Source: Obrimoposthia wandeli (lineage: Eukaryota). Taken from it: a stretch of 64,000 nucleotides of DNA. The position numbers and the translations under genes are program-made. The stretch lies in assembly GCA_977020255.1 (NCBI GenBank), contig CDROCS010002459.1, positions 1 through 64,000 on the forward strand, in the 5' to 3' direction. This document shows, piece by piece, positions 1 to 64,000 of the stretch. Under the pieces are notes generated by a model that saw only the letters and a list, made by a program, of their open reading frames with translations, had not been told where the DNA came from and searched no databases. The first letter of the stretch is position 1; every line of letters starts with the position of its first letter.

Positions 1-842
1 TTTTCGGTTGTATTGATCGTTACGGTGATTATTATTGAACCAGTGTATACATATAAATGTACCAATTAGTTTATATGGTTTCTTTTATAATTAATACGAG
101 CAATAAAAAGCTAATGCCCTTGAATGCTTCTTTCCAAGCGCAGCAAAAATGATATGATAAAGATGTTTCTTTTCTCATTCATTGTCATCAATGTTTATTG
201 TACCACTAAAGTTGCTACCGCTCGCTATCCAGATGAATGTTGTGATCTTGTTCGGTTTTCAGATTTATTTTTCATCAAAGAAAATATCTAGATACTATAC
301 AAACACTCGATGCAGAAATTTCTCTGCATTTTCAGCTTGTATCAGTAAATTTAATCCGTCACAAAACTAATTCATGATTTTAATTGTTGACATATTACTT
401 TTATTGATCCATTTTATCATCATGTGTCTGATTATTTTTAACTTTTCAGTTCTATTGTTTCATCGTTAACATAAGCAGGTATATATGTCAGTTCCATACA
501 CAGTACCCTTAACCAAAGAGCTTTATTACTTATTCTTATCAGAGATTAAACTTCTTGTGTATATGTCCCGCTTCCTCTTTCTCTTTCTTTCTTCACACAC
601 CTGCATTTTCTATAGTCAATGTTTTAATTCGAGAAAAAATATAGATAACTTTTAATTCATAGTTATGCATCAAACAAACATAAATAATTCTAAACATTCC
701 ATTTCTCAATGTGCATCTAACTACATTTAAATTTCAATCATTTAAATTATCAAAAATACGTATTAATTACTTTGAATAATTAGTCACATGTAAATTGACA
801 AGTTACGAAAATCATATATTTTTTCTACTTTAATAAAAACAA

Positions 843-990
843 TTAATCACAAAGTGAATAATATTCATATGCTCTTGATTTATTTAAATTTATCCATTTA
901 CGCTTTTCATCAGTCGAACTTAATACATTTTCATTACCAAAAATTCGAATATTTTCTTGTAATACTTTCAAGATTTCACAATGAATAAAT
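843..990 (-). pseudogene. Relic C-terminus of a Polinton pPolB
   Basis: NVLSSTDEKRKWINLNKSRAYEYY resembles the pPolB terminus (ALSSNDDKRFW..KN.SLAYGHF) of the large element. Confidence 0.5.
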
Positions 991-3574
991 ACAATTATTT
1001 TCTTTGATTGCATAAAAATAGTTGAAATTAGAAACTGCAAAATACAATTATAATTGATAAAATAAGCATTAAAATGCTTTGATTAAAAGATTTTATTGAT
1101 GTATTGCAGCTATTCTCTTATGTTGAAAATTCTAATTTATCTGATTTTTAAAACAAAAATAAAAATTTTATCTCGTAATATTGCTAATTAACATGTATAA
1201 TTATTATTGTAATTAACATTATTGTATATGTACAATAAACATAAGAAGTGTGTATATGTTTAAAAGTTTCTAATAACTAATATAATCATATATTGCGTGT
1301 ATAATGTATACTATAATGCCATTGTAATGTATTCTATAATGTCTATATGATGATATAAATTGTCTATCGACGAATTTATATGGATTATGATTATTTTACT
1401 ATAGAGAAAATCGAATGATTTCGATATCGAGAAATTGGAGTTTTATTACTGAAGTTTCTAGAGAATTAGTGTTTATCCGACTTTGGTACTTTATTGAGTC
1501 GCAGTCTTTTATTAGATGTGACGGATGTTAAACCTTTCTCTTTGAATTAAGTCAGTTTTCTATTAAAAAGAAAGAAAATTTCTATAGGATTAATTTTTGG
1601 GATGTTTCTATAGCCACAAAAAAATTGCATTAGAAGCAATTTTTCAAATATATTCAACCATACCTCATAATTTACAGTATTAATCGACCACACACAGGTT
1701 TGCAGGTAATAATGGGCCATCCTCAATTTAAGATGCCAGATTATATGATCTGGATCAATTTAGCACCGTTTGACAACATAGAGATATGGAAATTTGAGAC
1801 TCTTATTTAGTCCAACTTTCAAAATGACAGGGGTATATATAGAGGTATTGACAATGGGTTCTGTGTGAATTGGGACAATTGAATTCATGTGAGCTCTGCT
1901 TCATTAATTATTCAACCAGGAAAAAATAGTACCGATATAAACAATCTCCACAGATCACCACAGTTTGAGAGTGCAAATTTATGGAGTATTCAATGGCTTC
2001 CAAGAATAAGAATTCATTACTAGATTTTCAAACCCAATAGCGATGTTGAAAATAAAAGACAAGATTCTAACAGTTGAAATATTATATACTTCAAACAATA
2101 TATGGTGAATTTCAAATAGTAAAAAACGTAACTGGTAAAATAAATTTAAATATAACTTTTCTTATGAAAGCTAAATGTTGTCTAAGGGTAAAATTAAATT
2201 TCATTCATACTTTTGGTTAAATATCTGTATTTCTCAAAAATATTTCTGATAAGAGTCAAATGGTTTAAAGCTTCTACACATTAGGTCAAAACTACATGAT
2301 TATTCATGGGTTTCAGAATTCACTTTATCCTGTAAATTGTACAATACTTTATAAGCCTAACGTTATATTTAATAATTTATCCGACAACATTTAATTTAAA
2401 ACTTATGATAGATAATCATGAACTGTGTTTAAAGCAAGGTTAGGACCCCGTTAGAAATAATGAATATTTTACCTAAGAAAAATGCAAATGGTAAGTATAT
2501 GCAATGTATTGGTATGTATACAGTTCTACATATTTTAAAAAAATTTCATGATGACTCAGTAGGTAGATGTGGCACTTCTGGAACAAAGCCCCCTGAGGAC
2601 AAGTCAAAAATCAAGTTCAAAGTTGTGAGGTCAATTGGTTCATTTCCATACTCGAATCATGAGCTATTATGGGTTCCATAAAAGCCAAAGCATTTAAAAA
2701 AATCTATCCGTCTCTTATCTTCAATAATTGGATCTATAATAATTTTTTCTTCTATCGTCACTTCATTAATAGTTTCTTCTCTTCTTATAACTGTTTGTTG
2801 TTGGTGGTGATGACGTTGTTGGCGATGATGTTGCGGCTGCTGGTTGTGGTGTTGAATTGATTTTCTCCATTTTATCAATTCCGAGTCAATTTAGTCTTAT
2901 ATATTAAACAAGGTTTGATTTCATTGGAGCATCAGTTTCATCATATGGTTTGATTGGGTATTATTCAACCTTTCCATTGTACTTAACATCTCATGTAAAT
3001 GTAGTTGATGACGTAACCTAAAGAGTTAAATAAACTACATATAAATATTACTCATGATTATTTTCCTAATTAAAGCATTGAGAATAACTGAAGCAAAGAT
3101 CTTTTAATGCATCCTGAACCTCTTTACATTCAATAATTTCATCCATTTTATGATAAAGCAAATTAAATATGGTTTATAACCCATGAAAAATCTATTTTTA
3201 GACCACATTCTTTACAAGAATAGTCATGTCTTTGTCTTAGTATAAGCAATATTTTGATAATATTTTTATTGAAAATGGATAATCAAAATAATGAAAGTAA
3301 GAGAACTGTACATATATAGGTTCCGGTAGTAATTTATATTCTAATATGAATTATAATAGAAATAATCAGAGAAAATATTAATCCATCAAGTCAAACAATA
3401 ACAAGTCCTACGCGTAACCGAAGAACGTGAGCCCTTTGAGGATATGACTAATACTAGACGATAAACAAGAATGTTAACCCATTGCGACTAATTGATTTTC
3501 CTCACCAAGAATATCGACCAATTAGAATAGAGCTTTAGAGGATAAACAATTGAATATTTCAATTTATAATTGTC

Positions 3575-3965
3575 AATATGAATTTGGAAAAAGCTATATC
3601 AACCTATGCATACATATTATGGATATGAGATGCACTTTTGAAGAAAGCTCATAACTATAATTTTATTTTTCCCGTCAACATCGAGCCGCTTAAATTTGAT
3701 TTTGAAATATCAAATTTGACTTCTGTGGATAAAGAGACTCAATATTCTCTTGACTCAATTCGGAATCAACTATGCGCTTCAGGAAAACAAATTCGTAATC
3801 AAAGGATCAACTGCCACTTTCAAGCATGAGAATGGAACAATATACGAAGCACCTCCTCCTAAGCTAGAATGGATTATCTCAATCAGAATTCAAGGATGCA
3901 AGATCGGGCCCAGTGGATTGGAAACTCCGATATGGAAAATAATTGATGCTGTTAGAGTTGACTAA
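3575..3965 (+). pseudogene. Frameshifted member of the recurring orphan Polinton protein family
   Basis: Joined frames give YYGYEMHFLKKAH...PVNIEPLKF...NKFVIKGSTATF...WIISIRIQGCK...PIWKIIDA, which aligns to the 26313-26788 protein. Confidence 0.7.
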
Positions 3966-4034
3966 TAAATTTTTGTGTCTTTATTTGTATTATTTTATAT
4001 ATATAAACAATAGTGATACTTTAATATTTATTAT

Positions 4035-4458
4035 GAAAATGACTAAAAACCTACTAAATCATTAAAGACTAAGGTTAAAAAGACTATGAGTAAAAGGAAA
4101 ATCATGGAGGGTTTGGGTATTCATATGATGGCAGCAAATCTTTTAGGTAGATGGTTTGGTGGAGTTGATAAAAAACTATAAAGCACAAAAAGAATGTGGA
4201 TTATTTGAGAGTATACAAAATCAGAAACGAGTGCAAAAAGGAGATGGTATACAAAAAGGGGATGGTATGCTTGATATTTTTGTAAAATTAGATAAACTTA
4301 CAAAAGCATTTGAAAAGGATCCTAGTGCCTATCTTGGTCCAAAACTAAACTTTTTTAGCAAACCAACCAAAAACTTTGTAATTACATTGCAGTACGTCTT
4401 TGTTAGACACTCACACATATATACATCTATAAGAATAAATGTAGTACTTGTTACATAA
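4035..4458 (+). pseudogene. Basic Polinton-type protein with repeated xxGxG motifs
   Basis: K-rich N-terminus, MEGLG and QKGDG twice; frameshifted. Confidence 0.45.
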
Positions 4459-4721
4459 AGATGCAAGTATTTGCAATATAGATGCGTGACTGTTTTTGTT
4501 AAATATAGGAACGTTTAAACATTATTATCAAATTATATAATACTTTATTTTATAAGTAGATAATTTAATTTAATTTAAATAAATTTATCAAATTATATAA
4601 TATTTTATTTTATATAGATAATTTAATTTAAATTATAAAACACACACTAGATGTATTTTGTTGAATTGGTGTTAATACAGTCTTTAGATAAAAAGATTTA
4701 AAGAATGTTACTAAAAATAGA

Positions 4722-5046
4722 ATCTTTTTGACCTCACCATGACCTTAAGTTGTCCTCATGACGTCATGACCTTAAAGTACATTGACCTTAACCTGACTTC
4801 ATGAGGTCATGACCTACATCTTGTCCTCATCGTGACCTTAAGTTGTCCTCATGACTTTAAATAAAAAATCATGTACTCGGGAGAAATTTGACCTACATCT
4901 GTCATAAAAAAATTTCGCGCAAATTTCAAAAATTTTGACCTATATTTCAAAAATTTCGCGCAAATTTCAAAAATTTTACCCTATATTTCAAATTTTTCGC
5001 GCAAATTTCAAAATTTGACCTAAATTTTTTGTCCTCATCAAAAAAT
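4722..5046. repeat. Subterminal imperfect tandem repeats of the mini-Polinton
   Basis: gacctta/gttgtcctcatg motifs, then three ~41-bp units aaatttcgcgcaaatttcaaaaattttgacctatatttc at about 4910, 4951 and 4991. Confidence 0.8.
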
Positions 5047-6104
5047 TTGACCTAGATTTTTGACTTGTCCTCAGGGGGGGGCTTTGTTCCAGAAGTGCCA
5101 CATCTACCTACTGACTCCAAACGTTTACAAGCGTTCTTGACCACCTCAAACTAAAAATTTCCTTACAGCAGTCATAAATGCCATTAAAGTTTCAGGTTGT
5201 GTTTGATCAAAAATGGAATTTCAAAATTTTTAGTTACTATAAAAGAGGAAATTCACATACTGGAAACATTAGAAGGTAGTTTTCACTATTTACTTTAGTC
5301 AACTCCAAAAAAACAGCACAATCTGCAAAGTAACAAATACCGGTAACATCAGCTGGTAAAGCACATCATTGGTAGCTTTGATTTTGATTCAATGTTTAGT
5401 CGATACAAATTTCAGTGTGTACTGTAAAGAAATTGGGTAAGTAAGGTTTATTTCAACTAACAATCATTTGCAATCAAAATTACTTATATTTAATACAGCA
5501 TCAATGGTATAATAACTGTAAGAATTATGATTCAAAGGCGCTTTACAACTCAACAACTCTGAGCAATGAAATGTAATATTTTCTAATATTATTCCACTTT
5601 TAATACTGTTAATGGCAAACTATTGTAAAGCTTTTTTATGCATGTACCCAGAAATAATGGCCTTCTCTCCTTGTTTTAGATATTTTAATTGTAAACATTG
5701 TGAATTCAAGAACGAATTCGTAGGAATCACGAAAACAAGAAAAACTACACTAAGAAACCGTGCTGTCATTATGATTAGTACAATTTAATAATTTTTGCAT
5801 CGGGTATAACTAAGTTTTCTAGAACTAAATGTAAATTTATAGCTTATGATATTGGAAAAATATCTTGTAAACTTTAAAGCATAAAAGAACTTTTTTATTA
5901 CTAGTTTTCAAAATATAGTACAATACGACTGTAGTATCAAAATCTTAAAAACAGCAGTCTCATAATTCTTTAATGTGTTTTCACATGTTACTATATGCAT
6001 TCTGTACTTGTGAGAAAATTACATATTCCCGTAAGTTTTACTGTCATTGATAATAACAAATTTTGAAAATGAAATTGATAAATTTCAAATGTTTTTTTAT
6101 GAGT

Positions 6105-6715
6105 AAAAATAAAGAACGTAATTTAAAAAATCATATCAATTTTATCAAACTTAACATTTAGCATTGGCATTTCTTTATTTTATAGAGTTCCATATGTTTT
6201 CCATTTCCTTCAATTACACGAAGACGACCATGATAATTCTAAATGTAGAGATTTATTTTAGCTACATTTGAAATGCTTCGCGAACAGTTTTATCCAATAC
6301 TTAGTCGGTCAGAAAGACAAATGAAACAGTATATACATGACGGTGCACCTCTTCAAAGGGGTTTGGTGTTAGAAGTTGGTTGGATGAAATGTTCAACATC
6401 ATGTGGATCATCTACAATGCCTTGACCTCGTTCACCAGACCTATTTCCTTGTGATTATTTTCTGTATATTCTCAAGTATATGATGTTAAGTTAAAAAGTG
6501 TGTTGAAACTCAAGGAAAAGATCAAAGGGGCATTTCAGTTAGTTAACTAAAAAAATGCTTTCTGAAGTTTTTGAGAATTATCACTATCAATTTCATTGTG
6601 TAATTGAAGATAATGAAAAATATATAGAACTCTATAAAATAAAGAAAAGGCAATGCTAAATGTTAAGTTTGACAAAAATAAAATGGTTTTTAAAATTAGT
6701 TCTTTATCTTTCAAT
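6105..6715 (+). mobile_element. Internally deleted Tc1/mariner-type element with long inverted repeats
   Basis: ~6105-6205 is an imperfect inverted repeat of ~6611-6715; the interior encodes HDGAP...PRSPDL.PCDYFL remnants. Confidence 0.7.
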
Positions 6716-9700
6716 TTATTACATTTTAAAATCTCTACCTTTAGAGTTGTCCTACTGTATTTCTATCTAGGTTCCTTTAAATAATTTCATAGTTGCGTAC
6801 GTTTGTTTCATTAATAATCGAGCATCGACAATCAGAAATATGGATTCAAAAATATTTTTCTAAGTTTTTTTAAAATAATGACATCTAATGACTATAACTA
6901 TATTGGCCTTTAAATTTCAACCAAATCCAGGTATGCTAACCTTAGGAATCAGTATGGCGAGAACATCTCGCCAGAGCAATAGTCAAATATAAGTCTGAAC
7001 AAACTGAGCAACAACTCTAAAACCGCAGTGAAAGTATCATTCTGCTACTGGAACCATGAATACACAACGACACAGGAATCCGCGAGAATGTTCGGAAATT
7101 GATCATCTAATTATGCTGATGTTTGTGAGATTTCCACTATCCACCATGTGTCGTAGCACTTGTGAATGTGTGTGGTGAAATTGTTCTCTCTTTCCACTAG
7201 TGTACTTCGAGATGTCTACTTACAGCTTGAAATTGCAATTGAAGCTGAAGTTACCATGTTTTGTAAAACAATAATGCTTAGTATATGAGAAGTGTTCAGA
7301 AAATTCGTGTGGATCTTCATTTTGCTTTAAATTAATTATCCTTCTATCGATTTTGCTATTTTTTCATACAATATAAAAACAAGTCATGGGATTAAACCAA
7401 TATACTTGAAATCAAAAATTGAATATAGTTCCTTTTTAAAATGAACAGAGTAGTTTTTAAGTTATAGGTGAAATGAGAGAGTTGACGTTGGATATAACAG
7501 AAGAGCTGAAAGTGGTCTTTAGTGTGTTCGCTTTCTTGGAGAAGACAAATCAAAAGGGGAGTCGGTTGTGTCAGTCAGAGACTCATCAAATTTGTTGAAA
7601 ACCCTGATGCCTTCCTCATTAGAATGGTCACAGGCGATAAGACACGACTGCAAGGCTGTGATACGGAATCCAAGCATATGTATGTGGAGTGAAGGGTAAA
7701 AGGATCAGCTCCATCGATAAAGTAAATGACAAAATACATTAGAACCAAGCTATTAAAAATGATTTTTACGCTGGCAATTTTTCCTTTATATTGAAAAACT
7801 GAAAGATCCCCTCCAAGAGAAACAAAGAGACAAGTTAAAGATTTATATTTTAAGAGATAGACATATACACGACGTTTCTGAACACACTCATAAATTAGCT
7901 GGTCTCATTGACCAAAGGAGCTTCTCGGCTATAACTGTCGCTTACTGTTTGACGGTTTTGAAGGCAATTACTTGCACTGAATTCTTTATCAATCCATGAA
8001 ATCAGCATTATAAAAAGGGCATCGTTTGAACAATTAGAGTCATGATCTAATACTCCACAGAATTTAACTTCTTAAGCACGTTATTTCCTCTAAGCATCTT
8101 ATCATAATATATATAATCAGGCACTGCATCTAATGTCATAATCATTTCAAGAAAATACATTTATATTACCACAAAATATATTAACTGGCAGTGAAGTTTA
8201 GGCGATGGCTCGCATCATTTCTTGACATGCTTTGAAGGAATCACCACTTGTATATTTACTGTACAGTATTAATCAAAAAGCGAAATCAATTTAATGATTT
8301 ATATTTTCTTTTATTTCTGAATTATCATGTCGTCGCCAATTCATGAATAAGTATTTTAAGGATACCAACAAACAGTTGGAGTTGTACTTGTGTGCTACCC
8401 TGTTACTCATTGGACTAGGCTTTACAACACTTACAGAAGAAATCGAGGCGGGTAATTACGGTCATTTTCTGTTTTCAACAAATTATTCAATTGTTTAGAA
8501 ATTTGTAAATGCCTCCATTACATTATATTTAAGATATGGTTTAGGATGATAAAAATGTATTAAATAAAACGAAATCAACCGTTGTGTAATAAATATAGTT
8601 TAAAGTTTACGTTTCTTATGCATTTAAAATGTATAAACACTCAAAAATCATGGAGTATTAATTTAATTATCGAGAAAAACCTATTAGGTAATTAATCATT
8701 TCAATTTAAAACACGAATTAAGAAGAAGCAAACACGCTAGTAAGCAATCTTGAACACATTCTTGGTTAGATGTCGCCCATTCCCCCCAAATTATGAAGTT
8801 TCTTCTATCAGTGGCTAAGTTTGGGCCTCAGAAAATCATCATGCATGCTCAGAAAAGCCCTTAAATTCTCCTAACGTTACTGTATATAACAGATTTTCTG
8901 TCAAATTCCTATTTTGAGAACGGCGAAAAGACAGGAAAATTGTGTTACCGCATTGGAAAATGACATTCTAGTTTGTGATTAGCCATTTTATACGAGATCA
9001 GGCTACACCTCACACAAAAAGAATACCTGTCACCAAATCTGTGAAGACCAGTGATTGGAAAAGAATTTGACTAGTCAGATAACCAGATTTAAATATGTGA
9101 TTTCTGGTTTAGAAGAAACTGGAGCAGGCGAGTCTATAAACACAACATCTCGAATCTAGATGAGTTCAAAACTGTTATTCAAATGGAAGTACAAATCATA
9201 GATCTATTTTGCATTTAAGTTAGTTGTCTGGATAAGGAAATAGAAGAGGACCGCTTATATTTAATGATACTTTTTTATTTACATGTAATAAAGTAATGTT
9301 GATACAAGTTCAACGTTTGGTTTCAAATGAAAGGAAACTAAACTGGAAAGCTTTGTTTTATTTTCCCTTTGTGACTATTTCCCACAAACCGTATATGTTA
9401 TCTTCCCGATCTAATGGTCTATCTTATAATATATAATGCTTGTGAAAATGGATGACAATTAATGAATTCAATTTGGGCTTTATTTAAATTTAAATCATAT
9501 TAAATATTATCTACTCATTACAAGCTTTTACGTCAAATCGAGTTAAAAAGGAAAGATCAGTATCAAAGGATGGACGAGATGGCACATGAACTTAACTTGC
9601 ATTTTAATGATACTTAAGGATACATAGTACTTTTAGTTGCTAATAAATTCGTTGAATAGTTTTTAACTCTTCTTTCTTTAAAATTTTGATTTAATACAAA

Positions 9701-10199
9701 ACAAAGGAAAATACACTTCATGCAATACTTCAAAATAAGCATAATGTCAAAATCTTTGTGCTTGATGTATCTAAAATTGCAACAATTGTTTTGTGATACT
9801 ATGCACACAGTAGCATCGAATTTCGATTCATCGCCCAGTTACAGTTATTGCATTATTCAGTTCACATGACTATCAATAATAAAAAAAGTATAAAACGTAA
9901 ATTTGATAGCACTACTTGAACTATTTAAAAATAGATTTAACCATTGATAAATCTTCGCTGATGGTTCAAAGAAATAAAATGCTATCGAAATTAATTTACT
10001 TTATGTTAAACGTTTTCAAACACTTTAACAGTATAAAAATATGAATATAGTGAATTCTCAATAGTTTGGCATCCTGAATACGACAAAAATAATTTTAATA
10101 TACTATCACATCCAACAACAAAAATAACTGTAAGTTGTATAATTTCACAGGTAGATACTGAAGAGATTATTATGGGAAATGATATTATGAATACAGATG

Positions 10200-10310
10200 C
10201 CAACGTCTTTCAATATTAGTTAAATGACTTAGTTAGAGATTTGAATATTTCTAAACGACAAGCTGAAATACTTATGTCGTGTTTGCAACAATGGAATCCA
10301 CTAGAAACCA
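10200..10310 (+). pseudogene. DNA transposase relic (Chapaev3/CMC-like)
   Basis: LNDLVRDLNISKRQAEILMSCLQQWNPL matches a motif recalled from this transposase family; the superfamily assignment is from memory. Confidence 0.45.
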
Positions 10311-11849
10311 ATTCAAGCATTCCATGTATTCATAACCAATCATAGAACAAATTGTTATAACTAAGGGACATTTTCTTTAGTGAAAATCATAGATTTCTAC
10401 AAAATTTACGTTGCAAGTTTAAAATAAATTAGTTATTTAAAGTCTCTCCCATATTCATTATTTAAAAGATATTTATATATTTATAGGGTTTATACACATT
10501 TTTAAACTTTACTTAAAGTCAAATGACTTCATTAGTGTATTTATTTTAAAATTATGTTTAACTACAATAATTTATGAAACTCTTAGCAACGGAACATTTA
10601 AACAATATTATTTTGTATACATTTTATAGTTTGATTTATTAATATTTCTGATGATGTTTTTGAAGAGCTAATATTTTAAAATTGTTTAAACTATTTTTGA
10701 GAATATTTTGAAAATATGAAGATTGGTGATTTACACTTCTATAACCTCCCGTGTAAATATAATATTTCACATATATATAATCGTTATTTTGTGTATAAAA
10801 TTATTTTCTGACATTGTTAATATCGAAAAAGAAAAATTGTAATAAGCTAATGCAATCAGACTGGAAATATGCTATTGAGGTGAAAATAATAGCTATTATT
10901 TGTTACGTAGTCTAGTTAAAGAAATTTGTCATGTTTCTACATTGTAACTTTGTTAAGTTACAATGATAAATTAATGGAATTGAAATCAAGTAATAATAAT
11001 TATTAGATTTCAAGTTAATCTAAATACTTAGCATGACAGCTAAAAGTTTAAGATTAGTCTCGAACATTTACCATTAACAAGCAAGTTTATTGCAATATGG
11101 CTAAACAAATAACTGTTACCACTTCAATTCCTAGTCATTTACGAAATACAGTTTGTATGCATGCATTAGACAACAACTTTGCCCCGTTGTTCTAACAAAC
11201 TCGTCATGAATTCAGGCTCATGTATACGTGAACTTCGTCAGGTCTGTTTCGAAAACAACTTTAACAACATAATGCACGGACTGTAATTAAATTCCACAAT
11301 CCTTAGAGCCAAATGTCTATTTATAGTCAGTGGAAAACTAGCAAATATTTGAGCTTTGGATTCCAATTAATTGAATGCACAAATATGTTTCGAGAAGATT
11401 TGGTCCATAAATAGCACCAGACCAAACTTAGAGGTCACTAACAAAATGTATGAAATGAAAAGAAACGTAAAATATGTTGTGATATAACAAAGTTTGTTCG
11501 TATTAAAATTTATGAAATATAATAAATTATAAATTTAGTCAATTATAATCATAATTATTGAATTTTAAATTTACATCTAAACATTTTTATAAATGTCAAT
11601 GGTATATATTTTGTACACTTTTATAGTCGTTATATTGATGATTTTAAAATAGAAAAATGTTTTAGTAATAAAGAAATATTGCATGAATTTTTGATTGAAA
11701 ACATTTTTGTTTAACACTATTAATTTAGTTGTACGTGTTTTTCTGCAAAATTCAAATCTGTGACTATGGTACTAAGGCATTACAGCCATAAAACTGGAAG
11801 AATATTTATTACGAAAACACGACTAGGAAAATTTTGAAGAGATTTAGGA

Positions 11850-12520
11850 GTACTAGAAGTGCAGTATATGAACCGTAATCTGGACGTTCCAAATTTGAAA
11901 AATTAAAGAGAAGTTCCTAAATTACTCAAATTCATCGTTATGAAATGCACCCAGAGTTCTCAATAGTTCATATGGATTTGCTTAGATAGTTCTAAAATAT
12001 GAGTTGAAATGCAAACCCTATAAACTTCAAGTAACACAAGAGTTGCACGAAGATTATTCACTCGAGTTCCAAATGTTTTCAGAAGCAAATGATGACATTG
12101 GACATTTTTACAAAACTTGGTATTCTCCGATGAAGCAACATTCCACTTATATGTTGTCAATCAATCCAACTATCGAATCAAGAGCACTGGAAAACCAATT
12201 AATACATACCAGACCAAAGGTTAACGTGTGGATGGTGATGTCAATCACAAGAGTTTATGGCACTTTCTTTTTTAAAGATAATGTCAATGGAGCCAACTAT
12301 CTGGATATGTTATGGTATTGTTTAATTCCAACATACCATCAAATTTGCTGTTTTCCAACAAGATGGTTCACCTACACATTTTGCACATGCTGTAAAAGTT
12401 TTTAAAACATGAAATTTTATGAAGGAAGGTTAGGAGAAAGTGGACCAATGTTGCAAGAGTCCTTTCTCTGTTTCCATTGAACTGTTTGTGAGTGTGGTTT
12501 AAGGCAATGGTTTACCGATA
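11850..12520 (+). pseudogene. Degenerate IS630-Tc1-mariner transposase
   Basis: Across frames: VFSDEATFHL, PKVNVW, FFFKDNVNGANYLDML, FQQDGSPTH. Confidence 0.75.
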
Positions 12521-13189
12521 TGAACTGAAAACTATCCACGAACGTCTTAAGAAATGTTATGTTTGCTTTATTTGTTTATTTTTAATTAAAATTTCCCTAC
12601 TTAACGATCTATATGACCAGAGTAAAAATGTTTTTTATTTCATAACCTTCGAAAGTTTAAAAATGAGCTGAAGCTATAACTTATGAATTAATGTTTGTGA
12701 AAATAATTAAATTATTCAAAAGTTATCTTAATTTTATCAACAAAAAGCCTGAGGTAATCACATAACTTTTTAGAAACATTTTTGAGGATGAGTCGCGTAA
12801 GCTGAATACTGTAGCTAGCTTTAAAGTCGGATGGTAATCCAAATCGTCTGATTGAAGAGAAAATCGATTGGAAACTGCCGTTGGAGCAATCTGGTAGCTC
12901 TCATTTGTCCGATATATCGTCCATTTAGTTGAACTATGAATTGGCACTGCCTGCGGCTCCTTGCAACAGTTTCATGGGAATTAAAAATCGTGAAATGGTA
13001 TATAACTTTATCAGATTTTAATGATTCATTTTATTGATGAAATCATTTCCTACTTCCCTAAGCTTTGTATCGCCTAGACATAAATCAATAATACAATATG
13101 AACTCTTCTGATTAATCATATACTAACCAAATCCACTATTCCCTGAAGCAATCAATAGAACAAGTGTTGTTGTAATCCAACCAGCAAAA

Positions 13190-13570
13190 TAGTTTGACAT
13201 ATTTTCCTATTCATTTAGGCATTTCAACCAAAAGATGGTATTTTGCACTCATAGAGACGCCACACTGGTTGCTGCAGTACTCAAGTGACTGAACGAGGAG
13301 TTCCCGAATAGGTGGATGGGTCGTGGACCCCCAGTTTGGTCGCCAGATCTCACTTTTTTCTATAGTCATTTATCAAATCTAAAGTGTACAGGAGTGAGCC
13401 TAGGAACATTGTTGGAATCGCAGTTGCCATGCGACAGAATAGTATGGTGGAGTACTGTGAAAGGTTGAACAAAGTGGCAGAATTGGGTGGTGGTCATGTA
13501 GATAAATTGAGCACAGGCATTCCTCGCTTTACGTCGGAGACACGCTCCAGTGAGATACGACGTATGTAAA
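13190..13570 (+). pseudogene. Tc1/mariner transposase C-terminal relic
   Basis: LNEEFPNRWMGRG...WSPDLT motif. Confidence 0.6.
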
Positions 13571-13608
13571 AGAAAACGACTAATATGAACTAACATTTCT
13601 TCATGTCT

Positions 13609-14332
13609 TTAAAATAATTAATAAAACATTAATAAGCTTAATATACGTGCTATATCGACTGCACGTTCTGCCTGTCTAAAACAATTATTACACCGAATGT
13701 TGTCTTAAGGTTCACATCTATCCGAGCCTTTTCACTTTACGTGCAGGGATAGCCGTAATTATGGATAACATTATTTTTTAAAATGTATGTTTATAATAAA
13801 TTCTAAAATATTTAAATACATTTATAAATAGATTTTCATAAGCCAAATTTAAACAATTTCTAAGAAATTGTAATGTTATATTTGTTTTCTGCTTTTTTGA
13901 TTAAAAAAATTAAAACAACGTTATAACGAAAGACCTAAAACAAGAATGACCTGTATTAGTAAAATAATAATTTACTCTAATCCGAAAGTTTAATTGTAGC
14001 ACCCTCAATATACTCAAAGGTTTATGAATATCATATGATAATTGAAGAATATATTTTTAAAAAGTGTATAACATTATTTTAATAAAACATCTAATTAATT
14101 TACTCTGGTTAATTTCAAATAATAAAGATGATATTTTATCTAACAGGTATACTTATTTTATCCATGCAATAATATAATTAAAATAATTAATAAAACATTA
14201 ATAAGCCTAATATACGTGCTATATCGACTGCACGTTCTGCCTGTCTAAAACAATTATTACACATAATTTTGTCTTAAGGTTCACATCTATCCGAGCCTTT
14301 TCACTTTACGTGCAGGAATAGCCGCAATTATG
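13609..14332. repeat. Two near-identical ~155-bp direct repeats (13609-13763, 14178-14332)
   Basis: Direct comparison of the two segments. Confidence 0.9.
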
Positions 14333-15847
14333 TAATTATATATTTTATACAAAGCATTATATATAAGGTTAAAATTTTAATAAACGATTATTACAATAGT
14401 GTGACATCCATAAAATTTAACATAAATAGTTAGTCAAGTATTTTTAACTTATTTGTTTATGGAAGGCTATTGTGTGATCCACAGCTGTATATACATTTGT
14501 AATTCTATTTTCGTATGGTTTACCTTTGAAGCTTAGTAAATCTATATTTTATTTTAAAATTCAAACCCTGATATATGAATGTCAATTTTTAAAATAATTA
14601 TAATTAAAAAAGAATGATGTTAATAGATTTAGATACATGTTGGCAGTTGATCATACACTTTGAAACTATGTCTCAAAAAGGTGGTTTTCTTGAAGTTTTG
14701 ACGAACCAACAATCATCAGTATGTGGTGATCATCACTGATCCTAATATGTGTTGAGATATTTATTTGTTCAACCTGAAGCATTTTGTTTAAAAAGAACAG
14801 TTGTATATATTAAATTGTATACTAACGAAAACACGCCATTGGTCCCTGCGGTTGTGTAACACAAGTAAAAATATAATAAGGTCAAATAAACCTCAATTAG
14901 TTACATATACGATACACTCAAAATCTGTCAGTGTGGTTTAGATAATTAATCATCTCGTAAGACAACAAAATTTGGGTATATGTAATTATATTAAAATTTT
15001 GAATACATTTTTAGTTTAACACAAAACAGTAGTAATTTATTTATTATAGCACCACGATCTAAAAACTCTATGATTTTCCATTGTTCTTCGTTATATTTTC
15101 TGAATAATAAATTTTTCAGCTGCTTCTTGAATTTTTCAACATTATTACAGTTTATTAAATTAATCAGTAAATTGTTGTAAAGATTTGGAGCATAAATTTC
15201 GAATATTTCATCACTCTGTTTGTTATTTGAGAATTAAAAAAAAATAATCTGTGGTCAATATCATTACTCTTTACATGCATAAACACCTTCACTAGACCAT
15301 TATATACGGTTATAAAATAGATTGGTGCTCAGAAAAATGTCTGAATTACATTAGAAAATATTCAACTATTTATTTTTATTAAGTCAAGTTTCAATGGAGG
15401 AAATGAAAAAAGTATCGTTCAAACAACAGAATTAACAACAATTGCCCTTATTTTACGAAAAACTGGAATATAACTGCATAATTATCAACCAATAATAATG
15501 TAGTGTACGGCACTCACGAGTATTTCTGGGGTGTTGCAGAGATTGAAGTTATATAAATAATTTTAATGGAAATTTAATATACAGAACAGTAATTCAACAA
15601 TAGGTTCAATCTTATTTAATTAATTTCAGTAATTAATTAACATAATTTTGTGTTCCTCTAAATGAAACGAATATAATTAAACATGATTTAGTTAAAATAT
15701 TTGAGTAAACAATTTTTTAATTATATCAAAGTCGTAACTTAGATACCTTTACAAACTGGTATACAACATTCAGACATTAATATGAAATAATGCGAATATA
15801 TACACTTATAAAACTTCATCAGATGAATTTCAGAAAAAAACACTTAC

Positions 15848-16049
15848 CAGTTAACAAGACTCGATCTTCCGGTTTTCCTGAGACAATATTTACAACCGAA
15901 TCGAACAGATAGGCACGACCTTGGCTACCTTGAAATGATTTAGAGATCAGATTTTCATGTTTCGCCAAATGTGCTCGACAATGAGCACAACTGTAAACCG
16001 GGTTGGTGCTTGACTTATCACCCAAATAAACTTTAAAGGTTTTGACCAT
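15848..16049 (-). CDS. YPEL: Yippee-like protein, first coding exon
   Basis: [11 protein letters not shown]...[21 protein letters not shown]...DRVLLTG followed by donor GTAAGT at 15847; downstream exon not found. Confidence 0.9.
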
Positions 16050-16897
16050 TGGAATTTAAATCGTAAGATTTAAATTGAACAACTAAGCTATTAATAGAAA
16101 TTTACAAAAAACATATGGCCTCATTTTCAAGTCAGCTGACGGTATAAAATTAAAATGTTGTAAGCAAATTTATACAACTCGCGTATGTGCAATATTTGAA
16201 AATATAAAACGTTTCATGTGAATTGTAATAATATTTATTAAAAATTACAAGTTTATTAAAAAATAAATTTCGTATAAGGACTCTTTTTCTACTTAATGGT
16301 GATCAATTTAATTTAAAATAAATTAAAAGAAATGTTAGAAATTCATAAATGTAATTATTTAAATTAGATAAATTGTGATTGTTGCAAAGTTTAATTTCCA
16401 AAACATTATACATATTAGATTAAATAATTATTTCAAAAAGATTTGTTCACATTTTACATTTAGTTAAGCCATTTTTTACAAGTTTAAGGTTTTAAGACAG
16501 TCATATAAAATTAAATTGAAAGTTCTTGCAGTTGGTACAAAAAAATGGGATAAAAAATATTCAAGTAAATATGTACATTGAGACAATGATTATGTATATA
16601 ATAAATATAATATATAATATAAAGTTATAATCATGATCATTCAAAATATCAATGATAGTTAAAATATCAAATAATAAATAAAATATGACAATAATATAGA
16701 AGCAAAAAAGCTTAAATATGTTCCAAATGGTTCTATTCAAAGAGTGATTCAAAAACACTGTTTAAATAAAATGGCTTTGATGGTAAATAAAATTGTAATG
16801 AGAATTAGGAATAATCAATTGAATGTACTGAATTTCAATTTTTAATTTTTATAACATCTAATTTAACAATTTCACTTATACAAACGAAAACATTTAT

Positions 16898-16928
<31 letters not shown>
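16898..16928. repeat. (AT)n microsatellite
   Basis: Direct reading. Confidence 0.9.
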
Positions 16929-19900
16929 GTGTGTATTCACATAACATAATCAGTATTCTGCTAAAATGGGTTCTTAAATATACATATGAACATTGTATAC
17001 ATATGTGCAAATTCTTGAATTCCAAATTCATTTATAAAATAGAATAACAAACTTATGGTTTTTTAAAGTTGTTAATAACTTAAATTTTATTAAATTTTAA
17101 AATATTTATTATTAAAACAATTATACTTATAATTTGTTATTTCACTTTTTTGAATGTGAGCTCCCTCTCCAACTTTATTTAAATTCAATAGGTTATTTCA
17201 TGACTTATGTTTTAGTCACCATCTTATTAAAAAGTGATCGAAAACGCGAAAGTTGATCAAATAAGGAAAAAGACTGTTTGTTAAATCAGACGTTCAAAAC
17301 TACATTTTATTGTCTTTCTACAAACACGTAACTAATGGATATCTTCAAACAAAAGATATATTTTTAAAGGAGAATATTCCGTAAGCATAATTTTCCATGT
17401 GTAAGAGTGAGACTGGATTGATGTAAGTGATATTTGAACTTTTTTATGTCTGTCTGAATGAGCCGTTTAAGAATGACATAAGACGAAATGGGGTATACAT
17501 GAGTCTTGGAAACATTGGTACACATTGGTTCACATTCTAACCAATTCGTGAAGGATCAGAAATGCAATGGACTGAAAAGAGGTTTTATCTGAGCTAAGAT
17601 TATGATAGAAAAAAAAGCGATGATGCAACGATAAAAACCGCGATCTTTATGATGATGATATGAGAGGAAAACAATGTAATTTATAATTTTAATGATGCCG
17701 ACGAATAAATACTAGGTAAAATATAATGTATTTTAAATAAAATGTAGTTATAGTCAACGTATCAATGCTATGTAAAAAGTCGAGCATTTCATACTTTGAG
17801 AGACTTAAACGCAGAGATATTTCTCTACATCACGTCTACTTAAAGAAATACATTAATATTTCTTAAATATACTTATATTAAGATTTGAGATAGAAACATA
17901 TATCTAAAAAAATCAAGAATTACGGATTTCCTGACGTTTCTAATAAATTTGATTGTATTTAAATACCTTTAAATTTATATTAATTTTTTAGAAATTGTTA
18001 TTTAATAATGGTAATTCTGAAGAAAAAAGATTTAAAACTTATGGTAGTTTATTAATTTTTTTTTTGAAATTTCAATTGACCAAGATCGATTAATAAATAT
18101 TTCTTTAGAATTTCAGATTAAAAAATATGTTCATTAGAATACAATACTATTAAACTTAAAAAAGTTTTAATTTTATTTTTTAAATAATACAAACATTTCA
18201 AATGTATTATAAAATGTATTATAAAATTTAAATAACAAAATGGAACACGAAATGTTAAAAATCAAAATAATTGCACCTCTGCATTACAAAATTTTATCAA
18301 TTAAATTGCTGAAACTGTAAAAGAACAACCATTATTAAATTTTTTAAATAAAAATAAATTCCATTTTGTTTACAAAATACTTAGCGAAACTTACGGAATT
18401 CATTACATTTCAAACTTATTATTTTCATGTAATTTCAAAAGGATTTAAGACGTATATTAAAATTATGAAACAATCAGAATTTGCATTATTTATTTTTAAA
18501 TAATTTTATAATTGGTTTTAATTTAGGAATTATTTAACTTAAAGAATTAAAATTATTATTATGGAAAAAAGTATATATTTATTTTATAGAAACCATTAAA
18601 ATAATAAACTTTAATAATATGTCACTGAAAAATATTTATATTTTATATGAAATCAATATTTTATATTTAAAAAAATTTATTTTGCGACAAATCGTCGATT
18701 TAAAAAATCAAATATACTTCACTTATTAATATTTTAGGTTGATATAAATTCATATTTTTACATATGATTATATAAATTTGATTTTTCATTTAAATATTAT
18801 CTCTAAAAAGTCAGTCCAAGAAATCTAAATAGTTTATATTAATCAATATTTAAGAAATCATTTTATATAATAAAACAATGATCGCATATATTTTATGTAA
18901 AACAGGTAGTTGAAGATGATTTAAGGTAAATTTATGTGATTTATTTTAATATTTTTTTAAAAAGTTTACAAAAGTACTTTTTATATAAAATTAAATTTAC
19001 ACCTTTTTAATATATTTCAATAAAAAGTATTTAGAAATATAAATTAACTTTAAAAATATGATTTACACAATTTTATTTTATAAATTTCTTTTCAAAACAT
19101 AATTTTAAAAGTAGTATAAAATGTGTGTAATTGGGAGTTCTATAATTGGAATACTGGTCTTTTCTTTTCACAATTCAATTGCTTAATTTCTTTTGCCATG
19201 AAATAATAAGAAACGTTTTACTATATGTCTTCACTGTCGAAAAACTTTGTGTTAGGTCTTGTCTTTGGAATTATTATTGGAATTCTTTATTTAATTTGCT
19301 GCATTTTTTCCTTGAAAAAAGCCATAAGGTAATTTAAATTTTTTAAATACATTTTTCTAAATTATATTTTTTATATTTTGAGGATTTAAAAAATATATAT
19401 AAATAGTCGATATGCAAATAAAAATATAATTAGTCGATATATTTTTTCATAATATCATTTTTGTTTTATTGAATAATTGTTTAATGTAAATCGATGTATT
19501 AAATGTTTATCAAGTTATTTGTAAAAGTGTTTATCATTTTGAAATGTATTCATTTTATTATTTATTTAAATAGCACCCGAATTATGAACCAATTTTTAAC
19601 TATTTTCACATCATTGAATTATCTATTAAAGTTGTATTACTCAACTGTGATAGACCTAACTGATATTCAAACTCGAAATCTTTTACTTACAAATGGTTGC
19701 TCCCTGTAAAGATTTTTTAAGGGGTCTTAAATGTTACTAGGTTTACAATTTAAGTAGTATTTATCAGCGAATCAATTTATCATCACAATTTTAATCGACC
19801 ATAATTATATTATGTTTTACTATTTAAATAATTGTACATTGAAAAAAAAGTTTCCCAATTACAAGACGTCAGCGGGTTATTTTAGCTTCTTTCCTATTCT

Positions 19901-20629
19901 ATTAGAGCAAGGTAATTTAATGTACTCATAAAGTACAGTTTTTAAAATAAAACATATAAATATTTAAGTAATACTATAATTTAGGGACGTAAATGTATAA
20001 TGAATATATCAGATAAAATTACAAAATGCAAATCTTTATCAGTTTAAGCAAATACTTAAGACAAAAATATTGGTTAAAAGCAGTTTCATATATTTAATTT
20101 CACAAAACAATTTTTGTTGAATTAATAGTAAAATAAATTTTGTAGTGAAAGTTAAAACTCATTTAAAATATACTGTCGGGGTTAGAATTTTGTATTTCTT
20201 ACGAAAGCCCAAATCTCGTGAGTTCTGAAAGGCATTCTCTGATTTTGCTCAAATCCAAAGGTTAATCAATTAAAAACAAAACAGATTGTATAAATCAATT
20301 ATTATAACTCAACCTAGGGAAAATTGTAAAACGATTTATTAATATAATGAACGTATAAAGTTCCTAAATGACTAAAGGAATACTATCATAAATGTAGTCT
20401 TAACTATGTACCTACTCCTAAACGACTTCTGGTCACCGTTACGAGTAATAGAGGTAGGGATATTTATTAATTCAATAAATATTGGACCGTTTTAATGAAT
20501 TCAAACAGTTTATCGTAGAGATCAAAAATAGAGATAGATTTTGTTCGGTTCAATTGTAAGTTAGTAGGTAGAAGGATGGAGTCTAAATCACTTGATATCC
20601 CCTTTATGCGCACACAATGTTTAAGGGTG

Positions 20630-21025
20630 TCACACCATAAGGATGCCACACCATAATGGTATATGTAGCCTCACCATAATGGTGTCTTGCCACACCATAA
20701 GGGTCTGGCTCAGAAAGATTATGATAGGGAGAGGGGGTCAAGTGATCTAGTATCCATCCTTCTTATGGTTGACCAACATATCGAAGGGTTTTGGTCGTCC
20801 ATAGATGAAAGGGTCAGGCATAGTTTTGACTTGAAGGTTTTAAGGTATGGTCATGACCGTCTATGGTTGGCCATCACATCTAAAGGGTTGTGGTCGTCCA
20901 TAAATCAAAGGGTCGGGCTAAAGACAAAAGCAAATTTAAAATATCAAGGTTTTAGTACATGGTTGGAATCATCTTTAGAAGACGAATTCATCCATAAAGG
21001 TATGGTCGTCCATAGATGAAGGGTT
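20630..21025. repeat. Dispersed short repeats (caccataa x4; ggtcgtccata.at.aa(a)ggg x3), probably a degenerate minus-strand repeat-coding gene
   Basis: Minus frames give repeated PDP.IYGRP and (P/H)YGV motifs with stops. Confidence 0.5.
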
Positions 21026-21391
21026 AAAAAAAGTTGGAATTTCATAGTTTTAAGTACATCGTTGTATTATTCTACATATTACGAGTTTAATCATTTAAAG
21101 ACTTTATGTTCGTTCACAAGGTAAGGGTCAGATTTTGCATAAGTTAAGGAATTTTTTTAGTAATTAATCAATTATTCTATGTGAAAGTTAAAGTTCACTC
21201 TTATCAGTTAAGGAATGTATTACGTAACAACACACACACTATTCTATGGGAAAATTTAGATCAAAGTTTTTCCCAGGCTTATGCATTTAAAGAATTATGA
21301 TAAATTTTTTTAAAATAACTTAGATGATATATAAAAAATCAAAATAAAATAAGAAAGAAGCCAGAGAATAATACAAAATTAAACACATTTA

Positions 21392-21535
21392 TTATGTAAT
21401 TTCATAATGTCCATAAGCGCGGCTTCTATTTTTCTCGATCCAATAGCGTTTGTCATCTGATGAGCTGAGAGCAGTCTTTTGTATTATGATTGTGTATAGT
21501 TGATGATTTATTGTTCCAAACGTCTTTTGTGGTAT
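21392..21535 (-). pseudogene. Relic C-terminus of a Polinton pPolB
   Basis: INHQLYTIIIQKTALSSSDDKRYWIEKNRSRAYGHYEI. Confidence 0.8.
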
Positions 21536-22190
21536 TTGAATGTATTTGAATGATAGTTTGAATAAATGAAAGTTAGAATGAATGTATATGAATGCAAGTA
21601 TTAATGCAAGTGAATGCAAATACAAGTAAGAGTCTTAGCAAGTGAATGTAATTTGAAAAATAAGAGTGTCGAGAGTTTGATTGAATGCGAGTGTAATTTA
21701 GACTATAAGTAAATTAAAATAGAGTTTTCGTATGAATAAAAGTTATATTAAGTGCCAGTTAGATTAATAACAAATAAGCAACTATAAGAAGCAGTGATAC
21801 TGAATTATGTTAAAAATTAGGACTAAGTTACAGCGAAATTAATAGAAAACAACACTAAGTTTAACGGTATGAATAAAAATAAGTAAAATATTAATGTATT
21901 TGAATGTATTTGAATGATAGTTTGAATAAATGAGAGTTAGATTGAATGTAAATGAATGCAAGTATGAATGAATGCAGCTACAAGTACAAGTAAGAAAGAA
22001 TACGATTGCAAATACAAATTTCAAGTACAAGTATGAATGAAAATTAGTAAATATATTAATGAATTTGAATGCTAGTTTGAATAAATGAGAGTTAGAATGA
22101 AAGTAAATGAATGCAAGTTTGAATGTAAGTGAATGCAAGTATGAATACATGGGAATGCAAATACAAGTAAAAGTCTTTGCAAGTTAATCT
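21535..22190. repeat. Three imperfect ~110-130 bp units rich in gaatgcaagt
   Basis: tagtttgaataaatga(a/g)agttag... recurs in units beginning near 21535, 21900 and 22065. Confidence 0.75.
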
Positions 22191-22973
22191 AAAACTGCAA
22201 GTGAGTACTAGCTAATTATTAAATTAATACTATCAATCAATGAAGAAGATGTAACAATCTGATGAAAATTATAATAATTAAGATGTGAACTTTCATATTT
22301 TACCTCCATGTTAAAGTTAACCTTTCATACACACTCACGCAATTAAATAATTAAAATGTCTTATCTCGTTTGATAACATTCCTTAATTGAGATATTTTAA
22401 TATAATTAGATAAATTTGAATTCTTTATTTTTAAATAACTTGATTATAAAAAAAACATTCATAAATTTAATTGAAATTATAATTATTCGTTTCTCTTTTT
22501 AACTATTCGAAAATATATTTATATATACAAATTTAATAAATTAACTCATCAAACAATTTTATTCTCTATGTATTAAATATTGTAAAATTAATTTCAAAGA
22601 CATGAAAATAATAGTAAACAAACTGAAAGCTTTGTCGATAAATTATAGTACCAAATCTTTAATCACATTGTTTAATATGCAAATAAAACAAATTATTCAA
22701 ACATATTAGATTAACATCTTAATACCTCTATATTTTCAAACTTTCTAAATAATTTTTAAAATTTATTTTCTAAAAAAGTAAGATTAAGAGTCTTAAGTGA
22801 ATAAGAGTTAATAAGAGTTAGATAGTATGATTTAAAATGCTGTTAAGTGATAGCAAGACTAAGTAAAAACAAGTTAACATAATAGAATATATATGTAAAT
22901 GCATTAGTGTTAGAAAGCATGACTGAAAGTATAACTGAGGATGTTAATTAGTATAATAATAATCTTCACAACA

Positions 22974-22981
<8 letters not shown>

Positions 22982-23014
<33 letters not shown>
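22982..23014. repeat. (AT)n microsatellite
   Basis: Direct reading. Confidence 0.95.
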
Positions 23015-23017
<3 letters not shown>

Positions 23018-23899
23018 GACTTGATATTTTTGTCATTTTCTTATTAATATAATATGAATATTCAATTTATTTCTTCAAAAATTCATTTTTATATGTTAAA
23101 TAATATTTTTTTATCACATTATTGTTTTTTTTATTAAGTGCTTTTATTTTAAATATAAAGTTAAAGCTGTATTGGACCCACAGCATATAATATAAATTTC
23201 AAGTATAAAGTACTATTAAATGTATTCTTTCAAATAGTAAAAGTTCTTTCGAGTTACTTAATTTTGTTTACTAAACATTCGAAAATTAACTTGTAAACAT
23301 AATATATTTTTGCATATATTCAGTTTAATATGTTGTAAGTTATTACTATAATATTCCATTACATAAAAAAGTAATTGATAGTTTACTATCGTTTACAATA
23401 CATTGAAAATATATACATAGTTGTAAGCAAATCAGTATTAATTGATTTTAACTAGATTAACCTTGTTTAATCTCGAGTATATTATATTATTTGACTTAAA
23501 TATACAAATTTCAGTTATGAGTTGTTCAACTATGAATATTTTTAACTTATTTCATGAATTTACAACATAATACAGCTGAATAACTAAAATACGAACTTTC
23601 GATATTGTGTGCAATTTTAATTTGCAAATTTTTTCTTAATATAATTCTTATAAAAATATTCTTTAATACAAACATTTTTAATATGTAATGCGTACTAAAT
23701 GAACAAAATAATTAACAAATTTTTGTGTAATTTACAATTTGTATCGCGTACTTTGTTTTAATATTGAGTTTTTTATTTTTACAATATTTCATTATAAAGG
23801 ATATTGAATGTAGTAAAACTCAAATACAATTTCTTAGTGACCTCTCATAACGCAAATCAACGGCCTCTACGTTTTTTTAAAAGAAAGTCATACAAATAT

Positions 23900-24480
23900 A
23901 CTCAGGTCCAACAAAGGGTAAAGATTTAACATGAACTAAACTGTCAAAATATGTTAAAAAATAAAAATATTTTTGAAATTGTTTTTGCTGCTAGAGCTCA
24001 TAATTTATTCATATCCGGATCTATAATGGAAAATGTGAATGTATTGTGTGCAAAATTAAAAAATGTCTACAGTATCAATGGATATATCTAAAAGGTTAAA
24101 TGAAATTCATGATCATATTTTGTGCGAGAAGATTAGTGACGTTAACGTAGATCAGGTTTCTAGGCGGAAAGATAACTTATTAAAAATACATTTCAAGATT
24201 TTAAATTAGATAATCTTTTAAATGCTAATGATGCTACATTATATTATAAAACACTACCTTCCCAAATTCAAAATTTTCACAATGAAAAGCGAAAGAAGTT
24301 GTCATGGTACAAAAAAAAAGTAAAAATGAATAACATTATAACTGATGAAAAGCTTCCATTAGTAATTATTGGTAAATCAAAACAACTAAAATCATCCTAC
24401 AAATAATTACACAAAGTTCCAGTTGAATATTCAAATAGCAGAAAAGAATGGATGGTATTGATTATTTTATTACATTAACT
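23900..24480 (+). pseudogene. Degenerate pogo/Tigger transposase
   Basis: ARAHNLFISGSI, NANDATLYYKTLP, EKLPLVIIGKSK, PVEYSNSRKEWM. Confidence 0.75.
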
Positions 24481-25196
24481 TTTATTTTTAACATCAAAAA
24501 TTAGTTCAATGAAATCTCAAATAATTTAAACTTTGTAGAAGTATACAAAGGTTATATGCAGTGTCGCCAATTTCAGCTTTAAGAAACAGCTTCGAGATCT
24601 AAAATACTTATTACATTGGATCAAGCAGAAAACAAAGCTGTTTGAAAGTCGCTTGAAGCTGAGAAAACAGACAAATGACATCATTAATTTACACATATGT
24701 TTTCTCCCTTTTGTTTTATTAATTTTGGGTTGAATCTTACATTGCGAACTTCTTATAATGCATACCAAAATTTGTGTTTTTCAGAGTACGTATTTTTGAT
24801 GTTCGACTGTACATGTATGAAATTACTTAAAATATACAATTAGTAGAGAAACGTGTGAATATGAATGCATAATTTTATTTGTTATTTAGGCAATAACTTT
24901 CCGATCTGTAAATCTTTCTTTGTAAGATATTTCTGAAATATTTGTATAAAACCCAACAAAAATTTTCTGAAAATCACTTCTCTCACTTTATACATTACTT
25001 AAATCATTTAAATTTTTGGAAATAAAAGCTAAATAAAATGAAAAAACTGCAGTTTCAATTACATTCCCCATCGAGTTTATCTTTACAAATTTCTTTATCA
25101 AGTCCACTATTTATGTAGAAGTAAAATTATATTTCTTTTCAATTTGATCAACTTAATAAACTTTGAGGCAATTAAGATGAAAACAGGATGAGATCA

Positions 25197-25703
25197 AGTA
25201 GGTGGATGTGTCCGGTCTAATCCACACTCCCCTTGTCCTTTAAAACCGTGCATGTGTGTGGAGTGAAATTTGTAGGTGTGTGGAGTGAAATTTCACCCAC
25301 ACACATGCACAGTTTTAAAGGACAAGAGGAGGGCTACCCCCCTAAACATTTTTCGGGCCTATCGGCGCGAAGAGCTCGGGACCGACATTGGTCACAGACT
25401 AGTCCTGCGATGTACGGATATCTCGCTCTCATATCGGTCACAGACTAGCCCTGCGATGTACAGATATCTCGCTCTCATATAGGTCACAGACTAGCTTGGC
25501 GATGTACGGATGTCTCGCTCTCACACCACACCACACCACACCACACCGCACCACACCACACCACACCACACCACACCACACCACACCACACCACACCACA
25601 CCGCACCAGCACACCACACCACACCAAAACCACCGAAACACTCCACCCTCCGCCAGCCCCTTAGGGGCGGGCTTCATTCTTGATCTACAGGTACGAAAAA
25701 CAC
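25197..25703 (+). repeat. Left TIR: palindrome 25232-25326, three 46-bp tandem units 25390-25523, (CACAC)n 25523-25625, GC hairpin 25656-25668
   Basis: Reverse complement of 46180-46741; unit starts at 25390, 25436 and 25482. Confidence 0.92.
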
Positions 25704-25772
25704 CGGTCAGATCTATATAATTTAAAGGAGCAAAAACAAAATACGAGACAAAATTATTTTTCAAAATATTTA

Positions 25773-26178
25773 TTAAACATAAAACAACATATTGGCTTCA
25801 CTCAAAGTCCAGAGAGGCTGCATTTTCCCGTCTTCAGCAAAATATCCATTCAGACGTATTGAGATATTCCATAGTTCTTCATCTAGAATTGGTTAAATCA
25901 AATATCCTAGATCATCTTTAAAAATCCAGACTGGGATCAGTTTCAAGCTCGAAACAATTTCCTTCACACACATAATCAGGAATGTAAAATCCCAAAATAT
26001 TTTTCAGTTGATCAAAATCAGTTGTTGTTAAAATTTCGATGAGATATTTATTCTGCACTTTTGATATTTTCACAGGCTTCATAACTCGTATAATTTGATG
26101 CTTCTTTAATATATTACACAGTTTTCCTCTTTGAAATTCTTTCTGGATAATAAAATTTGCTACACATCTCTTATCCAT
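25773..26178 (-). pseudogene. Orphan family paralog A (~134 aa; one frameshift, one stop)
   Basis: MDKRC...KKHQII..MKPVKI...DFDQLK...NCFEL...FKDDLG...WNISIRLNGYF...PLWTLSEA; AATAAA overlaps the stop codon. Confidence 0.7.
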
Positions 26179-26312
26179 TCTAAAAATAAGGAAACTGATT
26201 AAAAACAATGTTTATAAAAAATATACATAAGATACAATAAGATACAAATAAAACTGATTATTAAATGAAAAGAAACATAGTAAAACCGATTACAATTTAT
26301 TACACACAAAAG

Positions 26313-26788
26313 TTAAAACATAGAAATATGAGCACGTTCAATTTTCCACATAGGCAACTTTGTTCCTATTTCATCATTCTTGTAACCATAAAGTCGAATT
26401 GTTACAGTCCATTGCTTCTTTTTCGGAAACGTATCAATATCAACATATCTTCCATAGTCATCTAGAAACGCTTCATCGGCTCCTCGGATATAAAATTCGT
26501 TCTTATTGAAAGTAAAATTTGGAACTGCCTTTTCTATTTTCTGTTTAAGATATTGAAAATCAGGTTTTGAATACCTGATAGATAGTAGCTGAACATTTTT
26601 CTTTCAATTGTCACAGGATTTACTAAAGCAATCAGCTGAGCCTTCTTCAAGAATCTGACTTTGTATTTGAAATATTGTTTCACTTCTTCATACATATCCT
26701 TATCCGATTCTTCAAACATTTCTTCGTCATCGCTTAATACCCGTTGGCTATCGTCCATCGTTGATAATTGTCTTTGATATGAATGCAT
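26313..26788 (-). pseudogene. Orphan family paralog B (~158 aa; one frameshift)
   Basis: YFKYKVRFLKKAQLI..NPVTIE...DFQYLK...NEFYIRG...WTVTIRLYGYK...PMWKIERA; the frameshift is restored by the homolog at 60321. Confidence 0.8.
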
Positions 26789-26818
26789 TTACTGTGATTT
26801 GTCCTCCAATGGCGCATT

Positions 26819-26859
26819 CTTTTATACTAATTTCTAACAAAAAACATGAATCTCATTGG
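26819..26859 (-). promoter_or_regulatory. CCAAT + TATAAAAG promoter of paralog B
   Basis: TATAAAAG at 26826-26819, CCAAT at 26859-26855, ATG at 26788. Confidence 0.6.
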
Positions 26860-27824
26860 TTAATATAACAAAAGTATTGAATTTGATTGGACTAAATATA
26901 TCATCCAATTATAATAGGTTTGCAAGATAATTACAAGAAACGTGCAATAAAAAAGCAGGTTCAGACATACATAAAGAAGATTTTACAGAATACAATTTTA
27001 GTCTAATGAAACTCGTAAATATAAATTATAAAGGTAGAACTGAAGATGATGTTTCGTACTTACCATTCAATGAATGGAAGCCGAGACAATATGTAGAAAA
27101 AGTTTGACAATTTCACAGTTGTTATTTTTCCTACAAGTTAGTTTTTTTTATTTTATTTTCATATTGAATTCTTTAGGAAATTGTCGTGTTATGGGATGCA
27201 AAATAACAATGCTTGGGTTCAATTTACCATTTGGAATTCAAATCACTGCAATACAATCAATCACGATTTCGGCTAATCTCGGGAAACAGATAAATCTTTT
27301 AAAACTGCAGAGAAAATGAAAGAAAATGCATGTTTGAACCAGAAATTTTTCCTGCCTCAGTTATTTGAAGTTTAAACCGCTATGTGTAAATATATTTTCC
27401 AGTGGTAAAGATATGATATTGGGATTGAAAAATTTGATTATCCAGACATTGTTGATTTGATTTTAGAAAATATATCTTATTACATCTTTGTTATCTTTTC
27501 TATAAACAAACCTGTTTAAACTTATTGTTTTGAATGAATGATACTATAAATAGAGACAATGAAGTGGATCGGCTTGCTTGATGAAATATTTTCTGAAAAA
27601 TTAGGTAAAGAAATTTTATCAGAATTAAAAATAATGATATAACAAGAGATAACATTGAAATATTGGTTAGATCACACGTTATTCGGAGAATTTAGAAATC
27701 GTACACAAATAAATAAAATTATAGCCAAATATTCATTAATTAATTTTTGTATTTCTTCTACAATAGCTCTAACATTGTACATTTCTAATTAGGAAACTTC
27801 TATGATAATATAAACAATATTAAA

Positions 27825-28445
27825 ATGAAAGAGTATATGCAATGGAGCTTAAATAATAATGCTGTATTTCAAATAGTTGGCCCTAGTGGAAGTGGAAAGA
27901 CACATTTCAAGTCTGTAACATGTAAAATGAATCTCTTTTCAAATCTAGTTTCAAAAAATATTTATTGGCATCATGGTGGAGGCGGAAAGTGGGTTAACCA
28001 AAACAGAAGTTTTTCAAGTTGAAGGGTATAAAATTTATTGAAGGATTTGATGCAAATTGGTGAAAGATTGAAAAAGAAGATGTAATAATAATTGATGATT
28101 TGTATGAGGATGCTAACAAGGAATCGGACTTTAATAATTTATTTTACAAAGATTGCAAGACATCGTGAAGTAACAGTTATATTTATCACTCAAAAATCTG
28201 TTTCACTCAAGGAGGTCACCATAGAACAAGAAATCTTAATGTACACATTTAGTTTTATTTAAAAATCCAAGAGATCAAACAGTTGTTGATTTTATGGCCA
28301 GACAGGCATTTCTCAAAATAAGAACTTTCTAGTTGATTCACTCCACGATGCTGCTAAACAAGCACATGGGTATATATTTATTGACTTAAGCTTTCCCAGA
28401 TGATTTACGTGTTTTAACAGACATATTTAATTCAAGGGAGTAACT
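27825..28445 (+). pseudogene. A32-like DNA packaging ATPase
   Basis: Walker A GPSGSGKT, Walker B IIIDD, ARH, IFITQ, FKNPRD; several frameshifts. Confidence 0.92.
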
Positions 28446-28654
28446 GTTTATAAAACAAATAGAGCATCAATTATAAAAAAATAAATCGCAATGCCTTACA
28501 AAGTTGATAGTAAAACGTAAAGTAAAATCTAAGAAATCAAAAAATAATCATTAAGAAAAAAGAAGTGAAAAAATTAATCAAATCTGTAGTTAAAATAAAA
28601 AACTTAAATGGCTTCGAATATAAACAATATTTAAATTGAACCTTTTTATTAAAA

Positions 28655-28990
28655 ATGAAGAAAATACAAAGAAGCATACCCTATTTTAAAGCTTTAGTCA
28701 AAGCCTCTTCTAATAAGAGAATGATTATTCTAAAGCATTTCCATCCTTTTGTTGTAGATGATTTATTGGAAGTTTTGTATAATATAGTTTTGGGTCGTGT
28801 AAAAGTTGGAAATTGGAAAAATATTTTAAAGAAATATAGAAAAACTCTTCTAGATATTGCTAATGTAAAAAGTAAAAAAAGGAAACGAAATATTATTCTT
28901 AAACAGAATGGTGGTTTCCATAGGGGCTGTTATTCCAGTTGTTGCTTCAATTATCAGTAGTATTATAGCTGCGACACGTTCATAAACAAT
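28655..28990 (+). pseudogene. Small basic conserved Polinton protein (PW-like)
   Basis: K/R-rich, LYNIVLGRV, C-terminal KQNGGF followed by a hydrophobic tail (frameshifted). Confidence 0.65.
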
Positions 28991-29072
28991 TATTTCTAAA
29001 ATCAGCTAAAGATATAAGTGCTAGCCCTTCTTTTACCTAAACTTAAATTTTCTTTCTATTCAAATTGTTGTA

Positions 29073-30106
29073 ATGGAGAAGATATGGTTCAATCCAAAAT
29101 CCTTTAATTGGCTACACAGGTGTTTCAAAATTAGCAAAAAGAACAAAACAAAAATTGCAAGAAAACGCAGAAATGGCTGAAATGCGACCCGCTTAGCCTA
29201 CAGTCTGAACAAGCCGATGAGAAGAAGGTTTCCAACTAGAGCTTACAAAACCAGCGGTCATAATAATTTATGGCAAATGGATTTGATGGAGATGATCCCA
29301 TATTCTTCCATTAATAAGTGGGATATCGATATATTTTAGCTATGTATTGATGTATTTACCAGGTTTGCTCTCGTGCAATTCCAGTTAAAGCAAAGTCTTC
29401 AATAGCTATGCTTGAAGCTATTAAAGAAATATTAAAGAGGACATTCCACAAAATGTGCAAACTGATTTAGGAAAAGAATTTTATAATAAGCAAGTTCAAT
29501 CATTATTTAAACAAAATAATATAAACTATTACTCTTGCTTTCACAATACAAAGCAGCAGTAGTAGAAAGATTTTCCTAATCGTACTCTAAGAGATCGAAT
29601 AAAAAAGTATTTCACAAAAGAAGGAAATAAAAAAATGATCCAAGTTTTACCTAAATAATACATGCATATATAATCACTTGAACATAGAGGTCTCAAGGAA
29701 TGAGACCTGTTGATGTTACTAATAAAAACTCTATAGACATTTGATGAACAGGAATAAAAAGAAAATATTAAAAAGCTAAATATAAAAACGAATATGTTGA
29801 ATTTCGAAAATTAGCTCTACTCCATTTATTAAAAAACTTTGATCAGAATTGGAGCTATGAAAATATTTTGTATAAGTAAATTGACTAAAAAGAGTAATCC
29901 AATAATGTATACTATTAAAGATGCTGACAATAATATCGTTCACGGTAAATTTTACGAGCAAGAACTACAAGTAACATCAAATAAACCTAGCGTTTTCCGT
30001 ATTCAAAAAAAATATTAAAAATCTATGGGTACAGGTAAACATAAACAATACTTTGTTAAATGGCATGGTTATTCAGACCCAACTTTGGATATCAGCATCT
30101 AATATA
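29073..30106 (+). pseudogene. int: Retroviral-type DDE integrase with C-terminal chromodomain
   Basis: LWQMDL, CIDVFTR, VQTDLGKEFYN, AAVVERF, KFYEQELQ, YFVKWHGYS. Confidence 0.95.
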
Positions 30107-30108
30107 AT

Positions 30109-31135
30109 ATGAATTCTATGTATATGGTTTTACCAAGTAACGGATGTCCGAAGATCAACTGAGAATATCGCTAGTAGCTTTATTATCGATTGGGAACATT
30201 CTATAAATCTCCAAGGAGAATGGAAGCGGCTTTAACAGAATTTTTATTTTTATTATTCTCCAATTACTATCAAAAACTCACATATTTCGTTTACAAAAGA
30301 AGTTGATTATGAAAACAACCGAAGTTGTGATCGGGTTTGATAGTAAAGGACAATTCTATTACAATTGTATAGATAAAGAAGTGAAAGTAATATTTGAAAG
30401 CAACAAAAGTCAGATTTAAAAAATCGATTAAAATTTCTTCAAGTTATTAAAATTAATTTGAATCTAAAAGAAGCTCTTCAATTCAGTTTTGATAGTGAAC
30501 AAACAGTAGCTCGTTATAAACGGATATTATCTCATCTAATTCGGTTAGAAATGTTCCTGGTAGAGTAGCAAAAGTGTTGTTACTTGAAACGAGAACAAAG
30601 ACTGTAGTGGAACTGAAAACGTTTTCAAAAAGATTATAAAATAGATAGTGAAGTGAATTTCTGTAAATTAATACAGAAGGAATGTAGTGAATATTTGGAT
30701 AAATGTGAAAACATTAAATGGTAAACAACGTTTACAGTAAAGAGCAATATAAAACGAGTTTCATTTGATGATAAACTCGCTAAAACCTTGGTTTAAAACA
30801 GAAATACCTTTGAAACCTATACAATAAAAACCATAAAAGCTAAAAAATAAGGCAAAAACCTTTAAATGCTGTTAATCATTTATATATTTATACTAATTTA
30901 ATAGAATCAACGCTTGTAGGAGGACAGCGAGTTCCACTTGAGAACAATATGATATCTAAAATGAAACTAGAGATGGGGCCACTGTCGGTATGTGTATAGA
31001 TCAACCAATGTATCTTCCAGTTTCTTCTATAAACAATATTGAAGTAAATATTATCGATGATTCCAGACAACTAATAGATTTCCCACGTACGGGGCCAAGA
31101 CAAGCTTAACAATACATTTAAGAAAACAAAATGGC
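30109..31135 (+). pseudogene. Minor capsid protein (penton, PX)
   Basis: MVLPSN...INLQGEW at the N-terminus; LYIYTNLIE..LVG...VPL, PMYLPV, IEVNI at the C-terminus. Confidence 0.85.
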
Positions 31136-31505
31136 GAATCCAGCAATAATTGAGCTTATAGTCAAAAGCCAACAAGGTGGAGAATTACCATATTTTGTTG
31201 GTAAACAATACGGATCTGGCTGGCTTAGAACATTAGGTAGATTTGGCTCTTTCCTCTTTTAAAGAGAATCGGGTGATTTATATCAAAAATTAGAAAGGAT
31301 TACCTTTCATCTAATGACAATAAACTAATACCAACTTTAAGAAGCATGCGCTTGATGAACTTGATAATGTTTACCTGAAGTTGCTAATTTGATTAGAAAA
31401 CGTAAATCAAATGCGTGCCAAGGAGGTAGTGGATTTAAAAGTAAAAAGAAGCTAAAAATAATATAAACAAACGTAAGAATGTTGAAGGAACAATATTTGG
31501 TAAAA
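31131..31505 (+). pseudogene. PZ-like protein with Gly motifs
   Basis: SQQGGELPYFVGKQYGSGWLRTLGRF and QGGSG. Confidence 0.7.
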
Positions 31506-32786
31506 TGAGTTGCGCCAAAACTGAATTATGTATTTGATAAACTGCTTCCACAAGTAGTTGTAGATAATGCTTCCTTTGAAGAAATATTCCTAGTTAACTC
31601 AGTTTCAGGAACCACTTTAACCGATTTAGAATTTAATATTAATGGCTCCAATAGCGAGTATTTAGATTTGAAATTTATACTGCTTTATGTTCAAATAAAA
31701 GCGCTAAAATTGATGGTATCAATTTAAATGAAAAATGCCGATAACACCCGTAAATTATCTGGCTTAATTCTTTATTTAATGATGCCATTGTTACCTTATC
31801 AATGTCAAAATTGAAGGTGGAAATTCTTCCTATGCTCATAAAGCTTTGATTGAAAGTCTTTTGAATTATAGTACTGATACTCCAAATACTAATTTGGCAA
31901 CCATTGGTTATGATAAAACTGGATGCAACTCGCAATGAATGGATTGCAGGTTCTAAAGCTTACGAAATGTGTGGGTCTTTGAGATTGAATTTCTTTGAAC
32001 AACCGAAATATTATTTAATTCCTGGTGTTAATGTACATCTTCTTTTGAAACGTAATAAATGGAATTTTTCTTTGGTGATAAGCACGGACATTCTAAAAAC
32101 CTAGACTTGATATTTTGGATGCAAAATTGTATAGTGAAGAGTTAAAACCGAGCAATCAGTTTTAATGGCACATAATATAGTAATGGAAAAAACAATGCTT
32201 GTTATCCTATTAGAGAAACTAAACTTATATCTTATTCTTTAGGTACGGGTACACAAGCTTTTAATAAGGATCAAATTTTTTGGTGATGTAAGATTACCGA
32301 AATTCATTTTAATTTCTTTTTCAAAAACTGCAAAGTTTCTGGGACATTATACGACAGATGCAACTCAATTTGACAATCTTAATGTTGGTTCAGTGACACT
32401 TTCAAGAAATACTGATTATCGTGAAACATATAAAACAGATTTCGAAGGTAACGCTTATGCTTTGGCTTATACCCAATCTATTATTTGGAATTTGGGTCAA
32501 CTAGATAAAATATAAACAATGGTATTTCTTTCACTGACTTTCAAAACAGCTGCCCGTTCTTCAAATTTGTTTTGGCACCAGACTTTGATATAAACCAATG
32601 CCAACTACCAAACAATGGAAATTTACGACTAGAAATTAAGTTCAATGCAGCTTTGTAACAAATCCTACTACGGTGCTTATTTACGGAGTATTTGATTCAG
32701 AAATACAAATCAATAAAAACAGAACTGTCATATTATGGAATGGAGTAAGACATATTTTAAATTTATATTTATTAATTTTTATTTAG
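31505..32786 (+). pseudogene. Major capsid protein (double jelly-roll, PY)
   Basis: LEFNINGSNSEYLDL, QPKY.IPGVNV, LPKFILI, GNLRLEIKF, VLIYGVFDSEIQINKNR. Confidence 0.88.
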
Positions 32787-33130
32787 TTCAAAACAAGTAA
32801 AAAGAATCAGCAGAGAATGTCCTGGTTGATAAATTCAATGGAGTTTATCCTATTGATATGATTCCATTTTTTTCAATCTGGAGGTTACATTATCAATACT
32901 CATACTTCGAATTTATCAGGAGAACATTGGATAGCTATTTTTGTTAGAGAGTGGACAATACATGTATTCGATCCACTTGCAATGTATTATCCACACAAAC
33001 TTGTTTCAACTATTCAAAAAGGACGAAGAAGAGTATTTTACAACAAGATACAATATCAGGATCCTGCGACGAGAAACTGTGGACATTTATGTATTTTATG
33101 GTTATCGTTGCAAAACGATATGTGTTATAA
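32740..33130 (+). pseudogene. pro: Adenain-like cysteine protease, copy 1 (probable intron 32745-32786)
   Basis: GVYPIDMIP, GEHW, FDP, YQ, CGH catalytic motifs. Confidence 0.9.
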
Positions 33131-33394
33131 AAAAAAAAATTTTAAATGTTTTATTTTGAATTATTTTTTAAATCTCTAAAAAATATAAGGGTAAAATAAT
33201 AAAAGACATAAGACACTTATTTTTAATACATTTATTAATCACAACATCACACTGAGATATGTCAGCAAAGATAAGGCATAATAAATAGGGTCCATCCTAA
33301 AAAGGGATGGAAATAACAAATAAGTTAGAGTCTAAGTGCCATAAGGATCTAAACTTTTAAAAAAACTAAACTAAAAATCAAAAATGAAAACCGT

Positions 33395-36061
33395 TTAAAT
33401 TCTGAAGTGTCCATAAGCCAGGCTAGCGTTCTTTTCTACCCAAAAGCGCTTGTCGTCATTACTACTTAAAGCGATTTTGCTGATTTATGGGAATACAGTT
33501 GATGGGCTCTTGAAATAAATCTAATTTGCTCAACTCTTTCAATACGCCCAGTATCATAAACATTTCGGTCGGCCTCATGTGTAAGATTGTTTCTTCCCAC
33601 ACCCTTTTCTCTCATTGAACATGTATTATTAGATGCATGTAAACTGTAGCATTTAGGGCGTAGGAAAATACAATCATCATACGAAACCTGTCCTCGCTTT
33701 GATCCTTAAATTTCCCGATAATGTCCTTTAAACTCATAGAGTGTAGAGGATGGTTAGCGGGATATTTATGGGTATCTAGTAAGTTGTCCCTAAACATTGC
33801 TGGTAATAATTGATTATTTAAACTAACATTCCTACATTCTAAAAAGAAATAGTCAGTGTCCCCAGCTGCGATTTTAATCTCACAATTAAATTCTTGTCGG
33901 TATTTCTCCAATTCTATGTATTGAAGCTCATACATTCTGAGTTTAGAAATGTCTAAAACCGTTTGACCTATATAACTCGGTCGATCGAGACAAATACTTT
34001 GTTTTCCTAATAACACTGCTACCAAGTCATCTGCAATTGTAAAACTACGCTTGAAGTTGTACTTGCTAGTATATGTTATTAGTTTACGCTCATCATTGCA
34101 AAACCGTAGACAAATACGTTTCTGCAAGTCCTCTACAGTTTTTCCAAAGAGACTATTACTTTTTAACTTGTAAAATCCCGATCGAATTTGCTAGTGGCCA
34201 AATTACGTTTTCTTGAATTCTTCTCAATATAGTCTTTAAACACAAAGTTTTGACTGAAGCTTATAGCACGATGAATCTGAGTAACTTTCGCTCCCAACTT
34301 TAAGTAGAATTGAAGAAGCCGCCAATGCATAACATAATTCAACTTGTCTTCATGGGTTAACAATAATTTCTTAACCTTTAAATTAGATGGGCATTGATGA
34401 ACAGGCGCTACTGGAAGATCATCTAATTTATCATGCACATTGGGAGGGACTTTTATGTCCACCTCAACCAAATAGCCAACGTCGGATGAAACTGTATCAA
34501 CAGTAGCCAAATCTGTCATCAACTTATTCAACTGATCCACATCATAAACCCACTTAAAGTTGGCATGAGGTAGAGGTTGAGTAAGCGCCCACCCATACAA
34601 ATTATTAATATCGATGTACAGAATCTCCGTGGATTGATTTTTGACAACATGATGTTTGTTGACAAAGTCATTCCACCGCGTATACCATAATCATACATTT
34701 GATACATCGCGGATCTTGCAGTAACTCGATATTAATTTTAAGAGTTTTTATTGCTGTTGCCCATGAAAGACCAGGTAAACTAAAGAAATGCATGGGATCT
34801 AGCCCATCTTCTGCTAAAGACTTTACACTAAAGGACTCAAAAACATTAGCTAAAAGATAAATGTCTAACTTCATATAATAAAGCATATATTCGAGAAGAT
34901 TTTGACAATTATTCACCCAAAATGTATGGGCCTCATTCTAGTCTTGAAGACTTACACTTTCAAATTCAGTTATGGGTGGGATTTCAGTTGTATTTTCTAA
35001 ATCTGCGAAAGTTTTCGCAAATTTATACGGAAAAAATCCCCTTATCGATAACCGAAGCTGGGAACACTGACTGTGTAATTGACCATGCATTTAAAGATGC
35101 CGTTACATTTTTTAAAGACCCGCTCAAAAACTGATGAGAATCTATGAATCTTAAACTGCAGAATTCAGTATATGCAGTTAAAGATAAATATTTATCTGAA
35201 GTTTGAGGTATAAATGAAATTTCCCAATAGCTTAATGTACCTAACGCGTATTTAAGTATATGATGTAAATCATATCCTTTGAGATTATGAAACACGATGG
35301 GAATGCGTGGTTTTTTAGGGAGACGACGGCCAAGGTTACAGAGGTTGCACGCCGCTCTCAAGTATCGCCCCATAACATGATCGTGATCTCTGACTAACTT
35401 AGACTGGGTTCCACACAAATAACATAATCTACAAAAATTAAAATTAACCCAGCCTATGCCTGTCATGATCATTGTTTGATGAACATTGAGATCATACCAC
35501 GGTTTGACAATTGTTGTTCCTAATTCTTTTAATTTTAACATAACATCTAAAATACAATTTGAACCGGAAAATTTATGATACTGTGTAATATTGGGGCCTA
35601 AAAATAGTAGTCCTGCCGAAGCCGGTAGGTGAATACTCTCATACTGGTCGTGCAATACTAAATTGACTCAAAATCTGCATACACCCTGAATTCCACGGGT
35701 ATGCATTTTGCCCAATCCCTGAATTTTAAATCCTTATCCTTAGTCATGCTGTATAGCGTATTTTCATCAGGATTCAGTGAACATAATGTGAGATGTTTGC
35801 TGTAAGAGAGCTCGGATCGGAACCCATGCAAACATCTATGACACCACTTACACCTTATCCTAACCGGTAAGGCTCCATTATCTAAATTTAGAAGACGATC
35901 TAAATTGGGAATTGCAGCATAATGGAATTTTTTATTATGTTCGAGCAAAATTAAGTTGACCTGAGTCCCCTCATTTTTACTCCTATAAATTACATCTACA
36001 AAAGGATTTTTAAAAATTTCTTCATCTGTTACATTAACTGGGATATCAGTATTAAATTTGA
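33395..36061 (-). pseudogene. pPolB: pPolB, 5'-truncated duplicate
   Basis: YADFE, FHNLKGYD, polymerase motifs A/B/C, C-terminal LAYGHF. Confidence 0.92.
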
Positions 36062-36250
36062 TTATTTATTTATTTATTTATTTATTTATCTATTTATTTA
36101 TTTATATATTTATCAAACATTTATTAATGTGAACGCAATCAATTTCTCAAAGGCCCCATAGGGGCCTCTTCTACTTTACGTAGGTCCGGGTCTCAATATG
36201 CTGCTGGTCCTCGGTAGCAGTAACAGTAGCTGCTTGGGGTCTCGGTTTCG

Positions 36251-36700
36251 TCATTGAACTTTGAGTAGGTCCGCGTACTTTTTCAGTACTATTACGTCAT
36301 CGCAGGGTACAGTTTTGGGCCCCTCGGCAGTCTCGATTGTAGCGGGGCCACCTTTTCGGCCATTACCCGTAACCGACCGCAGGTCGGTTTTCGGGTACGA
36401 TTTCTCCTCCTGTCCATGTCGAGATTTCGAACTCTGACCACCACTATTCAAATCTCCCAACAAATCTGTTCGATTGTTGATAAAAGGTCTCTTTTCGGCA
36501 TACGAATCTGCTGCTTCCTCTAGACTAATGTTGTTCTTTGCTATTACAAATTTGTCGATAATACCAGACAGTATCTTTGCGCACTCCTCGTTGACATCAT
36601 AGTTTCGCAGTAACCCAAAAATATCGTCTTGGGCCCCCTGCAGGAGGTTATAATTACTCCCTTTGTTTACCTGCGCTTCATTTTTTCTCTTCCTGACCAT
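36251..36700 (-). CDS. Uninterrupted 149-aa ORF of unknown function inside the retro insert
   Basis: Open frame in otherwise decayed surroundings; no recognisable domain. Confidence 0.4.
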   Translation of the reverse strand: MVRKRKNEAQVNKGSNYNLLQGAQDDIFGLLRNYDVNEECAKILSGIIDKFVIAKNNISLEEAADSYAEKRPFINNRTDLLGDLNSGGQSSKSRHGQEEKSYPKTDLRSVTGNGRKGGPATIETAEGPKTVPCDDVIVLKKYADLLKVQ

Positions 36701-36799
36701 GTCGAAGTTTTCAGATTTTATTATTTTTATTCAGATATTTATAAACAATTTTTTTTTTCTTATTAATAAGGGGCTCATTTTCGGCACACGAATCTGCTG

Positions 36800-37050
36800 T
36801 TGTTTGTTGGTTGTTGGTTGGTGTTTGGTGTTTTTTTTGTGGTTGGTGGTTGTTGGGTGGTGGTTGGTGGTTGTTGGTTGTTGGTTGTTGGTTGTTGGTT
36901 GTTGATTGTTGGTTGTTGGTTGTTGGTTGTTGGTTGTTGATTGTTGGTTGTTGGTTGTTGGTTGTTGGTTGTTGGTTGTTGGTTGTTGGTTGTTGGTTGT
37001 TGGTTGTTGTTGTTTGTTGTTGTTGTTTTTATTTTTTTTTGTTTTTTTTT
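36800..37050. repeat. (TTGTTGG)n 7-mer array plus T-rich tract, i.e. an A-rich/CCAACAA tail on the minus strand
   Basis: Direct reading; about 20 clean units at ~36869-37007. Confidence 0.95.
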
Positions 37051-37711
37051 TATTTTACGTAGTTCCAGGCCTCAATCTTCTCCAGCTCCTCGGCTGACAA
37101 CTTATCCAGGATCCCAGTTGTATGACTCGAGAATTTAGCCCACGAGGCCGCTGTATGTTCGATGGTTTTCAGGGTTAGTCGGATCTTGATATCCTTGATT
37201 TCCTTTGCTTTAAAACCAGCATTTGCAAAGATCCGGTTATTGATTTCAGGCCAGAAGCCGAGGGTCCCGATCCTTAGCGCGTAGAGTTGCACGAGTTTTT
37301 CTGGGTGGCGGGTCTTTAGCATTTCAACGAGCTCCGCGTATTTGGACATAGTTTCGGTGAGCCTCAGATCAAATGACATGTCAGAGTCAAACGGGATCTT
37401 GATCTCTATCAGCATCACCTTATAGTCAGTCTCGATCGTTATGTCTGGTCGTGGTCTGCAGCTGTTTCCGTTATCGTCTACACATAAGTGGGTCAGCTCT
37501 TGAGTTACCTGTCCTGGATATTTTAGTTCCATGACCCTTGCAGTTTCCCGGCAGATCATGTCGTGTCTTTGAATTCGTAGTTTTGCTATGAGCTTACAAC
37601 CAACGATTGCATGGCTCATCGACTCTCGCTCCTGGCATCCCTTCCTGCATGGGGCGATCATATCAGTCCTGGGGCCTCGTACCTTCATGCGCCCGCACCT
37701 TTGTCCTCGTC
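37050..37711 (-). CDS. CCHC zinc knuckle + restriction-like endonuclease C-terminus (NeSL/Utopia/R2-like)
   Basis: CRKGC-x7-H-x4-C, RHD, RPD, IEIKIPFD, SKY, IGTLGFW. Confidence 0.9.
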
Positions 37712-40700
37712 TAACAAATCCTACTACGGTGCTTATTTACGGAGTATTTGATTCAGAAATACAAATCAATAAAAACAGAACTGTCATATTATGGAATGGA
37801 GTAAGACATATTTTAAATTTATATTTATTAATTTTTATTTAGTTCAAAACAAGTAAAAGAATCAGCAGAGAATGTCCTGGTTGATAAATTCAATGGAGTT
37901 TATCCTATTGATATGATTCCATTTTTTCAATCTGGAGGTTACATTATCAATACTCATACTTCGAATTTATCAGGAGAACATTGGATAGCTATTTATGTTA
38001 GAGAGTGGACAATACATGTATTCGATCCACTTGCAATGTATTATCCACACAAACTTGTTTCAACTATTCAAAAAGGACGAAGAAGAGTATTTTACAACAA
38101 GATACAATATCAGGATCCTGCGACGAGAAACTGTGGACATTTATGTATTTTATGGTTATCGTTGCAAAACGATAAGTGTGTTATAAAAATAAAAATTTTA
38201 AATGTTTTATTTTGAATTATTTTTTAAATCTCTAAAAATATAAGGGTAAAATAATAAAAGACATAAGACAATTATTTTTAATACATTTATTAATCACAAC
38301 ATCACAATGAGATATGTCAGCAAAGATAAGGCATAATAAATAAGGTCCATCCTAAAAGGTATTGAAATAACAAATAAGTTAGAGTCTAAGTGCCATAAGG
38401 ATCTAAACTTTTAAAAAACTAAACTAAAAAATCAAAAAAATGAAAACCGTTTAAATTCTGAAGTGTCCATAAGCCAGGCTAAGTTTTTTCTACCCAAAAG
38501 CGCTTGTCGTCATTACTACTTAAAGCGATTTTGGTTGATTTATGGGAATACAGTTGATGGGCTCTTTTGAAATAAATCTAGTTTGCTCAACTCTTTCAAT
38601 ACACCCAGTATCATAAACTTTCCGGTAGGCTCATGTGTAAGATTGTTTCTTCCCACACCCTTTGCTCTCATTGAACATGTATTATTAGATGCATGTAAAC
38701 TGTAGCATTTAGGGCGTAGGAAAATACAATCATCATACGAAACCTGTCCTCGCTTTGATCCTTAAATTTCCCGATAATGTCCTTTAAACTCATAGAGTGT
38801 AGAGGATGGTTAGCGGGATATTTATGGGTATCTAGTAAGTTGTCCCTAAACATTGCTGGTAATAATTGATTATTTAAACTAACATTCCTACATTCTAAAA
38901 AAGAAATAGTCAGTGTCCCCAGCTGCGATTTTAATCTCACAATTAAATTCTTGTCGGTATTTCTCCAATTCTATGTATTGAAGCTCATACATTCTGAGTT
39001 TAGAAATGTCTAAAACCGTTTGACCTATATAACTCGGTCGATCGAGACAAATACTTTGTTTTCCTAATAACACTGCTACCAAGTCATCTGCAATTGTAAA
39101 ACTACGCTTGAAGTTGTACTTGCTAGTATATGTTATTAGTTTACGCTCATCATTGCAAAACCGTAGACAAATACGTTTCTGCAAGTCCTCTACAGTTTTT
39201 CCAAAGAGACTATTACTTTTTAACTTGTAAAAATCTCGATCGAATTTGCTAGTGGCCAAATTACGTTTTCTTGAATTCTTCTCAATATAGTCTTTAAACA
39301 CAAAGTTTTGACTGAAGCTTATAGCACGATGAATTCGAGTAACTTTCGCTCCCAACTTTAAGTAGAATTGAAGAAGCCGCCAATGCATAACATAATTCAA
39401 CTTGTCTTCATGGGTTAACAATAATTTCTTAACCTTTGAATTAGGTGGGCATTGATGAACAGGCGCTACTGGAAGATCATCTAATTTATCATGCACATTG
39501 GGAGGGACTTTTATGTCCACCTCAACCAAATAGCCAACGTCGGATGAAACTGTATCAACAGTAGCCAAATCTGTCATCAACTTATTCAACTGATCCACAT
39601 CATAAACCCACTTAAAGTTGGCATGAGGTAGAGGTTGAGTAAGCGCCCACCATAAAATTATTAATATCGATGTACAGAATCTCCGTGGATTGATTTTTGA
39701 CAACATGATGTTTGTTGACAAAAGTCATTCCACCGCGTATACCATAATCATACATTTGATACATCGCGGGATCTTGCAGTAACTCGATATTAATTTTAAG
39801 AGTTTTTATTGCTGTTGCCCATGAAAGACCAGGTAAACTAAAGAAATGCATGGGATCTAGCCCATCTTCTGCTAAAGACTTTACACGAAAGGACTCAAAA
39901 ACATTAGCTAAAAGATAAATGTCTAACTTCATATAATAAAGCATATATTCGAGAAGATTTTGACAATTATTCACCCAAAATGTACGGGCCTCATTCTAGT
40001 CTTGAAGACTTACACTTTCAAATTCAGTTATGGGTGGGATTTCAGTTGTATTTTCTAAATCTGCGAAAGTTTTCGCAAATTTATACGGAAAAAATCCCCT
40101 TATCGTTAACCGAAGCTGGGAACACTGACTGTGTAATTGGCTATGAATTTAAAGATGCAGTTAAATTTTTTAAAGACCGCTCAAAAACTGCAGAGAATCT
40201 ATGAATCTTAAACTGCAGAATTCAGTATATGCAGTTAAAGATAAATATTTCTCTGAAGTTTGAGGTATACATGAAATTTCCCAAGAGCTTAATGTACCCA
40301 ACGCGTATTTAAGTATATGATGCAAATCATATCCTTTGAGGTTATGAAACACGATGGGAATGCGTGGTTTTTTAGGGAGACGACGGCCAAGGTTAAAAAG
40401 GTTGCACGCCGCTACCAAGTATCGCCCCGTAACATGATCGTGATCTCTGACTAACTTAGACTGGGTTCCACACAAATAACATAATCTAAAAGAATTAAAA
40501 TTAACCCAGCCTATGCCTGTCATGATCATTGTTTGATGAACATTGAGATCATACCACGGTTTGACAATTGTTGTTCCTAATTCCTCTAATTTTAACATAA
40601 AATCTAAAATACAATTTGGACCGGAAAATTTATGATACTGGGTAATATTGGGGCCTAAGAATAGTAGTCCTGCCGAAGCCGGTAGGTGAATACTCTCATA

Positions 40701-41114
40701 CTGGTCGTGCAATGCTAAAATTGACTCAAAATCTGCATACACCCTGAATTCCACGGGTATGCATTTTGCCCAATCCCTGAATTTTAAATCCTTATCCTTA
40801 GGCATGCTATATAGCGTATTGTCATCAGGATTCAGTGAACATAATGTCAGATGTTTGCTGTAAGAGAGCTCGGATCGGAACCCATGCAAACATCTATGAC
40901 ACCACTTACACCTTATCCTAACCGGTAAGGCTCCATTATCTAAATTTAGAAGACGATCTAAATTGAGAATTGCAGCATAATGGAATTTTATTATGTTCGA
41001 GCAAAATTAAGTTGACCTGAGTCCCTCATTTTACTCCTATAAATTACATCTACAAAAGGATTTTTAAAATTTCTTCATCTGTTACATTAACTGGGATATC
41101 AGTATTAAATTTGA
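37712..41114. repeat. Copy 2 of the 3.4-kb direct duplication
   Basis: Matches 32656-36061. Confidence 0.95.
37796..38215 (+). pseudogene. pro: Adenain-like cysteine protease, copy 2 (probable intron 37801-37842)
   Basis: SGEHWIAIY, FDP, YQ, NCGHLC in one open frame 37913-38215. Confidence 0.9.
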
Positions 41115-42927
41115 ATACATTAATACTCAAGTTATTAAGATGTTCAAATCTTGATATCGCAGTTAATTTAACAGGAAAATCTATTCCATGATACTGCAAT
41201 TCATTTAAAAAATGGGTATATTTACTGACACGCTCTCTATGCTCAGTAATTACACCCCTTTTGAGGATGGCCAACACGCTATACAGAAAGCAAAGGTTAT
41301 CACTGTTTTGTACGTTAACAATGGAACGTGAAAGTTGAAGAGATCTAGGTGAAGGAATGTATGAACTCCCCGAAAGATATATCATGTCAGTGATTTTTGT
41401 TAGAACAAAGCTAACATCGTGAATTCTAACTAGAGTCCACCCACTACTTAACTCGCTATAATTAGCAATTTTTTCATCCAGGTTTCTTCCAATTTCAGTT
41501 ACAAAATTATCATAAAAACAGTTGCTTTATGTGAAATTACCCAAGTTTTAGTGTCCTCATTGACATTTTTAAACTGCACTGTTGCGCAAAATTGAACCTT
41601 AGCCTGTCCTAATTTAGTCACCTCTGATTTTAAAAGATTTTCAATATTTGAATTTACACCTACGTTTAATAAAATTGCATTTCCTAATGGCACCTTAACT
41701 ATAACATATTTATTATTTAGGTGATACTCTATAGTAGCACCGTTTTCTCTACGTTTTTGGTGGGATCTTATTAAGAAATTGGCCTCGCCTCTTTCTTCCG
41801 TTTGTCGCTGACAAACCTTCCCCTAATTGAACGGGAAGACAACTATTTATATTAATAGTTGAGACAATCGCAGCTGATGTGGAAGCTGCTGCTATTGTTG
41901 ATGCTGCCGATGTTGAGGCAACTGTAGCTGATGTTGAAGGGACCGCTGACCTTGCCGATGAAGAAGCGGCTGTTGTAGAGGTTAGTGCTGCTGAAATAAA
42001 TATATTAAAATATAAATATATTTTTAAAAAGTATTAACTCTAAGGCGTGCTAACATCGATGTAGGCACTCGCGATGGTGAAGGCATATCTGTTGTAGCAG
42101 ATGACGATTGTAGAACGGTATTTCCTGAATAAAAAAATAAAATAAAATATATATATTAAAAAATAAAACATATAATTTAAAAATAATAATAAAAAATACC
42201 TAATGAAGGCAATCCAAGTTGAGCTGGAATGAAGTCCTCTTCATTGACGAAATCCATCCAGCTGTCATCCGACATCTCGACGAAATCGGATTCCTCGATG
42301 GTCTCCAACCATGAGTTATCGCTCCACTGCTCTATCTCGAAATCTGACTGGGATATGTCATTCATCCACTCATTGTTAGACATTTGAGTGGATTGGTCAG
42401 AATCAGGAGCCGGGGAGACCAATCGCATGACCGTAAAAGGGTTGATCGACTGCAACTGGAATTGGAGCTGGAGCGGCCTGCGAATCGTGCACCAATTGCA
42501 TGATATCCCTCTTCTTGTTGTTGGCCGTGAAACACGATTTTGATTTTTTGATTTTTTTGGATTCTATTTTCCAGTTTTATATATATTTTTCCATGTAATA
42601 AAAAATAAGATCAGGTTTCCAGGTGCGAATCGCGCACCAATTGCATGATATCCCTCTTCTTGTTGTTGGCCGTGAAACACGATAGGTGAGCTCGATGTTC
42701 ACTGAAGAAGTCTCGAAACTCCTTCTCCTCCATTGTTCTGCAGAAGGGGCAGACAAAGAAGTGAAGCCCGCGAGACTTTGTCCGGTAGTATGCAGACATT
42801 GTCTCCATGCAGGTCTCTCCTCCATGTGGAACCGAAACACCACAATACGCAGGGAATAGGTTACAAGTAATCTGAAATAATAAATATTAATAAGGAAATA
42901 ATAAAAATAAATTCTTACCATAGGCAT
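38451..42927 (-). pseudogene. pPolB: Full-length spliced pPolB with long N-terminal extension (~1380 aa reconstructed)
   Basis: GSSYIP..NSDNLCF, YADFE, VRDHDH.TG, FHNLKGYD, GIRGG, LYIDINN, FYKLKSNSLFGK, GDTD; introns 42872-42918, 42125-42199, 41991-42038. Fusion of the 5' exons to polB is inferred. Confidence 0.85.
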
Positions 42928-42967
42928 TATTTCAAATTGTCGGGGATTTAAATGAAGAAAGTGTTTG

Positions 42968-43010
42968 CTTATATACTAAAATTTATGCACACATGCTCTT
43001 TTCCTATTGG
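42968..43010 (-). promoter_or_regulatory. CCAAT + TATATAAG promoter upstream of the pPolB 5' exon
   Basis: TATA at 42975-42968, CCAAT at 43010-43006, ATG at 42927. Confidence 0.6.
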
Positions 43011-43127
43011 ATTAAAAAATTTAGAAGGTTTGTTTATCTGTTAAATGGTCGAAAAAAATATTTTTTTATTCCTCCAATCAAAAGATTTAATTGTAAAAGA
43101 ATGAAAATTATGAATTAGAAGAATTGT

Positions 43128-43615
43128 TTATCTACATGTCAAGTAATAATAAGAAAGACTTAAACATTTTTTATATGCGCAATGGTCACCATGATTACGA
43201 TATGGACAGTAAATATTTCGTGGAATTTTTAATAGATGATAACGTGAAATATTTAAAGTATTCAACCTCAATTTGGAAAAATATTTTTTTAAAGTCTTAT
43301 ACTTTTTGCCGACCATTTCATCTAAAACATAAAAAATTCCATTTTCAATATCAAAATTAGATTTAATAGTATCGAAAATACATATTTCACAAAAGCCTTA
43401 TGTCCTTCTTTCCATTTTAATAAATGAAAATAATTAGGTAGATATAAATTAGTAAATTTTTTCTTATAATCTAAACTTTTAAACGGGATATCTATTTGAA
43501 ATATGAAATGCAATGGATGAAAAACGTCGCATACATCCATAATACATAATTCTTTTATAATATAATCCCCATTTTTGTTAATGAAAGCCTCAAAATCTAT
43601 GATATATTCCTGCAT
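43128..43615 (-). pseudogene. Polinton accessory protein, DEDD-exonuclease-like N-terminus with a C/H-rich C-terminus
   Basis: IIDFEAF..NGDYIIKELCI...HLLKWKEG...CPYRNHGDHCAYKKC, split by a frameshift. Confidence 0.6.
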
Positions 43616-43737
43616 AATTATCTAAATTTGCAGCAAATCCCGTTGTTTATAACGAAGTACTTTCATGTTAAGATTGGTATATTTTGTCAATTCTCCTATG
43701 TAACATAATCAATAAAGACAAAATAATAATCAAAATT

Positions 43738-44058
43738 TTATTTTTTTGTAGAAGGACCCTCTTCCGGTTTAATTTGGAGGATTCTCTTTCTTGCTGCTCG
43801 CCGAACATCCTCCATCTCTTCTCTTCTTTTTTCATCCACCTTCCTTTTTTCCAATTCGATCTTCTTATTCCACTCCACGATTCGACAGCGTTCTGCTAGC
43901 CTCCTATCCTGTATCTCCACCCTATGATTCCATTCTGTCGCGACAGCAGTATACAAATTCTGGTTGAGGACCCTCTTTCTTAAGTCCCCTTTCTTCTCAT
44001 TTATTCTGATGTTTGCTTCAATCTTCGTCACCAGACTCTTCATTTTAATGAATTCCAT
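43738..44058 (-). CDS. 106-aa basic coiled-coil protein
   Basis: Intact ORF, E/K/R-rich, TATA-like sequence at ~44094-44104. Confidence 0.6.
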   Translation of the reverse strand: MEFIKMKSLVTKIEANIRINEKKGDLRKRVLNQNLYTAVATEWNHRVEIQDRRLAERCRIVEWNKKIELEKRKVDEKRREEMEDVRRAARKRILQIKPEEGPSTKK

Positions 44059-44252
44059 TTTTTTAATTATGAAGAGGTTAATAAATTTGAACCTATATAT
44101 ATAAATTTAAGATATTTTTTAATCCAATTAAATGATATATTTTTATTTATCAAATGAGTGTTTAATAAATCTATAACTTATCATTGCAAATAAACTTAAA
44201 GATAGTATTTCTACATTTAAAAAAATAAATATTAAGAAGAAAACATATGAAA

Positions 44253-46071
44253 CTAATGTTTATAAATTATATTTTTAAACATCTTTACGAAGTCATCATT
44301 GGGATCATTCGGATCGAAATCCCTCCGACTAAGTATTATAGGAGAAAGCGGTACTGGTTCCTTCTTCTTTGGCCGGCCCGGTTTCTTTTTCGGCTTCACC
44401 GGTTGCTTTGTAGCAATTGTCCTTCCCTCAGGTTTTGGCAATAGTTGCCGCAACTTTTTGGGAGGAGGTGCAGCCGATGTTGATGGTTCTGACGCATAAG
44501 TCCTCTTCCTCTTCCGTGGAGCTTTCTTCTGTTTCTCCTCCTTCTCACGCTGAAGCTGGCGTGAGACGGCATCCTGTTGCCCACGCGAATCTGGAAGCAT
44601 TGCCGGTGAATCAAGTTCCGTCAGGAATTCATCCAATCCAGCGTCATCCCAGGCCCTCTTCAAGTTCTGGCTGGTTGTTGGACGAGGAGAAGCAGTCTCC
44701 TACAGGCGTCGTTGACTTGAGGGCGGACTTATCTCGATCGGCGAGACTGGGATCCTCTCATATAGGATTGGTCCGTCGTCTACTGGAGATTGGAGAATCT
44801 CCTGCTGACCAATCACCGTCTCAGAATAATGACCAATTGAGGTTTTACATTTTCTCGAGCGTCTCGTCTTCTTCACCTCTGCCCTCTTCGTCTGTTTCCG
44901 CGAGAAAGGAGTAACTTCTCCCCAAGTCTCCTCAAATATCTGGACGGGTTCCTGCAAAATATTAATAAAATTTAAACATATAAATAATTTACCTCAATGA
45001 TGGGCAGGTTAGCCTGTTTCACCAACTTGGCCTTCTTCCGCGTGAGGGTTTTGACCCGATGGCGTTGCGGTTTCTTAACTGCCGCTTGCTTCCTATCCAC
45101 CGGTTGAATAGATGTCGCCTCTTCGTGAATGTTCTCCATCTATGTGAATTATTAAATTTAATATCTAAATAATTTACCTTAAAATTATCTGGAGACGCTA
45201 GGTATCGGAGCTGACTCCTTGGCAGCTCCTGGCTGCATTGACTCGCCAAGTACTGCGGTTCAATTAGCCTCTACACCATGGTCACTGACGGTGCCAAATC
45301 CAGTTGAAGTTTCTGAAAATGAAATTAAAAAACATTTAAAATAAATGATGTCTAACCTCATTCGTCGGTTTTATTCTCCTAACAGGAGATTTTGGCCTTT
45401 GAATGGTTCAGGCATTGTATTATCTGCTTTCGGAGTAGCAGAGGGAGTGAGACCATCCCAATCGTCGGTGAACAGGTGCCACTCGTCCTCGTCCAATTCT
45501 GCTACCATCGACTCGTTGGCTTCAGGGGCTCCGATACTTGGCTGTATCCATTCGTCGATGAATGGAGTCAAGTCCTCCTCCCAATCCGAAGGTACATCAT
45601 CGGTGAACAGCTCCTCGTCTGAGTCTGGTGTGAGGACTTTCTCCGGTTGAGACAGCGGGATCAATTTCCAGGGGCATTTGATTGCCGCCTCAAAATTGTC
45701 GAAGAGATTGGATCTCCCTGCTGCTACTGCTGAAGTTGCCGGACGATTGGGTTTTGTGTTTTGTCTGGGAGTACAGTCTTCCCAATTCTCAATCGAATCC
45801 TGACTAGTCAGATCGATATATTGGGATCTCTGTACCCCACCTCTCACGTCCATTGGTTCTTCTCTTGGAGTTGAGCTGGCCAATGAGGCTTCCAACAGGT
45901 TCGCTCTTGCTGCTGATTCTCCTTCGCTCACCACCGATGACTCTTGACTATCTAAGTCAATGTATTGCGACGGTGTTCGTTCGGTGGCGTTCGCTGCTGC
46001 ACTGGCGAGAGATCCCCATAGAGTTGAACCTCCGTCTCTTCGTCTAGGTCAACGTTGTTGTAGAATGGCAT
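44253..46071 (-). pseudogene. Four-exon, ~560-aa disordered nuclear protein (SIM-like, acidic, NLS, AT-hook-like motifs)
   Basis: GT-AG introns 45313-45356, 45140-45177 and 44952-44992 join in phase 0; two frameshifts and two in-frame TAGs. Confidence 0.75.
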
Positions 46072-46104
46072 TGCTGATTTATGAAAAATAATGAACAGAT
46101 GTGT

Positions 46105-46149
46105 CTTTATATACACAAACATCTTACTAACCCTCTTTTATTGTCCAAT
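46105..46149 (-). promoter_or_regulatory. TATATAAAG plus reverse CCAAT upstream of ATG 46071
   Basis: Direct reading. Confidence 0.55.
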
Positions 46150-46179
46150 GAGAGCCTCTTATTCAAATAAATTTTGTAA

Positions 46180-46741
46180 TGTTTTTTTGTGCCTGTAGAT
46201 CAAGAATGAAGCCCGCCCGAAGGGGCGGGTGGTGTATGTTAGGGTATGACACGGGTCGTTTACATTTGTAGTTGTGAGAAGTAAAGTGATACTGTAGCGC
46301 ATGTTTTGTAGTTATTTTCGTGAGAATAGAGCCCGCCCGAAATGGCGGGCGGAGGGTGGAGTGNNNNNNNNNNNNNNNNNNNNNNNNNNNNNNNNNNNNN
46401 NNNNNNNNNNNNNNNNNNNNNNNNNNNNNNNNNNNNNNNNNNNNNNNNNNNNNNNNNNNNNNNNNNNNNNNNNNNNNNNNNNNNNNNNNNNNNNNNNNNN
46501 NNNNNNNNNNNNNNNGTACATCGCAGGGCTAGTCTGTGACCAATGTCGGTCCTGAGCCCTTCGCACCGAAAGGCACGAAAACATTTAGGGAGGGTACCCC
46601 CCTTGTCCTTTAAAACCGGGCATGTGTGTGGAGTGAAATTTCACTCCACACACCTACACGAAATTTCACTCCACACACATGCACGGTTTTAAAGGACAAG
46701 GGGGAGGGGGGTGTGGATTAGACCGGACACATCCACCTACT
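46180..46741 (-). repeat. Right TIR (contains an assembly gap)
   Basis: Reverse complement of the left TIR; the N gap replaces the microsatellite and 46-bp repeat part. Confidence 0.92.
46364..46515. other. Assembly gap (152 N)
   Basis: Direct reading. Confidence 1.
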
Positions 46742-49419
46742 AGCTCATGTTTTATCTTGATCTCTAATTGTACATCCGAAATACTTTACATACGCTTCTG
46801 AAACATTGGATGTTGTTAGAGTCCATTAAGATTAAAAATCGACAATTTGCCACAAATGTAATAAAATTGTTTAGGATTACTATGTAAATATGTTTGATTG
46901 GTATTAGAAATATTTGATTATATATTATAATTTAATACACATACAAATATTTTATTTAAAATCATGTAACTTAGAATCTATACACATCTGAAGAATTACA
47001 GTGAATAACATAGTGAACTGGAAGACACTATCAAAGGTGATGAAATTGCAATTTGATGGCTGATTACTGTTGAAGTTTAAAACAAGCTGTTGTCCAACAA
47101 AACTATACCAGACAATAAAAAAGGAAATATTTTAGTTATTGTTAGTTTGTATGCATTTTGCGAGAAAATCATGTGTGATACAGATTTAACAGTGTTCTTC
47201 TCGAATGAGCAAAACATATTTGTCTAGAATTCAGACATTTTTAAAAACTGATTTTTTTGGATTCTATTTTCCAGTTTTATATATATTTTCCCATGTAATA
47301 AAAAATAAGATCAGGTTTCCAGGTGCTTTAAAAGAACTTTCAAAACACATCATGGGGGAAGTGTTCAGCAACTGAATTCTGATGGGTTAAAACAATGCCT
47401 ATTAATTCAGGAGGACAAATCAGGTTAACAGATAAAATAAGTTTGTTTCATAGAACAAGGATTCGAGAAAAAATCAACTGTTTTTTTGTAATAAAACGTT
47501 TTCCAAGCTTATCTATATCAACATATGCCGTATTCGATTGTTTTTAATTTTTGTGACCATATTCAAGCTATTTGAAGAGGTTTAACTTTTGTTACTGAAT
47601 ATTTCCATCAAAGGGGTAAATTTCTAAAACCTCTTTATTAGAAAGTTTATTTTAGCGTATTTAAATTTTTTATGACAATTTGATGAAAATTGGCTGTCTA
47701 TTATAATGGACAATGATATATTTTTACATTTTCACACAACAAAATTCTGGACAATCAATAAAAATAACACCATGCGACATTTGCGTCGGAAAATATTTTT
47801 GAAAAAACCTCCAAACATTATACGCTATTTACATTTAATTAACGAAAGAAACATATTGAAATAATCATCAATAAGAGATTTTTAATGTGATTTTATGTTT
47901 TGGCTTATCTTTTTTTCTTGTGACATTAACAACATCAACTTTGTGTAAAGATCTAAACCCATCATGTGTCGTACAGTCGAAACCATTTGAAGACTTCTGG
48001 TCAATGCTAAAATCTGGTGAGAAAAAAACTCTACCTCAGTTAGAAAATATAATAAACATTGCCTAGTAAAGTTAAATGTAACAGTGGCTGTCAGGTGATG
48101 AACAACATCAAGTCAGATTTAGAAAACCTAAACAAAGTTAAGTTAGTTCTTCATAGTATCAACACTTGCTTATACATTTTGCGTTTTTTCACAGTATTGG
48201 TATATAAAATATTATTTTTAAATATATTTCTAACTGTTTAAATCGAGTAAAATTAGAGTATATATTCTGATTTGAAGCTATTCAAGTTATTCTTTTCTGA
48301 TTATGTAGAGTATAATAAGGTGAAAATGAGTAATCATATAGTTCAGACTTCGGTTCTGAGTTTAGGAGATCGATTTATTGTTTTAACATACTTTTGTTAA
48401 AAAATTATAGATAATAATTTTAATTTTAGTACATATTTTTAAACACTTAAGTTTAAAAAATAAAATTTTAAATATCCCGTCTTTAATGGAATTAAATTAA
48501 ACACAAAGAGTATATGTATTTATTAAAATACAAAGTTATATGCATAATTGATTTCATAATTATCTATCCAATTAAAACAAAAATACGTATTTCTACGAAA
48601 TGGACGACTGTATTTAAGTTCACTATCCGCAAAATGTTCCAGTTATAGTCTTACTTCCATCGCACTGCTGGCTCCTTCACGACTACGACATGACAGTATA
48701 ACAAAGTATGGAGTAATCTGGGTATACCCCGTTTGTTGTGTTGTGAAGCCACTGAGTCGTAACTTTAGGACTTTTAGACTCTTAAACTTATACCTCAAAG
48801 ACTTGTAAACCTGTTTTGTGAAATATTGGACTTTTATGTTGAGTGAAATAATTCATTGTAACCAAAATGTTATGCTGAAATCGAAAATGTTAAGTACATT
48901 TCCATTTGAACATATAAAAATGAAATTTAAAATTTTGACTAAATTCAACCTAACTTTAAATTTTACACTGATTTCAAGTAAATTAACCAAATTTTAATTT
49001 GACTTCATTAAACAAACTCAATTTAATTTTTTGCTAAATTTATTTTAAAAAATCAAAAAGATCAACATTTGCACTGATTTAAAATATGTGTATAACATTT
49101 CCATTTGAGTTCATTGAAACATATTTAATTTCCAATTTTGCACTAAGATCATCGTAAGCTCAAATTATGTACTGAATTCAAATATGTTAATCACATTTCG
49201 ATTACATAAAATAAAAATGTATTGAAGACTTGACTTGGCAGGTATGACACCCTGTATTACCGAGTCATCATTTCGTCCTAAGTTTACATATTGATCTATA
49301 TTTAGAGTCATTATAATAATAAAAAAAGATAAAACGACATATAAATGAAAATATTTTTTTTCATATATTTATTATAGTTCATGCGTTAAATTAGTTTTTA
49401 AAGTCCAGAGCAAATTGAC

Positions 49420-49990
49420 GTGACTATCAATCGGTTTTCTACCGTTTAAACCCTCTGTGGGGAATTATAACAGAAGCTTTCGTAATATCTCAACCGATTT
49501 CTTATTACTTTTAACTTTAAAGTGTTTCTTGAGTTAATCTCTTAATGCGCGGTTAAATCTTTCAACTAATGTAGTTTTGAATTGAGAAAAACTGAGTAAT
49601 GACTATAACTTAGTTTTTCAAAGAAACCTTTTACAGTTTTATTAAAAAAATCCTTATCTAAATATGTTTGAGTATTTTTATGGATAAAATCAATACTTTT
49701 TCTTAGAGCTTCTTTTATATTTTTTGTTAACTTTGATTTTACTGGCATTACACGACCAAATCTACTAAACACATCAATACATTATAAAATATATTTTTAA
49801 CCTTCATTAATACTACTATAAGGTATCATTTCCATTAAATCGTCTTGGCATAAATCATTTGGATTAATAGCCTTGTATGCTCGAGTTGGTAACCTTTCTT
49901 TATATTGGCTTGTTGATTTCTATGTCATTTTTGTGTTTTCTTTTAACTTGGTTTTACGTTTGATGATAGTACGACAAGGCCACTGTCCCC
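49420..49990 (-). pseudogene. Isolated Polinton integrase relic
   Basis: RLPTRAYKA..DLMEMIPYSSIN, FSRFGRVMPVKSK, VERFNRAL, GLNGRKPID; colinear with 29073-29760. Confidence 0.85.
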
Positions 49991-52449
49991 TATAAATCTA
50001 TGATAGGAGACTACATATGGGGATTAGTGCGTCATAATCCAAAATTTACGAAGTAAAAAATCTAGATCGAATGTACATTTTTGAAAAAGAATTGATGTTA
50101 ACAAGTCCAGATATGTTTATTATTGTAAAAATGCTGTTTTATTGTTTTTATTCGTATTTGGATGTATGATGGGATATTTTTTAAAATAGCATTCAACACT
50201 AAATGATATTTATAAATAATTTGAAAAGCCTAAATAGCAAAAACAGTTATAGTAGTAAAGAAAACAATTTTATGAACTTTTGGTATGAATGTTTGTAGCC
50301 TTTTTTTAAGTAATACTTTATGTTCAAACTCAAAGGCAGTTTTTATTTTAGTTGAAATTTCGTACATACATTTTAAAATAATAAATGTATTTATAATAAA
50401 AAAATTCGTCGATATATGTAATCTTTTTCTATTCGAAATACCACTACAATTAGTAAATCACACGTACTTTCGGAATATTATTAACACTGTGGAATGACGC
50501 TGCCAATAGCCTGGGTTTCTTATTTATCAAGGTTATTCATTAAATAAAATATAATAAGCAATAGGAATAGGAAAAGAGAATTGTGTATGTTAGGCAATTA
50601 GTAGTTATAATCGACAATACATTTAAAAAACTAGAAAGAAAATATTTTCGGTTACACAAAATTGTCTAGTTTTTCGTCTCCACTATGAAAACAGGTTCAG
50701 ATCGTTTTATGTGCTTAGAGGTTGAGTTGAGATCGCGACAGATTGCATACATTTTAGTAGTTTAAACTGAGGTACGTATTGCTAAATATTTGTGTAATGC
50801 GAATGTATTTTATTCTAGTTGTTAATATCCTCCAACATGTAATTTCAATTTTTGAGAAGATTTCAATTATCTTATCTCAATATCTAGTTTCTGTTTCTAT
50901 AATAGTGTTGTTTTCATATATCGGGACAAAAATTATTATCTTCAATTCCAGTTGAATTCGGGATCTGTTTATATTGCGATAGGAAACATTTCTTTTCTTT
51001 ATATTATACTCTCAGCTGTACAATATGATTTCCCAGATTTCTCAACGACTCGATTTGACTCACATTCTCTCTGATATACGCTCTCTACTGTCTCAAGTGA
51101 CTGAATCATTTAGTCGATATGCAATGTCACCTGAGGTTAATTAACATATTAATTAATTTCTCGTAAATTGTAATTTTTCATTTGTTTTAAATTCAATGTT
51201 TTAATCAAATTTAATGTTAATGACCAAAACCATAAGTATCAGTAATTTTATTTTTAATTTTATTCATCAGTTTGGGACCTCAACAAGTTAACCAATTGAG
51301 ATTAACCAATATATTAACTCGAAATCAAATCTCCATATTGTTAGGCTTCAAATATCAAAAATGCAACTGTGTTTATTGAACTACTTTATTGATGAAATTA
51401 TAATACACAAAAATAGAAATTTAAAATGAATGTCTACATCAAGGGGTACAATTACATATTTTATAATTTCTCTATAGATTAATGCTATGATTATGACAAT
51501 GGTAACGATTAAACCACTTCGATTCTCCATAACCTGATTACCTTGGAGATTTTCGTGTTCTGAGTACCGTTCAAGTTGAGAATTATAATTTGTAAAATCT
51601 AGATTAAAACTTTAAAAAAAAATTTTTTAAAAATTAAAAAATCCAAATTAAAACCTTATATAATCATATAGCTACGTTCATGGTGGGCTTTTGACAACGA
51701 TATCATTCCAATATTAATTCCTCGCCATGATTAGTAGACTACGAAGAAACCAGTGAACAAAGTATATTAGTATTGTAAAGTTTGATGTACTTCTTATACT
51801 ACAGAGCTTTTTGAACCAAAGGTGCGATTTTGACAAAATATACCGTATACAATTGAAATGAAATCATGGTTTTAAATGATGATTGGTTCATTAATGCTCA
51901 ACTTTCTAATACATAAAAATTCATCAATAAAGTTTAACTTATTAACGTTTCAATTATAAAAAAATTGAAAAAACCTTTCATTAAAAATGAAAAGAAAGCG
52001 TATTAAACTATGCATTTTGATATAGATTTGATTCTCAAATTAATTCAGACAAAAAGTTATTCACAAAATAAAGAATTGTTAATAAATTTTTTTTTTTTTT
52101 TCAGCTAACTGCCCTTTTATGAAAATCAATAGAGAACATTTTGATACCGATTTTGTAAAGAGATTGATAAGTTGTTTTGATTTTTTAAAACTAATTTTTG
52201 ATTTATAAGTTGTTTTATTTCTTTCTATTTTTTGTATGCACATGTTGGACTTTAAAATTTATTTAACAGTAGATTTACTATTTCCCAAATTGGATATGTG
52301 GTCATCCAATGATACTGAAATGTCAATGTCTGTAAAAAAATATATGAAATAGAAAAAAAGGTTAAATTAAACGGTTTAGTTACACTCTTATTCGCGTTCA
52401 ATGGTTTAAACTTTAAATGAAGTTTTTCCTAAACAAATATTCCACTGAC

Positions 52450-52790
52450 TATTCTTTCATGTAGAACAGTTTACAGGGTGAGGGAATTCCGGTTACTAGA
52501 CACGCTATTTACGACAGAGGATGACTTGTGCTAACTGTCAATAATGTAAATCTGGGTTCACGCAGTTGCGATTCAGTACAAATTGCAATTATTACAAATC
52601 AGAGGGGGAAAACTGCCAGTTTTAATTGGAGACACACAAACGGCTACTTGCACTAGAACATCGTTTATTACCAGCCAAGTTCATCGCATTTCGAAGAATT
52701 CGATATTGGAATTTACACATTTCCCTAACACTTCATATCAAAATTCAGTACGCAAATCTCCCACAGTCGTAATGATTTATAGATGAGATG
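52450..52790 (+). pseudogene. Possible pogo/CENP-B-type transposase relic
   Basis: GIPVTRHAI motif only. Confidence 0.25.
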
Positions 52791-53449
52791 AACTTTGACA
52801 AGGGCACAGGGCTCATTATAAACCAAAGAAAATGTAAATGACAATCTTAAAATAACGACTTCTTTTCGATACATTAATCATAGAAAAATTTTCCCATTCA
52901 TTTTCAATTTCAAAAAAACTTTTACACATAACACACTCTAACATTGATTATGTACCCATAAATGTTTTATAATTATATGAAAATCGCTTTTATTACATAT
53001 GAGGCATCAAAAAAGAATAATAAAATATTATTATCGAAATTTCATGAACAAACCAAGTATTATTAGCACAAAATAAATAATTATTTGATAGAAACGATTA
53101 CTTTTTTCAAAGAATTAATTAGTAAAAAGCTATGTCAGCTTTTGTTTATTTTTCAACTATTGTTTTACCCTAGAAATATACATTCAAAAGTAATTATAAA
53201 TGTTTCTTGAGTAAATGGTGATTTTAGACGATTGTAATTCCTCCAATTAGGAATTTAAATATTTGTAAACTTTAACAACGGTTCATTTTGAATAATAGTA
53301 GTCTCATTCATGGTATTGTCCGTCTAGACATTTACACTATATTTGACATATTTATGGATTTTATTAAAACACTTTGCTTGTAATGAAAATATAAGAAGAT
53401 CATACTTGTTGTGGTGCTGAATTATGAGTTAAATCGATACAAAATTAAA

Positions 53450-54080
53450 GCGCTCATATTTCATAGTGAATGGATGCCGTCGCGAGTTGCTGCATCGTTA
53501 GACATATCTGGAGGTTATGTAGAGAAGAATTGCCAACGAGTTAGTAAGCGCCAGAAAGATGGAACAAGTCAACGAAAATTGTAAAGGTCTGATAAACGCT
53601 GGCGACCATGAAGATAGAAGAATGTTACGCTTGTCCAAAGCTAACAGATTCGATATGGATTGTCAAATAAAGGAACAATCTCTTGGTGTCAATCTGAGCA
53701 CAGTGGAAGGACAACTACGAGCAATTGAGTTGATTGTTATGATGTCTGCGAAACTTCCTACTTGACAAATCACCGCAAGGTAACTCGCTTCAACTGGGCA
53801 ACATAGCTCCTTCACAAGGCTCGATATTTCTGGCCCCAAATTGCTTTTAGTTATAAAGGTTGAGTATGCACTATACAATATGATTGAAGGTTGAACAATA
53901 AGAGACTGGTACAACGAAGACTGCATTGTGACATCTCGTTATTGCATCCAAGGATCATGTGGTGTTTCATTCACTCCACTGATGAGAAATGAAAGTTCAC
54001 TGAAAAGTGATGGATACCAAGAAATGCTAAAATACTCTTTACTGTCAACCTTTAAGAACTATTTTCAAACGAAGACAATG
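53450..54080 (+). pseudogene. Degenerate Tc1-like transposase
   Basis: RRMLRLSKANRF, YLTNHRKVTRFNWA, YQEML, EDNVTPH. Confidence 0.55.
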
Positions 54081-57000
54081 TTACTCCTCATATAACTTTT
54101 ATTATCTTGTCTCCCTCTCGAAAACTATAAATTTATAAATTCCAGTAAATTACTTGTCATTACAATGTTGCATCAATATGAACATGTCAGGGCTCACGAA
54201 GATTTTTCTTTTGCTTCTTCATTTGGTCATGTTGTCTCAAGAAATTCACGAAGTTTCATTTTTGTTTCTTGTATTTCGTTTCGAAATATTGTCGCAGTTT
54301 ACTTACAGAAGCCAAAAAGTTGATGACAGTTGACACAACGCGAACTTGAATCATCATAACCTAATGTAAATCCAAGTTTGTTGTAGTGTGGCTCATATTT
54401 TCATGTTTTTAGGTTGGTTTCTAATATACACTTCGACATAACTGATATATTTACGATGAGAGGAAGAAAGTTGACTATAGCAACACAATATGCATATTAA
54501 ATAGACAAAAAATCAATACAATCAGTAGTGGAAAAACGAGTTTTTAGTAACTAGTTTTTAGCCATTACGAGCTATAAAAAATAATTTCAAATCAATACTA
54601 GATTGATATATTGGTCTGACAGCAGTAGCATGCTGCAAATGGCAAATATAAGCCGTTTTTATAAAAGATTCAGCCGTATAAAAGCTGAGGGAGGCTCGAT
54701 ATGATCTGAAGAGCTTTAATTTTTTTTGTTTTGTTTTGAAGAGCCGTAATATTTTATAAATACAGAATACGAAGTTCTAGAAAATGGGTTTTGGTTGTTA
54801 TTTCATTTGAAGAATTTTAGATATATTATGAAAAAGAAACAAGACGTGTAAGCAGTGAATTTAACAGTCTATTTGGTATCTACTAAGTTGAAAAGAGACA
54901 GTTTTACAAACACTGATAAAAATGTGAAGTAATATATTAATTGAAACTACTGATTTTACAAAAATCTCAAATAACATTGTGGTATTATTTACTATTGAAC
55001 AAACTTCTGGAATCCCTTGTTTAGCATAAATTCATTTTTCATAAATTACCTCAATTTAAATATATGAAGCTCATCTAAAGGACGATTTCTGGTCTTCACT
55101 CCTAAATTGCTTTTGAAGCCATCGAGACTTGGACACATCTCAATTGTAATTATTGGGGATTATTATTTTGTGAACAATAGGAAGGCTTACATCATGAATG
55201 ATTGATAACCTCTAACATTCATTTTATGGTCCTTATCTATTGATTATTTTATTGAATGTTGTATTGATTTTTGTACCATTACCGTAAAAGACTTTCTTGG
55301 ACCAATTTTGCAATTATGAAATCTTCTTGTTTCATTGCGATTTTCTTTCGATATTTTTAGATCTTTCTAATGCTATTAACTTATCCAACAACATTCATCG
55401 AATATTGGAGAATTTGTTTAGCTGGATCATTATTTTGATAGTCTTTGAGTTTGTATTGATACATTGAATTTATTACATATGTACTTACAACGTAGAAATA
55501 ACCTATGCATATGAGTTAATTAAAAACTCTTGATACTTATAATTAATTGATTGTGTTATGAGGCGGTATTTTTCAGAACACACTGCATTGAGTCTATATG
55601 TAGTTTTTGACACCTTAATTCTTCAGAGCTTCGTTTGTGAATATTGGGAAAAAAAAGAGAACTAAATTTCGAAGTCTTAAACGAATATAAAGGTCTGAAT
55701 TTAATCTGTCCCCTAACATATCTGGATAAGGTTTGTCGTGATTTCTTGGCGTGTTTGCGGGTTGCGGGAATAATCCATAAATATCTTGAGTGTTCAGGTA
55801 AAAGGGAGTAATATAAAACGAAATATACAAATAAAATAACTATTTCATCACATAAAGACTGTCAGTCAGGAATCCCTGTTTGAGCTTTACAAAAGAAATG
55901 TTGAAGTTGCTGTATATGGGTTAAGTTCATTAACGCAATAAACAAAATATGAAGAATTTAAACCTAAAACTGTAAATTAGTTCACCAAAAAACTTTCTAG
56001 GCTCATCTCGCAGCTCGGATGGGAGATTGAGAGCGTTCCCACACATAATGTATTGAATGTTGAGTGTAGAAGAAAATCTGAGTGACCGCTACTAATCTTA
56101 TTACATGCCGAGTAAAAATTCAAACCGTAAGCGCACAATCTTTCACAAATTTAATAAATAGAACAGCCTCACAAAGCTTGTTTATACCTTTGGATTCATA
56201 ATGTGTGTAATAGATTGTGTAAACTATCGTAATATGTATGCTGGTGAATGTGTGATTGTGTGGTATGTTTGCATTGCTCAATAATGATCTATTGTAGAGT
56301 GTTGAAGTTGGGGATTGTAGGACGTCGAAGATAGTCAACAAATCGATTTTTATTAATTTTTTAATTATAATCATACTTACAATAACATAATAATAAAACA
56401 GAGAAACATACAAGATAATGAGGGAAAAAGGAAGGATAGGGTCACAACACCTATATATATCCTTAGCACAACAATGGATGCTGTTTATTTATCAATATAA
56501 TTATGCCTGAACTTCGGTCTTCTAACAATGTGCTTGAATGCTTGACAACAATGGTTATTATATATTTTAGACTATCCATGCTTTTTCAAACCTAGTGGCC
56601 CTAGTCTACATAAAAATGTCAATACGATTGAAAATGGCATTTGCTTTGCTCACTATATTTGTATATATTCAAATTAATTTAGTCTTTAAAATTAAATATT
56701 TTTACTATTTCTCTAACAAATGTGCTATTTTTTATTCTCGGACGATTTATTATGCAAAAGAATGATAATAGTATATGATAGCTAACAATTTTTAATCCGC
56801 CTGAATTCTGATTCTATTTAGAAAGATAAACGACAAGGAGGCTAACTGTATTTGTAGAGAAAGACATCGAAGCCATAGGCTATTAAAATGTCGTAAAATC
56901 TAAAAATCCTGTAAAATTGTCAAAACATAGAAAGGAAGTTAAACTTCTTCAAATCACCGACAAATGAATTTTTAGTGCTTTTTTGTTATACACCGAGATA

Positions 57001-58702
57001 AATCAAATACAAAATGTAAATAATATGACTTAGTTTTATCTTTGTACCGTAGATTTATATATTTATGGCCATTTACATTTCATTTCGGCACATTTAATAT
57101 GACCTTGAAATTATAACCTCATATTAAATGCGTATAAGAGAAATCTCATTGCAAATAAATAGAAAAACCGAGCTGAAGAAGCAAAGATTAGATAAATAAT
57201 GATTGATGGGCTTTTACTTTTGATAAGACAATCAAGTTAAATATCAAATATTGTGGTGAAAATAGTTAGACTAATTTTCGTTTTTCTACTTATATTTAAA
57301 AAATAGGATTTACTTATAAATTCCTGTGATTTCATTAAAGTCGTTCATTTCTTTCCAGAAAAAGAACCTACATTTAAAGGCTTTGGGGTAATACTGAAGT
57401 TTGTTGTATGTCTTAACATACTAAATTATCCGTAAGGATTATTTTACCACTCTCTATCGTTATTAATCCGAAAAAATTTAAGCTTTAAAATGAAACTGAT
57501 AATGAAACTGATAAAGAAAAGTCCAGATTCATCTGCATTGAAAACATGGCCTTGAATACACCTCCCGGTGTGTGCTTGGAGTAAAATTTAGTGCATGTGT
57601 GTATAATCTAAAAAATAATTTTCTTTATTGTTTGTAAAATATCAATTTAAGTTCAATAGTATTTATTACAGAAATATATAGGTCAAATATATATTTTAAG
57701 ATAAATAACAATACACAAAACAAAAATTATATTCAATACATCTACTAAATCAAGACAGATATTTAAAATAAAACCCCACATTAGCTTCATTTGAAGAATT
57801 TGTATTTTATCATATGTGTAAATAAAGTATACATTAGTCTGAATTGAATTATTTCATATTTTTCCTTTTAAATGTATACCAATCAAACAACCAAGGACAT
57901 CTCTAAAAACAAGGCTGGGATCAGCTTCTATCTTAAAAGAATTTCCTTCATGTAATTTCCTTTTGTAATAATTTACATACGAAATGTGTCTTTCCACTTC
58001 CACTGGGATCAACTATATGAAATATGGCATTATTATTCAGCTCTATTACGTCTACTCTTTCATTTTAGTATTGTTTTTTATCATCATAGAAGTTTCCTTA
58101 TAAAATGAATAATTCCAGAGCTACTGTTGATGAATTACAAAAGCTTATTAAGGAATATATAGCTGCAATTTGATTTAATTGCTTTTCTTATATAATAACA
58201 TGTGATCTAATGAGATCTTGCAAACCTTTTAAAAATGGATGAATGAAAAATAATATATTTCTTTCAATCAAAATTAATTTGGTCCAATAAAATTCAATGA
58301 TTTAATTATATTAACCAATTAGATTTATGTATTTGTTTCAAATTAGTATGACAGAATGTCATTTAAACGAATCATTATAAATGCATTCATATTAAATACA
58401 ATTACACTCGCTGTAAATTAGTAAGTTGATTCTAGAATGTATCTAGATAATTGTACTGAGTTGATAGGTAGCAATTGTCAATCTATTGGTTCAAATTACA
58501 ATTTCAAACTTTTTAATAAATAAAAAAACATATAGTAAGTGGAATTGAAGGTATTCCAAATTTGCACGCATACACACACATGAAATAATCTCACAACCCA
58601 ATTAAATTAAGGGTAAGGGCACCAAATTGTAGAAACTTAATAGATGGATATAACCCTTAATAAGTGGATTTTCATTATAAACTTTTAAACTTATTTTATA
58701 AA

Positions 58703-59860
58703 ATGGATAATTGGAACCGATTAATGAAGCCATTTCGGATGATTCGGAAGCTGATTCTGACCGAACAGTTGCCATGAATGACGAACAGTCGGTCTCAAGT
58801 CCGAAAACACGACAAAAGTAATTTTTAAATTTATTTAATTTAACTTTTTGAAGGATAAATATAGAGGACAAAAAACGAATTGTCAAGTGCTACGAAGAAG
58901 GACATGACTATGTTGCATTCGCACAGATGATGGGTTATAGGTGCATCGGATCCATCCAAAATGTAGTCTATAGGTAAATTTTCGATTTATAAAATTTTAA
59001 TTAATTTAATTTCAGAAATAAAAAGAATGGTTTAGTCTCGACGGGGCACATCGGGGGCTATAGGAATAAAATCATTAACGCTGAAATTGGAGAGAGTCTG
59101 CTGCAATTCATAGATGAAAATTATACAACTTAGAAGAAAGTCATAACGTTAAGTTGTCCGCAAAAACAATTGGAAACTTTTTGAAGGGACAATTTATAAC
59201 AAGAAAGAAACTTCGGTATTCTGTAGTCGGAAAAAATTCGGAGGCAGTCAATGATCGCAGATGTGAATATGTCACAGATTTGTTAAAAGACCAGTGGAAG
59301 TCAAGTCAATGCGTCTATATTGATGAGACATCAGTGAGCATCTGAACTAGAGAAAGTTGGGTAGATCCCAAAAAGGATCTCGTTTATACCATGTAGTTCC
59401 GCCGCGCTCACAAGCAATAAGTCTTGTGATGGCTATTACAAAAAAAAGGTCCAGTTCATCATAAAATAGTTGCTGGATCTTTCAATCACTACATATATCA
59501 AAGTTTCATTACGGAGCTCTCTATGAAGCTGCCGGACACCATTCATTATTTGATTCACGACCACGCCAGCATCCACAATCGGACACTAACGACGTCCTCA
59601 CTCCATAAAATTTTCAATCTTCTTCCATATAGCCCCTTCCTGAATCCCATCTAGACTGTTTTTAGCCAAGTAAAAAGTGCAATTAGAAAAGTACTCACCA
59701 GGACTCCGGGGACGATCCAGGCCAGCTCCAGTCAAAAGATGAATTTAATAAAAACTACTATCGTGGAAGTAGTAACTTTGGAAAAATTTCTACATCTGAG
59801 TGGTCACTTTGGTCACATCAAAACATATTTTCCATCTTCTTTGAAAAAATAAGACATTTT
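58703..59860 (+). pseudogene. Intron-containing IS630-Tc1-like transposase
   Basis: Introns 58818-58853 and 58974-59015 splice in frame; YIDET, IHDHASIH, PYSPFLNPI* (catalytic E mutated to TAG). Confidence 0.85.
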
Positions 59861-60129
59861 TTGAATAAATGTTTCATAAGCTTCTTGGTCATTTTTATTA
59901 AATCCTTAAATTACATTCTAATTTAACATTAAGTAAAAAATCTGTTAAAATCTTTATAAAATTACATATCATTAGTATGTTTAACTGTTTAACCATTTAA
60001 TCATGTTTAACTGATTTTTACTGTATACAAAATAAAAGGTATTTAAAATTACAAAATTGAATAATCTAAAAATAACTACTTACTAAGTTGCCTTGTTCAA
60101 CTTAGTAAGTTACACAGAGTGTAACAATG

Positions 60130-60575
60130 ATGGTAGAAAGCTAACAAATAAAGAGGGATGATGAAAATTAAGAAATGTTTGAAAATTCGGATAAGATTAT
60201 GTATTAAGAAGTGACACAATATTTTAAATACATAGTTAGGTTTTTAAGACGTCTCAACCAATTGATTTAGTAAATCCTGTGACAATTGAGGGACTAAAGT
60301 TTAGCTATTATTTATCAAATATTCAAAAAACAGATTTTCAATATCTTAAACAGAAAGTTGAAAAACAATTTTATATTCGATCAGAACGATTTTTATATCT
60401 GAGGAGCTAATTCAATATTCTTATATGAATATAGAAGAGTAGTTGGTGTATATGCGTTTACAAAAAAAGAAGCAATGGACTGTAACAATTCGTCTTTATG
60501 GTTACAAGAAGAATGAAATTGGATCAAAGCTACCTATGTGGAAAATTGAACATGATCATATCCATATTTTGACTA
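60130..60575 (+). pseudogene. Degenerate copy of orphan paralog B
   Basis: KKKQWTVTIRLYGYKKNEIGSKLPMWKIE is nearly identical to 26313-26420. Confidence 0.85.
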
Positions 60576-63500
60576 TATCTTTCCTTCTCAGTTGCTTTCT
60601 ACTTAATATTACCATATTTCTTTCATTTGCATATTTCTGCATGTATTGACTTTATTCAAGTAATAAATTGTAGTCAGTTTTCTTTTTATAATATTTAGTT
60701 TTATAATATTTGTATCTTGTTTAAATTTATTTTTATATAAATATTTGTTTTAAATCAGTTTTTTGTTGTTGTAGAATGGGTCCTCTTCGGAGATGTACGA
60801 AATTTTATTACCCTGAAAGACATTCCAAAGTGAAACCAGTAATATTTAAAAAAGACATCAAATTACACATATTATGAATCCTGTCAAAATATTGAAAGTC
60901 AAAATTAAATATTTAATTGTAATTTTAACATCTGATAATGATCATTTCAAAAATATTTTTGAATTTTACAAAGTTTGAATCCTGATTATGTACATGAAGG
61001 AAATTTTTTTAAGATCGAAGCTGATCCCAGTATTTTAGAGATGATCTTGATTATTTAATTGCTCCACATTTAGTTGGATAAATATGGAACATTTCAATAC
61101 GGCTTAATGGATACTATGCTGATGGTGATGAAAAAACCTATTATGCCTTTGCGTAAAGCTAATATGGTGTTACAATACATTTGATTGATTAGGGGGAAAT
61201 TTAGTGAGGATTTGTGAAGAAGGTGACAGAAATCACAGATTCCCTTCTGGCAAAAATGGGACAAAGGCAATCCATATAATTATGAACGAAGTCTCAGTGG
61301 AGCTGACGATATTTGCTCGTCTGTCTATGTCAGAGTTTCTTGAGTTTTAGATTAGATTTTGATTATTTGACCAGTTAATAAATATGTCAGACTGGAATAT
61401 GCAATATCTGGCTGTTAATTGTTTGTCTCTCACCAACGCGGTTGGCTCTAACTTTTGTAACCTAATAACTAGCTGACTGTCAGGTGCACCAGAGAATATT
61501 ATGCGATTAGCTGGGAATCCTATTGGGAATGCACACGAGGACACATCTTGTGCACTCCTTGCTTTTCTAACTTTTCTTTCCAAGTATTGCCTTTGTTAAT
61601 ATAAACAGTGAATTGAAAATAAGACTATTTTATTCATATTTATTCTAGAGAACGAGGTTAAAGGTGACATTTAATACAGCAAATTCAATAAGTCATTTCA
61701 AAAAATATTTTACTCAAAAAGTGATTTGAAATGTTGTTTAACTATTATAATTTTGTCTCCAAAATTTCAAAAAAATATAGCTTAATCAATAACAATCAAT
61801 TATTGATATTTCTCAACTTTTGTGGTACATGAAATCAGAATACCATGTGTTTTAATCAAAGTTCAAATTTTCTCAACGCACCAAAATTCATACTGCATCG
61901 ATTTTATAAAATAAAGTTCAGTAAAAATTGATCGAAAATGCACTCACCAAGAAATATTGACTCACGAAAAATATGTTATTGTTATTTCTTTAAACAATAT
62001 TTCTACATATTTATTTACTATTAATATTTTTTTAAATAAATTGTCATCAAGGCTCAAACATGAATTTCTCATATTTGTGTAATATGAATATATTACAAAA
62101 ACTCTTTAAACGAAATTAAGTAATTTTGATAGGTTTACTAACTTATTTATTCAACTGTATTATTTTTAAATACTGTATAAATGATTATTTGAAAGTATTA
62201 CTATTAATTAATTAAACAAAATTAAATAAATAGTGTAAAATTAGTATCTTTAAAATTTAAATAAATTAAACTGAGAATTGTTATTTTTTGTAGAACTAAA
62301 ATAACTGTTAGATAAATATCAGCATACATAAATACATAATTTAATTATGACTATCTGTACCTGTATGAATGCGTAAGTATTTGTTTCCATTTATTACACA
62401 GTTACCTGTATTTCCCCACAGTGGAATAAAAAAACTCAGCTGAGAACTGTGGATTTTATGTAAATAAATCTGTTACATTGAACAATAACAAAACATTTAT
62501 AATATATTAATAATTACAAATTTGTTTGTCTTGGTAAATACAAACTCACCATAAACTATATCAATATTTGTGCAAACTTTCGGATGAATACGTTCAGCAA
62601 CAAAAAATCTTTGAATACAGAGATACATACACGTCATTCTGCATATATCTAAAATGTCATATTTAATTTTAAAATAAAAATTTTAAATATTCAAAAATAC
62701 CGTATTTTTGGAGTTTTTCACAGGTTTGTAGATAATTCCTTATATTTATATCCTAATTAAACATAATTAGATTCGTAATTAATTATTAAATGTTTTTACA
62801 AAAATGCTTTTTAACAAATTTAATGTCTTACAACTTTTAAAATTTATACCATTATTTTTTACTTTAGCATTTTTTTCAAAAATTAAATATCGATATTTTA
62901 ATATAATTATCTTTTAAAACAATATTTTAAAATATTTCTTTCTGAATAAATTTTTTTGTAGTTCAGAAAATTTTGAGATGATTTAGCCATTTTTGGCAAA
63001 TTTTAATTTTATTTCTTTATACGGAAAAATACCATTGGCAATTCCACAATCAAAAATATCAGTTTGAATTTCATAATGTAAAACGGATGCCTTTTAAAAA
63101 TTCAAAATTCTCAAAATAGTATAAATTCACATAATAAAATATTATTAATATTACTTACATGATTAAGTATGAATAGAGCATTTTTTAATTTAAAACATTT
63201 TTTACTGTTGACGTTTTCATAAAAAGCATTCAGTATATAATTGGCTTTCATTCGATTTATTACTTTACTCAACGATAAACGTTTTTAAAGATTTTTATTA
63301 CCAAAAACAATAAATTCTCAACTTTTCCGGACTTATACTTTCTGATTTAAAATAATAATTAAATAAAGAGCACATGACTTTTAAATTTATCAAAAGTTTA
63401 TAAATTTTTTGAACATTTTGGCCTTGATAAAATTAAAATTAAATGTTTTGAAATTTCTCACAATCATTATTTGATATTTGACACACAAAAAAGGTACAGA

Positions 63501-64000
63501 AATGCTACGGGTAAGTCAATCTTTGTTCTAATTTATGTTTTAACTATATTTCAGATTTTTGTAAAAGTTTCTGAAAACTACGATTAAGTAGAACAGGGGA
63601 ATTCATCCTTTACTGTACAGTTCTATATTTGGAAAAAATAATTAACTGTATATATAAAGCATAAATTTTTAAAATTTTCCACTAATCATATAACCTTCAA
63701 ACTGTGCTCTATGCTATTATTCTCTATCTGTAAACTTTTTCGTCGTTCTTTTCTCTCATGAACGACATTGTTATTAAATTTAACATAATAGGAAAAAATT
63801 CGTTTGCCATACATATCAACTTTTTATTGTTTAGACTGGTTACAAATAGCAGATGAGTGCTGCGAACATAACATGAGAACTCCTCTAAAATAAAATAATG
63901 AAATTAATTGACGTATACACAAGCATTGAACTCACCTTTCGATTTATGTAATGGAATCCACATGAGTTATCAAAAATTCGCAAACAATTTGACCGCTTTC

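Follow-up and report, generated by a model that had tools for sequence, protein, structure and literature searches.

Kilobase-scale direct duplications recur at insertions of a Polinton-targeting retrotransposon in Obrimoposthia wandeli

We analysed a 64,000-nt stretch of contig CDROCS010002459.1 of Obrimoposthia wandeli (the window), in which a Polinton carries a 5'-truncated retrotransposon placed between two copies, X and X', of the same Polinton segment. The features are as follows (window positions; strand given where assigned).

25191-25196: left 6-bp flank of the Polinton; 5/6 bases match the right flank, a probable target site duplication (TSD)
25197-25415, + strand: Polinton terminal inverted repeat (TIR), AGTAG start; 86% inverted match to 46516-46761
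32656-36061: X, downstream arm (tail side); broken DNA polymerase gene (pPolB), - strand; adenain-like protease remnant, + strand
33200-33620: difference patch 1 between the arms, 13/415 sites
35040-35800: difference patch 2, 32/759 sites
36062-36105, - strand: (TAAA)n tail, joined to the target site of the retrotransposon family
36199-36719, - strand: 522-nt copy of the element's own 5' end (ORF1 start) within the 3' UTR
36790-37030, - strand: 3' UTR microsatellite of (CAACCAA)n type, length varying between copies
37050-37701, - strand: 3' part of ORF2, with CCHC knuckle and PD-(D/E)xK restriction-like endonuclease (RLE)
37702-37711, - strand: 10-nt 5'-junction filler between the end of retrotransposon homology (37701) and X'
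37712-41114: X', upstream arm, joined to the truncated 5' end of the element
46516-46741, - strand: Polinton TIR, other end

The paired TIRs and 6-bp flanks are those of a Polinton, as is the gene content. Protein-primed DNA polymerase B (PF03175) was detected above the cut-off in three frames of the window and at locus L090 with E 2.2e-25; the broken gene in X gave DNA_pol_B_2 matches of E 6.7e-08 and 2.1e-06. A copy of the same Polinton family carried an A32-like ATPase above the cut-off (Pox_A32, E 9.1e-06) and an rve integrase match below it (E 5.5e-06). The adenain protease matches were also below the cut-off (Peptidase_C5, E 0.011-0.019), the remnant in X being weak at E 0.011. For the double jelly-roll major capsid and penton genes, a Pfam search matched neither the 335-aa nor the 355-aa frame of L082.

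Self-BLAST of the window returned a single direct repeat (32656-36064 versus 37712-41117; 3422 columns, 97.5% identity, 56 mismatches, 25 gap openings, E=0). No N bases were present from 32.6 to 41.2 kb, the sole N run of the window being 46364-46515. The order arm X, 5'-truncated RT+RLE retrotransposon, arm X', which an initial annotation had described, is real. The (TAAA)n tail adjoins the end of X at 36061/36062, as that annotation stated. It also had the truncated 5' end abutting X', and the two are indeed joined there, but by way of the filler. The filler was found in none of 29 other copies; a match to ORF2, at a point 1.9 kb more 5', takes in nine of its bases and the base that follows, which is suggestive only. 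Beyond the junction, X' runs on into upstream Polinton DNA and retains an empty target site near 41114. Within the insert, the terminal redundancy at 36199-36719 matched the 5' terminus of the full-length L063 copy at 99.8%, and a 159-aa frame at 36251-36730, considered as a separate gene or element, was rejected as a copy of the ORF1 start. The ORF2 part matched 37 other places at 100% over 652 nt among the matches listed, and two more at 100% over 653-654 nt.

The insert belongs to a family of at least 1366 copies, counted by exact 3' ends, and is best explained as a young, high-copy non-LTR retrotransposon of about 6.1 kb with an ORF1 and an ORF2 encoding RT, CCHC and RLE. ORF2 contains a reverse transcriptase (RVT_1, E 1.6e-28) that, among solved relatives, matches R2 proteins best (E 1.2e-48) and L1 ORF2p less well (1e-17), and its CCHC knuckle and endonuclease aligned to R2 residues 934-1098 with E 1.6e-09. 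A Pfam search of ORF1 and ORF2 returned no APE family. With (TAAA)n tails that measured 14-71 nt across 29 on-site copies and 5' ends that differ between copies, the family has the C-terminal CCHC and RLE, simple-repeat tail and variable 5' truncation of the R2 group of RLE elements. It also has two ORFs and terminal redundancy, with a copy of the 5' end in the 3' UTR, and at L142 3'-UTR sequence precedes the 5' repeat. Many of the best database matches carry a Ulp1 protease (PF02902) or stem from turtles, ants or a nematode; the closest was just 32% identical, in a comparison that covered databases other than Repbase. A viral_contigs search returned no relative.

The element is site-specific. 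Its tails join one site within pPolB in 836 cases, and target half-sites number 7347 in 1.35 Gb; the element lies in the sense orientation of that gene. The initial annotation had offered Polinton targeting as a possibility, and these joins bear it out. The on-site share of about 60% is approximate because the 836 joins and the 1366 3' ends were counted with different left anchors. Among the first 20 listed copies, 14 were on site and 18 lay in the window's Polinton family; if two pairs, each apparently stemming from one event, are merged, the on-site figure becomes 13/18. Spread of a single insertion by Polinton transposition was rejected, as 5' ends differ and, across 352 on-site pairs from 29 copies, retrotransposon 3' ends (1.2% different) and flanks (3.6%) were uncorrelated (rho -0.10). 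A 3'-transduced piece of pPolB was likewise rejected, since most copies have upstream Polinton DNA as their upstream flank. The target is neither a U2 snRNA gene, as for Utopia, nor an rDNA or tRNA gene, as for R5/LIN, R2 and R9, and no Rfam match was found within 25-47 kb.

X and X' share 25 states that are rare elsewhere, spread along the whole arm, and 14 of these were seen in none of the covering segments among 104 others; the duplication therefore arose in situ. This supports the earlier proposal of duplication in place after the Polinton copy was damaged. Of three lesions said to be common to both arms, the frame break between KFKD and LRPK (33694; a state differing in 49/54 other segments) and the altered motif C (33850; in 0/55 other segments) are shared, and the third, at the protease start, is not: the indels at 32803 and 32873 are private to X, and X' is open over 37832-38215. 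Private indels were found near 34172-34176 and 38896, as had been noted. Aligning X and X' had been suggested as a way to date the event. However, 45 of the 55 substitutions fall in the two patches, which make up 35% of the length (31 differences in the best 750 bp versus at most 27 in 2000 shuffles), and therefore the 97.5% identity cannot date it; dating by arm identity was rejected. Outside the patches the arms differ at 10/2226 sites (0.45%), while the nearest other copy is 1.1-1.9% away in the two longer patch-free stretches. Overall the arms differ by 2.5% while the insert is about 99-100% like its family. The minor state sits in X at 47 of 55 differences, and there are 25 indels between the arms, mostly homopolymer, with X lacking a base kept by X' and most copies at eight sites. 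A single donor copy for the patches of X was rejected, the best other segment having only 13/32 states. As shared rare states and differences are interleaved at 10-50 bp, a single template switch does not explain X and X'.

Other copies were mapped for targets and duplication lengths, as the initial annotation had recommended. That annotation took the event for a rare single case, a view that did not survive: the same geometry occurs at 12 further loci, making duplication a recurrent trait of the family. Among 34 mappable on-site copies, 12 had duplications of 485-6359 bp running from the target to the element's 5' end and 12 had deletions; outcomes spanned losses as large as about 5 kb and gains of up to 6.4 kb. 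The 34 leave aside J5, J9 and L160 (upstream flank unmappable or complex), L113 and L117 (3' end unseen) and off-site copies; just 20 copies of this mixed sample were taken without selection, and among unselected on-site copies 2/14 had a duplication of at least 1 kb (95% CI 2-43%). Offsets were read from BLAST edges in an assembly with homopolymer indels. Arm identity was 99.1-100% in 11/12 duplications, compared with 92-98% between Polinton copies, and at J7, J10, J15 and L158 internal deletions or insertions are common to both arms. The J2 arm passes the TIR and continues about 150 bp into the flanking repeat, beyond the Polinton terminus. At J2, L111 and L118 full-length elements carry a duplication ending at the family's common 5' start. 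Junctions, where measurable, had 0-2 bp overlap or 4-10 nt of filler. At J11 the upstream arm is a mosaic, agreeing with its partner close to the target and with a different Polinton copy at greater distance, a pattern that template switching would give. Together these data show an in-situ, insertion-coupled origin at 13 loci.

Duplication length tracked insert length (rho 0.92, n=15; 0.85 among 12 long ones; L106 was left out as a copy of L105), a correlation found post hoc on the mixed sample. The window locus lies off this trend (1.65 kb insert, 3.4 kb duplication), and adding it gives rho 0.80, or 0.63 among the long ones. Duplications of at least 400 bp accompanied 12/23 inserts above 1 kb and 0/11 shorter ones (Fisher p 0.003). 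Deletions showed no link with insert length (rho 0.19).

We consider it very probable that a Polinton-targeting element produced these duplications in situ, coupled to its insertion. The best reading overall, and a probable one, is site-specific target-primed reverse transcription (TPRT) in which the upstream target end is extended by host synthesis and then end-joined. By analogy with R2-type biology, the element would nick one site in pPolB of an abundant Polinton family, and reverse transcription would be primed at the nick from the (TAAA)n tail. The 5' junction would be fixed at a late stage. In a minority of cases, host DNA synthesis of the break-induced or strand-displacement kind would first lengthen the upstream target end, copying the sequence downstream of the nick from the same or the sister molecule; this synthesis would continue for about the duration of reverse transcription. 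The extended end would then be joined to the cDNA with the small overlaps or fillers described above, giving arm, element, arm; resection of the upstream end would give a deletion instead. The X/X' pair would be one such event. The initial annotation had suggested resolution by strand displacement or break repair, and this is still the best inference; granted in-situ duplication coupled to insertion, we lean towards the host-synthesis step. The same mechanism has been proposed for 1-10 kb L1 duplications (10.1101/2024.12.14.628481, available text). Against it, the minor states lie mostly in X, the arm that the model calls old.

A true long TSD is unlikely. Here the element's own endonuclease would make the second-strand nick kilobases downstream, and both arms would be filled in by RT or by host strand displacement, the upstream end having undergone no earlier extension. 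Such a process would give identical in-situ arms, stagger-defined TSDs are the standard model in the available text of PMC6895275, the arms of J15 and L152 end at about the same place near 35008, and J13 has a 19-bp TSD. In a canonical TSD the nick stagger would set the arms, which would be identical when the element inserts; the arms here are in situ, with 99.1-100% identity at 11/12 other loci. However, the other end points all differ (73 bp to 6.4 kb), and a fixed-geometry nuclease predicts neither the link to insert length, nor the mosaic arm of J11, nor an equal number of deletions. The arms could also derive from two Polinton copies (tandem, ectopic or allelic) joined during or after insertion, by deletion into the element or unequal exchange, although we regard this as less likely still. 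TSD geometry would then be automatic because one end is always the target site, there are more than 7000 target copies, X and X' are just 97.5% alike, J11 (97.1%) and J9 (87%) show that other copies can supply the upstream arm, and older rare states of X would be expected in an allelic copy too. Such joining is difficult to square with the 14 states confined to X and X', with arms closer to each other outside the patches than to the nearest other copy in the two longer stretches, with a 47:8 asymmetry unlike allelic divergence, and with three duplications whose end coincides exactly with the natural 5' start of a full-length element.

Two further explanations appear very improbable. Two alleles or loci merged by the assembler would fit the homopolymer indels and the eight bases missing from X, and the junction was bridged by none of the 32 contig pieces listed of 11829 (one sample, contigs rather than raw long reads). 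Yet the region has no gap, a merge would not make a unique filler exactly at the element's truncation, read depth in the filler bin was low but non-zero (15-43) in 4/4 runs (one sample, possibly the assembled one), and the geometry recurs at 12 other loci with different lengths. Equally improbable is an RNA-templated arm, with RT jumping from its own RNA onto a Polinton transcript and the cDNA annealing to the upstream end. The pPolB-sense orientation agrees with it, and fillers and terminal redundancy suggest template jumping, but the arms span convergent genes, the J2 arm passes through the TIR into flanking DNA, and the arms match the same locus, not a typical copy.

Kilobase TSD-like duplications are already known for Dualen and L1. 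Dualen-4b_cRei of Chlamydomonas reinhardtii is, like the Obrimoposthia element, a non-LTR element with long TSD-like duplications, over half exceeding 50 bp with a median of 900 bp, which its authors suggest two nucleases explain; the available text states no fixed target and no link to insert length (PMC9977147). Dualen has RLE and APE, whereas the Obrimoposthia ORF2 shows RT and RLE only. Human L1-associated tandem duplications of 1-10 kb occur at low frequency in cancer genomes and p53-null cells, according to the available text (10.1101/2024.12.14.628481); L1 is an APE element with dispersed targets, whereas the Obrimoposthia family is an inherited RLE family with one fixed site. The R9 element of bdelloid rotifers is site-specific, uses an RLE and has a 126 bp TSD (cited in the available text of PMC9977147 and PMC6895275), but its target is rDNA; in the Obrimoposthia family lengths vary between deletions of some 5 kb and 6.4-kb duplications. 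The NeSL clade (NeSL, Utopia, R5/LIN, YURE) shares RT, CCHC, RLE and target specificity with our element, and the targets named in the available text are U2, spliced leader, 28S, tRNA and microsatellites (PMC4640811). The Ulp1 protease and the turtle, ant and nematode matches recall Utopia and NeSL, and the database match list points towards placement in this clade. The Obrimoposthia element differs in its Polinton coding target, its two ORFs and its terminal redundancy. Tx1L targets Tx1D and makes a short TSD. Tx1L of Xenopus resembles our family in targeting another transposable element (PMC8869645, available text). It is unlike it in its APE nuclease, its L1/Tx1 lineage and a target other than a Polinton. 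The telomeric TART element of Drosophila is of the APE type, in contrast to the RLE element here. TART has 5' and 3' direct repeats, and it has been proposed that RT jumps from the former to the latter and so adds upstream sequence (PMC1636488, available text), a likeness to the arrangement at L142. In the literature searched, outside subscription journals and Repbase, we found no Polinton-targeting non-LTR element, no RLE-only case of kilobase duplications and no scaling of duplication length with insert length.

The manner in which non-LTR insertions are joined at their 5' end is still an open question according to the available text of PMC6895275, and it bears on R2-type gene insertion tools and on L1-driven rearrangements. 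Here hundreds of insertions have a first-nick site in common, so that a single genome displays the range of 5' outcomes directly and offers many natural examples of a poorly understood insertion step. An RLE-only element with kilobase duplications argues against the need for two nucleases suggested for Dualen, and a Polinton polymerase gene adds a target class for retrotransposons and a new RLE target sequence. More speculatively, and with considerable doubt, the element may be an RLE retrotransposon specialised as a Polinton parasite, its 5' integration kinetically tied to host synthesis so that duplication length records the duration of reverse transcription. If so, a long duplication would place an empty target, with the downstream gene block uninterrupted, on the upstream side of the insert, regenerating the target and seeding tandem arrays.

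The host of the window insert was a degraded Polinton delimited by TIR pairing, with the bases outside the two TIRs agreeing at 5/6:

25197-25415, Polinton TIR
46516-46741, Polinton TIR, other end

pPolB was found in this Polinton along with a weak adenain match, and integrase and A32-like ATPase matches were found in a copy of the same family. In this Polinton family a TATA-binding-protein domain (PF00352, E 1.7e-11, exceeding the cut-off) is encoded by an ORF beside the ATPase (fetched locus L082:8952-9659, minus strand), and the homologous window region was at about 27100-27800. Numerous Polinton copies ended abruptly at two common pPolB points, window ~34263 and ~35115 (query positions 1799 and ~947), representing either deletions held in common or additional insertion hot spots. 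Inverted pieces at 49555-49914, 57826-58404 and 60170-61171 were 68-80% similar to parts of 25783-29573 and are remnants of a second, diverged Polinton copy.

Self-comparison of the window demonstrated a direct repeat with 97.5% identity over 3422 columns (32656-36064 against 37712-41117) and no N bases near it, its arms X and X' flanking the retrotransposon. The retrotransposon tail adjoined X directly and the truncated 5' end was linked to X' by a 10-nt filler missing from 29 other copies. Over 10 bases (9 of the filler and the one next to it) the junction matched ORF2 1.9 kb further 5', so that the cDNA may once have been ~3.6 kb, with the chance of so short a match estimated at roughly 2-9%. 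When X and X' were compared against 104 homologous segments from fetched loci, 25 states common to both arms, extending over 32699-36055, were present in no more than 10% of the segments that covered them and 14 of these states in none, indicating that the arms derive from a single damaged Polinton copy, as expected from the in situ duplication after inactivation proposed in the initial annotation. The reported motif-C lesion was among these states, present in both arms and in 0/55 other segments, and an indel at 33694 was likewise common to both (49/54 other segments differed); the protease-start frameshift claimed for both arms consisted of indels private to X.

Arm alignment had been proposed for dating the event. 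The 97.5% identity gives no date because the 55 substitutions were clumped, 45 of them within two patches and divergence outside these being 0.45%, a pattern that any one of three processes could produce: gene conversion after the event, consensus errors clustered in parts of a nearly identical repeat, or switching in the course of repair. Minor states numbered 47 in X vs 8 in X'. The insert matched family copies at 100% over 652 nt and mostly at about 99% over its 3' part, and this near-identity indicates a recent insertion.

Depth over the filler bin was non-zero, at 15-43 in the contigs from 4 runs, all of a single sample that may be the one assembled, and tens of thousands in adjacent repeats; none of the contig pieces listed bridged the junction. 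Contig depth lends weak support to a real structure.

Targeting of Polintons, raised earlier as a possibility, was borne out. The genome held 1366 exact retrotransposon 3' ends (control 0), 836 tail-to-target joins and 7347 target half-sites, and the first 20 copies listed comprised 14 at the fixed pPolB site, 3 with a TIR location, 1 at another position of the Polinton and 2 outside it, demonstrating site specificity. Among 29 loci chosen by pPolB similarity the site motif was present in 26, of which 2 were occupied, and frames were open across the site in unoccupied copies, placing it within coding sequence. Flanks were three times as diverged as inserts and the two divergences were uncorrelated, which argues that on-site copies are independent insertions into Polintons already present and rules out one insertion spread along with its Polinton. 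Copy L112 occupied the equivalent position in a Polinton with just ~80% similarity to the window's family, so target recognition tolerates divergence. The tails of copies L144, L145 and L146 joined inside a TIR; L146, whose 5' end lay a short way upstream of the main site, reflects either a rearrangement or priming close to a Polinton end.

A full-length copy, L063, contained a repeat-rich ORF1 of 759 codons overlapping a 984-codon ORF2 frame with RT and a knuckle/RLE region that aligns to R2; domain search and R2-type alignment found no APE. Its ORF1 was duplicated internally over 167 codons, carried tandem repeats of 24 residues that are variable, and had no convincing Pfam match. Database relatives reached at most 32-37% identity, and several carried Ulp1 domains or came from turtles, ants and a nematode, which points to, but does not prove, membership in the NeSL clade. 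Besides a microsatellite, the 3' UTR contained a 522-nt segment that repeats the start of ORF1 at 99.8% identity:

36199-36719, terminal redundancy, 5'-end copy in the 3' UTR

Seven sampled 5' ends (J2, L111, L114, L117, L118, L144 and L145, with L144 and L145 probably reflecting a single event) fell within ~10 nt of the start of this segment, and the 3' UTR may contain a promoter. An AT-rich TATA-like stretch precedes the segment, and L114 was a 620-nt copy starting where the segment starts. In L142, 3'-UTR sequence lay ahead of the segment, resembling the template-jump idea proposed for TART (PMC1636488). The off-site copy L030 (G000:C1118) had a ~360-nt internal tandem duplication over the ORF2 end and microsatellite.

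Other copies were mapped in three samples: 20 copies that were long and young (16 of them at the target site and 4 off site, from 20/29 with the 3' end read), 20 unselected copies and 20 matches to the redundant segment. On-site copies for which both ends were available numbered 37, and 34 of them could be mapped. Duplications of at least 400 bp were found in 12 of the 34, showing that the window locus is not unique, with 50-399 bp duplications in 4, near-blunt joins in 6, deletions of 26-399 bp in 5 and larger deletions in 7.

Duplication lengths at on-site copies
J1, 6359 bp
J2, ~6200 bp
L118, 4234 bp
L158, 3032 bp
L111, 2780 bp
J10, 2006 bp
J7, 1985 bp
J11, 1909 bp
J6, 1669 bp
J15, 1529 bp
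L152, 1016 bp
J3, 485 bp

Arm identity was 99.1-100% in 11 of the 12 and 97.1% in J11. The J2 duplication passed through the TIR into flanking DNA, and those of J2, L111 and L118 ended at the natural 5' start of the element, where a later deletion would rarely land. In the unselected sample only 2/14 on-site copies had duplications of at least 1 kb (CI 2-43%), and the off-site copy L157 had a 98-bp duplication. This recurrence is a stronger argument against artefact than contig depth. Five tail-target junctions with identical tails at ~4.18 kb spacing (G000:C435:290911-307688) are probably a tandem array of element plus arm, and close junction pairs were also seen at C357, C463, J6 and L120. 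Two independent deletions, J0 (L061) and J4 (L065), ended at most 20 bp apart near window position 43410, and the J15 and L152 duplications both had their ends near 35008.

Longer inserts went with longer duplications (rho 0.92, n=15; 0.85 among 12 long ones), a correlation found post hoc, while deletion length showed no such rise (rho 0.19, n=14). The window locus was an outlier, its addition lowering rho to 0.80 and to 0.63 among long ones. The coupling fits a process active during cDNA synthesis. We infer that after nicking, with TPRT under way, the upstream target end would be extended across downstream DNA while the cDNA is made and then end-joined; observed junctions had either an overlap of 0-2 bp or a few filler bases. 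The J11 arm was identical near the target with other-copy sequence further out, consistent with template switching.

Long duplication by itself has precedent. Dualen-4b_cRei duplications have a median of 900 bp, attributed to its two nucleases (PMC9977147), L1 produces 1-10 kb tandem duplications attributed to break-induced replication (10.1101/2024.12.14.628481), R9 TSDs are 126 bp (cited in PMC9977147, PMC6895275) and retrotransposons targeting other transposons are known in general (PMC4640811, PMC8869645). No Polinton-targeting non-LTR element or duplication-insert length scaling was found in the literature searched; Repbase or subscription journals may hold an entry. What is new is that an RLE-only element, one fixed target site in a Polinton and an apparent length coupling occur together. 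The phenomenon in the window is real, recurrent and of use for the mechanism of insertion.
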